Assembly (NCBI GenBank): GCA_035517655.1
Contig: DATIYJ010000029.1
Span: 18,230 to 82,229 of the forward strand
Length of the DNA stretch: 64,000 nucleotides
Direction of reading: 5' to 3'
From: Nitrospiria bacterium
GTDB lineage: Bacteria; Nitrospirota; Nitrospiria; JACQBZ01
Position numbers and translations under genes: made by a program. The first letter of the stretch is position 1. The number at the start of each line of letters is the position of its first letter. The notes beneath the pieces are model-generated. The model was not told the DNA's origin. It did no database searches and worked only from the letters and a program-made list of their open reading frames with translations. Positions 1-64,000 of this stretch are shown piece by piece.

Positions 1-243
1 TCTCGCCGACCGGCGTCGTATTCGGTATCGCATGGAACGGGCTGACCCGTCCCGATCTGACATCGCTCCTGGGCTCCTATGCCGCAGAGTACAAGGAAGC
101 CTTACGGCAGACACCCCGCAAGCCCGGCCACCGCAGGTCCTCCGTGGTACACACGAACCGGATCATTGTGGAGCAATGGGGACATATACGGAACATGCAG
201 GGGCGCGCCTACGCACCGGCCTTAATTCCTCCGGGATTGAGCG

Positions 244-1473
244 TTGATGAAATCAAATAAAATACTGCTTCTTCCGTTGATCCTAATGCTGGTGACGAAC
301 TGTGGAGGCGGCGGTTCGGGCGGAGGATCGGGTAGCTCATCGGGATCGGGAAATGGCGTGGGCGTCCTCCCGACAGGGAACAACGTCCTTTCTCTCACCG
401 TAAACGGTTCGCTCTGCTCGAGCAACCCTGCCAATAATTATATCAACGAGCCGTGCGTCAGCGTCACGGTCTGCAGTCCCGGCACATCGACCTGTCAGAC
501 GATCGACGACATCCTTCTGGATACCGGAGACGTCGGGCTGCGGATATTCAAGCAGGTTCTGACCGTTCCTCTTACGGCGGTCACCGAGGGCGCCAACCCG
601 ATTGCGGAGTGTGTCCCTTACTTGGACACCACTTCGAATTGGGGGCCCATCGAGACGGCGGACGTCGTCCTCGGAAATGAGCCGGCCGTTTCGGTCCCGA
701 TCCAGGTGATCGACTCCACATTCCCCGGCGCCCCCACGGCATGTCAGAACCCAAACCAAGATCCGACCGACGCCGGATTCAACGGAAGCCTGGGGCTTGA
801 TTTCATTCTTCAGGACTGTGGCTTGGGATGTGTAAATAGTATTCCATCACCTCCTTGGTATTACTCCTGCAATGGATCGAGCTGCAGTGGAACCACGGTC
901 GCGCTTGCCGACCAGGTTCAAAACCCCGTGGCGCTTCTGCCTGAGGATAACAACGGTGTTATCGTAGAGATTCCTGGCATCTCTTCTGGCGGGACTCCTT
1001 CCGTCAACGGCGCACTGGTGCTCGGAATCGGCACGCAGTCCAACAATACGCCTTCCGGGGTGACGGCATATGATGCCGACCCGGGCTCAGGGGATTTCAT
1101 CACAGTGATCGGCAACGTCGCTTACGGCAGTTTCATCGACAGCGGTTCAAACGGCCTGTTTTTTCCTCCACCCTCTTCAACCTCGCTTCCAACCTGCGCC
1201 TCACCCGATTCAGACTGGTTCTGTCCTTCGTCCACCAAGACCCTTTCCGCCACAAACATCGGAGCCTCCGGCTCACCGAGCGGCACGGTCTCATTTCAGA
1301 TAGGCAACTTCGACAGCCTTTTGAACTCACCCAACAATGTCTTCGCCGATATCGGCGGACCCAACCCGGGTGAATTCGACTGGGGGCTTCCCTTCTTCTT
1401 CGGACGAAAAGTCTACATAGGCATCGAAGGACTCAAATCCGGCCTGGGCACCGGCCCCTATTGGGCCTATTAA
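244..1473 (+). CDS. Secreted lipoprotein with Gly/Ser-rich linker and two D-T/S-G motifs (pepsin-like aspartic peptidase fold suspected; DUF3443-like)
   Basis: 409 aa ORF. N-terminus MMKSNKILLLPLILMLVTNC followed by GGGGSGGGSGSSSGSG is a lipobox signal. Two hydrophobic-D-T/S-G motifs (ILLDTGDVGL, SFIDSGSNGLFF) are spaced like the two catalytic lobes of A1 peptidases. Cys-rich. Confidence 0.6.
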   Translation: MMKSNKILLLPLILMLVTNCGGGGSGGGSGSSSGSGNGVGVLPTGNNVLSLTVNGSLCSSNPANNYINEPCVSVTVCSPGTSTCQTIDDILLDTGDVGLRIFKQVLTVPLTAVTEGANPIAECVPYLDTTSNWGPIETADVVLGNEPAVSVPIQVIDSTFPGAPTACQNPNQDPTDAGFNGSLGLDFILQDCGLGCVNSIPSPPWYYSCNGSSCSGTTVALADQVQNPVALLPEDNNGVIVEIPGISSGGTPSVNGALVLGIGTQSNNTPSGVTAYDADPGSGDFITVIGNVAYGSFIDSGSNGLFFPPPSSTSLPTCASPDSDWFCPSSTKTLSATNIGASGSPSGTVSFQIGNFDSLLNSPNNVFADIGGPNPGEFDWGLPFFFGRKVYIGIEGLKSGLGTGPYWAY

Positions 1474-1519
1474 GAAGCCGTTGGCGGGATGGTCCCTCGT
1501 TCGGTAAAAACGGATCGTT

Positions 1520-1561
1520 GTTTCCGTTTTCAAAAAAGCGCGGGCCCTGACGATCCGTCAG
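1520..1561 (-). terminator. Rho-independent terminator (GC hairpin plus T-tract on minus strand) downstream of phosphoesterase gene
   Basis: Forward-strand caaaaaagcgcgggccctgacgatccgtcagagcccgcggg. On the minus strand this reads as stem GCGGGCTCTGAC / GTCAGGGCCCGC followed by TTTTTTG. It lies in the convergent intergenic region. Confidence 0.45.
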
Positions 1562-1601
1562 AGCCCGCGGGATGTATGGTACGGTATGAGGCTTGCGCCG
1601 G

Positions 1602-3134
1602 TCAGCGATGGGCCTTTCTATTGACGACGGGTTGACCGGTAGCCGGATCAAGAAATAGGATCTTGGCCGTTTGATCGTGCCCGAAGTTGAACATGTTGAG
1701 CAGGGAGCCGGCCTTTTCATCGAGCGAGCCGTTTCCGATCCGGCCGGTCTGCCAGTTGTCCTCGATGAAGCGAAGAACCGAGGTCTGATCGGTGACGGCG
1801 TGGTCGACGAAGTTCGGCTTCGCGTACGGTGAGACCACCAAAAGCGGCTGGCGCGGACCGTAGCCGCAACGATCCGGATAGCCGCCCGAGATCATTCCCT
1901 CGTTCGTTCCGCAGTCCGTCCCTCGCAGCGCGTCGTGCGCGCTGTCGTTCGACTGGTTCACGATCGGGCTCATCTGATGGTCGTACCAGCCGTCCGAGTC
2001 GTCATAGAGGATGATGACCGCCGTGTCGTCCCAGTACTCGGTCTTCTCAAGCCGGTTGATCGTGTTCACGAGAAACTGCTGCTCGTCAAGCGGGTCGGAA
2101 TAACCGGCATGGCCGTCCTGGTAGGCGGCCGCTTTGAGAAAACTGACGGCGGGCATGTGATGCGCGTCGACCGCGTCCCAGAAATCCGGCAGGTCGTACT
2201 GATGATTCGCCTGGTCGGTCCGGCCGATCATGGACACGGAACTCGGCGGCAGGTGCTGCAAATTCGCCGTCGAGGCGAAGAACTGGAACGGCTGATGGTG
2301 CGGGATGTAATCCTTGCTGGTCTGGTTGCCGACATTGGTATGGGACGCGTTGCAGTCCGCGAAACCGCCCTCGAACCAGCCCCACGTGATCCCCTTTGCG
2401 TTCAACAGGTCGCCGATGTTTTTGTTGTTCGGATCGATCGAGGTCGTGTTGTCGCGAGTGTCGCAGATGTCGCCGGTCGGTTGCGGATCGCCGATCACGG
2501 TGTTGTTGGCGGTGACCGCGCTGCTCGTAGTCGCGAAGCCGTGCGTCTGGCCCGAAATAAGATTAAGAGCGCCCGGCGCGGACGGCCCGAACCCCGCGTC
2601 GTAGGAGTTGTCGCTCATCGCGAAGTTCTGGGCGTAGTTCCAGAGCGCGGTAACAGTATTGCCGTCATAATAGCCCATAACCAGCCCCGGTCCGTAGCCG
2701 TAGTCGACGCAGGTTCCGGCCCCGCGGCCGACCGTCTCGACGAATTTATCCATCAGGCCGTGGTCGAAGGCCTTCTGCTCGTCCGTATACCCGTGATCCT
2801 GATCGCAGGTCTCGGCCTGGTCATGCGACAATCGGAAGGGCTGAACCGAGTTCGGGTTGTTCGGCGCGAGCAGCGGCTCGTTAAGACCGTTCACCGCTGG
2901 CGTGCCGGACTTGGGCGTGAAGGTCGAGCCGTCCGTGTTCGCCGCGTTCGGATAGGTCGCAAAATAATGATCGAACGAGACGTTCTCCTGAAAAATAACC
3001 ACCACGTGATTGATGGGGGTGGTGGTTTCGGATTCGTGATGGCCGGTGTCCGCCTGGACGGCTTCGCAGAGACCGACGGCCGCCAAAAGCGCCAAGGCCA
3101 GCTTGGCCCATTTCTTGACAAGATGCCCTTGCAT
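1602..3134 (-). CDS. Phosphoesterase family protein (phospholipase C / acid phosphatase AcpA-like), secreted
   Basis: 510 aa. Signal peptide MQGHLVKKWAKLALALLAAVGLCEAVQA. Motif HVVVIFQENVSFDHYFATYP is typical of the PLC/AcpA phosphoesterase family. Confidence 0.8.
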   Translation of the reverse strand: MQGHLVKKWAKLALALLAAVGLCEAVQADTGHHESETTTPINHVVVIFQENVSFDHYFATYPNAANTDGSTFTPKSGTPAVNGLNEPLLAPNNPNSVQPFRLSHDQAETCDQDHGYTDEQKAFDHGLMDKFVETVGRGAGTCVDYGYGPGLVMGYYDGNTVTALWNYAQNFAMSDNSYDAGFGPSAPGALNLISGQTHGFATTSSAVTANNTVIGDPQPTGDICDTRDNTTSIDPNNKNIGDLLNAKGITWGWFEGGFADCNASHTNVGNQTSKDYIPHHQPFQFFASTANLQHLPPSSVSMIGRTDQANHQYDLPDFWDAVDAHHMPAVSFLKAAAYQDGHAGYSDPLDEQQFLVNTINRLEKTEYWDDTAVIILYDDSDGWYDHQMSPIVNQSNDSAHDALRGTDCGTNEGMISGGYPDRCGYGPRQPLLVVSPYAKPNFVDHAVTDQTSVLRFIEDNWQTGRIGNGSLDEKAGSLLNMFNFGHDQTAKILFLDPATGQPVVNRKAHR

Positions 3135-3308
3135 GGTTTTATCCTCCTTGTTGGGATGTTAACGCAACCAGTTTAACGGACGATTGTAAATTCTCCCTCA
3201 AGAGATCATTAATAGGATGTTAAATCTGATCGAAGCGGGCGGTTGATAAAATCGGCCTATCCATGTATCCTACGCCATATTAAATTATTTCCATGTGAGA
3301 AACCGGGA

Positions 3309-4226
3309 ATGGACCAGAAAATCGGCGTTTTATTGATGGCCTACGGAGCGGCCGGCTCGCTGGACGAGATCGAGCCGTATTTGAACGATATTCGTGGCGG
3401 ACGGCCCACGAGCCCGCAGTTGGTGGAGGAGGTCAAGCACCGCTACCGACTCATGGGCGGGAAATCGCCGTTGCTCGAAATCACGAAACAACAGGCGGCC
3501 GCACTGGAGAAAACGCTCAACGGGAATCGCCCGCGCTTCAAAGTCTATATCGGGATGCGCCACTGGCATCCTTATATAAAGGATACGGTGGCGGCCATGG
3601 CGGCGGACGGCCTGCTGGAGATCGTCGGCCTTTGCCTGACCCCCTACTATTCGAAAATGAGCGTGGGAGCGTACTATCAAAAATTGGATGACGCGGCCGC
3701 GGCGGCCGGCGCGCCGTTTAAAATCCGACGCATCGAAAGTTGGAACGATCATCCCAAGCTGATCGAGGCGATCGCCGAAAAGATCACCCGGGCCCTGGAA
3801 CGGTTTCCGGTCGGCGTTCGGGAAAAAGTCCCCTTGCTTTTCTCGGCGCACAGCCTGCCGGAACGAATCCTGGCCGAAAAGGATCCGTATCCGGAGGAGC
3901 TCCACGAAACGATCGAGTTGGTGATGAAAAAGGTCGGGGCGTACGCCTGGCGCTTCGCCTACCAGAGCCGGGGCCGAACCCCCGAGCCCTGGCTGGGCCC
4001 GGACGCGGGCGCGGTGATCGATGAGCTTCTCGCGCAGGGGCACCGCCGCCTCCTGATGGCCCCGATCGGGTTCATCTCGGACCACATGGAAACGCTCTAC
4101 GACGTGGACGTGATGTACCGCGAGCAGTGTCAGGCGAAGGGGATGCAACTGGAACGCGCGGAATCCCTCAACGCCTCGCCCGCGTTTATCGAGACGCTGG
4201 CGGCCGTCGTCCTGGAGAATCTTTAA
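3309..4226 (+). CDS. hemH: Ferrochelatase (proto- or coproporphyrin ferrochelatase)
   Basis: Starts MDQKIGVLLMAYGAAGSLDEIEPYLNDIRGGRPTSP (ATG at 3309). Conserved ferrochelatase core including the HS...E region (LLFSAHSLPERI). Confidence 0.85.
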   Translation: MDQKIGVLLMAYGAAGSLDEIEPYLNDIRGGRPTSPQLVEEVKHRYRLMGGKSPLLEITKQQAAALEKTLNGNRPRFKVYIGMRHWHPYIKDTVAAMAADGLLEIVGLCLTPYYSKMSVGAYYQKLDDAAAAAGAPFKIRRIESWNDHPKLIEAIAEKITRALERFPVGVREKVPLLFSAHSLPERILAEKDPYPEELHETIELVMKKVGAYAWRFAYQSRGRTPEPWLGPDAGAVIDELLAQGHRRLLMAPIGFISDHMETLYDVDVMYREQCQAKGMQLERAESLNASPAFIETLAAVVLENL

Positions 4227-4267
4227 ACAAGCCACGGTCATCATTTGGCACCCACTCCACGACCACC

Positions 4268-5728
4268 ATGACATCCATACAGAAAAAAGTCATCATTATC
4301 GGCGGCGGGATCACCGGCCTGGCCGCGGCCTATGCCCTCCAGGAACGGGCCCGCAAAAACCGGGCGCCGATTTCCTTTACCCTCCTCGAAGGCCAGTCCC
4401 GTCTGGGCGGCAAAATCCTGACCGACACCGAAAACGGCCTCGTGATGGAAGGCGGACCGGACTCGTTTATCTCACAAAAACCCTGGGCGCTGGAACTCTG
4501 CCGGCAACTGGGGCTTGAAAATCGATTGACCAAGACCAGTCCGGATCAGACCGCCACTTACATTCTGCACAACGGGCGACTGGTAAACCTTCCGGAAGGA
4601 ATCATGCTTCTGGTGCCGACACGCCTCGGCCCCTTCCTCACGACCCCGCTCTTCTCCCCGCTCGGAAAATTACGGATGGGGATGGACTGGATCATCCCTC
4701 GAAAGCAAACCGCCGAAGATGAAAGTCTTGCCGCCTTCGTCCGACGCCGGCTGGGGCGGGAAGCGGTGGACCGGCTGGCCGAGCCGCTCCTGGCCGGAAT
4801 TTACGCCGGCGACGCCGAACGGATGAGCCTGGCCGCCACTTTTCCGCAATTCCAGGAGTTGGAAAACCGCTACGGCAGCCTGATCCGTGGAATGCTGGCC
4901 CGAAGACGCGAACGGCCAAGGCCAGTTGCGCTCGGCAAAGAACCGCCGGCGAAAACGGCTCCCCTCACGATGTTCATGACGCTCAAAGGCGGGCTGACCG
5001 AGATGGTCACGGCCGTCGTCTCAAAACTGGATCGGGACGCTTTGACCGTCGGCACGGAGGCGGAACGTATCCATTGGAGAGCCGGTCTCTCGACCTATCG
5101 GGTCCGATTGAAGAACGGAACGACGATGACGGCCTCGGCCGTCATCGTCACCTCCCCGGCCTACGTCACGGCCGGACTCCTCGAAGAAACGGACGCCACA
5201 CTCGTCCGGACGCTCCGCGAAATCCCGTATGTTTCGACCGCCACCGTCTCGTTGGCCTACCGCAAGGACCTGTTTCGACACCCGCTGAACGGTTTCGGCT
5301 TTGTCGTCCCGCGGCGCGAAGGACGCAGCATCATGGCCTGCACCTGGACCTCGAGCAAGTTTCCGCACCGCGCGCCGGCGGACCGGGTGCTGCTGCGCTG
5401 TTTCGTGGGCGGGGCCGGGAGAGAAGAAGTCGTGAGCCTGCCCGACAAGAACCTGGTGGGCCGCGTCCGCGACGATCTCCGCGCAACCATGGGCGTCGTG
5501 GAGGAGCCGATCCTCAGCCGGGTCTACCGCTGGGAAAAAGCCAATCCGCAATACCCGGTCGGCCATCTCGACCGCCTGGCCGAGATCGACGACCGCCTGA
5601 CTCGATTCCCGGGACTGTTTTTTGCGGGCGCGGCCTACCGCGGCGTGGGCGTGCCGGATTGCATCCGCCAGGGAAATGAGGCGGCGGAACGGGCTTTCAA
5701 ATTCCTTACCTCAAATCCATCCCCGTAG
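4268..5728 (+). CDS. hemY: FAD-dependent protoporphyrinogen/coproporphyrinogen oxidase (HemY-type)
   Basis: ATG at 4268, MTSIQKKVIIIGGGITGLAAAYAL (GxGxxG FAD fold). HemY-like length and C-terminus. Directly follows hemH. Confidence 0.85.
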   Translation: MTSIQKKVIIIGGGITGLAAAYALQERARKNRAPISFTLLEGQSRLGGKILTDTENGLVMEGGPDSFISQKPWALELCRQLGLENRLTKTSPDQTATYILHNGRLVNLPEGIMLLVPTRLGPFLTTPLFSPLGKLRMGMDWIIPRKQTAEDESLAAFVRRRLGREAVDRLAEPLLAGIYAGDAERMSLAATFPQFQELENRYGSLIRGMLARRRERPRPVALGKEPPAKTAPLTMFMTLKGGLTEMVTAVVSKLDRDALTVGTEAERIHWRAGLSTYRVRLKNGTTMTASAVIVTSPAYVTAGLLEETDATLVRTLREIPYVSTATVSLAYRKDLFRHPLNGFGFVVPRREGRSIMACTWTSSKFPHRAPADRVLLRCFVGGAGREEVVSLPDKNLVGRVRDDLRATMGVVEEPILSRVYRWEKANPQYPVGHLDRLAEIDDRLTRFPGLFFAGAAYRGVGVPDCIRQGNEAAERAFKFLTSNPSP

Positions 5729-5957
5729 CCTTTCTATTCTTCTGCTAAAATAAGAGAGTGTCTATACCCGGATCTGTTAAGCATTCGGGTGAACTTATTG
5801 GCGTGTTCTCTTCCTCGCATTGCACAGGGGGTTATTCAGCGAGCAAGGCGAGCGAGAGGGGGAGACTCCATCCGGCTTGGCCGGCCTGCACTCGGCGGCT
5901 TGCAGCCGATGTGTGGAGGGAGCGACGCGAGCCCCTACAAATAAAAGGAGGACGCTT

Positions 5958-6524
5958 ATGGCCGGCTGGATCCTGCTGGGTATTGTCGTTTTCTTATTCT
6001 TGTGGCTGGTGATCGTATACAACGGGCTGGTGTCGCTTCGAAATCAGGTTCAGAACGCCTGGAGGCAGATCGACGTTCAACTCAAACGGAGGCATGATCT
6101 CATCCCGAACCTGGTCTCGACCGTCAAGGGCGCGATGGCCTTTGAACAGGATACGCTTGAAAAGGTGATCACCGCCCGGGCCAAGGCCGTCTCGGCCACG
6201 AACCTGCAGGACAAGGCCGCATCCGAAAACATGCTGACGCAGGCCCTCGGAAAACTTTTCGCCGTGATGGAAAACTACCCCCAGCTCAAATCGAACGAAA
6301 ACATCATGCAGCTGCAGGAGGAATTGACCTCCACCGAAAACCGCATCGGCTTCGCCCGGCAATTCTACAACGATCTGGTCGCTTCCTACCGAACCAGACA
6401 GCAGATCTTCCCGAACAACTTCCTCGTCAACCTGTCCGGAGGTTTCAAGCCGGAAGATTACTTCGAGGCGGAGCGGGCCGACCGCGACGCGCCCATGGCG
6501 GATCTGAGCCTCCGGACACGATAA
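5958..6524 (+). CDS. lemA: LemA family membrane protein
   Basis: MAGWILLGIVVFLFLWLVIVYNGLVSLRNQVQNAWRQIDVQLKRRHDLIPNLV is the canonical LemA N-terminus. RBS aaggagg 7 nt upstream of the ATG. Confidence 0.85.
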   Translation: MAGWILLGIVVFLFLWLVIVYNGLVSLRNQVQNAWRQIDVQLKRRHDLIPNLVSTVKGAMAFEQDTLEKVITARAKAVSATNLQDKAASENMLTQALGKLFAVMENYPQLKSNENIMQLQEELTSTENRIGFARQFYNDLVASYRTRQQIFPNNFLVNLSGGFKPEDYFEAERADRDAPMADLSLRTR

Positions 6525-6527
6525 ACC

Positions 6528-8177
6528 ATGCCGTTCACCTTCATCGAGATCGAGGAGCGGAAAACGTGGAGGATCTGGCTCTTCATTCTCGTTCTCCTTC
6601 TTCTCTACTTGGCCGTCCTGGCGACACTCACGGTCGCGGTGGCCCAGACGGTCTTTATACCGTATCACGCCTTGCTCAACCCGCGGTTCCTGCTGCTCCT
6701 TGTCGCGACTTCGCTGACGGCCGCCGTCACCCATTTCTGTTTTTCAACTTTGGGCGTGGTCGATTTTATCCGGGACAATCTCGGGGCGCTCGAACCCGAT
6801 CCCGAGGACGGCATCCACAAACGCCTGCTGAACATTCTGCGGGAGATCGAGGTGGTCACCGGAAACCGGAGAAAGATCGAGGGCCGGGTGATCCCGACGC
6901 TCGCAATGAACGCCCTCGCCGTCGTGAACCTCCGGGGAAACGCCACGATCGCGGTCACCGAAGGCCTGCTTTCAAGACTCACGCGGCCGCAGTTGGAGGC
7001 GGTCATGGCCCACGAGGCCTATCACATCATCTCGGGAGATTGTCTGGAGACAACGGTGGCCGCCAGCCTTTTCGGACTGCCGTCCTCCGCGTTCGAAAAG
7101 TTTTCGAGAACCATGACCGCATCGGCCCGTCTGTCTCCGGTGCTTCTCTTGGTCTGGTGTCTGCTGAAGCTCAGCCAGATTTTCAATATGCTCATCTCCC
7201 GGGAACGGGAGTATCGGGCCGACGCCGGCGCGGTGCGTATGACGCGCAACCCGTTGGCGCTGGCCGAAGCCCTTCAATTATTGTCGCGGAATTGGAGAGG
7301 CACCGGTTTCATCGGCAACGGCTTCGAGATGCTCTGTATCGTGAATCCCGTGGCGAAGGCCCTGGACGAGACGGAAGGCCGGTGGGCCGATCTGATGTCG
7401 ACCCATCCCCCGATTCAGAAACGGATCGATATTCTATTGAAAATGGCCCATGCGGAGCTGTCGGAACAGATCGTAAAAGCGGCGTCCGCAGCCGGCGCCG
7501 CTACCGCCAAGCCTTCCGAATCGGTCTTCCACGCCTTGGATCCCCAACACCAATGGCAGGGGCCTTTTACACTGCCGGAACTTTACGCCCTGCCCTGGAT
7601 TTCCCCGCTCACGTGGATCAACGACGGAGGCCCGGCGATCGAGCGGGCTTGGAAGATGCCGCAGATCGATCCGGCGATTTTCACAAAACGTCTGGCCGAG
7701 GAGGCGTCGCCGGTCAGCCGGTTCCTCTGCCCTTCCTGCCATCAGCCTTTGCTGGAAATCACCTATGAACGGACGCAGATCGATCAATGCCACTTCTGCG
7801 GCGGGGCCTTGGTTGAAAGCGACCGGATACCGCGGATTATCGCACGGACCGAAAACCCGGCCACGGACCGGATCCAGTCGTTGTCAAAAGCGGCGATGCA
7901 GGAAAGCCAGCTCCGAGGAATCGGACGGCAAATGGAGCAAAGCGACCGGAAAGCGATCCCGCTCCGCAATTGCCCCAAATGCAGCCATCCGATGATGAGG
8001 ACGTTTTACACGCTCGCCTATCCGGTCCAGATCGACCGGTGCAGCTCCTGCAGTGTAACCTGGTTCGATCCGGACGAGCTCGAGATGCTCCAATGCATGA
8101 TCGCCAACAAAATGGCTGCGGAGCCGCTGGGTTCCACTCCCGACGCCGAAAATCCCGAAAAAGTTTTAACCCCATGA
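6528..8177 (+). CDS. M48-family Zn metallopeptidase (HtpX-like) fused to two C-terminal zinc-ribbon (zf-TFIIB-like) domains
   Basis: N-terminal TM helices. HEAYHI (HExxH) and downstream EREYRAD Glu ligand. Two CPxC...IDxCxxCxGxWFDxxEL zinc-ribbon units at the C-terminus. ATG is 4 nt after the lemA stop (known LemA/M48 pairing). Confidence 0.8.
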   Translation: MPFTFIEIEERKTWRIWLFILVLLLLYLAVLATLTVAVAQTVFIPYHALLNPRFLLLLVATSLTAAVTHFCFSTLGVVDFIRDNLGALEPDPEDGIHKRLLNILREIEVVTGNRRKIEGRVIPTLAMNALAVVNLRGNATIAVTEGLLSRLTRPQLEAVMAHEAYHIISGDCLETTVAASLFGLPSSAFEKFSRTMTASARLSPVLLLVWCLLKLSQIFNMLISREREYRADAGAVRMTRNPLALAEALQLLSRNWRGTGFIGNGFEMLCIVNPVAKALDETEGRWADLMSTHPPIQKRIDILLKMAHAELSEQIVKAASAAGAATAKPSESVFHALDPQHQWQGPFTLPELYALPWISPLTWINDGGPAIERAWKMPQIDPAIFTKRLAEEASPVSRFLCPSCHQPLLEITYERTQIDQCHFCGGALVESDRIPRIIARTENPATDRIQSLSKAAMQESQLRGIGRQMEQSDRKAIPLRNCPKCSHPMMRTFYTLAYPVQIDRCSSCSVTWFDPDELEMLQCMIANKMAAEPLGSTPDAENPEKVLTP

Positions 8178-8255
8178 TACGCCGGGATCCTCAACATAAA
8201 AAGATCGGTGCTGTTTCACTGCAATTGATGCAATCCGGTTATTTCAGCACAAGTC

Positions 8256-9383
8256 TCACTGCACCGTCACGGTGGCGCCGGAGCAGAAGGTGTTGTTCCC
8301 TTCGTCCGTCTCGACCACGGCATTGAGCGAATCGGCCATGGCACAGACATAGTAAGTGCCCACCGGTACCGTGCTTGGTATCGATAGACTCGTGGTGGCC
8401 GAACTGCTCGCCCCTGCTGCTAATAATGTCACCGATCGGATCGTCGAGATCACTACATCATCCGAATCGCCATAAATATTATTCACCGATAGCCTAAAGC
8501 CGATCCGGAACGCGGTGCTGGCGATCAACCCCTGGTTTTGGACCGTGTTGCCCACCGAAAGCGTTGACCTGCGATTGACCGTGGCCGCATTCGGCGTCAC
8601 GGCCGTCATCTCCAGATCCGCACGCGTGACCTGGACCGGCGTGGCCGTGCAATTCGCGTTGTTGTTCTCATTCCCTTCCGCGACCGTGTTGCCGCTGTCG
8701 GCCATCGCGCAGACGTAGTAAAACCCAGGAGGCGTGCTGGACGGAACAGTCAGCGTGTTTGTAGCTGTGCTGCTCGCCCCAATGGCCAAGGCTGTTAAGG
8801 ATCGAGTCAACGCCATCGCAATGTCGTCTGCCCCGCTATACGTCGCATCCGATGAGAAATGGAAAGCGATCGTAAAAGCCCCGGCTTTTGATCCTCCCTG
8901 GTTCTTCACCGTGTTGGAAAGCGTGAAAGTCTTGCCCGGCGCCACCGCCGTCGCCGTGGCAGAGACCGCGGTCATAGTCAGATCCGCGGCCGGCACAGTA
9001 ACCGTGCCTGAGCCGCATAACGTGTTATTGGTCTCGTCCGTCTCGACCACGGCGTTCACGGGATTTCCACCATTGTCGCTCAAATCTTTCACAAAGGGTG
9101 CCTGTGCCAAGGCCCACCTTTGGAGCTGAGTGACCTGAATGCTCAGGGAACCGGTGCACCGTGTATTGTTGGTCTCGTCGGATTCGGCTACGCTATTCGC
9201 GTTGTCAGCCTTCGCGCACACAACGTAGCTTCCCGGAGGAGTTGTGGAAGGAAAAGTGAGCGTCGTCGTAGCCGTGCTGCTCGCCCCCGCCGCTAATGAA
9301 CCGACTGATCGGGTGGCCGTGAAAGCAATATCATCGGCATCCCCATAGACCGTGTTGGTCGAAAGATGAAACGCCACAACCAA
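8256..9383 (-). pseudogene. CARDB-repeat cell-surface protein, apparently 5'-truncated (3.5 CARDB repeats, no signal peptide, TTG pseudo-start)
   Basis: Repeats of NQG..A..F.IAFH.S.D..Y...DD....T.RS...LAAGASS.AT..L..PS..P.G.YYVCA.AD..N.V.E..E.NN. The reading frame stays open upstream to about 9445, matching repeat consensus (ARSVSNTVTNQ) with no ATG. It then runs into unrelated AT-rich sequence with a stop near 9531-9533. Confidence 0.55.
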
Positions 9384-9445
9384 CGATCCAGTCGAGGTGG
9401 TTTCCTGATTTGTAACTGTGTTTGAGACAGAACGTGCCGGGCAAT

Positions 9446-10140
9446 CATTCGGAGATTCTCTTTTTGAGGAAATTGATGAGGAGTTCTCCCGATATGAGTT
9501 AAAAATCTCTCTTTTAGTTGCTGGATTCGATCAAAATGGACATGGTCACATTTTTAGTATAGAAAGTTGCGAACCGATGTTTATATTTTACAATATGGAA
9601 AGCATCCAATTAAATTGCATGAAAAAGATATTGATGATGATGTTCTTGCTAAAATCTGCGGAGTACTTCATCCTGAATAATTTGCCTCACCACAGATAGA
9701 TAAGCTAAATAAAATACCTGAATTAAGTCGGTTTCCTAAGATAGTAAAAAAACAAAAAAAGAAATGACCAGTTTCAGATTTATTTATTTTTCTTTTTCCA
9801 CCGTGCCATTGCTGCTTTTTTTGCAATTTGTTTCCGCTTAAAAGAAGGGAGAGATGCGGCCCGTGCTTTTCCACCCTTTAGCCCTCCGAGTCGTCCAAGT
9901 GCTACTGCCGCGGGATTTTTCGGTTTCTCTGACCCTTCTGTAGCTGCTTTGAGGATTTCGAAGCAGTTACGTTTTCATCTTTGCTTGATCGCTTAGGCAT
10001 GATGTGATTACGCCATGCCATATTGTAGAAATCAATAGGCCAGAAAATCAAACTGACCCACTACCAAAGTGGGGGTTTTAGCTACGGGTTTGATAAAGTG
10101 GAGGGAGCAATTTTTTATAGCGCGCTTCCATCAGGAGAGG
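9446..10140. other. Low-GC (~35-40%) non-coding insert, compositionally foreign. Probable remnant of a horizontally acquired or mobile segment.
   Basis: Abrupt GC drop against ~62% flanks. Poly-A/T runs. The only ORF (9418-9699) is low complexity. The insert abuts the truncated CARDB gene on one side and the HepT/MNT pair on the other. Confidence 0.5.
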
Positions 10141-10143
10141 CTG

Positions 10144-10575
10144 CTACTCGGGCGCGTTCTTTTTGACAAACGCGTTAATGGCCTGTAGATATTTTGGGAT
10201 GTCTCTTAGGGCAAACTGAAGTCCTTCATAAACCTTCCGTTCATCAATCTCATCATATTCATGTACGATTCGGTTCCGTAGCCCGGATGCCCCCGCCAGT
10301 GTTCGCGCAAAGATGGGTTCCAGAACGCCGAGCCGTCCCAGTTCTACAAAGGATTCAAAATAGTCTTTGGGCGGCGGATGTCCGAGTTCAGTGACAATAT
10401 GGTAATTGATATCAATCATCCGGCCTATTATGCGTTCAAGGTAACGCTCGGCCAGGACTTCGTAAGTGGGATTTTAAAGATAAGCATCCAATGAAAATTC
10501 GGCGTAAGGCTCCAGGGCCTTGAGGTCTTTGCCGATGAGGCTTATCTTTCGGATCACCAGGGTGCGGTCGATCAC
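10144..10575 (-). pseudogene. hepT: HepT-family (DUF86, HEPN RxxxxHEY) toxin gene interrupted by an in-frame TAA
   Basis: C-terminal part is ORF 10144-10419 with GLRNRIVHEYDEID (HEPN Rx4HxY). Hand translation shows the same frame continuing upstream as VIDRTLVIRKISLIGKDLKALEPYAEFSLDAYL-TAA(10474-10476)-NPTYEVLAERYLERIIGRMIDINYH. A GTG start at 10575 overlaps the MNT stop (GTGA). Confidence 0.55.
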
Positions 10576-10991
10576 GAAGCCATCCCGGTTCTCTTTAGAA
10601 GTTGCTCAACGTATTGCCGTTCCATCTCAAAATAGCGGCGGTGGTCTTGATACCGTTTGAAGGTATAGATTTTAAGTTCCATCAGCCTACCAGGCGCGCC
10701 GTAAAGGAGGCGGCAGTTTTCGGTGATCTTTTTCAGAATGAGAGGATCGGCATGGTTGATGATACTGAGGTCAACGGGCTGATCGGGGAAAATTTTCTGG
10801 AAACCATGGACGAGCTCGGAATATTCCGGACTGGTGGGGCTGCGTTCTTTCCGGAACAGCACCGCGATATCAAGGTCGCTTCCGGCATGCCGCTTGCCGG
10901 TCAGGGCCGATCCAAAAAGCAGAATCAAACTGATCCCATGTCGATCGGCAATCCGGTTTAATTTTTTTCTTTCCTCGACGGCGAGTTCCAC
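10572..10991 (-). CDS. mntA: MNT-type nucleotidyltransferase antitoxin (partner of HepT)
   Basis: 139 aa. LFGSALTGKRHAGSDLDIAV is the GSx9-13DxD minimal nucleotidyltransferase motif. Immediately upstream of and overlapping hepT. Confidence 0.8.
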   Translation of the reverse strand: MELAVEERKKLNRIADRHGISLILLFGSALTGKRHAGSDLDIAVLFRKERSPTSPEYSELVHGFQKIFPDQPVDLSIINHADPLILKKITENCRLLYGAPGRLMELKIYTFKRYQDHRRYFEMERQYVEQLLKRTGMAS

Positions 10992-11104
10992 GATCGGGAT
11001 CCTTACGGGTTGTTTAAACCCATGGTCGGATTATACCGGCATCGAGACGGTCCGTCAAGGAGATGTATGCGTTTGCCTTCATTCAACCCGTTGGGCTGAC
11101 TTAT

Positions 11105-11130
11105 TGAAGAACCCCGCCCTCACAGGCGGG
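11105..11130 (-). terminator. GC-rich hairpin downstream of hydrolase gene (possible terminator)
   Basis: ccccgccctcacaggcgggg forms a 7-bp perfect stem CCCCGCC/GGCGGGG. On the minus strand it is followed by ttcttcaataag (weak T-tract). Confidence 0.3.
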
Positions 11131-11177
11131 GATTACGCTCGCTACACGGATCAAACAGGAAGGGAAGAAACGATGAC

Positions 11178-11834
11178 TCAAGCCGACTTCGAACTGAGAT
11201 GCCGCGCGAACCATCGGGCCGCAAGGCGGGCCACTTCCTCCAGAGCGCCGGGTTCTTCAAACAGATGGGTCGCCCCCGGAATGACGGCCAACTCCTTCTC
11301 CCCCTTGAGCCGATCATAGGCCTGCTGATTGAGTTCGATGACGACGTCGTCATCGCCCCCGACGATCAGCAGGGTCGGCGTCTTCACGCGATCGAGAACG
11401 GGCCCGGCCAGATCGGGACGCCCTCCCCGCGAGACAACCGCCCGCACCGTCGGGCCCAGAGCGGCAGCCGCCTCGAGCGCCGCGGCGGCGCCCGTGCTGG
11501 CCCCAAAATAGCCGACCTTCAACTTCTTTGTTTCCGACCGCCCCGTCAGCCATCGCGTGGCCGCGGTCAAGCGATCCGTCAGCAGAGAGATGTCGAAGCG
11601 CGTTTCATAGACGGCGTCTTCCGGCTCGGTGAGAAGATCGAACAACAGGGTTCCGATGCCGTTTTCGCGCAATACCCTCGCGACATAATTATTCCGGGGA
11701 CTGCGGCGGCTGCTGCCGCTGCCGTGCGCGAACAGCACCACGCCCTGCGCCCCGGCGGGAATCGCAAGCATTCCCTCCAGGTTCACGGCATCCGCTCGGA
11801 TGCGCACAAGATGCTCGGGACTTTCCTTCGCCAT
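11178..11834 (-). CDS. Alpha/beta hydrolase, dienelactone hydrolase family
   Basis: 218 aa. VVLFAHGSGSS, GxSxG-like YFGASTGAAAAL, and LLIVGGDDD..IPGATHLF point to a DLH-like fold. Confidence 0.75.
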   Translation of the reverse strand: MAKESPEHLVRIRADAVNLEGMLAIPAGAQGVVLFAHGSGSSRRSPRNNYVARVLRENGIGTLLFDLLTEPEDAVYETRFDISLLTDRLTAATRWLTGRSETKKLKVGYFGASTGAAAALEAAAALGPTVRAVVSRGGRPDLAGPVLDRVKTPTLLIVGGDDDVVIELNQQAYDRLKGEKELAVIPGATHLFEEPGALEEVARLAARWFARHLSSKSA

Positions 11835-11959
11835 GGCCTGTCTCCTCTTTTAGGGGGCTTGCTGATGGCCATCTACGCATCGCAAGGATTTTATGTTATC
11901 ATTGATTGCGTCAGGAATGCAAAAGGGCCGGAAGGCGGTCTGCAACGGAGGCGATCGTC

Positions 11960-12823
11960 ATGAAGGATCGCGGTGTGTTCGAAACAAGCGAACGGGATTT
12001 TGACAAGCAGGTAATTGAGCAGTCGAAAACCGCGCCGGTCCTTGTCGATTTCTGGGCCCCCTGGTGCGGCCCCTGCCGGATCCTCGGGCCGATATTGGAA
12101 GAAGCGGTCGAGGAACGTCAAGGCGAGGTTCGTCTGGCCAAGGTCAACAGCGACGAGAATCCGAATCTCGCCGCGCGCTACGGCATCCAAAGCATCCCCA
12201 CCGTTCTCGCGTTCATCAACGGCGATCCCGTGAACGGATTCATGGGGGCATTGCCAAAGGAAGCGATCCGCCAATTCATTGAAGAACTGATTCCCAAGGA
12301 GACGGATAAACTCGCCCGGAGAGCCGGAGAACTCGAACTGAAACAACGATGGGACGAAGCCCTGCAGTGCTATCGGGAGGCGCTCCAATCGGACCCGAAC
12401 CATCCGGCTTCGCTGATCGGGCGGCTGGGGATCCTGATCCGCCTCGAGCGATGGGCGGAGGCGGAGGAGGCCTATCAACGCATGCCGGGGACCGTCCAGA
12501 TGGATGACGAGGTCCAGCGTCTGAAAACCCGCTTGGATCTCGGCCGCGCGCTATCCGTCGGCCCGTCGATTCCGGATCTCCAGAAAAAATTGCAGGCCGA
12601 GCCGGCCGATCTCGAAGCCCGCGATCAACTCGCAGCGCTCTATGCCGCGAAGCGACAGTATCGCGAAGCCCTGGAGGAATGGCTGACGATCGTCAAGCGG
12701 GACCGGCGCTTCAAGGACGACGGCGCGCGAAAAAGGATGCTCCAGATTTTTGAACTGATCGATCCCCGCAGCCCGCTGGCCGAGGAATACCGCGAGAAAC
12801 TCGCCCGCGCGATCTATCGGTGA
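11960..12823 (+). CDS. Thioredoxin-domain protein with C-terminal TPR region (YbbN/CnoX-like co-chaperone)
   Basis: ATG at 11960 after a ggagg RBS. WAPWCGPCR thioredoxin active site. TPR-like helical C-terminal half. Confidence 0.8.
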   Translation: MKDRGVFETSERDFDKQVIEQSKTAPVLVDFWAPWCGPCRILGPILEEAVEERQGEVRLAKVNSDENPNLAARYGIQSIPTVLAFINGDPVNGFMGALPKEAIRQFIEELIPKETDKLARRAGELELKQRWDEALQCYREALQSDPNHPASLIGRLGILIRLERWAEAEEAYQRMPGTVQMDDEVQRLKTRLDLGRALSVGPSIPDLQKKLQAEPADLEARDQLAALYAAKRQYREALEEWLTIVKRDRRFKDDGARKRMLQIFELIDPRSPLAEEYREKLARAIYR

Positions 12824-12853
12824 TCCGGCCGGATTGGAGAAGGAAAAGGTGTC

Positions 12854-15800
12854 GTGGTGACCTCAGGCAGAGTTGAGAGAATTCACGCATCGGTGCCGGG
12901 GAGGGCTCGATTTCATGTCCCGGCGCTCCGGCGGTCAAACGCGCTCAAGCGCTGGCTGGAAAGCGAACTCATCGGATCGTCCGGAATCGAGCGCGCTTCC
13001 GCCAGTCCCGCAACGGGCAACGTCCTCGTTTATTACAATCCCCCCGTGGGTCCGCAGAACGTCGCGGACCACATCCGCGACATTCTCGAAAGGTTCCCGG
13101 CGGCCGCGCGTTCAATGCCGGTTTTGGATCCCGCAACGGGCTCGTCCCCCGCCCCGCCGGTTCCGGCGTCGCGGCGTCCCGAATCCCCGGCTGAAACGTG
13201 GCATCGGCTTTCCGCGAGCGCGGCGCTGTCGGCGCTTGAGGCGAATCCGGCGGGCCTGGCCGCCGACGAAATCGCCGAACGGCTCAGGCGGCACGGGAGG
13301 AACATCCTTCCCGGAGCGGAGCCCGCCTCGGCGCTCGGCACCTTTGTCGATCAGTTCAGATCGCTGCCCGCCGCACTGCTGGTGGGCGGAGCGGCGCTTT
13401 CCTTTCTGACCGCGGGCGCGGCCGAGGCCTTTGTGATCCTGGGGGCCGTGGGGCTCAACGCCGTGATCGGATTCATGATCGAGCGTCGGGCCGAGACGAC
13501 GATCCGATCGCTCAGGAGCCTCGTGCGTCCCCCCGCGTGGGTCATCCGCGACGGCGAAATCCGATCGATTGACGCGGAGCAGGTGGTCCCCGGCGACATC
13601 CTCGTTCTGAAGCGCGGGGCGCTGGTGCCGGCGGACGGGCGGATCATCGACGCGAACCGGCTGCGCCTGAACGAGGCGGCCCTGACGGGCGAGAGCATGC
13701 CGGTTCCCAAACAAGCGGAGGTTCTCCTAGGCCCCGAAACGCCCGTCACCGAGCGCTTAAACATGGTGTACCGGGGAACGTGGGTGAGCGGCGGCAGCGG
13801 TCTGGCGGTGGCGGCCACAACGGGAAAATCCACCGAGCTGGGGCGCATCCACGGGTTGGTCCTCCAGGCGGAGGAACAGGCCACTCCGCTGGAGCGCACG
13901 CTGGATCGCTTGGCCCGTCAGCTGGTCTTGATCAGCGGGGTGGTCTGCGGCTTCTCACTTCTCACCGGCCTTCTGCGAGGGTACGGACTGTTGGAGATAC
14001 TCCAGGCCTCCCTCTCGATGGCGGTCGCGGCCATTCCCGAGGGTTTGCCGACGATCACGACCACGACCCTGGCCCTGGGCATTCAGAACATGCGCCGCCA
14101 CCGCGTGATGATTCACCGCCTGGAAGCGGTCGAGGCGCTCGGTTCCATTCAGATCATCTGCTTTGATAAAACCGGCACGATCACGCTGAACCAAGTCACG
14201 GCGCTCGCGATTCACTCGGGGATGCGACGGATCGATGTGGTCCGCGGAAGCCTCACGGCCCGGGGAGCCCCGATCGATCCGCTCGAATGCGAGGAGGTGC
14301 TCCGATTGATGCAGATCGGCGCCCTCTGCAGCGATACCGACGTTCGCCGCGAAGGCGGTGAATGGGTTGTGAACGGTCCGCCGATGGACAACGCCTTGGT
14401 GAACCTGGCCCTCCGTGCGGGCGTGGATGTCCTTGAACTCCGCAGGAGCCATCCCGTTGTGGCGGTGCGACGGGGCTCCGCGCATCGGAAATACATGATG
14501 AGCGTCCACGTCAGCGGGGAAGCGGGATCCGACGGAGCCGGCCTGATCACCGTGAAGGGCAGACCGTCGGCGATCCTGACCCGGTGCGGCTGGCAGATCA
14601 AAGCGGGCAAGAGACAGCCCCTCGACGAGGAGGACCGGCGTCAGATCGGGATCGAAGCGGATCGCTTTTCGGCCGACGGCATGCGCATCGTGGGTCTCGC
14701 CTACCGGGAAGTCGATTCTCCAAGCCATCTTCCCGAAAAGGATCCGTCCGACCTCACGTGGGTTGGAGCGGTCGGTTTCGCCGACCCCATCCGGGACGGC
14801 GCCAAGGAGCTCATCAACGCCTTTCATGAGGCCGGCATCGCCACGGTCATGATCACGGGCGATCGGAGCGCCGCCGCTTATTCCATCGCCAAAGAAATCG
14901 GCCTCGCCGGCCGGGATCAGATCGAGATCCTGGACTCCACGCACCTTCGCAATCTTGAGCCGGAGGTATTAAGCGGGCTCACCGAGCGGGTGCATGTGTT
15001 CGCCCGACTCAGCCCGACACAAAAGCGGGAGATCGTTCTGGCGCTGCAGCGCAGGGGAAAAGTGGTGGCCATGACGGGGGACGGAATCAACGACGCGCCG
15101 GCGCTGAAGGCCGCCGACATCGGCATTGCCATGGGAAAAAGCGGCACCGCCCTGGCCCGCGAGGTCGCGGACGTCGTCCTGGAGGACGATCGACTTGAAT
15201 CGATGATCATCGCCGTGCGGCAGGGACGCACCCTCTACGACAACATCCGCAAATCCGCCCGCTATCTCCTGGCCACGACGGTCGGGGAAATCATCGTGAG
15301 GTTCGCGGGAATCGCCCTGAATTTCGAACACCCCGCGCCGTTTCTGTGGGTCAATCCGATTTTCCCGGCGATGGCTTTGGCGCTGGAACCGTCGGAGCCC
15401 GACGTGTTGAAGCGTCCGCCCCGACCCTCGCAGCAGCCGATCATCGGGCCGGACGATCTAAAGAGAACCGCCTTCGAAGGGGGAATGATGTCGCTGGGGG
15501 TGCTGGGCGCCTACGGTTATGGATTGGCCCGCTACGGCCCCGGTGCTCAGGCCGGAACACTCGCCTTCCTGGGACTGTCTACGGCCCAACTCCTCCATGC
15601 GTTGAGCTGTCGTTCCGATCACAGCCGATTGTTCCTGACGGGCGTCGGGGGAGGACACCCACCCCTTCCCCCGAACCCTTATTTATGGCTCTCGATCGGC
15701 GGGACCCTGCTCCTGCAGGGTATCGGGCTGCTCATTCCAGGCGTGCGGAGTTTGCTCGGCTTCACCCCCATTTCGCTTCTTGACGGAGCGGTGATCGGCG

Positions 15801-15937
15801 CCGGCGCGGTGCTGCCGCTCCTGATCAACGACGCCGCCAAAGGAACGCCTCATAAGCGGCCTTCTTCATCCGAAGCCGTGATTCCCGGACCGGCCTTCGC
15901 ACGATCGACGGTCAACCCAAACGGGGCGAATGGTTAA
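12854..15937 (+). CDS. P-type cation-transporting ATPase (P2/P3-like) with ~110 aa N-terminal CxxC-less HMA-like extension and C-terminal tail
   Basis: ICFDKTGTITLN (DKTGT), MITGDRSAAAYSIAKEIG, VAMTGDGINDAPALKAADIGIAMG, and Cation_ATPase_N-like HRLSASAALSALEANPAGLAADEIAERLRRHGRN. Ten predicted TM helices. Confidence 0.85.
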   Translation: MVTSGRVERIHASVPGRARFHVPALRRSNALKRWLESELIGSSGIERASASPATGNVLVYYNPPVGPQNVADHIRDILERFPAAARSMPVLDPATGSSPAPPVPASRRPESPAETWHRLSASAALSALEANPAGLAADEIAERLRRHGRNILPGAEPASALGTFVDQFRSLPAALLVGGAALSFLTAGAAEAFVILGAVGLNAVIGFMIERRAETTIRSLRSLVRPPAWVIRDGEIRSIDAEQVVPGDILVLKRGALVPADGRIIDANRLRLNEAALTGESMPVPKQAEVLLGPETPVTERLNMVYRGTWVSGGSGLAVAATTGKSTELGRIHGLVLQAEEQATPLERTLDRLARQLVLISGVVCGFSLLTGLLRGYGLLEILQASLSMAVAAIPEGLPTITTTTLALGIQNMRRHRVMIHRLEAVEALGSIQIICFDKTGTITLNQVTALAIHSGMRRIDVVRGSLTARGAPIDPLECEEVLRLMQIGALCSDTDVRREGGEWVVNGPPMDNALVNLALRAGVDVLELRRSHPVVAVRRGSAHRKYMMSVHVSGEAGSDGAGLITVKGRPSAILTRCGWQIKAGKRQPLDEEDRRQIGIEADRFSADGMRIVGLAYREVDSPSHLPEKDPSDLTWVGAVGFADPIRDGAKELINAFHEAGIATVMITGDRSAAAYSIAKEIGLAGRDQIEILDSTHLRNLEPEVLSGLTERVHVFARLSPTQKREIVLALQRRGKVVAMTGDGINDAPALKAADIGIAMGKSGTALAREVADVVLEDDRLESMIIAVRQGRTLYDNIRKSARYLLATTVGEIIVRFAGIALNFEHPAPFLWVNPIFPAMALALEPSEPDVLKRPPRPSQQPIIGPDDLKRTAFEGGMMSLGVLGAYGYGLARYGPGAQAGTLAFLGLSTAQLLHALSCRSDHSRLFLTGVGGGHPPLPPNPYLWLSIGGTLLLQGIGLLIPGVRSLLGFTPISLLDGAVIGAGAVLPLLINDAAKGTPHKRPSSSEAVIPGPAFARSTVNPNGANG

Positions 15938-16011
15938 GGAGCGGGTCAAATTACGGGGAGATCAAGATCGGTTTAAACCTTGTAAATTTTGACCAGCGGT
16001 TGAAGAGCCGA

Positions 16012-16656
16012 TCAAGAGGGAGGGATAAATTTGACGACGATTTTCCTGGACATGCCCGTGGGAGGAGGCCGAAGTTTCTTGAGTTCGGAAATGGCTTGAA
16101 GGGCGGACTGATCGAATTTTGGGTTGCCCGACGAATCCAAGAGCTGATATTTCAGGAGCTTCCCTTCATCGTCCACCTGAAGCTGAAAGACAACGGCCAG
16201 AGCCAAGTTCGACGGTAGATCGGGGGGTTGCTTATACAAACGCTGGATTTCGCTTGTTATCAGATCGACATATCCTGAAAACTTCCCTCCCGTTCCATTT
16301 CCGGAGGCAAAGGGATTTCCGAACCCGGGCAGTTGGACCGGCGCGGCGTGTTCCACGGGCGGAGGAGGAGCGCTTTTCGCCTCTTCCACCGGCGGAGGAG
16401 CAGCCTCGGGCTCGGCGGGCGGGGGCGGCGGTGGCTCGGGTTTGGGGGGTTCGGGCTCCGGCGGCTTGGGCTTCGGCGGCTCCGGTTCCCTCACATTCCG
16501 GATGTTGATTTTATAAATCGCCAAGAGTTCCTGTCCGAGCGACGTGGTGGCCAGCCAGACCAGCCCTCCCGCCAAAAGCAGGTGAAAACCGGCCACGATG
16601 ATCAAGGTGGTCCCCAGCCTGCTTTTTTTCTTCTTGAAGCCGGCGTATCCGGGCAC
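16012..16656 (-). CDS. tonB: TonB-family energy transducer (TM anchor, Pro-rich EP/KP spacer, TonB C-terminal domain)
   Basis: 214 aa. Proline-rich spacer EPEPPKPKPPEPEPPKPEPPPPPP. C-terminal ...LLDSSGNPKFDQSALQAISE resembles the TonB_C SSG..LD.AA motif. 4 nt after exbD. Confidence 0.7.
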   Translation of the reverse strand: MPGYAGFKKKKSRLGTTLIIVAGFHLLLAGGLVWLATTSLGQELLAIYKINIRNVREPEPPKPKPPEPEPPKPEPPPPPPAEPEAAPPPVEEAKSAPPPPVEHAAPVQLPGFGNPFASGNGTGGKFSGYVDLITSEIQRLYKQPPDLPSNLALAVVFQLQVDDEGKLLKYQLLDSSGNPKFDQSALQAISELKKLRPPPTGMSRKIVVKFIPPS

Positions 16657-16660
16657 AGGG

Positions 16661-17086
16661 TCAGCTCCCCGGGTCGCTCAGGAGTTTGGTGGCCAGACCC
16701 ACGTCTTCGATGGGCACTTTCTGCAACGCGTCCAATACCGCGACGACGTATTTGTACTCGACGTGCTCGTCCCCGCGGATGATGACGGGGAATTCACTCC
16801 CCTTGGCCTTCTTGAGGTCCCGTAAAATTCCCTCGAGCTCTCCGACCTCCACTTTTTGGTCGTCGAGATATATATCCCCCGTTTTTTTGATCGAAATCGC
16901 CCGCACCTTGTGCTCGTCGATGGTGGTGTCGTTCGGCGAGGATTCCGGAAGCTGCACCTCGATCCCCTGCAGCGCCGCCGTTGTCGTCAGGATGAAGACC
17001 ACCAGTAACACCCAGGCCAGATCGAGCAGCGGCGTGATATTCAACTCGGCCACCGCGCCGTGAGTGGATTTGGAAAATCGTTTCAT
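16661..17086 (-). CDS. exbD: ExbD/TolR biopolymer transport protein
   Basis: 141 aa. AELNITPLLDLAWVLLVVFILTT is the ExbD N-terminal TM signature. Confidence 0.8.
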   Translation of the reverse strand: MKRFSKSTHGAVAELNITPLLDLAWVLLVVFILTTTAALQGIEVQLPESSPNDTTIDEHKVRAISIKKTGDIYLDDQKVEVGELEGILRDLKKAKGSEFPVIIRGDEHVEYKYVVAVLDALQKVPIEDVGLATKLLSDPGS

Positions 17087-17119
17087 AATCGTCCTCCTCC
17101 CCGTTCCACGACGGACTAT

Positions 17120-17902
17120 CTACACGGTTCCCGGGTGCGCGGTGCCGGTCAGGGGATAGGCTCCCTGCTGACCCGTTTGCGAATCCACACCGGGCATCGT
17201 TCCCGTTGAAAGCGGCGCATCCGTAATCTTATGGCTCAAATATTCGGTGGCCAATACATTGTCCAGGTGCGCGGCGAAATTATCCATCTCGATCGTGATC
17301 TCCCGGATCTTGGTGACGAGATAGTTGTAGCAAAAAAGAGAGGGAATCGCGATTGAAAGACCGACCACCGTGTTGATCAGGGCCGCCGATACGCCCGGCG
17401 CCATGGCCGTCAAGCTGGCCTGCTGGCTGCGCGCGATGCCCGCAAAGGTATCCATGACCCCCCAGACCGTTCCGAGCAATCCGACAAAAGGACCCCCGCT
17501 GATGGCCGTCGCCAAAATGATCATGCCCGATTCCAGGTTTACGGTGGTTTCCCCCATCCCGCGCTCGATGGCGATGCGGACCGCGCTCATTCCATGGAGA
17601 GGAATTTTGTTTCCGTATTTGTTCAACTGACGCTTCAGCTCGTCGCAGGCTTCCCGGTAGACATCGAAGAGGGATGATCCTTCCAGCGATTTTTCCTGGG
17701 TGGATATCTCCAGAGCGGAATTTCCGGCGGAGTAAAGAGACAGAAACTGGGCATTCCGTCTCCGCGTCTTTCTCAGCTGCCGGAACTTATTAATGATGAC
17801 CGTCCAGCTCACCAATGAAAAGATCAAAAGGGCGATCATGATGATCTGCCCCTCGAGCGTCGAGTGCTTTAAACTGAAAGCAAGTCCTCCCAAATGTCCC
17901 AT
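17120..17902 (-). CDS. exbB: ExbB/TolQ/MotA-family proton channel
   Basis: 260 aa. Three TM helices. C-terminal MotA_ExbB region (GLLGTVWGVMDTFAGIA...TAMAPGVSAALINTVVGLSIAIP). Confidence 0.8.
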   Translation of the reverse strand: MGHLGGLAFSLKHSTLEGQIIMIALLIFSLVSWTVIINKFRQLRKTRRRNAQFLSLYSAGNSALEISTQEKSLEGSSLFDVYREACDELKRQLNKYGNKIPLHGMSAVRIAIERGMGETTVNLESGMIILATAISGGPFVGLLGTVWGVMDTFAGIARSQQASLTAMAPGVSAALINTVVGLSIAIPSLFCYNYLVTKIREITIEMDNFAAHLDNVLATEYLSHKITDAPLSTGTMPGVDSQTGQQGAYPLTGTAHPGTV

Positions 17903-17991
17903 ATCGATCTCTCCTAAGCGATTCCTGATGGTTTCGGGTTGTCCGGTCGAAGGATCCCGGACTCACAGCCGGGGATGCGCTCGGTTCGGAT

Positions 17992-20900
17992 TCAATTCTG
18001 ATTTTCATCGACATCCACTTCAATGGTGACGCCCTTCTTAAAGCTAAGGGTCTCGAAAACATTCCGACCCCGCTTCCCCTTCCGGCCGTCGTCCCGCTTC
18101 TTGCCGTTATCCGCCTCCTCCTGCGACCCCGCCGTCGCCGCGGCTTCCGTCACGGTATCCTGGGCCGATGCGACCGCCGTCGAGGTCGCCGCCGTCGAGG
18201 TCGTCGAGATCGATCCGGTGGAGCCGGTGAGACCGCCCAAACCGGTGTTCGCCCCCGATGGAACGGTCGGAACCGCGGTCGGCGGGGGGGTTGGAACAAT
18301 GACGGGGGGCGGAGAGGAAACAAGCGTATTCCCGCCCACACTCCCTCCGACCGGTCCCGTAATCGCGGTTTGATCCCCCACGATTTGATCGACGTTGACC
18401 GTCACGACGCCCTGGACCGTCCCGCCCTGAAGGTCCAGGTTTTTCGCGTCGATCGTAATCGTCCTGCCCCGTATGCCGGCGGGCGGGACGATCACGTTTC
18501 CCGAAGGCGCGTCGAGGACGATGTCGCCGAGTTTCAAGTCCTTGATATAATCGGCCTTGATATTTTCGTACTCCGCCGTCGCCGCCTGGACGGCTTTTCC
18601 GACCTGGGTAGTATAGTCCGCGTTGAGTTGATCCACAATTTTGTCGACCATGGCCTGGTACTGTTGAACCTGGGCCTGGTATTCAGCCTTGTATTCGGCC
18701 TTGTATTCCGCTTCGAGGACGGACGTGTCGTGTCCGAGAATCGTTTGTTTTGAGATCTCCGTCTGGAGCGACTCCAGACCGAGTGTCATCGTAAACGTAA
18801 ACGGCGGCACGACCAGAGTCGGAGGAAGAGGAATGACCGGGGCGGGCGGAGGCGGGAAGGGAGGCAGCGGGTTTGGATCCAAGGGACTGAACGTAAATAT
18901 CCCGCTCCCGGGAACCTTGTAATCCAAGTATGTTTTGATGACGTTCCCCTGATCATCCGTCAGTTCATCCACAAAGATGAACTCCACCAGTTCGTCCTTG
19001 CCGCCGCTCCCGGCGTTGATGTTTCCTTCCGTCGAAGTGATATGGATGTCTCCGCCGCCGAACGTGGCCACTCTCGATTTATTGACGTTGACGTCGCCCG
19101 TCGCGGTAATATCGATCTCTCCTCCTCGAAGGGTCATCAAGCCCAGATACGTGCCAAACGGGGAAACCCCGGACGATTGGTTGGTGCCGATGTCGACGCT
19201 ACCGCCGACGGGGCTGTCCGGCCCGTTGAGCCCGTGGACCTGGATCGCCGCTCCGTTGTAGGTGACGATCCGGGACTGGGTCATTTCAAGGTTCCCGCCC
19301 ACCGCGATTTCCAGCAGACCCTTTGGAACAATATCGTCGGTCGGGATGTTGGTGTACCTCTGGTCGATGCCCTGACTATCCGCCAGATTAATGTTCCCGC
19401 CGGCCGACACAAACCCGCCGCCCGTCCCGATGAAATGCAGCCCGCTGACACTCCCCCCGGTCGGCGTCATATCGATGTTCCCCGCGGCGCCGACCGTCGC
19501 CTGGACGCCGTCGGGAACCGAGAGCGTCGCGACGAAATTGGTGATGTCGGCTCCCGATTGCACTGTCACCTGTTTTCGCAGGGTCGGGCTGTAAAAATCC
19601 AGAGTGAGATTATTGATATCCCCGGTCGCCGTCTTGAATGAAACCGGAATCACATCGTTCGAAACATTCGGGGCGGGCGTGTTCAACAGCGGGGTCAGCT
19701 CACCGACCTGCAGGCCGAGCAGGGCGTTCGGATCGGCCGGAACCAGTTTCAGGGTGGGAGGAATGCCATTGACCGGGATGCCCTGAATCGTATCTTGCGC
19801 AAAGAAGTCAAGGCCGCCGGTCGGAGAAGGCCAGAACGTGAGACCGGCTTCGACAAAGATGCTCCCTTGAGGCGCGGTCGCACTGAATGAAGCGGGATAA
19901 TATTGTCTCAACTGAACCAGTTCCGGGCTTTTTTCTCCGTCGGTGACGAGGGGCCGCAGATGGATGTCCCCGTTCGTCGCGGTAAGGCTCACCGCATTGC
20001 TTGGATCGGCCGTTAACGCCCGGTTCCCATAGTTTCCATCGACTCCTTCGGACAGACCCTTGTCCTGGACAAGCCCAAGATAAACCGACTGGCCTGCGGT
20101 CACATCCACCTCCCCCTTCCCGAGCGTCAGGTTTACATAGTTATCGGCCGCGCCGAAATTTCCGCCCACGGTGACATGGGCCTGACCGTTCGACATAAGA
20201 AACCCGCCCAGGAAATCGCCGCCGGCCCTGATCGTCAAGGTACCGGGTACATCCGTGTCCAAACGAAAACCGCTGTATAACAGAAAAGAGTTGTCAAAGG
20301 TGCTCGGCGCGATGATATTCCGGCCCGCCTGAATCGTCATGCTGCCCCCGTATCCCGTCCCCACGGTCGAGTTGGAAAGAACAATATCCCTTCCGGCCGT
20401 CGCCGAGATGTTCCAGGGGGCTCCGCCGTTCAGCCCGGAAGGATCATTGATGATGAGCGTATCGTTGAATCGGAGGTCGTTCCCCGCGGTGAAGGTGATT
20501 TTTCCCCGCGACCCGGGCGCGACGGACCAGCCGCTCAGATCCGTGAGGACGCCCGTCACGTTGATGTCGTGATCGGCCTGGAAATCCAGTTCCGTCAAAC
20601 CGCTGAAGGGGTCGAAGTCATCCTGTGTCACCGTGAGATCATAAGGGTCCAGAAGAAACTTGCCCCCGCCGTATCCCGGAATCGCTCCGCCGCGAACGCT
20701 TCCTCCCAGCGTCAGGTCGTGACCGCTCAGTTCGGCCGAGCCGCCGTCCCCCCCTCCCGCGCCGCCGGAAACATCGATGACGGCGCCCGGATCGAACCGC
20801 GACGTTCCGTGACTTTTGTCCGACGTCGCGACGATCGTGCCCCCGTTTGATACCCCCTCGTCGGATCCTTTCGCCGATGTGACGCTGCCGTCGGACAGAG

Positions 20901-21738
20901 TCAACTCATCGCTTGCAAAAAGTTCGATCCGCCCTTCCTTTTCACGAACGCTGTCGGCCTGGATGAGCCCTTCCTGGTTGATGACGCGGGCATAGATGTT
21001 AACGTTCCCTCCGTCGGCAATCAGGTCTTCGAGGTTGACCGCCTCCCCGGTCGGATTTTTGACCTGGACCAGAAATCCCCGACCGTCCGGGCGGTCCGTC
21101 AGATAGGCCACCGTTCCGGCCGCCAGGACGATCTGTCCCTCCGGGCTCCGGATGAGACCGTTGTTCTCCACGTTCGGCGCGAAAAGATAGACGTACCCTC
21201 CCGAACCGGTTTCGATCGTCCCCGCGTTCTTCACCGATCCGGCGGCGGCCGTTCCGTTGAAGAGATATTTTCCCGCGAGAAAATTCCCATCGCTCAGGTT
21301 CAGAGAAGACGCGACCAAGCCGTTCACGTTGACCTGAGCGCTCGGGCCGAACATCACACCGTTGGGATTAAGAAGAATGACGGAGCCGTTGGCCTGAAGC
21401 GATCCGAAGATCTGGCTCGGATTTGCGTCGAAGATCCGGTTCAACGCGATGGACTGGGCCGTCGGCTGAATGAAGCGGGTGACCTCATTGGGCGCGATAT
21501 TGAACTGCTGCCAGCTCAGAATTGCTTTGGGGGTTGTCTGATTGATGGTCACGACCGAAGTCCCGACGCCTGAAACTGCGGCCCCGCCGTTCACCACGGT
21601 CGGCCCCAAGGGATTCGCAAGGGTCGTTTCGGGAAAAAGCAGGGATGCGCATAGAAGGAAGACGAGGATCCAGTTTTCGGACATGGCCGTACGTCTAAAA
21701 TCCACATTTTGCATTCCCCTCATGGCGAAGACCCCCAC
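17992..21738 (-). CDS. Two-partner-secretion exoprotein (TpsA) with N-terminal TPS/haemagglutination-activity domain and atypical Pro-rich/coiled-coil/basic C-terminus
   Basis: 1248 aa. TPS domain NPLGPTVVNGGAAVSGVGTSVVTINQTTPKAILSWQQFNIAPNEVTRF...NPNGVMFG. Gly/Asn-rich beta-helix body. C-terminal PLPPFPPPPAPVIPLPP, KAEYKAEYKAEYQ, S/T-rich region and a KKRDDGRKGKRGR tail. Confidence 0.8.
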   Translation of the reverse strand: MGVFAMRGMQNVDFRRTAMSENWILVFLLCASLLFPETTLANPLGPTVVNGGAAVSGVGTSVVTINQTTPKAILSWQQFNIAPNEVTRFIQPTAQSIALNRIFDANPSQIFGSLQANGSVILLNPNGVMFGPSAQVNVNGLVASSLNLSDGNFLAGKYLFNGTAAAGSVKNAGTIETGSGGYVYLFAPNVENNGLIRSPEGQIVLAAGTVAYLTDRPDGRGFLVQVKNPTGEAVNLEDLIADGGNVNIYARVINQEGLIQADSVREKEGRIELFASDELTLSDGSVTSAKGSDEGVSNGGTIVATSDKSHGTSRFDPGAVIDVSGGAGGGDGGSAELSGHDLTLGGSVRGGAIPGYGGGKFLLDPYDLTVTQDDFDPFSGLTELDFQADHDINVTGVLTDLSGWSVAPGSRGKITFTAGNDLRFNDTLIINDPSGLNGGAPWNISATAGRDIVLSNSTVGTGYGGSMTIQAGRNIIAPSTFDNSFLLYSGFRLDTDVPGTLTIRAGGDFLGGFLMSNGQAHVTVGGNFGAADNYVNLTLGKGEVDVTAGQSVYLGLVQDKGLSEGVDGNYGNRALTADPSNAVSLTATNGDIHLRPLVTDGEKSPELVQLRQYYPASFSATAPQGSIFVEAGLTFWPSPTGGLDFFAQDTIQGIPVNGIPPTLKLVPADPNALLGLQVGELTPLLNTPAPNVSNDVIPVSFKTATGDINNLTLDFYSPTLRKQVTVQSGADITNFVATLSVPDGVQATVGAAGNIDMTPTGGSVSGLHFIGTGGGFVSAGGNINLADSQGIDQRYTNIPTDDIVPKGLLEIAVGGNLEMTQSRIVTYNGAAIQVHGLNGPDSPVGGSVDIGTNQSSGVSPFGTYLGLMTLRGGEIDITATGDVNVNKSRVATFGGGDIHITSTEGNINAGSGGKDELVEFIFVDELTDDQGNVIKTYLDYKVPGSGIFTFSPLDPNPLPPFPPPPAPVIPLPPTLVVPPFTFTMTLGLESLQTEISKQTILGHDTSVLEAEYKAEYKAEYQAQVQQYQAMVDKIVDQLNADYTTQVGKAVQAATAEYENIKADYIKDLKLGDIVLDAPSGNVIVPPAGIRGRTITIDAKNLDLQGGTVQGVVTVNVDQIVGDQTAITGPVGGSVGGNTLVSSPPPVIVPTPPPTAVPTVPSGANTGLGGLTGSTGSISTTSTAATSTAVASAQDTVTEAAATAGSQEEADNGKKRDDGRKGKRGRNVFETLSFKKGVTIEVDVDENQN

Positions 21739-21741
21739 GTG

Positions 21742-23499
21742 TTAAAACATCACTTTGAGAGAAAAATGAATAAAATAATCCCCGGCCCGGGTAACGGAGG
21801 CATCCTTGAGCGCCCGGGCAAAATCCACGCGTCCCTGAAAATAGTCGGTCACTTTCAACCGAACGCCAAAACCCGCGCCGGCAAGCTGTTGACGGTTGAG
21901 TTGACCGGGAGGGGGCTTCAGGGTACGGAGGTAGGCCTCATCGTAGAATACGGTAAACATCAGGCTCTCCTTATAAGGATTGGGACGGACGATCGGAAAT
22001 GTTGGAGAAAGAAATTCCAATGTCCAGCGGAAGCCATCGTCTCCCAAGGCCTCGCTTTCCAGATAACCGCGCACCGAGTCCACGCCTCCCGCAAAATATT
22101 CTTCGGCCGGTATCAAGGGCCCGTTCGCCCACTGCCCGTCGGCCTTCAAGGACAGAGCGGATCCCTTTGGGAGATCCTGCAACCGCTCCAGACCTCCCTG
22201 AAGGATGAGAAAAGTCCCGGTCGAACCCTCGCGGTTGCCGGGATGGTTGATGCGATCCGATGGATCGCCTCCGAAATCCTCATTGCCTCCCCCCGGCACC
22301 ATCCCCGCCACATATCCTTTGGCCGTTAAGGAAATCTTCATCGTTCCCACATCGTCAGGATAAACCAGCGTATCGTTGATCGAGAGGGGCGCATAATTGA
22401 CCCGATCGCTTACGACCGCCGTCCCCAACCCACCAGGAAAGCTGGCCGTGCTCTTATCCAAATGTTTATAATCAAGACCCAGGATGATTTGCTCGGACAA
22501 TTTTGTGCCGGTATCGAGTGGAATGACATACCGGGTCCCCCCGATGTCGGCATTCCCGGGGATGTTGATATTTCCCGATGAGGTTGACACGGTTCCGGCG
22601 GATAACTGCGACTTGCTTTGGGAGAGTGCGCCATAAAAAACAGCCGTTCGACCGGACTGTTTCAATGGTACGACATAGCTCAATCCGTAAACCCGAACCC
22701 GTCCCCAATCCTGGGGCGTTTGAGTCGTCTGAAAGGTCAGGATCTGGTCCCGGTTAAAGAGGTTCGTATATTGGATCGCGCCGTTCAGGCGCTGTTCCGG
22801 CGTGTCGGGCGTCCCCTGATTGTTCCATTCAATACTTTCATGAAGCGGAAGCCGATCCTTGACCGCCAATTCGAGATCGACGGTTCCGGGTTTCTGCCCG
22901 AGCACGAGAGCCGGTGTGATTTGCAGGTCCGGATTGGAGTTGGCCATATTCAATTCCCTCAGGAACGTCGGCTCATAAATCAAGATGTTCTCTTTTAAAG
23001 AGGGCAGCCTCTCGAAAATCGTCTTCTTGGAAAAATACCGGTTCCCGACCACACGAATCTCGCCCAGCCTGCTTTCGATCACCGTGAGACGAACGACCCC
23101 GTTTTCGATGGTCTGCTGCGGGACGGTCACGATCACGGTGGGGTACCCGGCTTCGCGATAAGCCTTCTCCAGCGCGGAACGGGCCGATTCCACATCCATC
23201 ATGCGCTGTTTCGGCCCCAAATAATTCGAAACGATCGCTTTGACTCTCTCCGAAGGCAGAACCGAATTGCCATCGACCTGATAGTCGGTAACGGCAAAGG
23301 TGATCTCCGCGGGATTTTGGACCGGGGGTGCCTGTGCCGCCGGCTCATTGGGCGCCTGTCCTTGCGTCTCTTGCGGCGGTTTGGGCGCTTCCTGGGGCGC
23401 GGGCGCCGCTTCCCCCGTCCCCTCGTCCGCGCACCATGCCGAATGGGATCCGGAGAAGAGGAAACAAAGCAACCAAATGATCGGCAGGAGACCTTTCAA
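21742..23499 (-). CDS. TpsB transporter (ShlB/FhaC/HecB family, POTRA plus Omp85-type barrel)
   Basis: 585 aa. Signal peptide. Pro/Ala/Gln-rich linker. POTRA region ITFAVTDYQVDGNSVLP...RLTVIESRLGEIRVVGNRYF. C-terminal aromatic residue (…FSLKVMF). Stop is 3 nt before the tpsA start. Confidence 0.85.
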   Translation of the reverse strand: MKGLLPIIWLLCFLFSGSHSAWCADEGTGEAAPAPQEAPKPPQETQGQAPNEPAAQAPPVQNPAEITFAVTDYQVDGNSVLPSERVKAIVSNYLGPKQRMMDVESARSALEKAYREAGYPTVIVTVPQQTIENGVVRLTVIESRLGEIRVVGNRYFSKKTIFERLPSLKENILIYEPTFLRELNMANSNPDLQITPALVLGQKPGTVDLELAVKDRLPLHESIEWNNQGTPDTPEQRLNGAIQYTNLFNRDQILTFQTTQTPQDWGRVRVYGLSYVVPLKQSGRTAVFYGALSQSKSQLSAGTVSTSSGNINIPGNADIGGTRYVIPLDTGTKLSEQIILGLDYKHLDKSTASFPGGLGTAVVSDRVNYAPLSINDTLVYPDDVGTMKISLTAKGYVAGMVPGGGNEDFGGDPSDRINHPGNREGSTGTFLILQGGLERLQDLPKGSALSLKADGQWANGPLIPAEEYFAGGVDSVRGYLESEALGDDGFRWTLEFLSPTFPIVRPNPYKESLMFTVFYDEAYLRTLKPPPGQLNRQQLAGAGFGVRLKVTDYFQGRVDFARALKDASVTRAGDYFIHFSLKVMF

Positions 23500-24050
23500 C
23501 CTCCGGTCTCTCCGTCGGAAGGCCCGGCCTCCGCGCCTGGAAGATTGTCGGTCTCTTGGAGTTCTTTGAGAATCTGCATCGCTTCGGGATCCGCCTCGAC
23601 CACGGGTTTCAGCCAGGCGATCAGGATACGGCGGGTCTCCGGATCCGGTTCGTTTAAAATTCTATTCAAAACCTCTTGCCGTTGAGACCGCTCCTCGTCC
23701 CGGTGATCGGCGGCGTCACCCGGACTGTTCAGATCCGACAGGTACGGGGCATGACGCAAAAGAATCTGTTGGACGGCCGCGGATGGAGGAATCGCGCTGT
23801 CTTGATTCCGGGCATACCCGTCCGGAACGGGACCCGCCGGCCCGGAATTCTGCCGGCCCCCGGCCGATGGTGAAAGCGCGCCGCGTTGATCCTGGGCATA
23901 CCCGCCCGGATTGCGCCCTACTCGGACGGAATCCTGTCGGACGACGGCACCGGAGGGAACTTGTTCATCGGAGCCGCACCCACCCAGGGGGAAAAACAGC
24001 GCGCAGCAGGCCGCCAGCGAAACGGCGGCGAGGATCGTTTTAGTGAACAT
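23496..24050 (-). CDS. Lipoprotein of unknown function, first gene of the tps operon (4-bp overlap with tpsB)
   Basis: 184 aa. Signal plus lipobox ...LFFPLGGCGSDE. Disordered Gly/Pro/Gln-rich middle. Acidic helical C-terminus. Confidence 0.55.
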   Translation of the reverse strand: MFTKTILAAVSLAACCALFFPLGGCGSDEQVPSGAVVRQDSVRVGRNPGGYAQDQRGALSPSAGGRQNSGPAGPVPDGYARNQDSAIPPSAAVQQILLRHAPYLSDLNSPGDAADHRDEERSQRQEVLNRILNEPDPETRRILIAWLKPVVEADPEAMQILKELQETDNLPGAEAGPSDGETGG

Positions 24051-24114
24051 TTTTCCCCTTCTCCCTTTTATACTCGAGCCCGTTTCCGAATGGCGGAATC
24101 GTGCTCTCTTTAGA

Positions 24115-25539
24115 TTATCTGGATATCAAGAATTGATTAAATTTCTGTAAACTCCCGTTGAAGATCGCAAGAAGAGCGCGCGCGAGCCCTTTCAGCCGCT
24201 TCCGGAATCGCACGAGCCGGGATTGACGAAGCGTCATGGATTCCGTCAACCGCTCGATGCGGTCGGCCACATCGCCAAAACCGCGTTCCATGAATCGCAC
24301 CCGCTGAAAACAATCCAGAGCTTCTTCGATCTTCCCCTGCTCTTCCAGAACGCATCCCATTTCATAACGCACACGAATGACCTCCCGGCCGGGCGCGGAA
24401 TAATCCGACAAGGCTCTTCTGAATAATTTCAGGGCCTCGTCGCTTCGACCCGCCTCCCGGTGGCAAAGGCCGGCCAGGAACGAGGCCTTCATCCAATAGG
24501 CCGGGTCCTCCGCGGCTTTTTCAAAGAAGGGAACGGCCTCGTCCCGCCGGCCCGCTTCCTTCAATTCCATCCCTTTTTGGTAGGCCATGCCGGAAGCTTT
24601 TCCCGAAGCCTCGGCCGACCCGGACCGTTCCGACCGATGAGTCGGCCATTCGCCGTTCCCCTCCTGATCCCGAACCGGGCGCTCTCTTCCATTCAGAAAG
24701 GAGGTTAGACCGCTATCTTTGACAAAGGGAATGATTCTCCCCGCGATCCGGTCCGAAGCCGCCTCGGCCACCAGCCGGGCCGAAATCCTCTCGGCCTGTT
24801 CCGCGAATCCGTAAACAAGAGAACGTTCGCAGGCCTGATTGATCAAGCGAGGAACGCCCCCCGAAATGCGATAGATCAGGGAAAACGCCTCCTCTTCGAA
24901 CAGCGGAATTTCTCTCCCGGCGGTTTTCACGCGATGATGGATATACCGATCGGTTTCTTCCGCATTCATCGGTTCCAGGTGATACTCCGCGTCGATCCGC
25001 TGAGCGAACTGGATCATGTCGGACCGGCGCAAGAGATCCCGGAGGCCGGGCTGCCCGGAAAGAACGATCTGCAGAATCGGGTCCTTGCCGGAATTCATGT
25101 TCGACAACAGCCTCAGTTCCTCCAGCATGGAGGGTTCCAGATTCTGAGCCTCGTCCACGACCAGGACCACCCGGCGTTTCAGGGCATGTTCCCGGTCCAA
25201 GAACTCCGCAAATTTTCGGTGGACGGATGCCTGATCCCGGCTCCGGGGCCGCAGATTAAAGATCCCCATCATCCACGGCATCAGGCTCTGAAAGTTGCCA
25301 TGGGTGTTCGAGATCAGACCGATGGTGAGCTCCTGTCCGGCTTCGCCCATCATCTTGCGCAACAGCAGGCTTTTGCCGGTCCCGATCTCGCCGGTAATGA
25401 CGATGAACCCGGATCGATTAAAGAGGCCGTATTCCAACAAACTCAGAGCCGCGCGATGGTTGGAACTGCGGTAAAAGAACTCGGGATCCGGAATAAGAGA
25501 AAACGGTTTCTCGCGAAATCCGTAAAACGATTCGTACAT
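24115..25539 (-). CDS. ExeA/GspA-like AAA ATPase with C-terminal TPR domain (putative secretion ATPase of PEP-CTERM/exosortase loci)
   Basis: 474 aa. MYESFYGFREKPFSLIPDPEFFYRSSNHRAALSLLEYGL...ITGEIGTGKS (Walker A). VVLVVDEAQNL. TPR-like C-terminus. I recall a PEP-CTERM-locus ATPase TIGRFAM subfamily with this architecture. Confidence 0.8.
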   Translation of the reverse strand: MYESFYGFREKPFSLIPDPEFFYRSSNHRAALSLLEYGLFNRSGFIVITGEIGTGKSLLLRKMMGEAGQELTIGLISNTHGNFQSLMPWMMGIFNLRPRSRDQASVHRKFAEFLDREHALKRRVVLVVDEAQNLEPSMLEELRLLSNMNSGKDPILQIVLSGQPGLRDLLRRSDMIQFAQRIDAEYHLEPMNAEETDRYIHHRVKTAGREIPLFEEEAFSLIYRISGGVPRLINQACERSLVYGFAEQAERISARLVAEAASDRIAGRIIPFVKDSGLTSFLNGRERPVRDQEGNGEWPTHRSERSGSAEASGKASGMAYQKGMELKEAGRRDEAVPFFEKAAEDPAYWMKASFLAGLCHREAGRSDEALKLFRRALSDYSAPGREVIRVRYEMGCVLEEQGKIEEALDCFQRVRFMERGFGDVADRIERLTESMTLRQSRLVRFRKRLKGLARALLAIFNGSLQKFNQFLISR

Positions 25540-25599
25540 AATCCTCCTGACCTCGGGAACGCATGGATGGACAACCGGGCCACATCCCGTTGGTTGTTC

Positions 25600-26379
25600 C
25601 TAGCTTTTATTCAAGACCGTTCCGATCAAGGGAACTTCTTTGATCAGATGCAATGCTTTTTCGATTTCCTCCCTCTTGGTCCGCCCCGCCTCGACGACCA
25701 ACAACAAGGCGTCGAGGTAGGGAGAAAAGGCCAACACATCGGCCGACCGGAGGAGCGGGGGGAGATCGAAGAGGACCAGCCTTTCCGGGTAGCGGTGCTT
25801 TAACTCCGCCACCAGGGCGGTCATCTTCGGCGACGTGAGCCGTTCGGTCGAATCATGAATTTTCCGCCCCCCCGGGAGGAGAACGAGACGTCCGAGACCC
25901 GGATGGACCAGGAGCGACTCGACGGGAATATCGTCCAGCAGATATTCGGCCAGCCCCCGGTCCGGCCCGATTCCGAGGACGCCGTGCACGCCCGGGTTTC
26001 GCAAATCCGCGTCGACCAGGAGAACCGTCTGACCCGCCTCCATCGCCAGACTGATCGCCAGGTTGATCGCCGTCACCGTTTTCCCTTCGCCCTCTCCCGG
26101 ACTCGTCACCCCGAGCATACTCCAGCCGTTTTCCCGCATCCGATGAAGGACCTGTGTCCGAAGAATTTTATAGGCATGGACAAACTCGTTCTCTTCAAAG
26201 GCCGCGAGGATCCGCCGCTCCCGCATATGGGAGAGCGGCACCTCCACCGAACGCGTCCGGGTATAGATGATGCGTTCCGAGGATCTTACCGGCGAATACG
26301 GGGGGCCGGTAAGGGTCGAGGGCCCCTCTTTTTCTCGTTTCTCTTTCACTCGATCGAGTGCGAGCTGTATCTTGTCCAT
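25600..26379 (-). CDS. BY-kinase-like P-loop ATPase (exopolysaccharide tyrosine autokinase, MinD/ParA fold)
   Basis: ATG at 26379 (MDKIQLALDRVKEK). VTSPGEGEGKTVTAINLAISLA Walker A. VLLVDADLRNP Walker A'/B. RBS ggagtg. Confidence 0.8.
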   Translation of the reverse strand: MDKIQLALDRVKEKREKEGPSTLTGPPYSPVRSSERIIYTRTRSVEVPLSHMRERRILAAFEENEFVHAYKILRTQVLHRMRENGWSMLGVTSPGEGEGKTVTAINLAISLAMEAGQTVLLVDADLRNPGVHGVLGIGPDRGLAEYLLDDIPVESLLVHPGLGRLVLLPGGRKIHDSTERLTSPKMTALVAELKHRYPERLVLFDLPPLLRSADVLAFSPYLDALLLVVEAGRTKREEIEKALHLIKEVPLIGTVLNKS

Positions 26380-26395
26380 ATTCACTCCGATGCCT

Positions 26396-28141
26396 TTATC
26401 CGACCCCAAGCTTCCGCAGAACGACGAACCAGAGGACATCCAGGGGAACCCATAGGAGATGAATCGTCATCAACGAAATAACCAGAAGACCGATGCTTCC
26501 TCCGATCAGCCGTCTTTTGATCCGAAGGGACCGTTTCCGGTCTTCCGTATTGGGCATGTAGGGAATGACCGCCAGCGGGGGCGCCTGACTTACCGTGCCC
26601 AGCGTCTGCGCGGTATGGACGGAATGGTCGAGACTTTCCGCCGCCGCTCCGTAGCCGATGCCGCCGGCGGCGGCCAGCACGAGACTGAGAAAAACGATGA
26701 CGGGCCGTTTCGGCTTTTCCGGTTTTTCGGGAAGGGCCGGGGGATCGATCAGGGAAAAACGCTCCCCTTTGCGCTGGTCTTCCAAAACCTCCGAGACCTG
26801 GGCTTCCACCAATTTGGACCGGATCTCACGGTATTTCTCGACGGAGTTATCCCGGTCGCGGGTCAGGTCCAGGTACACCTGCTCGATCATGGGAGTTTCC
26901 TCCAGCCGATGCGAAAGTTCCTGGGCGCGGGCTTTCATTTCCGCCCGCGTGGCCTTCATCGCGTCCAAATCGTGTATGGCCGATGAAAGTTGGGATTGGG
27001 TCAGGATGTAGGCCGGGTTTTCGGGCGGAACCGCCGCCGGTTCTTCCGGCGTCGTCTTCGCCTGGGCGATCTCTTTTTCAAGGGAGGCGATGATCTTTCG
27101 GTAGCGGACGACATCGGGATGGTCTTCCCCATACCGCTCCAAAAGGCCGGACAGGTTCGCACGGGCGTCGGTGATCTGTTTGGAAAGTTCGTCCGCGTCG
27201 CTTCCCTTTCCGACCTCTTTCTCGAGCGCATCGATCTCCCGCTTCATCTTGATCACATCGGGATGCTGCGCCGATAAATAGGACGCGCTGCTCGCATACT
27301 GAGCCCGCAGGGCTTTAAGCCTTTCTTCCCGGTCCAGGATGCGTTCCCCGGAGGCGGTGATGATCGGCGTGTTGGGTTTCAGGGTCGCCAATTGTCCTTC
27401 GAGAGAAATCTTCTTTTCTTCGAGCGAACGGACTTGTTGATCCACATTGATCAGCTCCTGGTCGACCTGATTCAACAACTGCATGTTCAGCTGCGTCAGT
27501 TCGGGCAAGGCCCCCTGGGCGCGCTCCTTGAAGACCGAAATCTTTTTTTCCAGTTCCTTAATATGGCCGGAGAGTCGTTGGGCCTGGCCTTTGAGAAACA
27601 CCGTCGTTTCCTGGGCGTTGCGTTCACGGGTTTTCAGATTCTCGGACAAGAAAAGACTGGTCAGCTCGTTGGCGACCTTCTGGGCCAATTCCGGGGTTTC
27701 CCCGTCATACGCCAGGGTGAACGCGATGGTGGCGTGCGTCGGCTGGCCGGTGCGGCGGTCCACGACCTCCGCGCTGATCACCTCGATTTTGATGTCGTCC
27801 ACGAAACGCTCCAGCACGTCTTCCGTCGTGCTGCGCCGGCGCAGGCCGGAATAAAGCCCGTATTGTTCCACGATCTTCCAGAGGTTGGAGCGGGTCATGA
27901 CTTGGTGTTTGATGGTTTCGATGCGCTGATCGGCATAGCTGGTTACGGTGGATCGCACCAGATCCGTGGGGACCTCCTGTTCCTCGATCAGAATGGTGGC
28001 CGTGGAGCGATAGGCGGACGGCAAAAGGAACGCCACCAGGATGCCCAGGATAAAGAGCACCGCCGTGGGCGCTAAAATTTGAATTTTTCTCCTCTGAAAA
28101 AGGTCCAGATATTCTCGGAGGTCTTTCTTCTGATCATCCAT
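26396..28141 (-). CDS. Polysaccharide chain-length determinant (Wzz/GumC family, PEP-CTERM-locus type)
   Basis: 581 aa. N-terminal TM (ILAPTAVLFILGILVAFLLP). Long coiled-coil periplasmic region. C-terminal TM (PVIVFLSLVLAAAGGIGYGAAAE). Confidence 0.8.
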   Translation of the reverse strand: MDDQKKDLREYLDLFQRRKIQILAPTAVLFILGILVAFLLPSAYRSTATILIEEQEVPTDLVRSTVTSYADQRIETIKHQVMTRSNLWKIVEQYGLYSGLRRRSTTEDVLERFVDDIKIEVISAEVVDRRTGQPTHATIAFTLAYDGETPELAQKVANELTSLFLSENLKTRERNAQETTVFLKGQAQRLSGHIKELEKKISVFKERAQGALPELTQLNMQLLNQVDQELINVDQQVRSLEEKKISLEGQLATLKPNTPIITASGERILDREERLKALRAQYASSASYLSAQHPDVIKMKREIDALEKEVGKGSDADELSKQITDARANLSGLLERYGEDHPDVVRYRKIIASLEKEIAQAKTTPEEPAAVPPENPAYILTQSQLSSAIHDLDAMKATRAEMKARAQELSHRLEETPMIEQVYLDLTRDRDNSVEKYREIRSKLVEAQVSEVLEDQRKGERFSLIDPPALPEKPEKPKRPVIVFLSLVLAAAGGIGYGAAAESLDHSVHTAQTLGTVSQAPPLAVIPYMPNTEDRKRSLRIKRRLIGGSIGLLVISLMTIHLLWVPLDVLWFVVLRKLGVG

Positions 28142-28194
28142 CGAACGTAAACCCTTTCATGCTCTTTTCACCGGACTGCGTCAGGGCCCTGTCC

Positions 28195-29361
28195 TTACCG
28201 GGAAATCGCCATCCGAGGCCCGTTGTACGTCGTGATCAGAAAAACGGCATTGGAAATCGCCCGGCCGGGCGCGTTATAAACCGCCTGTTCGGCATAACGG
28301 TAAGAAACCCCCGAGGACCAGCGTTCGGCCCACTGCCAATCCCAGCGTTGCTCGATCTTATCGTAGCGGCTGTTCGGGACCAGCCGATCCGTCCGAAGCG
28401 GCCGGCTCAGGTAAGAGTCGACGGCCAAAGAGGCGGTCAGTTTTGTCGTCATCGTTTTTCTAAACAAAAAATTAAGATGATTGACTTCGACCAGGTATCC
28501 GATGCCGCTCGGGTGGGTTTCCCGGCTGAACCCGCTTTGAACATGGACGGTCTCGAATTCCTTCTCAAGATCGATCTGGCCCACCCATCCCCGTCCGCGA
28601 TCCCGCCGTTCGGAAAGGGTTGTTTGATAGATCGATGTCGTGCTGCGGATCCCCGCCGTCGCGTCCCCGTGAAACGTCTCGGAAAAACGATGCGTCAAAC
28701 CCGCCTTGGCGCCGTATTCCAACGACCGGAAGTCCGCCGTCAGCGCCTGGTAGGTCGAATAATAAGAACTCACGGTGGCTTGATCCCGCTCGGAGCTCTG
28801 GTACACCGCCTGGACCGTTCCCAGGTGGGTCTGGTAGTCGACCAGACTCGGACTCGCGTAAAGGGCGTCGGAGAAATCGTACTCGGCATGGAGCGTGAAA
28901 TTTTCAGTCAGGGAACCGATCCATTTGGGATTCAAGGTGAACAGGTCGCGTCGCGACCGATTGAGCACCTGGCCGGTTTCGATCAGTTCGCTCGTCAAGG
29001 TCAGATCGCGCGTGTACGAACTTTGTAATTCCAAGCTGTTTCGCTCCATTTGATAACGGCTTGAGACGGTGTAGTACTGATCGGTCGTGTCCAAATCCTT
29101 TTGTGTAAAATAGCGCGTGAGATTCACCAAAAGATTCCCTTGAAGCTCGAACGGCTCCGTGCGCACCCCGAGATTTAAACTTGGGGATAACGTGCTCCCC
29201 GTCGCCGGATGACGAACGGGAAGCAACAGGGGGTTATCGTCGTATGCCCCGTTCAGGCTCACCGAGGGTTCCATCGACCATTCGGCCGCGGCCGCCTCCT
29301 TAGAAAAAACAAGCAAAACCGCCAGAACCCATCCACCCGATCTTCTCCAGAGCGGCCGCAT
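28195..29361 (-). CDS. Putative outer-membrane beta-barrel protein associated with exosortase/EPS loci
   Basis: 388 aa. Signal peptide (AAAAEW). Alternating amphipathic beta-strand pattern rich in Y/T/S/L. I recall an uncharacterised PEP-CTERM-locus OMP family with this profile. Confidence 0.5.
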   Translation of the reverse strand: MRPLWRRSGGWVLAVLLVFSKEAAAAEWSMEPSVSLNGAYDDNPLLLPVRHPATGSTLSPSLNLGVRTEPFELQGNLLVNLTRYFTQKDLDTTDQYYTVSSRYQMERNSLELQSSYTRDLTLTSELIETGQVLNRSRRDLFTLNPKWIGSLTENFTLHAEYDFSDALYASPSLVDYQTHLGTVQAVYQSSERDQATVSSYYSTYQALTADFRSLEYGAKAGLTHRFSETFHGDATAGIRSTTSIYQTTLSERRDRGRGWVGQIDLEKEFETVHVQSGFSRETHPSGIGYLVEVNHLNFLFRKTMTTKLTASLAVDSYLSRPLRTDRLVPNSRYDKIEQRWDWQWAERWSSGVSYRYAEQAVYNAPGRAISNAVFLITTYNGPRMAISR

Positions 29362-29411
29362 GATGAATTAAGAACCGGGCGTCGTGCCATCCGGTGTTCT
29401 CCTCGACTTCT

Positions 29412-29999
29412 TCACGGCACCACGATCACGTCCCCCCTTTGAAGGAGGATGTTCTGCTCCAAGTGCTTCCCTTTCTTGATGTCGCCGTAGCGGAAGGAAA
29501 AAGTCCGCTGCCCCCCCGGTTCCGAGTGGAGGACCTCGATCCCGTTTTCCGAGGCGAACGGCGTCATGCCCCCCGCCAGACTGAGGGCCTGCATGACATT
29601 GGTGTAATGACCGACCAGGTATTCCCCGGGGCGATTTACTTTTCCGACCACGTATATTTTATAGCTGTTCACCTTGGTCACGGCGACCGAGACGGTCGGG
29701 TCGGGGATGAACGGTGAAAGACGCTCCCGGATATCCTTTTGGAGTTCCTCGGCGGTCCTTCCCTCGGCCTGCACCTCCCCGATGAGCGGAAACGAAATCA
29801 TCCCGTCCGGCCGAACCAGCGCCTCCCGGGTCAGGCTTTCGTCCTTCCAAACGGAAATCTGCAGCACATCCTCCGGTCCCAGGCGGTACTCCGATTTTGC
29901 GGAAACCACCCCCGCATCCGATTCGGCGCCCGCCAGGATCGGAAGAAGGCTCAACGCCACCGATGCAACGATGACCCCTATGGTTTCCAGCCCTCTCAA
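29412..29999 (-). CDS. Polysaccharide export protein (Wza-like periplasmic/OM export, PES domain)
   Basis: 195 aa. Signal peptide. YRLGPEDVLQISVW...VRPDGMISFPLIGEVQAEGRTAEELQKDI...NSYKIYVVGKVNRPGEY is the Poly_export/SLBB signature. Confidence 0.8.
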   Translation of the reverse strand: MRGLETIGVIVASVALSLLPILAGAESDAGVVSAKSEYRLGPEDVLQISVWKDESLTREALVRPDGMISFPLIGEVQAEGRTAEELQKDIRERLSPFIPDPTVSVAVTKVNSYKIYVVGKVNRPGEYLVGHYTNVMQALSLAGGMTPFASENGIEVLHSEPGGQRTFSFRYGDIKKGKHLEQNILLQRGDVIVVP

Positions 30000-30021
30000 A
30001 CGTCACTCCCCCGCTTTGTCC

Positions 30022-32409
30022 TCATCCTTTGATCTGGGCCAGCGTCGTCCGGGCCTCCTCGATGCCGGGAAAAGACCGGGCGGCATGAACCGCCTTGGCC
30101 AGATACCGCTTGGCTTTATCCTCATTTCCCGCTTTGTAATACGCCATCCCGAGATGGTAATAGAGGATCGGACGATCGGGCATCCTTGTTTCGATCTTTT
30201 GAAACACCCGTACTCCGTCCTCAACCCGGCCCATTTTCACGTAGACCCATCCCAAGGTATCCAAAAAAAGCGGATTGGGGGCATTCTTCTCGAAGTCCCG
30301 GCTTAATGCGAGCGCGCGATCCAGACTCTGAGAGTCTCCGCGGCGCTCCGTCAGCAACGAGGCCAAATTGTTGGCGGCCACCAGGGCTTTGGGGTTCTTT
30401 TCCAGGACTTTTTCGTAGAGTTGAATCGCCCGGTCGGTTTGTCCGATCTGCGTTTGGGCCGAAGCGAGGAGCACTTGGAGCTGTTCCGATTTCGGATTCG
30501 CTTGAAGACCTTTTTCCAGGACCTGCGCCGCCTCGGACGGCCGGGCTTGAAGAAGCTTCAAGTTCGACAGGTCGATCCAAGGGGTGACCCAATCCGGTTT
30601 GATCCGGATCCCTTCTAAAAACTCGTGCTCCGCTCCGGTCTGATCCTTCTGCAACACTAAAATCTCACCCAACATTCCATGGGCGTAGGGTTGTTCGGGA
30701 TGAGCGGAAATCAACTTCCGAAGTCGATCGATGCCTTCTTGCTTTTTCCCCTGGGCCAGCTCGACCTGCATCCGTGCAAACAAAGGTTCGGGTGCGTCCG
30801 GTCGAAGGCTCATGGCGCGTTCATAGGCCTTGGTCGCTCTCTCCCATTGCTTGCGCGCCTGGCCAAGATTTCCCTCCGCCATGTCCCCCGGGAAAGGGTC
30901 GCCGCCGGCCGCTTGAATCCGGGTGAGTGTCGCCTCGGCGCCGCGCCATTCCTGGTCCCCCATTTGCAGGGTCAACATCATTCCCAAGGTTTCAATGTCG
31001 TTCGGAAGCTCTTTGAGGATCGCTTCCAGGCGTCCGCGGGCGGCCTCGCGGTTTCCCTCTGCGGCATCCAAGCGGGCCAGGGCCCGACGGGCGTCAAACT
31101 GCCGGCCATCCAATGCAACGCCTTTCTCCAAGCTTTCACGGCCCAGGTGCTCCTCGCCCGCCAGCAGGTAGGCCTGTCCTAACAAGACATGGACATCCGC
31201 CCTTTCGGGCTGATCCTTGAGCACGCTCCGGAAGGCCTGAACGGCGTCCCGGCCTTCTCCGTCGAGCAGCGAGATCTTGCCTTCCAAAAGCAGGGCGTCA
31301 GATGAGCGGGTATTTTTCTTCAACACTTCCTGCAGGCGCTTATCCGCCGCGTCCCGTTTTCCTTCGGCGAAATCCAATTCGGCCAGTTTCACCCGGGCGT
31401 CGAGCCCTTGGGGACGATCTTCCTGGTCGTCCGCGATCCGTTCGTAGACTTTCCGGGCTTCATCGGGCTCATGGGCTTTTTGGTATAGCTGTCCCAAGGC
31501 AAACTGAAACTTGGCGGCCTCGCCCGATTTTTTGATCGCTTCCAGAAGAACCGCTTCGCCTTCTTTGATCCCTTTGTGGGCGGTCACAAACTCGGCAAGG
31601 CCCAGCCAGCCCTGATCGTTGTCCGGATCCAGACGGATCGCTTTTCTCAAGGTCGTTTCGGCCTTGTCCAACTCATGGTATTGTTCGTAGAACCCCGCCA
31701 GTCTTAAGCGGTGTTCAAAAACATGCGGTTCCACCTCGACCATTCTTTGAAAAAGAGGCTCCGCCTCGTCTTTTTTATCCAGATGGACCAGGATGTTCCC
31801 AAGGTTGCTGAGCAGGACGATGTTGTTGGGATTCGCTTCAACCGCCCTTCGTAAAATTTTCTCGGCCTCTTCCGGCCGCTGTTGACGGGCATAGAGGGCC
31901 GCCAACAGGCTGGCCGCATCCGGCTCCTTGGGATGAAGCCGCAGCACGTCTTCGGTCGCCCTGATCGCCTCCCCCACCTTCCCGTCGCGCACCATAAGAG
32001 CCGCTTTCAGGATCTCGGCCTGGGCATCGCCGGGATATTTTTTCAACACCCTATCCGCCATCTCCGCGACCTTGTCCGACATTCCGGCATCCAGATAGTA
32101 TCGCCCCAGTTGGATCAAGGTCTCGCGGTGATCCGGATTGATTTCCACGACCCGGAGATAGTAGCCGAACGCCTCCTGCCAGTTTTTTTCTTTTTCTTCC
32201 ACCTGGGCATACATGAAATAGGCGTCGGGATCCTTGGGATCAATCTTTAAGACATTGCGCAGCGCCACGCGGGCCTTCGGCCAGTTTCCATCCTGCATGT
32301 ACTGCTTCGCCCGCGCCGTGTATTCGGCCTTTCGGGCCTCCGGGCTGCCGCACCCGACGACAGCCGCCAGGATCAGCAGCGGGACCGCCGTCCAGATTTT
32401 CATTCGCAT
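30022..32409 (-). CDS. TPR-repeat lipoprotein (PrsT-like, PEP-CTERM system)
   Basis: ATG at 32409 (MRMKIWTAVPLLILAAVVGCGS lipobox). About 790 aa of tandem TPR repeats. Confidence 0.8.
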   Translation of the reverse strand: MRMKIWTAVPLLILAAVVGCGSPEARKAEYTARAKQYMQDGNWPKARVALRNVLKIDPKDPDAYFMYAQVEEKEKNWQEAFGYYLRVVEINPDHRETLIQLGRYYLDAGMSDKVAEMADRVLKKYPGDAQAEILKAALMVRDGKVGEAIRATEDVLRLHPKEPDAASLLAALYARQQRPEEAEKILRRAVEANPNNIVLLSNLGNILVHLDKKDEAEPLFQRMVEVEPHVFEHRLRLAGFYEQYHELDKAETTLRKAIRLDPDNDQGWLGLAEFVTAHKGIKEGEAVLLEAIKKSGEAAKFQFALGQLYQKAHEPDEARKVYERIADDQEDRPQGLDARVKLAELDFAEGKRDAADKRLQEVLKKNTRSSDALLLEGKISLLDGEGRDAVQAFRSVLKDQPERADVHVLLGQAYLLAGEEHLGRESLEKGVALDGRQFDARRALARLDAAEGNREAARGRLEAILKELPNDIETLGMMLTLQMGDQEWRGAEATLTRIQAAGGDPFPGDMAEGNLGQARKQWERATKAYERAMSLRPDAPEPLFARMQVELAQGKKQEGIDRLRKLISAHPEQPYAHGMLGEILVLQKDQTGAEHEFLEGIRIKPDWVTPWIDLSNLKLLQARPSEAAQVLEKGLQANPKSEQLQVLLASAQTQIGQTDRAIQLYEKVLEKNPKALVAANNLASLLTERRGDSQSLDRALALSRDFEKNAPNPLFLDTLGWVYVKMGRVEDGVRVFQKIETRMPDRPILYYHLGMAYYKAGNEDKAKRYLAKAVHAARSFPGIEEARTTLAQIKG

Positions 32410-32455
32410 CGTCTCGCTCCCTCGTTCCACAAAATACGCCACACCCAATCCCCTT

Positions 32456-34099
32456 CTACGTTGCCCAGGCCCGGACCCCAAGAATCATCAGAGACCAGAG
32501 CACCACCATGCCCAACAGGTTCAACCGATTCGAAAGCTTGACCAGAAGCAGCTCATACGCAAAAAAAAGGACGACAAGTTTCAACACGAGCAGGCCGAGA
32601 AGGATCTCGCCCAGGCGCATATCGGAGAGGCTCGGGATGATCATCGCGACCAGCAAGACGAGAAAATCGAGCGGCGTGACCCGGAAAGAGGCCTCCCGAT
32701 TCAGTTGAATGGCGATCAGGACCGACACCGCCATCAACACGAAGAAAAGGTTCACCGTCGTATGGAGCGAGCGGCCGGCGGCGGGGAAACCCCGCTCGCT
32801 CAGGTAAATCAAAAATGAACCCACCACATACAAGCCCAGACGGATCAGAAGCGGGATCGCCCGGCGGAAGGTCAGGAAGCCGCCGAGTAAAAGGCCGAAC
32901 AACAGGACCGCAAATAATCCGAAATCGGCCGGGATCTGATGGGGGACAAAAGCGCCCAATCCCAAAAAAAGAAGCACCCCCGTCCCCAAAAACCAAAAGG
33001 AGATTTCCGCCAGAAAACGCGACTCCTTGATTCGTCGCATCAGGAGCACCGAAATCGAACGGTCCCGGGCCGGCCGCCCCCAATGGAGTCGACCGCGTGC
33101 CACCAGCGCGGAAAAAACAAAAACAAGCACCGCAAAAAAACCATACACGGCCAACAACTCGGCGTCGTCATGCCAGCGCATCAGGTAGGCCAGGCCGATC
33201 ATCGTCGCCTGAAGGACGTAAATAATCACGACGGCCTCGTGATGGAAAAATCCGACCGATAAAAGCTTGTGGTGGATATGATTTTTATCCGGGAGAAAGG
33301 GGGACCGACCCGCGGCAAGGCGGTGGCCCATCACCATGAGCGTATCCAGCACCGGCAAACCGATAATGAGAAGGGCCAGAACCGGGCTGAACGGCGATCG
33401 AGAGGGATCGCTCAGCATAACGGCGGAAACGCCCGCGGAAAACCCGAGGAATTGACTCCCGCCGTCCCCCATGAAAATCTGCGCCGGATAGGTATTGAAG
33501 CGCAAAAATCCCAGAACGCTGCCGAGCACGGAGAACGAAATGATCATCACAACGGGGTCTCCCGAAAGGTAGGCCAGGTAGGCCAGCCCCGCGAAGCTGA
33601 GGAGACAAAGTCCCCCGGCCAGGCCGTCCAGTCCGTCCGACAGATTGATGGCGTTCGTGATGCCCAGCAACGCCACGACCGTCAACGGGGCGGCCAGCCA
33701 CGGCAGGAAACCCGTCCCATCCAGAAAAGGGATGCTTTTCAACCGGATGCCTCCGTATCCCACCGCGATCAGGATCGCCAACAGTTGCACCAGAAACTTC
33801 GACTTGAAACCGAGACTCGCGCGGTCGTCCCACACCCCGAAAAAAAGAATGACCACCGCGCCCATCAGATACGAAAAAGCCTCCCGATCCATCGGCGCAA
33901 AGATAAGAATCGATGTCAAGGCGCCGGCGGCAAACGCAATCCCCCCCACCCGCACGACCGGCGCGTCGTGCATCTTCCGATCGCCGGGCATGTCCAGTAG
34001 ATGAAAGGGGCCCGCCCATCGCATGAGCGGGGGGATCAACGCGATGCAGATCAGCAACGAACTCACGAAAGCGTAAAAGAGCGTCATTTCCATTTTCAA
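32456..34099 (-). CDS. Polyprenol-phosphate sugar-1-phosphate transferase (WecA/MraY family, GT4 priming enzyme) with extra C-terminal TM domain
   Basis: 547 aa. GVWDD, NAINLSDGLDGLAGG and IFMGDGGSQ motifs. Polytopic membrane protein. Confidence 0.8.
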   Translation of the reverse strand: MKMEMTLFYAFVSSLLICIALIPPLMRWAGPFHLLDMPGDRKMHDAPVVRVGGIAFAAGALTSILIFAPMDREAFSYLMGAVVILFFGVWDDRASLGFKSKFLVQLLAILIAVGYGGIRLKSIPFLDGTGFLPWLAAPLTVVALLGITNAINLSDGLDGLAGGLCLLSFAGLAYLAYLSGDPVVMIISFSVLGSVLGFLRFNTYPAQIFMGDGGSQFLGFSAGVSAVMLSDPSRSPFSPVLALLIIGLPVLDTLMVMGHRLAAGRSPFLPDKNHIHHKLLSVGFFHHEAVVIIYVLQATMIGLAYLMRWHDDAELLAVYGFFAVLVFVFSALVARGRLHWGRPARDRSISVLLMRRIKESRFLAEISFWFLGTGVLLFLGLGAFVPHQIPADFGLFAVLLFGLLLGGFLTFRRAIPLLIRLGLYVVGSFLIYLSERGFPAAGRSLHTTVNLFFVLMAVSVLIAIQLNREASFRVTPLDFLVLLVAMIIPSLSDMRLGEILLGLLVLKLVVLFFAYELLLVKLSNRLNLLGMVVLWSLMILGVRAWAT

Positions 34100-35697
34100 T
34101 GCGGAATGAACCGGCCCAAAAGCGGACGGATCTCCCGCGTAAATTCCGCGAGAAGATGGTCGGCGTCCGAGTCGCTCGTCCCTTTGGCTACGGGAGCCGT
34201 CAAACGGATCAGGGCCCCGTCGGTTCTGTTTTTCGTTAAGGCATCCCAGAAAAGATAGAACTTGACCCGATACTCGTCGGTCAGAATTCTTCCCCGCTGC
34301 TGAAACCAGTAATAAACGACCTGCTTCTCGGTTCCCCTTTGGATGACCGCGCGGTTGACCGTCAAATTTTCCCCCGCCCGCGCCGCATCGATCCTCCTCT
34401 CCTCCAAGGCGGTAATCTCCCAGCCCCCTCCGGGAATGCAGGTCCGGGGGGAATGGGCCGATTGACCTTTCTTCTGCGATCGATAGTAAGCGATGTAAAG
34501 ATTAACGGGCGGACCGACGGGGCCCCGATAGTCCGCGAGGAGGTAGTCGTCAAACCGGAGGGCTTTTACGTATTCCTCCTCCATCGGGTAACTGTTTCCC
34601 GCCCAGCTTCCCAATTTCATCGGGAAGTCGGAAAACGTCGCCCGAGAAGGCGGAATCTCTTCTCCCGACACGAGCTGGGTCGAGGCCATGATCACCGGCA
34701 CGAAAAGAGCCAGGGACACGAGGTAGGCGGGGGAGGACAACAACGAGACCGGCGTCCGGGAAAGCGCGCCCTCTTTTCCGACGGCTTCCGCTTTCACCGG
34801 CGGAGGACCGAACCACTCGGCCAGGGAACGCCGTTTCCCCCGCGCGCCGATCCGGCCGAGGATCCACATTTCACCGAACAGAATCAGAAGACTGCAGACA
34901 AAGAGGAGCCAACCCGAGAAACTGTGGAAAAATCCTTCCGCAGGACCTCGTCCATAATGATCGACCAGCAGACCGGTCACGCCGATTCGAAACCCGTTAA
35001 GAAAAATAGCGATCGGAAAACTCGACAAAAAAAGGAACGCCCGCTTCCAGCGGGTCTCCCGGTAGAGATAGGCGCAGACCAAGGCCAGCGTGGACAGAGG
35101 GAAAAGATATCTCAAACCGCTGCAGGCCTCCGCAACCTGCAGCTGAATCGGTCCGAGGTCGATCACGTTTCCTTCCCGAAAGGCCGTCACTCCCATCAGT
35201 TTTAATATTCCCACCCCGAGTCCGGAAGAGATCAGCTGCAAGCGGGCTGAAAAACCCTGGTAGAGGAAGTCGGGAAGAGGAATCATGGTCAGGAGAAAAA
35301 AAACGGGGAAGGCGATCTCTTTCACGCCGCGTCCCCCGAGGGTCGAGAGCAACAGCCCGATCACAACCAAAAAAAGCGAAAGGTGGACCAGAACATAGAG
35401 GGTGGAAAGTTCCCCGATAAAATAAAGCCCCAAACCGGCCAGCACGAGCGGGAGCCCCCACCAGGTTCCGACCCGGCCCATCGTCCGCAGCCTCTCGCGC
35501 CGTTGCCAGATCAGGTAGAGGGAGATCAGCGGAACAAAGAAGCCGTAGCCGTAATTTTCATCGACGTACCACATTTTCACCATATAAGCGATTCCCTGGT
35601 GATAGATAATCCCCAGCAGGAGAACGGGAAGAGCCGCCATCGGCCAAAACCGGCGCTTGAACAGGATTTCCGCAACGCTGGTCGATACGAATTCCAT
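34096..35697 (-). CDS. Exosortase (Xrt family) fused to C-terminal EpsI-like domain
   Basis: 533 aa. Eight TM helices. Active-site Cys (VAEACSGLRYL) and conserved Arg (FLNGFRIG). C-terminal ~230 aa periplasmic domain resembles EpsI (…AYYRSQKKGQSAHSPRTCIPGGGWEI…). 4-bp overlap with the priming transferase. Confidence 0.85.
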   Translation of the reverse strand: MEFVSTSVAEILFKRRFWPMAALPVLLLGIIYHQGIAYMVKMWYVDENYGYGFFVPLISLYLIWQRRERLRTMGRVGTWWGLPLVLAGLGLYFIGELSTLYVLVHLSLFLVVIGLLLSTLGGRGVKEIAFPVFFLLTMIPLPDFLYQGFSARLQLISSGLGVGILKLMGVTAFREGNVIDLGPIQLQVAEACSGLRYLFPLSTLALVCAYLYRETRWKRAFLFLSSFPIAIFLNGFRIGVTGLLVDHYGRGPAEGFFHSFSGWLLFVCSLLILFGEMWILGRIGARGKRRSLAEWFGPPPVKAEAVGKEGALSRTPVSLLSSPAYLVSLALFVPVIMASTQLVSGEEIPPSRATFSDFPMKLGSWAGNSYPMEEEYVKALRFDDYLLADYRGPVGPPVNLYIAYYRSQKKGQSAHSPRTCIPGGGWEITALEERRIDAARAGENLTVNRAVIQRGTEKQVVYYWFQQRGRILTDEYRVKFYLFWDALTKNRTDGALIRLTAPVAKGTSDSDADHLLAEFTREIRPLLGRFIPH

Positions 35698-35707
35698 CGT
35701 CCGTCCG

Positions 35708-36442
35708 TCACCCGATCACAAATTGCCAGAACACCCGCGCGGCGAATCGGGGCAGCGCGGTCTGCCGCAACAGACGCCTCGGTTCGGAGAGCAAGCGATA
35801 AAGCCATTCGAGGTGCATCTTACGGATGAACATGGGCGCGCGCTTCACCCGTCCGGACAGCACGTCGAACGTTCCGCCCACTCCCTGGCACACTTTGACC
35901 TTGAGCCGGGGGAGATATTGCTCCAGCCAAAGCTCTTGCTTGGGGCTGCCCAAGGCGATGAAAAGCACATCCGCTCCCGAAGCATTGATGCGATCGATCA
36001 AGAAGGGCATCTCGTTCTCTTTGAGATAGCCGTGCTGCCCCCCTACAATCCGAAGGCCCGGAAAGCGCCGACGCAGCGCCTCCATCACGTCCCGGTTGAC
36101 CTCCGGGCCGGCCCCGAAAAGAAAAATCCGATACTGTTTTCGCGCGGCCCGCTCGCAGATGGCCGGCATCAACTCGGAACCCGGCACCCGTTCCATCTTC
36201 CCCAAGCCCAGAAGGCGCGCCGCCATCACCACGCCGATCCCGTCCGGAATCAACAGGCGGGCCTCCCGAAGCTGGGCCAGGAGCGCCGGATTCTTTCTCG
36301 CCTTGATCACCTTCTCGGGATTCACCGCGACCACCATCCCGGGCCGATCGTCCCGCATCATCTCCTCCACGGCGCTTAAGGCCTGCGACATGTTAACGCA
36401 GTCCACCGGCACGCCGAGCAACTCGATTCGTTTGGGCTTCAT
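35708..36442 (-). CDS. WecB/TagA/CpsF-family glycosyltransferase (GT26)
   Basis: 244 aa. LLGVPVDCVNMSQALSAVEEMM...NPEKVIKARKNPAL...LLIPDGIGVV...FLFGAGPEV is the GT26 signature. Confidence 0.8.
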   Translation of the reverse strand: MKPKRIELLGVPVDCVNMSQALSAVEEMMRDDRPGMVVAVNPEKVIKARKNPALLAQLREARLLIPDGIGVVMAARLLGLGKMERVPGSELMPAICERAARKQYRIFLFGAGPEVNRDVMEALRRRFPGLRIVGGQHGYLKENEMPFLIDRINASGADVLFIALGSPKQELWLEQYLPRLKVKVCQGVGGTFDVLSGRVKRAPMFIRKMHLEWLYRLLSEPRRLLRQTALPRFAARVFWQFVIG

Positions 36443-38333
36443 CCATCCACCCTTCGATCAATGAACGTTCCGCCTTCGACGGCATCGAAGGCTCCGATCC
36501 CGTCCGGATCTGCGTCATGAAGCCGTGGGGAAGCCCCCCGTGGTATCGCGCCCTCAGGGTCGTGATCGGCTCTTTGCTTCCGTATCGGTCCGATTTCCAA
36601 CCCGAGACCGGATCCTCTTCTCCGGAATGAAGCGAAATTTCCCCGCCTTCGACGACGAGACTGAAATCCCGACCGCGGGCGGTCAAAAGGAACCCGTCGC
36701 CATATGGGACCGGCAAAATCCCGCAGTGCCAGCGGAGGTCCAGAGTGTGGACCCCTTCGCCGGTCAGACGGTCGACGATCAGCCACAAACCCGGGGGACG
36801 ATGGATCACCGCGCGCCGGTGTTCAACGCCCCATTTCAGCCGATGATAACCGTCGTGAGAGGCCAACAGGCGAATTTCTCCGTCCCCGGCCTTCTCTCGG
36901 CGGATCAATCGGCTTTGAAAAGGGTGAGACCACATAAAAGGGGTTTCCTGAACCGCCTGATCCAACCCGTCCACCGTCACGGTGTTATGGGCGCTTGTCC
37001 CGCGAAAATACGACCTCCAGCGCGTGTCGCCGGTGTAGGTATACGTCCCGGAGTCGGCCAGGATTTCCTGCTTCCCCGACCGGAACAGGACGGACAGGGC
37101 GTCGGCGTGGCCATGTCCGTAGGAAGGAGGCATCCCCAGCGGCCCGTGGTCAAAGATGAGAAGCGCTTGCTCCTCCGCACCGCTCCGAATGACGGAATAG
37201 CCCGCCTCCTCAAAAGTGGTGAGGACCGGCGGCCTTTGCCTTTCCTCGCAGGGCGGCTGCAAGAGGGGAGAAAGCGCATACCCGTTGTCTCCGTCTCCAA
37301 TCGAGGGCCAAGGATCGGAAGTTTCCGCAAAAGCGTTGAGAAACGATCGGCCGCGCCGGTGCGCATCCCGGACCGCCGGAGGAACGGCTTGCTTGAAGTG
37401 TTGCAACAACCCGATCACGATCCCGTAGAGATCGACGATAAAGCGTTGATACCCGAACGCCTGCTCGATTCCGCCCCCGTCCGGCAGGATTTGACGATCG
37501 GCCTCCCGCTCCAAAATCGAGAGTCCCTGTTTCTTCCAGGCTTGGGCTCCTCGGAACTCGGGGAAGAGAACCCCCGCATAAACGAGCGCGGCCGACTCCG
37601 CGATCGTATGGTTTCCCGACGAGGAATAAAGGGAGGGCCTCTGGAAAATCAATCCCGCATGTCCCTTCACCAGATCCAACAGCGCCGGCCAGACGCGATC
37701 GGGCTGGCTCAGCTTCCGCCGGCCGATATCCAGCGCATGACAGGCCGCCAGAATCCGCAGGCCGCATTCCATGCTGGAAATATAGTGGATCCCTTTCATG
37801 AAAGGATTGGCCTCGACCCAGGAGAGGAATTGTTCCTCGAGGAGGCGGGCCGCTCGATCTCCGATTTCGGGCTCGGCACGGTCGGCCAGCAGCGCCAAGG
37901 GAATAAGATGCTGCAAGCGGGAAGGTTCCCAAGCGATGCGGACGTCTCCATAAGGGTTCCCGCTCCTGTAGGGAATGGATCCGAAAAAGGTCTGCGGCCA
38001 GATTCGTCCCGTGTCCGGGGCCTCATGCCAGACATCGGCTCCCGGCCGCCAGGTCCAGTCAAAGCCCGACGCCTTTACTTTTCCGTCCAGAAAATCTCCC
38101 GCTTCTTGCGGATCGTCCCCAACCGGCCGTGAGAATTCGGAAGACAGCGGAAGCCTTGATTCAGAGCCTTTGCAAAACTCAAATCGTTTCCAGTCATCAT
38201 CAGGATGTCCGGCGGCCGGCCGCCGGCGATATTGGACCTGCAACCGTTTCAGAGACCATTGTTCCCCAAATCGGTGGACGATTTCGGACGCGTCCATCAC
38301 TCTGAATCGCCGGATGTACCACTGGAGATCCAT
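36393..38333 (-). CDS. Heparinase II/III-like family protein
   Basis: 646 aa. Alpha/alpha toroid N-terminal region. C-terminal beta region with DHGPLGMPPSYGHGHADALS (Hepar_II_III hallmark). Confidence 0.7.
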   Translation of the reverse strand: MDLQWYIRRFRVMDASEIVHRFGEQWSLKRLQVQYRRRPAAGHPDDDWKRFEFCKGSESRLPLSSEFSRPVGDDPQEAGDFLDGKVKASGFDWTWRPGADVWHEAPDTGRIWPQTFFGSIPYRSGNPYGDVRIAWEPSRLQHLIPLALLADRAEPEIGDRAARLLEEQFLSWVEANPFMKGIHYISSMECGLRILAACHALDIGRRKLSQPDRVWPALLDLVKGHAGLIFQRPSLYSSSGNHTIAESAALVYAGVLFPEFRGAQAWKKQGLSILEREADRQILPDGGGIEQAFGYQRFIVDLYGIVIGLLQHFKQAVPPAVRDAHRRGRSFLNAFAETSDPWPSIGDGDNGYALSPLLQPPCEERQRPPVLTTFEEAGYSVIRSGAEEQALLIFDHGPLGMPPSYGHGHADALSVLFRSGKQEILADSGTYTYTGDTRWRSYFRGTSAHNTVTVDGLDQAVQETPFMWSHPFQSRLIRREKAGDGEIRLLASHDGYHRLKWGVEHRRAVIHRPPGLWLIVDRLTGEGVHTLDLRWHCGILPVPYGDGFLLTARGRDFSLVVEGGEISLHSGEEDPVSGWKSDRYGSKEPITTLRARYHGGLPHGFMTQIRTGSEPSMPSKAERSLIEGWMDEAQTNRVARRAGGLR

Positions 38334-40550
38334 TCAGGTATCATCCCCCGCTGAATTCGCATCGGTCGCCGAGCGCCGGACCGCGTAAACCCGCCCCGTG
38401 CTCTGGCTCTTCATCGCCAAGAAGCAGGCCCGGGTGACGGCCTCGATCTCTTCGAAGGAGATCGCCGGACGGTCTCCCTGAAGAATAGCCCGGACAAAGC
38501 GGCTCATTTCCGATCGGAACCCTTTATCGCAGCGGCCCGTTTTGAAAACGGTTTTTCGGCCGGCGGCATAATATTCCGAGAGCCTGAAATCATCCAGGAC
38601 CAGGGACCGTCCGTCCCCGAACGCTTCAAACCGTTCCTTCGCCAACGCCGCGTCTCCGCCCGCGGCATAGACGACCGTGCCGATCGAGCCGTCTTCGAAG
38701 GCCAACGACAGATGGGTTTGATCCGCCGTGATGCCGGAGCGATGCTCCGCGATTCTACGGGCATGGACGGAGATCGGCCGCGCGCCGCAAAGGAACTGGA
38801 GGACGTCGATAAAATGGCAGGCCTCTCCTATGACGCGGCCTCCTCCCGCGGCCGGATCCTGACTCCAGTGTTCCGCGGGAAGGAGTCCGGCATTCACGCG
38901 GTAGAGCATCACGAGCGGGTTCCGTCGATCCCGGAAGAATTGCCTGGCTTCATCCAGATGGGCGGAGAAACGCCGGTTGAATCCAACGAACAAATGGAGC
39001 CCCTCTTGGGCCCGCTCGGCATAAACCGAAGCAATGATCTCCAACTCCTCCTCGGTCAGGCAAAGAGGTTTTTCCACGAAAACATGCTTCCCCGCCCGGA
39101 GCGCTTCCACCACCATCCGGCCGTGGCTGTCGTGCCGCGTTCCGATCAACACGGCGTTGATCGACGGATCCTTGCACACCTCCCGATAATCGGTCGTGCA
39201 ATAAGTCGCTTGAATCTTCTCGGTCAGGACCTTTCCGTGGAGGCCCGTCGCCGTGCAGACCGCGCGGACCGCGACCTCTTTCATGGACAGGAGATGGGGA
39301 AGGAGACGATCCCGGACATGGTTCCCCGCCCCGATGAGCCCGAGGTTCAGTCGGCTCAGAGGCTGATTCGGAGCGACCTGAATAATTCGCGCCGGCTGGG
39401 ACGCGCCGGCCGAGGGATAGGAGACAAGGATCCCGAGATAAGGCTCTTGTCCCTCCGTCATGAGCCGATAGGCCCGCTCGGAATCCTGAATGGCGTATCG
39501 GTGCGTCACCAAAGGTTTCAGACGGATCCTTCCCTGCTGGACCAGGTCGAGAAAAGCCCGCATGTTGCGGTTTTCGGTCCATCGGACATAACCGTAGGGG
39601 TAGTCGTGTCCCTTCTCCTCGTATTCGCCGTCGTAGCGACCCGGCCCGTAAGACATGGACAAGCGCAGGTCCAATTCCTTCTTATAATAGGGCTCGCGGG
39701 GCAGGGTCATCCCCACCGCGCCCACCACGACAACGCGTCCTTTCTTTCGCGAGATCTCTCCGGCGACCTCGACCGGACCGTTTTCCTTGGTACTGGCCGT
39801 GATCAGCGCGGCGTCGACGCCGTGCCCGGACGTAAAAGCGGCGGCTGCGTCGACCAAGGCGTCGGGAAGCGCCGCCGAGTCCGCGCCGAAGGTCCTGGCC
39901 ATCTCCAGTCTGTCGGGGTCAAGATCCGAAGCCAGCACGAAACATCCCGAGGCTTTTAACAATTGGACGGTCATCTGGCCCAAAAGACCGAGACCGATCA
40001 CCGCCACACGATCGCCCAAACGAGGCTCGGTCTGACGGACCGCCTGAAGCGCAATCGCGCCCAGGGCCACGAAGGAGGCATCCTCAAAATCGACTCCGGT
40101 CGGAATCTTAACGCAAAGGTTCTTTGGAACATAAACGACCTCGGCATGCGAGGCATAATTCTGTCCCGCACAGGCCACACCCTCGCCCACCGAAAGTCCG
40201 CTCACCTTCTCCCCCACGCTCAGTACGGTGCCGGCGCAGCTGTAGCCGAGGGCGGCCGGGGAATCGAGCCGATCGAGGGCCATTCTCAGCGTATCGATCA
40301 GACCGTCTTTCCGGGCCTGATTCAGCATTTTCCGGACCATCTCGGGGCGATCGAGGGCCTTGCCCACCAGGCTTTTCTGCGCCATCTGCACGGTGGTTTT
40401 CTCCGTTCCGGCACTGATCAGGGAAAAGCGATTGGCCACCAAAATTCCGCCGGGACGCAAGGTCGGAGCGGGAAGTTCGTCGACCTTCAACACGCCTGTA
40501 CGATAATTTTGAACGATCTGCTTCATAGGAATCGATATTGGCACACACAC
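38334..40550 (-). CDS. Bi-domain oxidoreductase: N-terminal Zn-dependent MDR alcohol dehydrogenase fold plus C-terminal Gfo/Idh/MocA NAD(P)-binding oxidoreductase
   Basis: 738 aa. MDR half: GVACAGQNYASHAE, VAVIGLGLLGQMTVQLLKASG. Gfo/Idh/MocA half: LNLGLIGAGNHVRDRLLPHL...EKPLCLTEEE. Confidence 0.75.
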   Translation of the reverse strand: MCVPISIPMKQIVQNYRTGVLKVDELPAPTLRPGGILVANRFSLISAGTEKTTVQMAQKSLVGKALDRPEMVRKMLNQARKDGLIDTLRMALDRLDSPAALGYSCAGTVLSVGEKVSGLSVGEGVACAGQNYASHAEVVYVPKNLCVKIPTGVDFEDASFVALGAIALQAVRQTEPRLGDRVAVIGLGLLGQMTVQLLKASGCFVLASDLDPDRLEMARTFGADSAALPDALVDAAAAFTSGHGVDAALITASTKENGPVEVAGEISRKKGRVVVVGAVGMTLPREPYYKKELDLRLSMSYGPGRYDGEYEEKGHDYPYGYVRWTENRNMRAFLDLVQQGRIRLKPLVTHRYAIQDSERAYRLMTEGQEPYLGILVSYPSAGASQPARIIQVAPNQPLSRLNLGLIGAGNHVRDRLLPHLLSMKEVAVRAVCTATGLHGKVLTEKIQATYCTTDYREVCKDPSINAVLIGTRHDSHGRMVVEALRAGKHVFVEKPLCLTEEELEIIASVYAERAQEGLHLFVGFNRRFSAHLDEARQFFRDRRNPLVMLYRVNAGLLPAEHWSQDPAAGGGRVIGEACHFIDVLQFLCGARPISVHARRIAEHRSGITADQTHLSLAFEDGSIGTVVYAAGGDAALAKERFEAFGDGRSLVLDDFRLSEYYAAGRKTVFKTGRCDKGFRSEMSRFVRAILQGDRPAISFEEIEAVTRACFLAMKSQSTGRVYAVRRSATDANSAGDDT

Positions 40551-40743
40551 ACCAAAAAACCTAATGACGACGGCACCGCGGGTTTCATGGAAGGGAACTT
40601 ATCACGCCGTCAATCACGGCATAATCAAGGTCATGTAAATTCTCTGTTAACTCTTATCAATCCAAGAAATTTTTCCGATTCAGAATTGGAGGGAGACCCA
40701 AGGGGCCGAAGGAAAGGATCTCTTTGAAAACGTGGTTACGCGA

Positions 40744-42084
40744 TTAGGGGGAAGTGGATGTTGAGCAAGGAAGATGAGAAACAACAAAACGAAATTTTCC
40801 ACCGGCCGTTCGATCGATGCGTTCCACGTATTCGAACCGCACGCGAATCGAATCCCCGAGCCGGAGACGGGCCTCGGCCCGAATCCGTTGTTCATCGTGC
40901 GGCGAATAACCCGGGTTGCGGACGACCCGGATGACCACCTCGTCCGGTCGACTCTGCACGATCTGCGCTTCGCGGACGCGGGTCGCATCTTTAAAAAGGT
41001 GATCGAGCCGCCCCACGATACGACCCTCGGGGGTCCGGACATAATCTTCAACGCGGCCTTCGATCCGCTCAACCAGGGGAAAGGCGCAACCGCAGGCGCA
41101 CGGACCCTTCCGCGGGGTGGCCGCATCGCCCACGCGGTAGCGTATCAGCGGCATGGCCCGGTTGTTCAAGCCGGTGCAGACCATTGTGCCGTCATCGAGC
41201 AGGTCCAACAGACCGTAGTCCGTGCGATAATGCAAGCCGCCCGCGGCGCATTGCACGATATTGCAGGTCATCTCGGTATTCCCATACCAATTGAACACCG
41301 GCGCGCCGAAAGCTTGCCGGATCGCTTCGCGTTGGAAATCAAGCAAGGTTTCGCTGGCGGTAAAGACGGCCCGCGGCCGAAGCGCATCGATCCCGTTGTC
41401 CTGGACATGGCGCGCCAGAAGATAAAGCGACGAAGGATACCCATGCACAAAGTCCGGCCGGAAGTCGGTCAGCGCCTTAATATAGGAGGCAAGGTTTTGG
41501 GGCGTGAAATGATACGAGGAGCACAGCAATCGTTTTTCGACATGGTCCGCCCGCCAGAACGGCGGATGGCTTTGACGGGCGGGAACCACGGGATGGCCTG
41601 AAACGTAGGCCCCTCGGCTCAGGTAGGGGACGCCGCCCCAGGCCCGGTGACGCCACCGGAACGCCATCTCCATTTGGTGATAGTCCCGACTGATGCGGAC
41701 CGTCAACGGCGTCCCCGTGGTACCGCTGGTTTTCAGCGTCAACAGCGCCCCGGGCGAATACTCATCGGACAAGAATTCTTCGAGCCGGGCGGCCACGGCG
41801 CTTTTTTCCAAAAGAGGCCACGCCGACAGGTCGTCGGGGGGCAGACCCTGCCGCCGGTAATACGGCACATGCCGACTGGCATACTCCAACATCCGGCGCA
41901 CGGCCGCCTGTTGTTCATCGAGCAACCGATCCAGGGAGGCGCGTTCGTTCTGCTCCAGTCGACGGAGCGACTCATGGAAAAACGCGCCGTATTTCAACCG
42001 GAACGTCCGCAGGCTGACCAGATTGACCGCGAACGTTTGCGCCCAGACGGGCAACGCATCGTATGCCGTTTTACCCGGGATCAT
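40744..42084 (-). CDS. Adenylate-forming enzyme, phenylacetate-CoA ligase-like (PaaK/CapK/F390-synthetase family)
   Basis: Probable start MIPGKTAYD at 42084. LKTSGTTGTPL P-loop-like AMP-binding motif. PaaK-like size. Confidence 0.75.
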   Translation of the reverse strand: MIPGKTAYDALPVWAQTFAVNLVSLRTFRLKYGAFFHESLRRLEQNERASLDRLLDEQQAAVRRMLEYASRHVPYYRRQGLPPDDLSAWPLLEKSAVAARLEEFLSDEYSPGALLTLKTSGTTGTPLTVRISRDYHQMEMAFRWRHRAWGGVPYLSRGAYVSGHPVVPARQSHPPFWRADHVEKRLLCSSYHFTPQNLASYIKALTDFRPDFVHGYPSSLYLLARHVQDNGIDALRPRAVFTASETLLDFQREAIRQAFGAPVFNWYGNTEMTCNIVQCAAGGLHYRTDYGLLDLLDDGTMVCTGLNNRAMPLIRYRVGDAATPRKGPCACGCAFPLVERIEGRVEDYVRTPEGRIVGRLDHLFKDATRVREAQIVQSRPDEVVIRVVRNPGYSPHDEQRIRAEARLRLGDSIRVRFEYVERIDRTAGGKFRFVVSHLPCSTSTSP

Positions 42085-43445
42085 GGAAAGGTCGCCGGCC
42101 CCGGCTCCGCGACGCCGACCCCGTTCTCCGCTTCGATATGACCGGTCCACCCGAAATGGGGTCGAAAATGGAGGATCCTTCCCGCGTCCGGAACGATCCG
42201 GATCTGCTCGGGAGAAAAATCAACCAACGGCAGGTCGGAAAGACGAAAGGCCTCCCGAATGGTCGGAATTTTCCGCCAGTCGAATCCCATGAGTTCGGCC
42301 GCCGCCCAATCGGCCGCGACGGGATTCGTCCCGCCGACCAGCACGCCGCAGGGCTTGGCGTCGGCCTCCATCGGCCCGTTGCCCTCCCCCGCGACGATGC
42401 CGTCGATAATCGTGAGATACCGGAGCGGTTTTCGTCTCGCTTGAGCCGTCCCGTCGAAGTGAAAGAGGATCCGATTCAAATCCAGGGTCATCCGCCAGGT
42501 CGTGTCGTTGCCGTGCCAGTTGCCGCTGCGGACCACCGCGTGGGTGGACCCGAACATCCTCGCGCCGAGGCGGACGGCGACGGGCGCCCACAGTTTCGCG
42601 GCCGGCCCGGACCATTTCGCCGCCTGCTTGAAACCGGAAATGAGCAGACTTTGCAGCCGAGAGGCGGAGTCGCTGCGCGGAAACTCGTCGCCCCCTTGGG
42701 CCGGCGTGCCGATGCAGAAATGCGGGAGATAATTTTTGTCCCCGTTGATGCCGACCAGATTTTTAAGGCTCAACGTGACGCCGACCTTCTTGTGCGTTTT
42801 CAACTTGGGCAAGTTGATAAAAACATCCGCGTCCATCGCGCTTCGCGAAATCAGGTACTCGTGACGTCCGTTCGAATGGTGCGACGCGGTAAACGCCGTG
42901 TCGTAATCGGCGCCGTAGAAGGCTCCGGCCTTGCCGTGAAAGCTGCTGTGTTCGCCGAGATCCACCAAGGTGTATCCCCGCGGGTCCTCCCGAAGCCGGC
43001 GCCGCTCGACCACCACACCGCGCTCGGTCCGCCAGTACTCGCGGCGAAGGTCGAGGATCTCCACGTTCATGCCGGGATGGTCGCGTCCCAACCGCTCTTG
43101 CAACGCCGCCATGCCCGTCCGCGAGCATATCCGGCCGAAATCGCTGTCGGTCTGAGGCGCATCGGCGATCGTAATCGTCCCCCGGCCGCCGAGGGCGTCC
43201 GCCACCTCGAAGGCGACGGCCGCGATGACCGACCCGTGCGTGATAATCTGTTCCCATTCGCCGGGACGTTCCGTGTGCGACTCGCGGATGAAATTCGGTT
43301 TCAGCAGCACGCGATCCCCCGGCCGGATGATCTCCGACCAGGTCAAGCCGAGTTCCTTCAGAACGCGTCGGACCGAAGCGCGCACCACGTCGATCTCGTA
43401 CCGGGGCTCCTGCCGAATGACCGCAACGAGTCGAGGATCGATCAT
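42081..43445 (-). CDS. DUF362 domain protein
   Basis: Start MIDPRLVAV at 43445. DUF362-like core (…INLPKLKTHKKVGVTLSLKNLVGINGDKNYLPHF…). 4-bp overlaps on both sides. The ORF track's upstream extension has implausible composition. Confidence 0.65.
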   Translation of the reverse strand: MIDPRLVAVIRQEPRYEIDVVRASVRRVLKELGLTWSEIIRPGDRVLLKPNFIRESHTERPGEWEQIITHGSVIAAVAFEVADALGGRGTITIADAPQTDSDFGRICSRTGMAALQERLGRDHPGMNVEILDLRREYWRTERGVVVERRRLREDPRGYTLVDLGEHSSFHGKAGAFYGADYDTAFTASHHSNGRHEYLISRSAMDADVFINLPKLKTHKKVGVTLSLKNLVGINGDKNYLPHFCIGTPAQGGDEFPRSDSASRLQSLLISGFKQAAKWSGPAAKLWAPVAVRLGARMFGSTHAVVRSGNWHGNDTTWRMTLDLNRILFHFDGTAQARRKPLRYLTIIDGIVAGEGNGPMEADAKPCGVLVGGTNPVAADWAAAELMGFDWRKIPTIREAFRLSDLPLVDFSPEQIRIVPDAGRILHFRPHFGWTGHIEAENGVGVAEPGPATFP

Positions 43446-44614
43446 GACAGCCCCCCGACGTCCGCCCGCCGGCGGCCCCGTCTCTGCGCGGAGGCCATCG
43501 TCTGACGAAAGGCCCCCTCCAGGCGAAACGCAAACCGTTCCATCGTAAAACATTCCTCGACGCGCTTCAGGGCGTTCGCCGCCATCTCCCGCCGCAAAGC
43601 GGGATGGCGAATCAACCGGACGATTTTTTCCGCGATGGCCTGCGGCGAATGGGGAGGAATGATAAACCCGGTGACCCCGTCCAGAACGGTCTCTTTCAGA
43701 CAACCGCGGTCCGTTGCGACCACCGGAAGCCCCGCGCTCATCGCCTCCAGCACCGTGATCGGCTGACCCTCTTGCTGGATGCCGGGGAACACAAAGACGT
43801 CGCCGGAGCGCAGGAAGTCGCTTTTGGGCCGTCCCGTGACGGAGCCGACAAAGCGGACTTTCCCCGCCAGGCCGAGCGCCGCCACCGTTTCCTCGGCTTC
43901 CATCCGGGTCGCGTCCCCCCACCACGGCCCCGCGATGAGAAATTCCACGTCGGCGTGGGCCGTCACGACCATCGGAACCGCCTCCAGCAACACGAAGAGG
44001 CCTTTTTGCCGGCTCAGGCTGGATAAGAACACCACCCGAAATATTTTGGGCCCGGGCGGAGCCAAAACCGGCCCGGACCGTTGCCGAACGGCATCGGACG
44101 GCACGCCGTTGGGAACGACCGAGATCCGCTCCGGCGCCGCCCAGCGGCGGAAGATCGGCCGGAGCATTTCGCCCAGGACGATGAACCGCGAGACTCGCCT
44201 GAGAATCATCCCCATATAGGCCTTCCAGAATAGTCCCCCATTGGAATATAACGTCTCCAAATAAGCGCCGTGGAGATGAACCACAACGGGGATCCGCGCG
44301 AGGAAGGCCGGAATCATGAACAGGCTGTCCCGGAGAAACCCGATCCGTGTCTGGGAAACGGGCAGGTAGAACAGCGCCGGCCTCTCCTTCAGGATGAGCG
44401 CCAGGTTCCGAAAAAATTGCCTCGCGAAGAGCGCGACATCGTAAACATCGGGCTTGTCGACATGGTCGATGCCCCTCCGGTCCGTAATATCCAAATGGAC
44501 CAACCGGAACGTCTCGGCCATCGGCGATGCCAAAAGGGTCTGCATGGCCGTGCTGACGCCGTGATGGGGCGGCGGAATCGGGCCGATCAGGAGCAGGGTC
44601 GGTCTCTCAGCCAT
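43442..44614 (-). CDS. Glycosyltransferase family 4 (GT-B, RfaB-like)
   Basis: 390 aa. C-terminal GT1/GT4 motif FVFPGIQQEGQPITVLEAMSAGLPVVATDRGCLKETV. Confidence 0.8.
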   Translation of the reverse strand: MAERPTLLLIGPIPPPHHGVSTAMQTLLASPMAETFRLVHLDITDRRGIDHVDKPDVYDVALFARQFFRNLALILKERPALFYLPVSQTRIGFLRDSLFMIPAFLARIPVVVHLHGAYLETLYSNGGLFWKAYMGMILRRVSRFIVLGEMLRPIFRRWAAPERISVVPNGVPSDAVRQRSGPVLAPPGPKIFRVVFLSSLSRQKGLFVLLEAVPMVVTAHADVEFLIAGPWWGDATRMEAEETVAALGLAGKVRFVGSVTGRPKSDFLRSGDVFVFPGIQQEGQPITVLEAMSAGLPVVATDRGCLKETVLDGVTGFIIPPHSPQAIAEKIVRLIRHPALRREMAANALKRVEECFTMERFAFRLEGAFRQTMASAQRRGRRRADVGGLS

Positions 44615-44712
44615 TAGGCTTGATCCTTTTTCGAAAAGGTTGGATCACCGTTGTTTGTCCGGCCTTCAGACAACCGTGCATGCCGTCCCGATGAGCGAAG
44701 GTCGTCCGAAGC

Positions 44713-45855
44713 TTACGCCGCCGCGGTCGCTCTGTTCCAACGCGGACGGGCCGGCGTCGCAAATGTCGTTCTGCGAAGATTTTCTATCTGATCGTCGGTC
44801 AGTAAATTGTACAGATAGAGGGCAACCCCATTACCCCCTCCAACGTCGCGGGACTGCGCCAGCACGCGTGCGACCTCTTCCCCATCCCGAGCGACGGCCC
44901 TTCGGCTGGAACCGATAAAACCGAAGTTCCCGCAAAGAACCGCCATGGCCTGCGGCCGCTTCATACGGGCCTTCAGGGCCTTCAGTCGCGTCCAGTCCGG
45001 ATTCTCGGAATACTCCATGCTGTACAGCACATCGATCAGCCCGCTGTCGGCCCACCGAAGGCTATCCTGTCCTTGAATATAGGTGTCCGGGCTTCCCGGA
45101 TTGGCGCATACGCTGATCACCATGTTCCTCCCCGTTTGTCGAACCGCCGTCGAGACTCGACGCACGATTTCTCCAACGGCCTTTTCTTGCCACCGGGCCA
45201 GGGCCCCTCGCGCATCGCTCGACACGCCATAAATCATACGGTCCGCAACGAGATTTCTCCCGGTTTCTTTGCGGTAGTCATCGATACAGTACGGGCTTTG
45301 CGATATTCCCACCGCGCGAATGTAGTCCAGATTGATCCCCTGCACGGGATACCGGGAGACGCATTCCAGCATGAGGTCGCAGATAAAGTCCCGAAACTCA
45401 GGGCGATGGACATCGAAGGCCAGCTCGGGGGTGCCCGGATCGTGGAATTGCGGAAAAAAATCCCGCTGCCTTAACATCACATTGAACCAGGGATGAACCT
45501 CGATCTGATAACGGCCGGCGGTCTTGATCAGGTTATCCAGAGGATCAAATCCCGGGTCGGACTTCGCGATGTCCGCCAATCGATCGCTGTCCCAGGGAGC
45601 CGTGCCGGACGGCCAACTGGTTCCCCTTCCATGCCATACGCTCGGCATCAACACGTTGAAGCCGGCCCGTTTGATCCTTTCGCACATTTTTTCCGCCCTG
45701 CGCGGCGTGATCCAATTCAAGCTCTCGTCAAACATGGCGCGCGATTCGTACATTTCCTCCCCGGACCCGGCTCCGTCGTAAAACGGCCACAGCCCGGCCC
45801 CCGCCGATAAAGCGGCCAGCTTTAGAAATTCACGCCGCGAGAAATTCATACGCAT
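44713..45855 (-). CDS. Tat-signal TIM-barrel glycoside-hydrolase-like protein (GHL10-like), periplasmic
   Basis: 380 aa. Twin-arginine signal MRMNFSRREFLKLAALSAGAG. (beta/alpha)8-like periodicity. Family assignment uncertain. Confidence 0.55.
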   Translation of the reverse strand: MRMNFSRREFLKLAALSAGAGLWPFYDGAGSGEEMYESRAMFDESLNWITPRRAEKMCERIKRAGFNVLMPSVWHGRGTSWPSGTAPWDSDRLADIAKSDPGFDPLDNLIKTAGRYQIEVHPWFNVMLRQRDFFPQFHDPGTPELAFDVHRPEFRDFICDLMLECVSRYPVQGINLDYIRAVGISQSPYCIDDYRKETGRNLVADRMIYGVSSDARGALARWQEKAVGEIVRRVSTAVRQTGRNMVISVCANPGSPDTYIQGQDSLRWADSGLIDVLYSMEYSENPDWTRLKALKARMKRPQAMAVLCGNFGFIGSSRRAVARDGEEVARVLAQSRDVGGGNGVALYLYNLLTDDQIENLRRTTFATPARPRWNRATAAA

Positions 45856-45957
45856 TCTGATATCGAAGGTGCGACCGGCCGGCCATGACGGCCCTCACGT
45901 CACTCACGAGCGCGAATCCGGACGAAGCGCCGTCGTTTCCGGCGACCGGATGGACAC

Positions 45958-46656
45958 TCATTTTCTGGCCTCGACAAAAAGGGTTTCGTCCGGCCGGTTA
46001 TCGAGGATGTCGATATCCGGGACGTTTCCCTCGCGGAACGTCATTCGTTCGATTTGAGCAAATCCGGCCTTCTCCAGAAGCATCTTTAACAGATCGAAAT
46101 CGTACATATAGTGGTGGTGATTCCAATAGCCCGCCCGTGATCGGTTAAAGAAGAATTCAAGGGCCTGCTCCTTTGCGCCTTGCTGGAACAATCGAAAGGC
46201 GTGCTCGACGTCCGGAACGGCGATTCGGATCAGGCCGTCCCGCCGGAGGGCGCGGAACGCATCGCGCAGGAGCCGTTCCGCTTCCTCCCGAAACATGTGT
46301 TCCAAAACGTGCGAGGAATAAATCACATCCACCGTCTCATCCTCAAACGGCACCCCGTACTCCAAGCGGTGGTGCACGAAACGGTGGCTCTTTAAAATCG
46401 AGATATACTCCGAGCGGGAATACCACTGCCGGTTGTCGGACCAGTCGTACAACCGGTTCAGAACGAACGACGGAAACCCCGAAACCAGCGCGTTGAGGCT
46501 GGCATCCACATTGATCCATCCCGGCGCGACGGTGAGACCCGAACCAAGATTGACCTTGACGGGCGTGTCGCCCGCCGAAACACGTCGACGCTTCCTCGCC
46601 CACGCGATAAAAATCGCGGCCTTGTCAAACAGACGCGCCATGGCGTACAAAACCAT
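45958..46656 (-). CDS. Class I SAM-dependent methyltransferase
   Basis: 232 aa. VNLGSGLTVAPGWINVD (motif I), VDVIYSSHVLEHM. Confidence 0.7.
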   Translation of the reverse strand: MVLYAMARLFDKAAIFIAWARKRRRVSAGDTPVKVNLGSGLTVAPGWINVDASLNALVSGFPSFVLNRLYDWSDNRQWYSRSEYISILKSHRFVHHRLEYGVPFEDETVDVIYSSHVLEHMFREEAERLLRDAFRALRRDGLIRIAVPDVEHAFRLFQQGAKEQALEFFFNRSRAGYWNHHHYMYDFDLLKMLLEKAGFAQIERMTFREGNVPDIDILDNRPDETLFVEARK

Positions 46657-46737
46657 TGAAAGGTTGTTTGTTCATAACGGTCGGTCTTCCCCTCTCATCC
46701 GCACGGCGCATCCATTCATAAATACGGCCATCCTCTA

Positions 46738-47598
46738 TTAATGAATCAACGCTCTTATGACACCTCTCACGGCATTCACAACGGTGAGCAAGGAAGGGAA
46801 CGCATGCGTGCATCCGGATGCCGCCACCCATAGGGGATGGTATAAACGGAGCCAGAGAGGCAAGTTCAACAAGCGGTGGGCTCTTCGCCGGACGAGCTTG
46901 AGGGTCTCCACCTGCTCCCGGCGGCTTTTTTGTTTGAAGTAGCTTCCGGGATTGGTGTACCACAGCACGGTGCGACGGGGCAGAATGACGGCCTTGCCGT
47001 ATTGCAAGGCGCGCAGCTGAAAGTCGTAATCCTCGCTGAGCGGCAGCCGCTCATCGTATCCCCCGATCCGCCGCCAGGTGGATTTAGGATAGAACAACGT
47101 CGAGTTGACGAAGACGTTGCGTCTGTACACCGTCATGGGACTGAGCCAGCCGATCCGATCCGGAACGGCCTCCCCGGAAGTGGACAGTAACTCCCGGGGG
47201 ATATGTTCATGAAAAACATTTGTCGTGACGTATTCAGTGCCCAGGAAAGCGAGATCCGGGTGCCGGCGCGCAAAGCTCATCGAGTATTCCAATCGAAGGG
47301 GCAAACTCAAGTCATCGGCATCGTTGATCGCAATATAGTCTCCCGTCGCCGCGGAAACACCCTCATTCAGAGCCCGCCCCCGTCCGAGTCTTCCTCTTTG
47401 AAGATACCGAAACCTGGCGTCATCGACGGCCGCGCAAATTTCGCCCGTTTGATCGAACGATCCGTCATCCACCACGACAACCTCAAAGTTCGGATAGGTC
47501 TGGGCCAGCGCCGCGCTCACGGAGGCGCGAATATACCGCTCCGCATTGTAAGCCGTAATCACAACGGACACTTTCGGCTGTCGATCGGGGTTGTCCAT
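46738..47598 (-). CDS. Glycosyltransferase family 2
   Basis: 286 aa. VSVVITAYNAERYI...FEVVVVDDGS...DADD (DxD) is the GT2 signature. Confidence 0.8.
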   Translation of the reverse strand: MDNPDRQPKVSVVITAYNAERYIRASVSAALAQTYPNFEVVVVDDGSFDQTGEICAAVDDARFRYLQRGRLGRGRALNEGVSAATGDYIAINDADDLSLPLRLEYSMSFARRHPDLAFLGTEYVTTNVFHEHIPRELLSTSGEAVPDRIGWLSPMTVYRRNVFVNSTLFYPKSTWRRIGGYDERLPLSEDYDFQLRALQYGKAVILPRRTVLWYTNPGSYFKQKSRREQVETLKLVRRRAHRLLNLPLWLRLYHPLWVAASGCTHAFPSLLTVVNAVRGVIRALIH

Positions 47599-47604
47599 CG
47601 GCGT

Positions 47605-49233
47605 TCACGGGGAGGCGGAGGGAAACCATCGCGCAAGCGGCGGGACCTTCCGGGCCAGACCGCGAAGCGCCTCCCGATCCTCGGCTTCCACTTTCATAAC
47701 CAAGAGCGCCGCGCCGAAGATCGCCGTGGCCGCGAATCCCGCGGCCGCGGCGGAGGACAGCACGTGTTCCGACCGCAGGAACATTCCGACGGCCAATGTC
47801 AAAGCGCCGGCCAAGATCGACTTCACCATGCCGCGTGAAAACGGAATCACGCCGCAGAGCCGCCTCGCTTCCGCAACGCACAGGATGCTTCCCGCGATCA
47901 CATTCAACGACACCGCCCACGCGGCGCCAAGCGGCCCGTAGCGCGGGATCAGCACCATGTTCGCGCCGATCAACAGCAGTCCCATGACGATGGAATTCAT
48001 CATGATCGTCCCCGGGTATCCGGCCATGATGATGGTCGCCGTTGCCGGTCCCGATGCGCTGCTCACCAAATATCCCGCGGCCAGAATGATCAGCCAGGGA
48101 ACGCCCTTCGTGAAATCCTCCCCGAAGAGATGAAGAATCTCCCGGCCGAAGAGCACGAAATAGATGAAGATCAGGATCGACAGAGCCAGGGTCCAACGAG
48201 AAGTGAACCCGTAAAGCGATTTGAGACGAACGCGGTCCTTCCGGGCGAAAAGAGTCCCGACCATCGGGATCACCGCCGAATGAAACGCGGTCATGATGAG
48301 ACCGAGAATCGCCGCGGTCTGCGACGCGGCGCTGTAGACGCCGACGTCCCGGGAGGGAAACCACGCTCCCACAAACAGCATATCGGACCGGGGCGCAAAC
48401 ACCCCGAAGAGATTCGAGATCACCAGGGGAAACGAAAAAGCCAGGAGCGCGGGAGCGGTTCGCCTCCATCCGGAACCGTCGTGACGGGAACGGACGTCCG
48501 TCATTCGCAGAAGGCATGCGATCGCGAGCCCCGCAGTCAGTGTGAGGACCGCCAGAACGGCTCCCAGAACTCCCGCGAGCCCCCACCCCATCCAGAGCGC
48601 GAGTCCGGCGAGCGCAAACTTTCCCCCCGGCTCGACAACATATTTGATCGAAACAAACCGCCGGACATCGTGCAACGCCCTGAGGGAAGAAAGCAGAACG
48701 GCCGAAACGGCCGCCCCGGGAATTCCGACGGCCAATACGGTCAGGACCGTCGCCAAATCGGGCTTTCCGAAAACCTTCTCCGACAACGGGTGCGCCAACA
48801 AGGCCAGACAGACCCCCAACGCGCTTCCGAACAGGAGCGCCATGCCGCTCGCGGCGGTGATATACGGCCCGATCCGACCCGTTTTATCCCGATCGAGCGA
48901 TTGCGAGACAAACTTCATGACCGACGTATCGAGACTGAGGGGTGCAAACAGGATCAGGATGTTGAAGAGGCTGAGGCCGAGGGCATACAGGCCGAAATCC
49001 GTCGGTCCCAACACACGCGCGAGATAGATTCCGAACAGATAGTTGAGCCCGCAACCGAACACGGACGCGACCAGGATGAGGGCGCTGCTGCCGAGGGCGT
49101 CCGGCGCGTCACCCGTCGTCGAAACGCGCTCGGGTGCGGGGAAACCGCTATTCAAAGGATCGGAAGAGCCCGGGTCGATGACCGCCGACGCCTCCGCCGT
49201 TTCGAGCATCGTTGTCGTTTTACTTTCCATCAC
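47605..49233 (-). CDS. Polysaccharide flippase-like MOP-superfamily membrane protein (Wzx-like)
   Basis: 542 aa. About 14 TM helices. Polysacc_synt-like N-terminal region. Confidence 0.75.
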   Translation of the reverse strand: MMESKTTTMLETAEASAVIDPGSSDPLNSGFPAPERVSTTGDAPDALGSSALILVASVFGCGLNYLFGIYLARVLGPTDFGLYALGLSLFNILILFAPLSLDTSVMKFVSQSLDRDKTGRIGPYITAASGMALLFGSALGVCLALLAHPLSEKVFGKPDLATVLTVLAVGIPGAAVSAVLLSSLRALHDVRRFVSIKYVVEPGGKFALAGLALWMGWGLAGVLGAVLAVLTLTAGLAIACLLRMTDVRSRHDGSGWRRTAPALLAFSFPLVISNLFGVFAPRSDMLFVGAWFPSRDVGVYSAASQTAAILGLIMTAFHSAVIPMVGTLFARKDRVRLKSLYGFTSRWTLALSILIFIYFVLFGREILHLFGEDFTKGVPWLIILAAGYLVSSASGPATATIIMAGYPGTIMMNSIVMGLLLIGANMVLIPRYGPLGAAWAVSLNVIAGSILCVAEARRLCGVIPFSRGMVKSILAGALTLAVGMFLRSEHVLSSAAAAGFAATAIFGAALLVMKVEAEDREALRGLARKVPPLARWFPSASP

Positions 49234-50407
49234 CTTTGCTCCGGATTATGACTTGACGGCGTCGGTTGGAAAACGCCTTGATGGCGTCAAGAAAACGCTC
49301 CACCGACACGCTCATCCTCAGCCCGTCTCCCGCCTGCATGGCGGCGGCCCGCATGGCTTTGAGTCGATTCGGCGACTTCAAAAGGGCTTCAATCGCCGCC
49401 GCATATTCATCGACGTCCTGCTTCGTCATGACGCCGGTCTCGGTCGTCAGATATTCGATCTCCGGACTGTGCGCGGGGTAGTCGGTCGTGACCAGCGGCA
49501 GTCCATAGGCGAATCCATGCACGATGGCCAGGCCGACCAATCCCGGGATCACCAGCATCTCGGCCAGACGGAAATAAACGCTGAGACGTCCGGGGTCGAT
49601 TAAGGCTCCGAGGAAATGGGCATGCCGCAGGTTCAGCGCATCCCGCAAGGCCTCCAGACCTTTCCGCTCGGGACCGTCCCCGACGACCAGAAGGGCCGCG
49701 TTCGGCCGGCGCTCCTGCAGCCGCGCGAAGGCCCGCAAGAGGATATCGACACGCTTCTCTCCGTACAATCGGCCCGAAAACAAGAGAACGCTTTTTTCAT
49801 CGAGTTCCAGAGTCGCCCGGGCCCGCGCGAGATCTTCTTCAGTCACCTTCGCAGCGGCCGACCGAAAACCCTCCACGTCGATGGTATTGTAATGAGGTCT
49901 GACCCGCTCGCCCGGAAGGCCGTTCTTGCGCCAATAGTTGGCGCCTCCCTCGGTATAAGTGATCAGGCCGTCCGCATGCCGGGTCATGAACCGTTTCGCC
50001 GCTTCCTTCACGGCCCGCGACCATGAGAGGCGATCCACCGCTTGGAAGTTATACCCGTGCCCCCACCAGATCCACCGCCGACAAAGCCCGCGCCGTCGCG
50101 CCCATAAATAGGGGATATTCAACCCCTGCAGCTCCTGGGGAGCGATGATAATATCCGATCCGGCGATCGCCTTGGTCAGGCCCGTAAGCCAGAGTCCGCC
50201 CTCCCTTCTCCCGATCGGATGCGAAGGAAGCGGCCGGTGTCGAAATTCGCCGCGGGGAGGTCCCGATTCGGCTGCGCTGAGCACGGTGATTCGGAACCCT
50301 TCCCGCTCGCCGCGCGCGCTCAGTTGCGAGAAAAACGGCACGCGGTAATGAGGAATTTCCCGTTGAATGATGGACACGGTCTGCATCAAGCCCCCATCCG
50401 GCCTCAC
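49220..50407 (-). CDS. Glycosyltransferase family 4
   Basis: 395 aa. GT-B fold with C-terminal E-x7-E-like region (MLVIPGLVGLAIVHGFAYGLPLVTTD). Confidence 0.75.
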   Translation of the reverse strand: MRPDGGLMQTVSIIQREIPHYRVPFFSQLSARGEREGFRITVLSAAESGPPRGEFRHRPLPSHPIGRREGGLWLTGLTKAIAGSDIIIAPQELQGLNIPYLWARRRGLCRRWIWWGHGYNFQAVDRLSWSRAVKEAAKRFMTRHADGLITYTEGGANYWRKNGLPGERVRPHYNTIDVEGFRSAAAKVTEEDLARARATLELDEKSVLLFSGRLYGEKRVDILLRAFARLQERRPNAALLVVGDGPERKGLEALRDALNLRHAHFLGALIDPGRLSVYFRLAEMLVIPGLVGLAIVHGFAYGLPLVTTDYPAHSPEIEYLTTETGVMTKQDVDEYAAAIEALLKSPNRLKAMRAAAMQAGDGLRMSVSVERFLDAIKAFSNRRRQVIIRSKGDGK

Positions 50408-50434
50408 TCGACGGGATCCCCGCAGCTTCCGGGA

Positions 50435-52359
50435 TCATCCCCCGTCGGAAAATCGTCGGCACCACATCTCCAGCACCAGGGCTTTGTACGACGGAGGAAC
50501 CACCGCCCCCAGCGCAAAAGGACCGTCGGACAATGTTCGCGCGGCCTCCGGCTTGAGCACGCCGGCCTGAACAAGATAGCCGTCGTGGAGAAGCGGGCCG
50601 TACTTGGCGAACAGGGCCCGGTGCCACTCGATGACCGGAGGATGGAACCCCCGCTTCCGGCGCCGGAGCACCCAGTCCGGCAAGATGCCCTTGAGGGCGG
50701 TCCTGAACCACGCTTTGGGCGGCAACTCATAATCGGTTTGTGCCTTGCGGAGTCCGATCACCGTTTCGACCAAGCGGTAATCGACGAGCGGGAGTCGGAG
50801 CTCGACCGAGGAGGCCATGCCGAGACGATCTCCCTGCGCCATGCCGTTTTCCAGAAGGTAGGTCGAACAGATCAACCGGGTCAGCAGGATGTCGGGACGC
50901 GGCCATGGTTGCGCGATCGTGAAGGGGTCGTACGGCGTTGCGGTTCCGAGCGACTCGACAAACGCGGGGGCATACCAATTTCGCATCTGGCGGCGCGCGA
51001 TGCGGAAATCCGGCGTCAGGTCGTAGAAGACCGCTTGATCGCGGCGGCTGTCCCGGTCACGAAGGAAGGATTCCCACGACGTTCGCAGACCGCCCGCCGA
51101 CGTGCCCCAATTCCACAACCCGCGCTTTGACCACGTCTGCGGAAGCCACTGCACCGAGAGATAGTCTTGGAATCTGCGTTGACCCATGGCCGGAACGGCG
51201 CCCTTGCGGAACGATTCTTTCGCCGCCTGAGCCGTCCAGGGATAGCCCCAGAACAGTTCGTCGCCTCCCTGCCCCTGGAGCATGACGGCTACCCCCGCCT
51301 GCCTCGCGGCGTTCATCACGGCGTAGTACCCGAAGCCGGAGAGGTCGGCGATCGGATCGTCACACCAATACACCAACTCCGGAAAGAACCGCACCATCCA
51401 GTCTTGGGTAATTTCAACTCCGTGAAACGGCAAGCCCAGGTGGTCCGCCAAGGCCTTCGCGTCGGCGCGCTCGTCGTGAAGGGGCTTTCCGGAATACCCG
51501 ATGCTGAAGGCGTGCATTTGACCGGGGTATTTCTTCGCGGCGACGGCCGCGATCGCGCTGGAGTCCAACCCGCCGCTGAGCGCGACGCCGACCGGCACAT
51601 CGGACCGCACGACGAGTTCGCCTACCGTTTCTAACTCGGCCCGGATCGCTTCGACCGGATCGCCGGAACGCGCCGCGATTTCGTCCATGCTCCAATACGC
51701 CGTCTCCTCGACCTTCCAAGGATCAAGGGCTACGGTCAACATATGGGCCGCCGGCAGTTTGCGGAGGTGTCGCAGAGCTGTCCGCGGTTCGGGGACGTAG
51801 TTAAAGTGGAAGAACAGATCGACGGCATGAGGGTCCAACTCAAACGGAAGCAATTTCGAGTTCAAAAGAGTCTTCAACTCGGAACCGAAGACCAGCATTT
51901 GGCGGTCGAGGAACAGGTACAGGGGTTTTTCCCCCATCCGGTCCCGGACGAGGATCAGGCGTCTTACTCGACCGTCCCACAAGGCGAACGAAAACATGCC
52001 CCGCAAGTGATGAACGCAGTCCCGGCCGTATTCCTCGTACAGGTGCACGATCACTTCGCAGTCGCTTCCCGTCGCGAACCGATGGCCTCGCGCCTGAAGC
52101 CGGGCGCGGAGCTCGACGTAATTGTAAATTTCTCCGTTGGCGATCACGGTCAGCGTCCCGTCTTCGTTGTGAAGCGGCTGCCATCCGCGGGCGACATCGA
52201 TGATGCTCAAGCGGCGCATCGCAAGAGCGACGTGCTTATCGTAGTAGTGCCCCTCGCCGTCGGGCCCACGGTGCACCATGGCCTTGCTCATGAGCGAGAC
52301 CCGTTCATAATGTTCCGGCCGGAGAGGGTCACGAGCAATCAACCCGGCTATGCCGCACA
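50435..52359 (-). CDS. asnB: Asparagine synthase (glutamine-hydrolysing) family amidotransferase (AsnB-like, EPS-locus type)
   Basis: ATG at 52359 gives MCGIAG (N-terminal nucleophile Cys). SGGLDSS PP-loop. Confidence 0.85.
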
Positions 52360-52429
52360 TGACATTTTCCTCATGCTCAGGACAACGGCTCGATGCTTCC
52401 AAACATCCCTTGGATCTTTCTCTCTCCTC

Positions 52430-53734
52430 CTAAACGGGGAGAGAATGAGTTTGCCGCCGGACCCGGGGAAATCGGAGCCGGTCGAAGCCGGCCGCCGCCG
52501 GCCGGGCGCCCGACCCGGCCCGGGGCAACGCGGTCGCGCCTTTTTCCGTTTGCCTCAAGCTCATGGCAAAGATCGCGATATACCAATACAGCACTCCGGA
52601 GTACATGGCGGCGGAAAAAATAACGGTTTCACCCACATTCGAAAGGCTCATAAAAATTAAGACATACAGTTCCGCCCCGTATTGTCTCGCCGTGTCCCGC
52701 TTAAACAGCGCCCATAAGGCATAGCCGATAATCGCAACGTACAGGAAGGCGCCCAACGCGCCCGAATCAAGCAATGCCTGGATAAAACCGTCGTGGAGCG
52801 TCGGAGTGAATGATCGTTGATGTTGCGCATCCGTGCCGGGTGCCTTCATAACCTTCAGTCCCTGCGCTTCGTTGTCGAACGCATCCGCCCCGATTGTAAA
52901 TCCGTAGCCTAAAAAAGGCCTGTTCCAGAACTTGGCAAGAGCGACATTCCATATGGTCACTCTTCCCGACAGATTTGTTATGGACTTTTCCCGCAAAATC
53001 TGTGATTCCTCTTTCGATGAAATACGAAGATCGGCCGCCGCCATCATCAACGGCAAGATCGCCGCGAAGATAATCGTAGCCGTCGTCCATGTCCGCTTAT
53101 GCTTAAAATAGAAAGCGGCGGTGACGCACAACGCCACGACCGCGGCCACCCAAAAAGTCCTGGATCCGGTCAGATAGAGACATGGAAGAGAGACGAACAG
53201 CCCCGCAATACGAAGCGGCCAATTCCATCGGCCCAGCACGGATAAACCGAACAGGATGCCCGATGCCGCCCCCATCATGGCGGCTTTGCCGAACAGACCG
53301 TTGAATCGATATCCCTCCCGGGTTGATTCATAGACCCATTGAGGCCGATCATAGGCCAGGATCAAACTGGCCAGACAGACCGCTGTGAACACCAGCGCCG
53401 TCATCATCAGGGCCGCCTTATTTTTATGAATCTCCTTCCGCTGTGTCTCGATGTACGCGATGAAAAACAAGATCGTGGCGATCAGCGACGAGGTCTGAAC
53501 AACGACATAGAGCGGCCTCCGTGAAACGACCGACGTCAGAAGCAAAAGCGCCAGATAGGCAAAGACCAGGGCATATCGCTTAGGGAGGTCCGCACTCCCC
53601 CATGTCATGAGCCAGTATAATCCGACCATCAATGCCGGTCCCTCGGAGATGCCGCGCAACACATAACTGTCTCCAAAAGGCAATACATCTTTTCCGACAA
53701 GAGCGATCACCAAGAGCGCAAAAACATATCCCAT
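52430..53734 (-). CDS. O-antigen ligase/polymerase-like (Wzy_C) membrane protein
   Basis: 434 aa. Ten or more TM helices with a central periplasmic loop. Wzy_C-like profile. I recall a similar exosortase-associated O-glycosylation ligase family. Confidence 0.7.
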   Translation of the reverse strand: MGYVFALLVIALVGKDVLPFGDSYVLRGISEGPALMVGLYWLMTWGSADLPKRYALVFAYLALLLLTSVVSRRPLYVVVQTSSLIATILFFIAYIETQRKEIHKNKAALMMTALVFTAVCLASLILAYDRPQWVYESTREGYRFNGLFGKAAMMGAASGILFGLSVLGRWNWPLRIAGLFVSLPCLYLTGSRTFWVAAVVALCVTAAFYFKHKRTWTTATIIFAAILPLMMAAADLRISSKEESQILREKSITNLSGRVTIWNVALAKFWNRPFLGYGFTIGADAFDNEAQGLKVMKAPGTDAQHQRSFTPTLHDGFIQALLDSGALGAFLYVAIIGYALWALFKRDTARQYGAELYVLIFMSLSNVGETVIFSAAMYSGVLYWYIAIFAMSLRQTEKGATALPRAGSGARPAAAGFDRLRFPRVRRQTHSLPV

Positions 53735-53751
53735 CTTTGAAGCGGCGCCCC

Positions 53752-53979
53752 CTATGTTCTTCCCCTCGGCTCATCCGGAGAGCAAAGAATGCGGCCGGCT
53801 GCTGTCCGAACCGCGAAATCGGGGGGCTCGGTGCCATAGATCGTGACATCCAGATCCGCGCCGGATGCCCGAGATCGGATCTCTCCAAAGAACGGAACCC
53901 GATCATGGGGAATCTTTCTCCGGATGACGGCCACGGTCGGTACATCGACCCGGATCAATCGACGGCGATGTTTCAGCAA
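53752..53979 (-). pseudogene. Fragment resembling the N-terminus of a GT4 glycosyltransferase (gene remnant)
   Basis: 75 aa ORF …VAVIRRKIPHDRVPFFGEIRSRASGADLDVTIYG… parallels the N-terminus of the GT4 at 49220-50407 (VSIIQREIPHYRVPFFSQLSARGEREGFRITVL). No C-terminal domain. Confidence 0.5.
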
Positions 53980-54084
53980 GGACGCGCGCTCAAGTTTCGA
54001 ACACGATCATCCCCTTTTCTTGTTATAAGACCGTTATGCGGATGTTAGCTTCAGGTTAATTTTTCCGGGGCGGAAAAGAAAAAA

Positions 54085-54792
54085 TCATTTTGAGCGCATC
54101 CTGCCGGTCTTTGTGACCCCTCTTAGACGGACCAGCATCCGAGACAACGAACGATGGTGTAGGAATCCGAACCATCCCGTGAGGCCGGTGACGAAGAGCC
54201 ACGCGGCGCCCGGGAGGGGGACCGAGGATACCGGGCTCACTTGGCCGCTCAGAACGATATCGACGCTGCCTCCGGTCGTCCCCGTGATCTCTCCGGAGAA
54301 AGAGGCGGGAACAGTGCCGGAGAGGCTCCCGCTAAAGAAACCGCCCGGTTGAAATTGAAAGGGATTGCTCGAACCGCCAAGAACATCGCCGCTGCCGGGA
54401 GCATCCGTCACCGATGGATCGGGAATTGAAATCGACGCCGGCGGATAGTAGGATGGGAGGAGATCCATGGCATGCGGTTTCGAAAATAACACATCGGCAA
54501 AGATCGGCCCGAAGTTTTCCTTTTCCCACCGGCCGACCGCGAATCCGTTGGACGAGAACGGGATATAAAACAGACCTTCGCTCATGCTTTCTTGTTTTCG
54601 GAGGAGCGGATCCATCAATTCCTGGGGGGTTTCAAGATCCCCGGCGACCGCGATCCATCCCCATCCGGACGGACTCGGGCGAACCACCTGGACGAGGGAG
54701 GCCTCGGCCATCTGGACCGACAGGATCGATAAAGCCGCCGCGCAGACCAGAAATTTGAGAGGCATACAACAGCGTTTCTTGGCGATGCGCAT
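54085..54792 (-). CDS. PEP-CTERM-type (VPLP variant) exosortase cargo protein with unusually long basic tail
   Basis: Signal peptide. C-terminus ...SSVPLPGAAWLFVTGLTGWFGFLHHRSLSRMLVRLRGVTKTGRMRSK (VPLP motif, TM helix, basic residues). Confidence 0.7.
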   Translation of the reverse strand: MRIAKKRCCMPLKFLVCAAALSILSVQMAEASLVQVVRPSPSGWGWIAVAGDLETPQELMDPLLRKQESMSEGLFYIPFSSNGFAVGRWEKENFGPIFADVLFSKPHAMDLLPSYYPPASISIPDPSVTDAPGSGDVLGGSSNPFQFQPGGFFSGSLSGTVPASFSGEITGTTGGSVDIVLSGQVSPVSSVPLPGAAWLFVTGLTGWFGFLHHRSLSRMLVRLRGVTKTGRMRSK

Positions 54793-54795
54793 TTC

Positions 54796-55395
54796 TTACG
54801 AGAGATCGGTCAAAATCCGACCCGACCCTCCCCAACCCAACAAGGCCAGGGCCAAGATCCCCGTCGCAAAGAGTCCCAAGGCTGCGGGAAGAGGGACGGG
54901 AGCGACTTCCGTGGTGCCCTGCAGGTTCATCGTGAAGGAGGAAACATCCACATAAACATGTTGCCACGAAAGGCTGAATTGCCCGGTATTGGGATCGTAG
55001 GTGCCGGTCGCCAAACCGCCGATGTTCAAGGTCGCATTGATCACGGGTCCCGCAATTCCGGCAAACAGGGACGAGAGGTCCGCCGTCACCGTTGTTCCGG
55101 AGATCTGCGCGGACGGCGGAGCGTACAGTCCGCCGGAGGAAGCGGTGAAGATCGAGAAAGTGTGTCCGTCGATCGGAATCGGCGGAAAGATGTCCGGCGG
55201 AGGCTGGAATTGCCCCATCGCCAGCGTTCCGTTCTGTGTAAAGTTTCCGGAGAGAGAACCGAAGGCCCCTAAATTCAACGAGAGGCTCCCGCCGGTAATG
55301 TCCAACTGCGACACCGTATCCGCGTGAGCGGCGGCGCCGCAGAAATAAAAAAGAAGACCCACAAATGAAACGATCAGTATTTTTTGGAGTTTCAT
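54796..55395 (-). CDS. PEP-CTERM-type (VPLP variant) exosortase cargo protein
   Basis: Start MKLQKILIVSFVGLLFYF. C-terminus ...APVPLPAALGLFATGILALALLGWGGSGR. Confidence 0.75.
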   Translation of the reverse strand: MKLQKILIVSFVGLLFYFCGAAAHADTVSQLDITGGSLSLNLGAFGSLSGNFTQNGTLAMGQFQPPPDIFPPIPIDGHTFSIFTASSGGLYAPPSAQISGTTVTADLSSLFAGIAGPVINATLNIGGLATGTYDPNTGQFSLSWQHVYVDVSSFTMNLQGTTEVAPVPLPAALGLFATGILALALLGWGGSGRILTDLS

Positions 55396-55450
55396 GATGT
55401 CTCCGGAGCAATTCCGCCCGGAGAATTTTTCCCCGGGCGGAATGCATTGT

Positions 55451-56071
55451 TTATCCAAATAGCCTTTGCCAACTCATGCCGACAAAGCCGACCAAACCCG
55501 TAGCGAACATCAACAGGGAGGTCGGAATCGGGACCGGCGCCGGCGCCATGCCGTCATAGGGATTCACGGCAAAGGTCAGCGTTATTCCCGCGTCTTGCAG
55601 AGGATTAAACCCGTTTCCGTTCAAATCCCACTCGATGGCCAGCGTGTTGTAATACGTATAAGCCACTTGTGGATTGACGGAATGAGACGGATCGATCGGA
55701 TTCAAATAAACCTGATTGGCATAATCCGCCGGGTCGGAGATTGTGTAGATCGTACTCGTCTGGTCATTTCGCAACGCAAAATTCACCAAAGAACCGCCTG
55801 AAAACGTGTATTGCCCATACAGGGAAGCGGGACCATTGGGCGCCAGGGCGATCGGTGTAAACCCGCTGCCGTCTACAAACCCAAAGTCATACATCGGAAC
55901 CGGCAGGGTGAGGTCAATATTAAACGTCGCATCCCCGCTGTTATGATCGGTCCCGTCGATCATCAGCACAAGACCCGGGTTGTTCACAACCAAGTCCGCC
56001 GACGCCTGACCCGGCGGGATGCCCCACAGGACGCCTACCAGCAAAGCCAGTAAAGCCATCTTGTTTTTCAT
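55451..56071 (-). CDS. PEP-CTERM-type (VPIP variant) exosortase cargo protein
   Basis: Signal MKNKMALLALLVGVLWG. C-terminus ...APAPVPIPTSLLMFATGLVGFVGMSWQRLFG. Confidence 0.75.
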   Translation of the reverse strand: MKNKMALLALLVGVLWGIPPGQASADLVVNNPGLVLMIDGTDHNSGDATFNIDLTLPVPMYDFGFVDGSGFTPIALAPNGPASLYGQYTFSGGSLVNFALRNDQTSTIYTISDPADYANQVYLNPIDPSHSVNPQVAYTYYNTLAIEWDLNGNGFNPLQDAGITLTFAVNPYDGMAPAPVPIPTSLLMFATGLVGFVGMSWQRLFG

Positions 56072-56158
56072 TGTTAACCTCGATCAATGCTTTGAGCCTA
56101 AAGCCCCGCCGGGGATCTTGCGGTCCCCGGCAGGACGATGGCTGTTGTGAAATCCCTT

Positions 56159-57535
56159 TTACTGAGCGCAGGGATGCGCACCGGCCTTCCACTGCACCGG
56201 GCCCGCATCCGCATTCTTGAAGGTATACATGTCGGAGCCCGCGACCCAGAAGGCCCCGGCCGGCAGAAGCGCGACCGTGGCCGACGATGACGCGTTCGTG
56301 ACAAAATCGGACATCAACGCGGTCTGATCCGCCGAGATGCCCGGGTCCGAGTAGTTCCTTACGTTCAAGCGTTCCCCGGCCCAGTAGAGGTACATACCGC
56401 AACGGACGTTCATCTTATGATCGGGCAGGGAAGCGTCGTTTGCAAAAAGGCCGTCGAGTTTGATCGGGTACGCAGGAGCCGTAACCACGCTCACGTCGGC
56501 ATCTACGTAGCCGATGCCCCTCGGATGAGCCGGCCGGCCCAAGCCCGCGTTTCCTCTCATGCAGTCCTGGACATCCTGAGTGCTTTGTCCGAAGTAGACT
56601 CCATCGGCCGCGAGGGTCAGATTCGTCGACCCGCTTGGGGTCTCGGTGGCGTCTTTCATGACGGTTTGATCAAGCGCCGCCTTGGAACCGGATCCCGCCG
56701 CGCGAAGACAGAGGGTGATCGGCGAGGTCGCATCCGGAGTGCCGGGCGTGGTCACGTCCGTCACCAGACCGACTTGAGACCAGTCGGTGACGTTCCGGCT
56801 GAAGATCGCCTCGATTTCGGTACGGTTCAAGCCCGTCACGGGCACCAGAACTCCGCCGACGTTTTTCTTGACATGCTCTCCCACGATGAACTGCCACGGC
56901 ACGATCGCCGCCTGGTTGCTGGTCAGCATGCTCTGGTCCAACGGCTTCACGACCGTGGTGATCGGCCCGACTTGGCCGAAGGAACTTCCGGCCACGTCCG
57001 CCGCCCCCATGGTCACCGGAAGATCTCCCGCGACGATCGTATTGCAGCCGGTGTATTCATAATACTGTTTGCCGTCGGCGGCCCGGGTCAAGAGGTTCGG
57101 TCCCGATGTGCAGGTGCTCGCAAGGTGATCCAGATAGTGCATGTACGAATGCGCCGTGTCGGATGTCGGATTCTGAAGTTTCAGGATCCCATCGGAAGAG
57201 CCCGTGGCCGAGTACCGGATGATGGTCGGCACGCCGGCCCGCGATCCGGTCCAGACATGGAGTTTGCCGGATGTGATGACCGGGCTTGCAATGTCACCGT
57301 TTACGTAATGAATCGGAAGATTTGGGGCCTGGTCCAGCAGGTTTAATGGAACCTGCGTCATGAACGGTGTGGCCGCGGAAGATCCGCCGGCATTTAACGC
57401 AACGCACGAGGTGGGTTGCGGTCCTGTACATTGCTCGACCTGGGCCGACGCCGGCGAGGCGTTCATCCAAAGAAGGCCGGCGAGCAAGCCGCCTACAACG
57501 GCCAGTTTGTTCAATTTCATCGGTTTCATCTGCAT
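56159..57535 (-). CDS. Secreted protein with PstS-like (periplasmic phosphate-binding, PBP-like_2) domain, embedded among cargo genes
   Basis: 458 aa. Signal peptide. NAGGSSAATPF and ATGSSDGILKL resemble PstS GSS/GSG phosphate-binding loops. No PEP-CTERM tail. Confidence 0.5.
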   Translation of the reverse strand: MQMKPMKLNKLAVVGGLLAGLLWMNASPASAQVEQCTGPQPTSCVALNAGGSSAATPFMTQVPLNLLDQAPNLPIHYVNGDIASPVITSGKLHVWTGSRAGVPTIIRYSATGSSDGILKLQNPTSDTAHSYMHYLDHLASTCTSGPNLLTRAADGKQYYEYTGCNTIVAGDLPVTMGAADVAGSSFGQVGPITTVVKPLDQSMLTSNQAAIVPWQFIVGEHVKKNVGGVLVPVTGLNRTEIEAIFSRNVTDWSQVGLVTDVTTPGTPDATSPITLCLRAAGSGSKAALDQTVMKDATETPSGSTNLTLAADGVYFGQSTQDVQDCMRGNAGLGRPAHPRGIGYVDADVSVVTAPAYPIKLDGLFANDASLPDHKMNVRCGMYLYWAGERLNVRNYSDPGISADQTALMSDFVTNASSSATVALLPAGAFWVAGSDMYTFKNADAGPVQWKAGAHPCAQ

Positions 57536-57597
57536 TTCTCCTTTTTAGTTTATTGAACCCTTTTTGATGGCTCGTTATGTTTTAATGGTTGAACGTT

Positions 57598-58338
57598 TTA
57601 GACGGACATCAGATTGCGACGGGCCACACCCACCAGCCCGACCAAACCCGTGCCGAACAACACCATGGCGGCCGGGATCGGCACCGGAGCAATCGCATTC
57701 CCGGAGATCGTAAGCAAGCCGCCCGCCGTCAACGTCGCATGTCCCAGCTGGGCGATGGCATCGGAAGAATAATCCGCCGAAATAATGCCCAAAGTGCCCC
57801 CGAGCCCCGTCTGCATGGAGACCGGGAAACTGCCGGCCAGCGTGCCGCTCGTACCGAAATTGCTTGTGAACGAATTGGGGTCCGAAGCGGGAAGAAGCTT
57901 CGAGGAAAGTCCGTCTCCTGAACTGAGCGCGGCCCAAACGGCGTCCGTGTTCCAGGCGTTCTGCGGAGCCACTTGCGACAACTGGGCCGCCGTGTAGGCG
58001 CTGGCGTCCTGGCTCGACCCGGCCACAAGATAGGTCGGATCACCCGTGCTCGGATTATAGTAAAAACCGATCAAGGCCCAAGCCGGAGAATTCGTCCCTT
58101 GTATCGCGGACATGGTGGAAGAATCGATGGTAAAGTTCGTCGACGCTCCCGGTGTGAGCAACGGAGTGGCCGCGCCGATATTGTCGATGAACTCGGTGTT
58201 ATTGCCGAAGACGGCCAAGACCAGGTCGCCGTTATTGATATCAACGGCGAGGGCTTTTCCGTTAAAGCCCGCAACGAACATGACAGCCAAGGTAAAAATC
58301 CCGAGGACTGTTTGTTTCAACTTCGTTTTGTAATTCAT
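57598..58338 (-). CDS. PEP-CTERM-type (VPIP variant) exosortase cargo protein
   Basis: Signal MNYKTKLKQTVLGIFTLAVMFVAG. C-terminus ...IAPVPIPAAMVLFGTGLVGLVGVARRNLMSV. RBS aaggag. Confidence 0.75.
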   Translation of the reverse strand: MNYKTKLKQTVLGIFTLAVMFVAGFNGKALAVDINNGDLVLAVFGNNTEFIDNIGAATPLLTPGASTNFTIDSSTMSAIQGTNSPAWALIGFYYNPSTGDPTYLVAGSSQDASAYTAAQLSQVAPQNAWNTDAVWAALSSGDGLSSKLLPASDPNSFTSNFGTSGTLAGSFPVSMQTGLGGTLGIISADYSSDAIAQLGHATLTAGGLLTISGNAIAPVPIPAAMVLFGTGLVGLVGVARRNLMSV

Positions 58339-58387
58339 TGTCTTCTCCTTATAATAAGGATTACGGTTACGTACCCGGCTCGTCCGA

Positions 58388-58513
58388 AGACGCCCCCCGG
58401 TCGCCTTCCCTTCCGAGCCGCTTCTTCCTCCGGCTGAGCTTCCTTGCTCAACCGGGGCGATTATCTCATCGCAGGCATTAAAAACCGATCAAGATGAAAT
58501 AAAATGAAGTAAA
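58388..58513 (-). promoter_or_regulatory. Structured GGA-rich 5' leader/promoter of cargo gene 57598-58338 (copy 1 of duplicated ~125 bp element)
   Basis: Minus-strand reading: TGAGATAAT (extended -10-like) ... CGCCCCGG-ttgagcaaggaagctcAGCCGgaggaagaagCGGCTcggaagggaaggcga-CCGGGGGGCG, then ~60 nt, RBS and ATG. GGA motifs lie in the loop of the inner hairpin. Confidence 0.5.
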
Positions 58514-58627
58514 GTTTTTATGATTTAATGTTTCCTCCTTTCCGTTTGATTCATGGTTGAGGGTTGCGCAATCGGCACGGTCCGGCGCGGCCGACTTTAC
58601 TGAAACCTTCCGCCGCTTGATAAGGCG

Positions 58628-58753
58628 TCCCCCCGGCCGCCCTCCCTTCCGAGCCGCTTCTTCCTACGGCTGAGCTTCCTTGCTCAACCTGGGCGATTAT
58701 CTCACCGCACGCATTAAGAACGGATCAAGATGAAATAAAATGAAGTAAAACTG
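58628..58753 (-). repeat. Copy 2 of the ~125 bp leader element (~90% identical to 58388-58513), followed by a decayed start (ATG at 58554, 9-codon mini-ORF MNQTERRKH)
   Basis: Direct repeat seen by eye. Downstream ATGAATCAAACGGAA resembles the true cargo start ATGAATTACAAAACGAAG but has no RBS and stops after 9 codons. Confidence 0.6.
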
Positions 58754-59119
58754 TTCCCCGTTTTCTTTGATCAAATATCAGATGAAGCCCGTCTCTCCAT
58801 CGACCCCAATCCGCATCGCGGGGGAACGACTCGGACCCGGCGTCGAAGGAGAGACCGGATGACACGCTTCGCGCGGAAGCGAACAAAGTCTATGACGAAC
58901 AAATTAAAGCCCGGTCAAGATCCGGTTAAATCGGATTCAATTTCCCGGAGGGCCGTAGATGGGAGGAGGACGGAGGATACGGGAGCTTTCAAAAAAGGTC
59001 GACGTCGATCGTTCTCAAATATTACTCTTTTGTAACACGCTCTTGAGATCAAGGTAACAAGACCCTTCTATGCTGTCGGACAAATTACAGGCGATATTCA
59101 ATTCAGAACCGGACACCCC

Positions 59120-59827
59120 ATGCCGAAAAAAGTTCTGATCATCGAAGACGATCCGGACACTTCCAGCCTCGTCGCACATTACCTGAAGCAGGAAGGATAC
59201 TCTGTCGGCACGGCTTCCGATGGAGTGATGGGGCTTAAACAGGTCCGGAAAAACTCTCCGGATCTGTTGATTCTGGACATCATCCTTCCTCACATGGACG
59301 GTTTCGAGGTTTGCAAAAAACTGCGCCAAGACGCGGCCACATCGCGATTGCCCATTTTGATGCTCACCGCCCTGGGCGAGGAATCGGACAAGGTCGTCGG
59401 GCTGGAATTGGGAACGGACGACTATGTCACCAAACCCTTCAGCCCCAAAGAACTCGTGGCCCGCGTCAAGGGACTCTTGCGGCGCTACGAGCACAGGGAG
59501 ATCGGGACCTTGTCGTCCTTCCACAAATACGGGCCCCTCATCTTGGACGAGGCGCGCCAATCGGTCAAGGTAAACGGCCAAGGGGTTCGTCTCACGGCCA
59601 AGGAGTTCGCTCTCTTGGCGCAGCTTTTAAAAAGAAAGGGAAGGGTGCTGACTCGTCAAATGCTTCTCGAAACGGTCTGGGGGTATGAATCTCAAGTGAC
59701 CACCCGAACCATCGAGGTCCATATCTACGGACTCCGACAAAAGATCCCATTCCTGACCAAAGCCATTCAGACCGTCGTGTCTTCCGGATACAAGCTCTTG
59801 GATGAAGGAAATCAGGGAACGGTCTGA
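59120..59827 (+). CDS. OmpR/PhoB-family response regulator (receiver plus winged-helix)
   Basis: 235 aa. KVLIIEDDPD...DLLILDIILPHMDGFEV (receiver Asp). C-terminal trans_reg_C (…TRTIEVHIYGLRQKI…). No histidine kinase adjacent in the window. Confidence 0.85.
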   Translation: MPKKVLIIEDDPDTSSLVAHYLKQEGYSVGTASDGVMGLKQVRKNSPDLLILDIILPHMDGFEVCKKLRQDAATSRLPILMLTALGEESDKVVGLELGTDDYVTKPFSPKELVARVKGLLRRYEHREIGTLSSFHKYGPLILDEARQSVKVNGQGVRLTAKEFALLAQLLKRKGRVLTRQMLLETVWGYESQVTTRTIEVHIYGLRQKIPFLTKAIQTVVSSGYKLLDEGNQGTV

Positions 59828-59919
59828 CGCCGAGGACTTCTCCGGGAGCTTCCTGTGAAGCCCGCTCCGGACCGCTCTCATACAGCCTGTGAGAATGAGT
59901 ACAATCAGGAGGCGGGTCA

Positions 59920-61860
59920 ATGAAGTGCGGCAAAGCGCGTCTTGGGCTGGTGACGAGCATTCTTATTATCGGCGGGACCGCCGTCGTCTTGAATAGCTGC
60001 GGCCACGAAGGGGACGGATCGAGTAGCCGCGGCGGTACGAGTACAACCCCGATCGCCGATGCGGCCGAAGGCAGCGCGGCGGCCGGCTCGGCACAGGCTG
60101 CGGCTTCGGTTGGAACAGGAATTTCAGACCTGGCCGACTCACTCGGCCACTTGGGCGGGAGTTCGCTAGGCCTAGATCTTCCTTCAAAACCGATCAACCC
60201 GCTGACCGCGCCGGACTCCAGCCTGGCCAAAATGGCGACCAAGGCCCGAAAGGCGGCCGCCTCGAAAGTTATCTCCATCGCAGCGACCCGTCTAAAGGCG
60301 GCCGCGACGGGTTTCAAATCGGCGCTGACGGCGGTTTCTCCCGGCGGCGCCTGCGGCGACGGCGGAAGCTGGACGGCCTCCGGCACGGCGGACATAAGCG
60401 GAACGTTTGACGTCGTCGTGACCTTGGCCGGCTGCCGCGAAGACGGCGATCAGATGGACGGCGAGATGCATATAACCGGGAACGCCTCTTCGACCGGCGT
60501 CAACGTAAACGCCGCCCTGGGTGACGATTCCAGTTTACCGACAACCGATCTCGTCATCCTGACCTTTAATGACGCAACTTATTCCAGCCTGGTAGGACGT
60601 TTCAAAACCGCCATGGATCTACAAGACACCTCTCTTTGCGGGGTCGGCTCTTTTACAGACGGCGCCTGCACCGCGGGCTCTTATTCCCTCGCGGCGAGCG
60701 GGACGGCCTCTTATGACGACTATACCCTGACGCCGGTCCAGACGATCAATCTGTCATTGAGCCGTTTTACCGATAGCGGTTCCTTCTCGATGAACACCGG
60801 CTCCACCGCGGAGACGGACACCTACGACGACACCCTGGGAGGGAGGATCGATGAGTCCTGGACCGATCCTACGGACCGTTCGCCTCACGGCGTGACGGTC
60901 GGTTTTTCCAACTTCAACGTCCACGTCGAGGACGACATCGCCCCGTCGGCGCCGCTCGTGTCCCGGAGCTCGGTTAACTCGTTTGATCGTTTCACCTCTT
61001 TCTCCGGAACGGTCTCGATCGATTTTACGCCGGATTCGGATTGTCCCTTTGAAGGGACTTTCAGTCTCGTCACGGACTCGCCGTTGCATCGAACGAGCCC
61101 CGACCGTTGCCCGATAGGCGGCCATCTGACCATAAACGGCCGTACGACGCTTACGTATAACAGCGACGGCAGCGTGGATGTGGCAACGGGAGCCGACACG
61201 ATGCATTATGATTCCTGCCGCGAAATGGACGCCGTCTGCCCATTCGAGGACTTTCAAGCCTCCGGAGGCCGGCTGTCCGGGAGCTACGGGACACCGGTCA
61301 GCGGGAACGGTTTTCTGGTCACGTTGAGTTGGAACGACTTCGACCTCAACGGGTCACCCGGACCGACCGATGCATCGGGAAGCCAAACCAGCGACATGGA
61401 TCTTCATGTGGGTTATTACAGCAACCCCAACCCGACCGCCGGCCCCGCGGAGGCCGAAATATCCTGGGATACGGGCGATAATCTCATGGTGGGCTATAAC
61501 AGCACGCGCTTCGGCGCCGCCACGGCGGTTCTTGATTTCGACGATTCACAGGGGAAGGGTCCGGAACATATCACGGTGACCGGGCTTCCGGCCGGTTACT
61601 ACGTCATCGCCGTTGACAGCTTTGACCTGCATCTGGCCGCGAGCGTCGCGGTCAACACAAGCGTAACGATCGGAGGAAGCATCTACACGTTTCCCCCGCA
61701 TACTTTTACCACGGCGGACCATGACGCGAGCGAACCTTCAACGAGCGTGCCCTCGGCCTGGTACCGTGTGACCGATCTGCAATGCCTATCGGACGGCCAT
61801 TGCACCTTTGTAACGCCGAATCCCGATCTTCAAGTGGAAGACAGCCCTTTCCAATATTAA
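59920..61860 (+). CDS. Large secreted lipoprotein of unknown function (C-terminal beta-sandwich-like region)
   Basis: 646 aa. Signal MKCGKARLGLVTSILIIGGTAVVLNSCG (lipobox). S/T/G/D-rich. Multiple Cys pairs. Confidence 0.6.
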   Translation: MKCGKARLGLVTSILIIGGTAVVLNSCGHEGDGSSSRGGTSTTPIADAAEGSAAAGSAQAAASVGTGISDLADSLGHLGGSSLGLDLPSKPINPLTAPDSSLAKMATKARKAAASKVISIAATRLKAAATGFKSALTAVSPGGACGDGGSWTASGTADISGTFDVVVTLAGCREDGDQMDGEMHITGNASSTGVNVNAALGDDSSLPTTDLVILTFNDATYSSLVGRFKTAMDLQDTSLCGVGSFTDGACTAGSYSLAASGTASYDDYTLTPVQTINLSLSRFTDSGSFSMNTGSTAETDTYDDTLGGRIDESWTDPTDRSPHGVTVGFSNFNVHVEDDIAPSAPLVSRSSVNSFDRFTSFSGTVSIDFTPDSDCPFEGTFSLVTDSPLHRTSPDRCPIGGHLTINGRTTLTYNSDGSVDVATGADTMHYDSCREMDAVCPFEDFQASGGRLSGSYGTPVSGNGFLVTLSWNDFDLNGSPGPTDASGSQTSDMDLHVGYYSNPNPTAGPAEAEISWDTGDNLMVGYNSTRFGAATAVLDFDDSQGKGPEHITVTGLPAGYYVIAVDSFDLHLAASVAVNTSVTIGGSIYTFPPHTFTTADHDASEPSTSVPSAWYRVTDLQCLSDGHCTFVTPNPDLQVEDSPFQY

Positions 61861-62060
61861 CCCGAATCAAAGAGGTGGTCCCGTCGCCGGGCGCCGCGGA
61901 TGGGGAAAAGGGATAAGTTCTCGAAGGGTTTGGGGGCGGAGGGATCGGTTCGCCTGACGGGTCAAGAAGCACAAAAAGAAAATGGAGTAATGGAACAGTA
62001 GACCGCATTGTGAGCAGTGTCCACTCTCCAATGTCCACTGCTCCAATGCTCCAAATTTTT

Positions 62061-62076
62061 GTCCGCCTCGGCGGAC
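62061..62076. terminator. Perfect 7-bp GC hairpin flanked by T- and A-tracts (possible bidirectional terminator between the lipoprotein gene and tRNA)
   Basis: ttttt-GTCCGCC-tc-GGCGGAC-aaaaattt. Confidence 0.35.
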
Positions 62077-62084
62077 AAAAATTT

Positions 62085-62157
62085 AGCGGCGGAGGGATTT
62101 GAACCCCCGGCCAAGAGATTATGATTCTCCTGCTCTACCACTGAGCTACGCCGCCGT
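62085..62157 (-). tRNA. tRNA with CAT anticodon (tRNA-Met elongator, or tRNA-Ile2 read after lysidine modification)
   Basis: Reverse complement reads GGCGGCG-TAGCTCAGTGGTAGAGC-AGGAGAATCATAATCTCTT-GGCC-GGGGGTTCAAATCCCTC-CGCCGCT. Cloverleaf with 7-bp acceptor, D-arm, anticodon loop AT-CAT-AA and T-arm GGTTCAAATCC. CCA is not encoded. Confidence 0.8.
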
Positions 62158-62278
62158 AAGATCGTCGGGTGCTACTCTACCAAGTTTAAAGGCCTATCGT
62201 CAAGAAGAGTGCGGAGAAAATACGAAGAGCGCCGAATCAGCGCTCTTCGCCTAAATGAATTCCTTTAACCGGCGCGGC

Positions 62279-63226
62279 CTATCCCCCGAGCAGCTCCAGC
62301 GTTTCTTTAAGACCCCGGTTCACGCAGGTGAAAATCGGCGTATCGCGCTGGGTGTAGAGCCGTCCCTGGGTTTCGCGGAGATCCATCAGCAGATTGAGGA
62401 AATCCTCCGGTTTGTCCGTCTCAAACGCCAGCGCAAACTCCTGATCGTCCAGCCCGAACGAGTAGGTCGTGTTCAACTTAACCGAGGGATACTTGTTGCC
62501 GACGATGATATGCTCGTCCATCATTCCCTGACGCGTGTGCTTTGTCAAAAGGTACCACTCGGGGGTCTTCACGAACGGATACATAAAGAGGTACTTGGCC
62601 TTGCCGGGGATGATGCGCAAGCGCTGCTCTTCGTGCTCCGGATTGATTTTATCCACGTAGATCGAGCGCTTGGTGATGGCAAGGTACGAATACGGCGTCG
62701 TTAAATAATTCCCAAGCTTTGTGGCGAAAAGCTTGGCGGTGAACTCCTGCATGTACTCGAGCGAGTAACCGATCCGCCACATCATGAAATCCACATCGCC
62801 CCGCGTGCCCATGGTGGAATAGGTCATCACCATGAACTGCTTCCGGTCCTTGGTGTATTCTTCCACGACCTGGCTGAACTCTTTCTTGCCCTGTTCCCGT
62901 TCGGACTGTGGAAGCCGTCTCCAAAGCGGATCGACCTTGTAGAAGAGAAAGCTGACGTATTGCTGGGCCGCCGGGCGTTTCGGCGCCGTCTGGGTTTCTT
63001 CCTGGGCCTGCGCGGCCGGAGCTCCCCCCTGCTCCCGCGCCGACTTGGCTTGAGCCACGACGGACGGATCGATCATGGTAATGCCCCGGCTCTTGGCAAA
63101 TTCCTCCACGCCGCGCATGGCCGATTTTCGCACGATGAACGGCACGTTTTGCATCTGAGCCCGGCCTTCCTCCGTCCATTCCGGCTGAACGGGCGCCGCG
63201 GTCTTGATCTCTTCATGGTCGCTCAT
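62279..63226 (-). CDS. hemQ: Chlorite-dismutase-family protein, HemQ-like coproheme decarboxylase, with ~90 aa N-terminal extension
   Basis: 315 aa. C-terminal ~230 aa carries HemQ hallmarks (YVSFLFYKVDPLWRRLPQSEREQGKKEF, MVMTYSTMG, SFGLDDQEFALAFETDKPEDFLNLLMDLRETQGRLYTQRDTPIFTCV). N-terminal extension is unassigned. Confidence 0.75.
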   Translation of the reverse strand: MSDHEEIKTAAPVQPEWTEEGRAQMQNVPFIVRKSAMRGVEEFAKSRGITMIDPSVVAQAKSAREQGGAPAAQAQEETQTAPKRPAAQQYVSFLFYKVDPLWRRLPQSEREQGKKEFSQVVEEYTKDRKQFMVMTYSTMGTRGDVDFMMWRIGYSLEYMQEFTAKLFATKLGNYLTTPYSYLAITKRSIYVDKINPEHEEQRLRIIPGKAKYLFMYPFVKTPEWYLLTKHTRQGMMDEHIIVGNKYPSVKLNTTYSFGLDDQEFALAFETDKPEDFLNLLMDLRETQGRLYTQRDTPIFTCVNRGLKETLELLGG

Positions 63227-63385
63227 GGAATCCTCCCTTACTCCCTATTGTATGAGTTCAGAATTACAGGAATTCAGAGCAAAAGAACTCTCATATATTA
63301 TAGGATGAGTTAATCCATAAATATACTAATTCGACCCGACTTGTCAATTTTTTTCTGAGTCCGGAATCCGACTAGTCGGGCTTTC

Positions 63386-63414
63386 TTGACAAGGTCCGTC
63401 GAGGATGTTACTAT
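63386..63414 (+). promoter_or_regulatory. Sigma70-type promoter of ileS: TTGACA-N17-TACTAT
   Basis: ttgaca (63386-63391), 17-nt spacer, tactat (63409-63414). About 50 nt upstream of the ileS ATG. Palindromes lie just upstream (cccgactagtcggg at 63367-63380; cttgtcaa/ttgacaag). Confidence 0.55.
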
Positions 63415-63464
63415 CAAAAAATTCCAAACGTTTAGATGAGTTAGCGAATTTAAATCCAAAAATC

Positions 63465-64000
63465 ATGGACTACAAACCGACCCTCAACCTCCCCAAAACC
63501 GATTTTCCCATGAAGGCCAACCTGAGCCAAAAGGAGCCCCAATGTCTGGCCCAATGGTCCGCCTCGGGCGGACGGGACGGGCTTTACGAGCGTCTCCAAG
63601 AGAAAAACCGGGATCGTTCGCGCTACATCCTTCATGACGGCCCGCCGTATGCGAACGGGCGGATCCATATCGGCCATGCCCTCAACAAGATCCTGAAAGA
63701 CTTCGTGGTCAAGTCGAAGGCCATGGAAGGATTTGCGACGCCCTTTGTTCCGGGCTGGGACTGCCACGGACTCCCGATCGAGCACCAGGTCTTAAAAGAT
63801 CTCGGACCGAGAAAACAGGGCATGAGTCAGACCGAGATCCGAAGGCTCTGCCGTGAATACGCACAGAAATACATTGAGATCCAGCGGGACGAATTTAAGC
63901 GGCTCGGCGTACTGGGCGATTGGGAGCATCCCTATCTGACGATGAACCCGGCTTACGAGGCCGCGATCGTCCGCGAATTCGGGAAAGTGGTTGAAACCGG
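63465..64000 (+). CDS. ileS: Isoleucyl-tRNA synthetase, N-terminal part (runs off window end)
   Basis: [31 protein letters not shown]...[29 protein letters not shown] (HIGH motif). No stop before 64000, so it is absent from the ORF track. Confidence 0.9.

What the first reader, a model, noticed from the sequence alone, without database searches (positions are those of the whole stretch)
58388..58753. Duplicated ~125 bp GGA-rich structured leader upstream of cargo gene; second copy precedes a decayed start codon
Two direct repeats (58388-58513 and 58628-58753) are ~90% identical and lie ~240 bp apart. Read on the minus strand, copy 1 is the 5' UTR of the VPIP-CTERM gene at 57598-58338. It has an extended -10-like TGAGATAAT and a long-range stem CGCCCCGG...CCGGGGGGCG. 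That stem encloses a hairpin AGCCG-GAGGAAGAAG-CGGCU with GGA in the loop, plus further GGA motifs (GGAAGGGAAGG). This resembles CsrA/RsmA binding sites or a conserved regulatory box for cargo genes. Copy 2 is followed by ATGAATCAAACGGAA, resembling the real start ATGAATTACAAAACG, but it has no RBS and stops after 9 codons. Copy 2 therefore looks like the footprint of a deleted paralogue, or a leader retained as an sRNA or CsrA sponge.
Basis: seen in the sequence. Interest (0 to 1): 0.65.

Follow-up and report, generated by a model that had tools for sequence, protein, structure and literature searches.

The report
Tandem PHO-box-like promoter-leader cassettes
The two ~121-bp repeats are two of three tandem copies of a complete promoter plus folded 5' leader, probably switched on by the response regulator encoded next door, in front of an exosortase-cargo and polysaccharide operon of an uncultured Nitrospiria bacterium; it is a tidy regulatory region of a known kind, not a CsrA site or a dead gene remnant.

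Summary
The repeat is real: 58393-58513 vs 58629-58749, 121 nt, 93% identical, 236 bp apart. It is not a recent relic. All eight related metagenomic lineages, with cargo protein identity down to 45%, keep both copies between a divergent OmpR/PhoB-family response-regulator gene and the VPLPA-CTERM cargo gene.

Each copy is a full cassette:
- four hexamers tT[A/G/T]Ayy phased at exactly 11 bp, like a double PHO box;
- 15-16 nt after the start of the last hexamer, an extended -10 (TGAGAnAAT);
- an RNA that would start with a 10-bp hairpin (HP1), followed by a second hairpin (HP2) and a strong Shine-Dalgarno sequence.

A third, diverged cassette lies upstream, and a fourth array faces the regulator gene. 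The same phased array precedes a phosphoesterase gene 55 kb away, and it is conserved there in two other lineages. This points to a phosphate-starvation-type regulon.

GGA motifs are neither conserved in loops nor enriched beyond composition. The "decayed ATG" is not the positional homologue of the start codon.

No binding, transcription start or phosphate response was tested. Verdict: a new member of a known kind, of moderate interest.

The parts
58476..58514 (-). Copy 1 (c1): array of four 11-bp-phased hexamers r1-r4 (CTTTAC / TTTATT / TTGATC / TTAATG), the proposed binding region for two dimers of an OmpR/PhoB-family regulator
   Evidence: Phasing table; pattern hit 58478-58513; the most conserved segment of the cassette at 80-84% mean pairwise identity
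58460..58468 (-). c1 extended -10, TGAGATAAT (hexamer GATAAT at 58465..58460). It starts 16 nt after the start of r4. There is no good -35 at 17-bp spacing.
   Evidence: In the 14 copies aligned without gaps, A-11 and T-7 are kept and the third position varies (T/A/G/C); the other two copies (L025 c1, L021 c1) keep an AATAAT after a small indel.
58430..58455 (-). c1 HP1: 10-bp stem CCGGUUGAGC / GCUCAGCCGG with a 6-nt loop. It begins 5 nt after the -10, so it would sit at the very 5' end of the predicted transcript.
   Evidence: MFE and centroid; alifold on A4; 84% of cells paired over 16 copies, with weak covariation
58377..58420 (-). c1 HP2: base stem CGGCUCG / CGAGCCG with an inner stem and an apical GGGG loop (G-run at 58398..58393)
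   Evidence: The base stem is kept in 15 of 15 full copies, with almost only wobble-compatible changes.
58336..58350 (-). c1 Shine-Dalgarno AAGGAG (58350..58345) and the ATG (58338..58336) of the VPLPA-CTERM gene
58712..58750 (-). Copy 2 (c2): phased array r1-r4 (TTTTAC / TTTATT / TTGATC / TTAATG)
   Evidence: hit 58714-58749
58696..58704 (-). c2 extended -10, TGAGATAAT
   Evidence: the hexamer is 87.5% conserved across lineages
58666..58691 (-). c2 HP1
58573..58656 (-). c2 HP2: the same base stem (CGGCUCGG / CCGUGCCG, one U-U mismatch), with about 60 nt between the aligned arm segments in this lineage, against 4-5 nt in five other lineages
58527..58543 (-). c2 orphan Shine-Dalgarno-like GGAAAGGAGG (58543..58534), followed by ATT (58529..58527) where copy 1 has ATG. 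No lineage has a start codon here.
   Evidence: the comparison with STAB-SD draws on PMC4113751
58887..58940 (-). Module B: a third, diverged cassette. Array TTGAAT / TTAACC / TTGACC / TTAATT (58940..58902) and -10-like TAGACT (58892..58887).
   Evidence: nhmmer E = 4e-11; exact pattern hit 58904-58939
58788..58880 (-). Block C: the leader of module B. A small hairpin GCUUCCGCGCGAAGC (58880..58866) starts about 6-7 nt after B's -10. It is followed by a ~70-nt hairpin (58858..58788) with apical loop UUCCCCC (58826..58820).
   Evidence: -54.6 kcal/mol, z = -4.1. The sequence is nearly invariant in 8 lineages and the variation is mostly G-U compatible.
59021..59074 (+). Module A on the plus strand: array ATTACT / GTAACA / TTGAGA / GTAACA (59021-59059) and -10-like TATGCT (59069-59074), 45 nt before the regulator's ATG. 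The predicted role is autoregulation.
   Evidence: E = 2.5e-6; exact hit 59022-59057
59120..59827 (+). Divergent OmpR/PhoB-family response regulator (REC + winged helix), the proposed cognate activator
   Evidence: PF00072 + PF00486. TIGR02154 PhoB scores 219.7 bits, under the 296.2 cut-off. The closest solved structures are RegX3, RpaA and MtrA. It is 84-88% identical in all loci whose stored DNA reaches that far.
57598..58338 (-). VPLPA/VPIP-CTERM cargo gene, the first gene of the operon. It is followed by a PBP_like_2 gene, two more VP[IL]P-CTERM genes, Wzy_C and an AsnB-type amidotransferase.
   Evidence: the exosortase EpsH + DUF3485 is at 34096-35697(-)
3170..3223 (-). The same kind of phased array (TTAACA / TTAATG / TTGAGG / TTTACA) plus TAAACT -10, about 35 nt before the ATG of phosphoesterase gene 1602-3134(-). 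This is a second predicted regulon member.
   Evidence: conserved upstream of orthologues in L119 and L123

Best explanation
Copies 1 and 2 are two complete, tandemly duplicated promoter-plus-leader cassettes. A third, older and more diverged cassette (module B with Block C) lies upstream. All three drive the VPLPA-CTERM cargo and exopolysaccharide operon.

Shown by sequence analysis:
- Each cassette starts with four hexamers tT[A/G/T]Ayy spaced at exactly 11 bp.
- 15-16 nt after the start of the last hexamer there is a sigma-70-type -10 hexamer. In copies 1 and 2 it is an extended -10. No usable -35 is present.

Inferred mechanism:
- This is the architecture of PHO-box / OmpR-PhoB-family class II promoters.
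- The phosphorylated response regulator encoded divergently at 59120-59827 binds the array head-to-tail as two dimers and recruits RNA polymerase.
- A fourth array in front of its own gene gives positive autoregulation.
- The same array precedes a phosphoesterase gene, and the operon carries a PstS-superfamily binding-protein gene. The signal is therefore most likely phosphate limitation. This step is the least certain.

Inferred at RNA level:
- Transcription would start about 7 nt after the -10. Each RNA would then begin with a stable 5'-terminal hairpin (HP1, or the small hairpin of Block C), followed by a second conserved hairpin.
- The most likely role of these hairpins is to protect the mRNA from 5'-end-dependent decay.
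- Transcripts from the distal promoters would read through the proximal cassette. The orphan, very strong Shine-Dalgarno sequence kept after copy 2 without any start codon may act as a ribosome-binding stabiliser of the STAB-SD type.

Net effect: graded, very high expression of the cargo operon under control of the regulator.
For: 1. The duplication is ancient and maintained.
- nhmmer finds two copies, 183-236 bp apart, in all 8 lineages. Cargo protein identity in these lineages falls to 45-52%.
- The c1/c2 tree groups copies mostly by orthology.
- Only the window lineage has homogenised its copies: 91-93% identity, against about 70-80% in the other lineages.

2. The array is real.
- Over 31 modules x 4 repeats, position 2 is T in 121 of 124 and position 4 is A in 113 of 124.
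- The pattern TDA-N8-TDA-N7-TTGA-N8-TWA hits the window 4 times exactly (0.00 expected) and 8 times with one mismatch (0.17 expected).

3. The four module types share one layout. c1, c2, B and A all read (G)AGAAAyT..TCTTGA-N8-TAAY-N10/11-(-10).

4. The -10 behaves like a -10. Its A-11 and T-7 are conserved and its third position is free.

5. It matches known PHO boxes.
- The published definition is 11-nt direct repeat units, 7 conserved plus 4 less conserved (PMC4415409).
- The E. coli boxes sit 10 bp upstream of the -10, and the Synechocystis SphR box is CTTAACCT (PMC1906773).
- r1 here is CTTAACTT in most lineages.

6. A regulator is at hand.
- An OmpR/PhoB-family gene is adjacent and 84-88% conserved in all seven element-bearing lineages whose stored DNA reaches that far; the eighth contig (L034) ends in the intergenic region.
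- Its best NCBIfam match is PhoB, and its closest solved structure is RegX3, a phosphate-response regulator.

7. There is a second target.
- An array plus -10 precedes a PF04185 phosphoesterase ('phospholipase C / alkaline phosphatase family') gene.
- It recurs with different hexamer spellings before orthologues in L119 and L123.

8. RNA evidence.
- The HP1 + HP2 fold has z = -5.5 and 88% of the ensemble.
- The HP2 base stem is kept in 15 of 15 copies, with changes that are G-U compatible only on the minus strand.
- HP1 and the Block C hairpin both start 5-7 nt after their -10.

9. The orphan SD is GAAAGGAGG in six lineages and AAGGAGGTGA in L025. Both are complementary to the canonical 16S 3' end. 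L009 keeps only AGGAGG.
Against: - There is no experimental or transcriptomic evidence. Transcription starts, regulator binding and the phosphate response are all inferred.
- The regulator scores below the PhoB equivalog cut-off and has no adjacent histidine kinase, so it may sense something other than phosphate. No pstSCAB or phoU lies in the window to serve as a positive control.
- The binding protein is only weakly PstS-like: PBP_like_2 35.5 bits, and PDB PstS at E = 0.42.
- L121/L122, which carry a phosphoesterase orthologue, lack the array.
- Covariation in HP1 is weak (18-32 of 500 shuffles reach the observed values). There is no two-sided covariation in Block C. The structure rests mainly on thermodynamics and conservation.
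- The stabiliser role of the hairpins and the orphan SD is by analogy only. RNase J or RNase E content of this organism was not checked.
- All sequences come from one narrow uncultured clade, so the copies are not independent samples.
Confidence: 0.6

Rival explanations
1. CsrA/RsmA system. The leader binds CsrA through GGA motifs in hairpin loops and over the Shine-Dalgarno sequence. Copy 2 is transcribed as a CsrA-titrating sponge RNA.
For: The leaders carry 5-10 GGA each, several of them in unpaired regions. The SD regions (GGAAAGGAG) contain GGA. In the window lineage both hairpin loops carry GGA.
Against: - GGA sits in the HP1 loop in only 6 of 16 copies. L017, L021 and L026 have A-rich loops.
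- GGA counts do not exceed dinucleotide-preserving shuffles in 14 of 16 leaders.
- There is no terminator after copy 2.
- The most conserved parts are DNA-level promoter motifs.
- Whether csrA is present in this organism is unknown.
Confidence: 0.05
2. The conserved hairpins are a cis-regulatory RNA: a riboswitch, a protein-binding leader, or an sRNA target. It is present in tandem and controls translation or elongation rather than only stability. The promoter motifs are merely carried along.
For: - HP1 and HP2 are kept in both copies, even though copy 2 precedes no ORF.
- The fold is very well defined, with 88% of the ensemble.
- The 3' arm of HP1 and the 5' arm of HP2 are complementary (AGCCG/CGGCU), which allows an alternative pairing.
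- G-runs in HP2 are present in every copy.
- There is no Rfam match, so it would be an undescribed class.
Against: - The HP2 interior varies from 4 to 60 nt, and L026 copy 1 lacks HP2 altogether. That is unlike a ligand pocket.
- The loops are not conserved in sequence.
- No terminator or SD-sequestering helix is conserved. The region before the SD is A-rich and unpaired.
- Covariation is weak.
Confidence: 0.12
3. The box is an ECF-sigma (RpoE-like) promoter. GAAACTT would be the -35 and TCTTGA the -10. Transcription would start just after TCTTGA, and TGAGATAAT would be part of the RNA.
For: GAAACTT-N17-TCTTGA resembles the sigma-E type GGAACTT-N16-TCTGA (from memory). Short inverted repeats often flank TGAGATAAT, for example GCGA..TCGC and GTGA..TCAC, and could form an RNA hairpin.
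Against: - The AAC of the supposed -35 is not kept in modules A and B (AAATTG, AAATTA), nor before the phosphoesterase gene.
- The spacer is 1-2 nt longer than usual.
- This model does not explain the conserved TAAY or the TAnnnT hexamer at a fixed 15-16 nt in all module types, nor the strict 11-bp phasing.
- No ECF sigma gene was seen in the ORFs scanned.
Confidence: 0.07
4. Module B with Block C, and perhaps copy 2, are separate small RNAs under the same regulator. They would act on the cargo mRNA through loop-loop pairing. The C-rich apical loop of Block C (UUCCCCC) or its CUCUCC arm would pair with the G-run in HP2 or with the SD.
For: - The C5 loop is invariant and G4-6 runs are present in the HP2 loops of all lineages.
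- Block C is nearly invariant and very stable.
- It is followed by a moderately U-rich stretch. One terminator-like site lies at 58801..58781.
Against: - Both loops are invariant, so no covariation test is possible.
- The tail is a poor terminator, and one terminator-like hit is what chance gives (1.4 expected).
- Complementarity between G-runs and C-runs is cheap in 58% GC DNA.
Confidence: 0.08
5. Copy 2 is a non-functional relic of a tandem duplication or of a deleted paralogue, kept similar to copy 1 only by gene conversion.
For: - In the window lineage the copies are 91-93% identical, which indicates recent homogenisation.
- Similarity extends a few codons past the position of the start codon (ATT vs ATG).
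- The start codon is lost in every lineage.
Against: - In the other lineages the copies are only 53-85% identical and cluster mostly by orthology, so conversion is not general.
- Copy 2 is retained in all 8 lineages. Its box, -10, HP1, HP2 base stem and orphan SD are each conserved.
Confidence: 0.03

Closest known systems
PHO-box promoters of PhoB/PhoP/SphR/RegX3 (OmpR-PhoB-family class II activation)
   Same: - Tandem head-to-tail direct repeat units of 11 nt, with a conserved core and a less conserved linker.
- Four units, as in a double PHO box, ending a fixed 8-10 bp before a sigma-70 -10 and with no proper -35.
- A regulator gene with its own box.
- A box before a phosphoesterase gene.
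- r1 (CTTAACTT) is close to the SphR box CTTAACCT.
   Different: - The core here is TT[A/G/T]Ayy, with alternating TTAAC-like and TTGAT-like units.
- The regulator is below the PhoB equivalog cut-off and has no neighbouring kinase.
- The main target is an exosortase cargo / EPS operon.
- The whole promoter-leader unit is present three times in tandem.
- Binding and the phosphate response are untested.
PrsK/PrsR/PrsT sigma-54 cis-regulatory site upstream of PEP-CTERM genes in Proteobacteria (Haft et al. 2006, PMC1569441)
   Same: A large conserved non-coding region lies in front of a PEP-CTERM-type cargo gene, with a dedicated response regulator. That paper explicitly notes that other, undescribed upstream motifs must exist outside Proteobacteria.
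   Different: There is no -24/-12 GG-N10-GC motif in the 781-nt intergenic region. The regulator is of the OmpR/PhoB type, not an NtrC-type enhancer-binding protein, and the promoters are sigma-70 type.
5'-terminal stabiliser hairpins (the ompA 5' UTR type) and the STAB-SD of cry3A mRNA
   Same: A stable stem-loop starts at or next to +1 of an mRNA for an abundant exported protein. A strong SD-like sequence in the long 5' UTR is followed by no start codon, and it is complementary to the 16S 3' end, as described for STAB-SD (PMC4113751).
   Different: This is analogy only. No half-life data exist. The organism is a Nitrospiria bacterium whose RNase content was not examined. Here the orphan SD arose by duplication of the real ribosome-binding site.
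Csr/Rsm leaders and sponge RNAs (CsrB, RsmY/Z)
   Same: A purine-rich RNA with several GGA, some in loops. There is a duplicated unit without an ORF, under response-regulator control.
   Different: GGA is neither conserved in loops nor enriched. There is no terminator. The regulator is not of the GacA/UvrY type. The conserved core is a DNA repeat array.

Membership tests
PHO-box / OmpR-PhoB-family dependent promoter | Two or more direct repeat units with 11-nt periodicity (conserved core plus less conserved linker) | tested here: met
   Four units per module in 31 modules; T at position 2 in 121 of 124 and A at position 4 in 113 of 124. The pattern is far above chance. The definition is taken from PMC4415409.
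PHO-box / OmpR-PhoB-family dependent promoter | The array abuts the -35 position, about 10 bp upstream of a sigma-70 -10 hexamer (TAN3T), in place of a -35 | tested here: met
   The start of r4 is 15-16 nt before GAnAAT / TAGACT / TATGCT / TAAACT, so the 8-bp unit ends 7-8 bp before the -10. The hexamer at 17-bp spacing is TCGGTT. Reference: PMC1906773.
PHO-box / OmpR-PhoB-family dependent promoter | A cognate OmpR/PhoB-family regulator, typically autoregulated | tested here: met
   An adjacent REC + Trans_reg_C gene, conserved in synteny in the seven lineages whose stored DNA reaches that far. Module A lies in its own upstream region. It is not a PhoB equivalog (219.7 bits against a 296.2 cut-off).
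PHO-box / OmpR-PhoB-family dependent promoter | The same box upstream of phosphate-scavenging genes | tested here: inconclusive
   It is present before a PF04185 phosphoesterase gene in the window and in L119 and L123, and absent in L121/L122. No pst or phoU genes were available to test.
PHO-box / OmpR-PhoB-family dependent promoter | Binding by the phosphorylated regulator and induction under phosphate limitation | not testable with these tools
   Needs EMSA or footprinting and expression data.
CsrA/RsmA-binding leader or sponge RNA | Several conserved GGA motifs presented in hairpin loops | tested here: not met
   The HP1 loop has GGA in 6 of 16 copies. GGA is not enriched over shuffles in 14 of 16 leaders.
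CsrA/RsmA-binding leader or sponge RNA | A discrete small RNA ending at a terminator (for the sponge reading of copy 2) | tested here: not met
   There is no terminator-like site between copy 2 and copy 1.
CsrA/RsmA-binding leader or sponge RNA | A csrA gene in the genome | not tested
   Only 64 kb of the genome was available.
Any Rfam family | A score at or above the family's gathering threshold | tested here: not met
   Only a tRNA in the whole window. In 57500-59200 nothing scores better than E = 2.7, and all those hits are implausible families.
PrsR / sigma-54 PEP-CTERM upstream site | A -24 GG / -12 GC sigma-54 promoter plus an enhancer site | tested here: not met
   A regex scan of the intergenic region on both strands gave no TGGCAC-N5-TTGC-like site.
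STAB-SD-type 5' stabiliser | An SD-like sequence in the 5' UTR, complementary to the 16S 3' end, that does not start translation | tested here: met
   GAAAGGAGG or AAGGAGGTGA follows copy 2 in 7 of 8 lineages (L009 keeps only AGGAGG), and no start codon follows within 5-10 nt in any lineage. The 16S sequence is assumed to be canonical.
STAB-SD-type 5' stabiliser | It protects the downstream mRNA from 5'-3' decay | not testable with these tools
   Needs half-life measurements.

The most novel reading that the evidence does not exclude
The 781-nt intergenic region is a self-contained riboregulatory circuit. The same regulator fires three tandem promoters whose RNAs interact with one another. The invariant C-rich apical loop and CUCUCC arm of Block C would pair with the G-run in the HP2 apical loop, or with the SD regions of the copy 2 and copy 1 leaders. 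The distal transcripts would then tune translation or decay of the cargo mRNA as a cis-encoded feed-forward loop. This would be an undescribed leader RNA class for exosortase cargo genes.
Probability: 0.1. Interest if true: 0.65.

Novelty: new member of a known kind. Interest (0 to 1): 0.4.

Why it matters
Haft et al. (2006) noted that the long conserved regions upstream of PEP-CTERM genes outside Proteobacteria have no known regulator. Here a concrete candidate emerges for an uncultured Nitrospiria clade related to Ca. Manganitrophaceae: an OmpR/PhoB-type regulator and a defined 44-bp operator.

The operator also precedes a phosphoesterase gene. That gives a testable link between phosphate limitation and production of exosortase cargo and exopolysaccharide, which means floc or biofilm matrix.

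The operator pattern can be used directly to predict the regulon in the full genome.

The locus is also a clean example of an ancient tandem duplication of a whole promoter-leader-RBS unit. It has been kept for a long time and, in one lineage, homogenised by gene conversion.

Tried and rejected
- **Rfam.** A gathering-threshold scan of the window and an E <= 10 scan of 57500-59200 gave nothing relevant.
- **Box in representative genomes.** An exact-pattern scan for the box gave 0 hits.
- **Regulator in representative genomes.** The best relative is 58% identical (Nitrospira sp. RSF12). None of the 80 loci carries the element, the cargo gene or the PBP gene. The system is seen only in metagenome contigs.
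- **Box in metagenomes.** The scan gave 23 loci. 14 are unrelated AT-rich sequences matching by chance. The other 9 are all orthologous loci, so the full box spelling is not used before other genes.
Not in the MFE, the centroid or the consensus structure.
- **CsrA.** No loop conservation and no GGA enrichment.
- **Sigma-54 promoter.** Absent.
- **Small ORF after copy 2.** The ATG is not conserved, and no consistent start follows the orphan SD.
- **Small ORF in Block C.** ATGGAGAGA... is not conserved; it reads ACG or GAC in L025 and L034.
- **Contig ends as transcription starts.** L004, L005, L007 and L008 end inside the repeats. This was rejected because assemblers break at repeats.
- **ECF-sigma reading of the box.** Judged less likely (see rivals).
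- **Phased A/T tracts as mere DNA curvature.** Judged less likely, because specific positions (T2, A4, TTGA in r3) are conserved rather than A/T content alone.
Full report
**1. The observation**

The repeat finder reports one long direct repeat in 57000-60000: 58393-58513 and 58629-58749, 121 nt, 93% identical, 236 bp start to start. The pairwise alignment shows that similarity stops within a few bases of those limits. blastn of either copy against the whole window finds only these two.

On the minus strand copy 1 ends 55 nt before the ATG (58338) of a 246-aa ORF. Its C-terminus, APVPIPAAMVLFGTGLVGLVGVARR, matches the VPLPA-CTERM sorting domain just under the cut-off (23.9 vs 25.35 bits).

The operon continues as follows:
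- a PBP_like_2 (PstS-superfamily) protein;
- two more VP[IL]P-CTERM proteins;
- a Wzy_C polymerase and an AsnB-type amidotransferase;
- glycosyltransferases and a flippase;
- further on, the exosortase (EpsH + DUF3485, 34096-35697), Wza/Wzz/tyrosine-kinase-like genes and a two-partner secretion pair.

Divergently, at 59120, lies an OmpR/PhoB-family response regulator. Its best NCBIfam match is PhoB, 219.7 bits against a cut-off of 296.2. The closest solved relatives are RegX3, RpaA and MtrA. The intergenic region is 781 nt. Rfam finds nothing there.

**2. The duplication is old and kept**

The cargo protein is named by NCBI as coming from a Nitrospiria MAG, and a relative as Ca. Manganitrophaceae. 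I fetched contigs through its homologues. I also scanned metagenome contigs for the most conserved 21-mer of the element. Together these gave eight distinct lineages: window/L033, L018 = L006, L009, L025, L017 = L014 = L036, L021, L034 and L026.

A profile of the element finds exactly two copies, 183-236 bp apart, in every one of them. Wherever the stored DNA reaches that far, the copies lie between the regulator gene (84-88% aa identity) and the cargo gene (45-83%) plus the PBP gene.

A tree of the 16 copies groups distal copies with distal copies, and several proximal copies with proximal, across lineages. Only in the window lineage do the two copies pair with each other, at 91-93% against about 70-80% in the other lineages.

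Representative genomes hold neither the box nor an orthologue of the regulator. The best relative there is 58% identical, and its locus has no element.

**3. Anatomy at DNA level**

Aligning the eight intergenic regions (A3) shows that nearly the whole region is conserved. It is about as conserved as the cargo CDS, or more so at larger distances.

Anchoring on the invariant TCTTGA reveals four modules per lineage with one layout:

(G)AGAAAyT ... TCTTGA - N8 - TAAY - N10/11 - (-10-like hexamer)

The four modules are copy 1, copy 2, a third module B about 190 bp further upstream (-10 TAGACT), and module A on the other strand, 45 nt before the regulator's ATG (-10 TATGCT).

Written in register, each module is four hexamers spaced at exactly 11 bp:

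| Module | r1 | r2 | r3 | r4 |
|---|---|---|---|---|
| c1/c2 | CTTAAC | TTTATT | TTGATC | TTAAyn |
| B | TTGATC | TTAACA | TTGACG | TTAATT |
| A | ATTACT | GTAACA | TTGAGG | GTAACA |

Pooled over 124 eleven-mers, position 2 is T in 121 and position 4 is A in 113. The last hexamer starts 15-16 nt before the -10.

The -10 in copies 1 and 2 is TGAGAnAAT. Its A-11, A-9, A-8 and T-7 are kept while the third position takes all four bases, as expected of a real -10. The hexamer at the normal -35 spacing is TCGGTT.

This is the published architecture of PHO boxes. They consist of 11-nt direct repeat units with 7 conserved and 4 less conserved positions (PMC4415409). In E. coli they are located 10 bp upstream of the -10, and in Synechocystis the unit is CTTAACCT (PMC1906773).

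**4. The box elsewhere**

The degenerate pattern TDA-N8-TDA-N7-TTGA-N8-TWA has four exact hits in the window, against 0.00 expected. With one mismatch it has eight, against 0.17 expected.

Besides c1, c2, B and A, the hits are:
- **3187-3222(-).** The array is followed at the right distance by TAAACT and lies about 35 nt before the ATG of gene 1602-3134. That gene is a PF04185 phosphoesterase (262 bits), which sources call phospholipase C or alkaline phosphatase family protein.
- **24115-24150(-).** This lies before a 184-aa gene and the ShlB/TPS pair, but with a poor -10.
- **15951-15986(-).** This lies just after the TonB stop.
- **40614-40649(-).** This lies before gene 38334-40550 and is weak.

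Upstream of phosphoesterase orthologues, the array with a TAnnnT at the right distance recurs in L119 (89% aa; TTAATG / TTAATC / TTGAGG / TTAACA + TAAAGT). It also recurs in L123 (81% aa, different neighbours; TTAACA / TTGAAA / TTGAGG / GTAACA + TACGAT). It is absent from L121/L122.

A secreted phosphoesterase is a classical Pho-regulon member (PMC4415409). The array's presence there and before the regulator's own gene, together with a PstS-superfamily gene in the operon, makes phosphate limitation the most likely signal. This remains inference. The regulator is not a PhoB equivalog, it has no adjacent kinase, and the PBP is only distantly PstS-like.

**5. Anatomy at RNA level**

Folding each of the 16 leaders gives the same two hairpins. 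HP1 is CCGGUUGAGC-loop-GCUCAGCCGG. HP2 has base stem CGGCUCG(G)/(C)CGAGCCG.

For copy 1 of the window the fold is -49.5 kcal/mol, with 88% of the ensemble, z = -5.5 and 0 of 200 shuffles as good. The plus strand gives -37.3 kcal/mol. Copy 2 gives z = -1.7, because in this lineage far more sequence (about 60 nt between the aligned arm segments) separates the arms of HP2.

RNAalifold on the seven full proximal leaders returns HP1 and HP2. Over all 16 copies, 84% of HP1 cells pair, against 21-42% when the partner is slid. Covariation is modest: 4 pairs have double changes, and 18-32 of 500 shuffles reach the observed values.

The HP2 base stem is intact in 13 of 15 copies and has one mismatch in two. 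Its variation is almost entirely C-G to U-G or A-U to G-U, which pairs only on the minus strand. The interior of HP2 ranges from 4 to 60 nt, and L026 copy 1 lacks HP2 altogether.

HP1 begins 5 nt after the -10, so a start about 7 nt downstream would put the stem at the very 5' end of the RNA. Module B has the same design. Its small hairpin GCUUCCGCGCGAAGC begins 6-7 nt after TAGACT and is followed by a ~70-nt hairpin. Together these form Block C (58880..58788): -54.6 kcal/mol, z = -4.1, nearly invariant.

Downstream of HP2 the proximal leader is A-rich and unpaired up to a strong SD.

**6. What copy 2 keeps**

After copy 2's HP2 comes GGAAAGGAGG in six lineages and AAGGAGGTGA in L025; L009 keeps only AGGAGG. 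The first two are 9-10 nt complementary to the canonical 16S 3' end. No start codon follows at the right distance in any lineage.

In the window the next bases, ACATTAAATCATAAAAAC, still align with ACAATGAATTACAAAAC of the real gene. The duplicated unit therefore once ran from the box to the first codons, and ATG is now ATT (58529..58527).

A conserved, very strong, orphan SD in a long 5' UTR is what was described as STAB-SD in cry3A mRNA. There a bound 30S subunit blocks 5'-3' decay (PMC4113751). I propose the same role here, by analogy only.

**7. CsrA**

GGA occurs in the HP1 loop in 6 of 16 copies. The remaining loops are A-rich. GGA counts (5-10 per leader) match dinucleotide-preserving shuffles in 14 of 16 leaders, which are 62-72% purine. 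No terminator-like site separates copy 2 from copy 1. The idea is not excluded, but nothing specific supports it.

**8. Mechanism proposed**

- *Shown:* there are three tandem cassettes, each with an 11-bp-phased four-unit array, a -10, and a leader with two conserved hairpins. A fourth array faces the regulator gene. The same array lies before a phosphoesterase gene. All are conserved across lineages.
- *Inferred:* the neighbouring OmpR/PhoB-type regulator, once phosphorylated, binds each array as two tandem dimers. It activates sigma-70 RNA polymerase at all three promoters and at its own.
- *Inferred:* each transcript starts with a protective hairpin. Distal transcripts read through, and the orphan SD helps to stabilise them.
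- *Predicted outcome:* strong, graded induction of the cargo/EPS operon, most likely when phosphate is scarce.
- *Alternatives:* a cis-regulatory RNA, an ECF promoter, separate small RNAs that pair through the C5 and G-run loops, CsrA, and an inert relic. They are listed with their tests.

**9. Comparison and novelty**

The DNA part meets every sequence-level criterion of a PHO-box-type promoter. It fails the sigma-54/PrsR criterion described for proteobacterial PEP-CTERM genes (PMC1569441). The RNA part matches no Rfam family and works, at most, like known 5' stabilisers.

This is a new member of a known kind. It has two less common features. The first is the long-term retention of three tandem promoter-leader units. 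The second is the link between a PhoB-like regulon and an exosortase cargo operon in Nitrospiria.

Noticed in passing
window 58788-58880 (-): Block C is a nearly invariant ~95-nt element. It has a small hairpin GCUUCCGCGCGAAGC and a ~70-nt hairpin with apical loop UUCCCCC (-54.6 kcal/mol, z = -4.1). There is no Rfam match. It may be the leader of module B or a separate small RNA.
   Followed up: partly
window 3170-3223 (-), gene 1602-3134 (-): A four-unit 11-bp-phased array plus TAAACT lies before a PF04185 phosphoesterase gene. It is conserved before orthologues in L119 and L123 but not in L121/L122.
   Followed up: yes
window 24115-24150 (-): An exact match to the phased-array pattern lies about 65 nt before the ATG (24050) of a 184-aa gene with no family match. 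That gene heads a ShlB-type transporter / TPS exoprotein operon. The -10 at the expected distance is poor (ACGATT).
   Followed up: partly
window 15951-16020 (-): An array-like sequence with one mismatch lies in the short gap between the convergent ends of the TonB gene and the P-type ATPase gene. TCTTGATCGGCTCTTCAAC, inside the end of tonB, resembles the box of copies 1 and 2. In L012 the cargo operon sits directly after TPS-ExbB-ExbD-TonB, so this may be a remnant of an older gene order.
   Followed up: no
window 56159-57535 (-): The second gene of the operon encodes a 458-aa protein with a PBP_like_2 (PstS-superfamily) domain. It is conserved at 72-93% in the element-bearing lineages and is much better conserved than the cargo protein. 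Such a protein is unusual in an exosortase cargo operon.
   Followed up: partly
L011 2090-3000: This 69%-identical cargo gene has no adjacent regulator gene and only one, diverged module (TTTACT / TTTAAC / TTGATG / TTCACA) with an HP1/HP2-like leader. The sequence at about 2160-2250 looks like a tRNA gene by eye (not scanned with ARAGORN), and AT-rich DNA follows it. This suggests a rearrangement or insertion.
   Followed up: partly
window 59920-61860 (+): A 646-aa predicted lipoprotein (LNSC lipobox) with no family match follows the regulator gene where a histidine kinase would be expected.
   Followed up: no
window 62279-63226 (-) and 62084-62155 (-): A chlorite-dismutase/HemQ-like protein carries an N-terminal PCP_red (protochlorophyllide reductase 57 kD subunit) domain, which is an odd fusion. 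A tRNA gene lies next to it.
   Followed up: no
window 34096-35697 (-): The exosortase is a fusion of EpsH (PF09721) with DUF3485 (EpsI-like). A large TPR protein gene follows it at 30022-32481.
   Followed up: no
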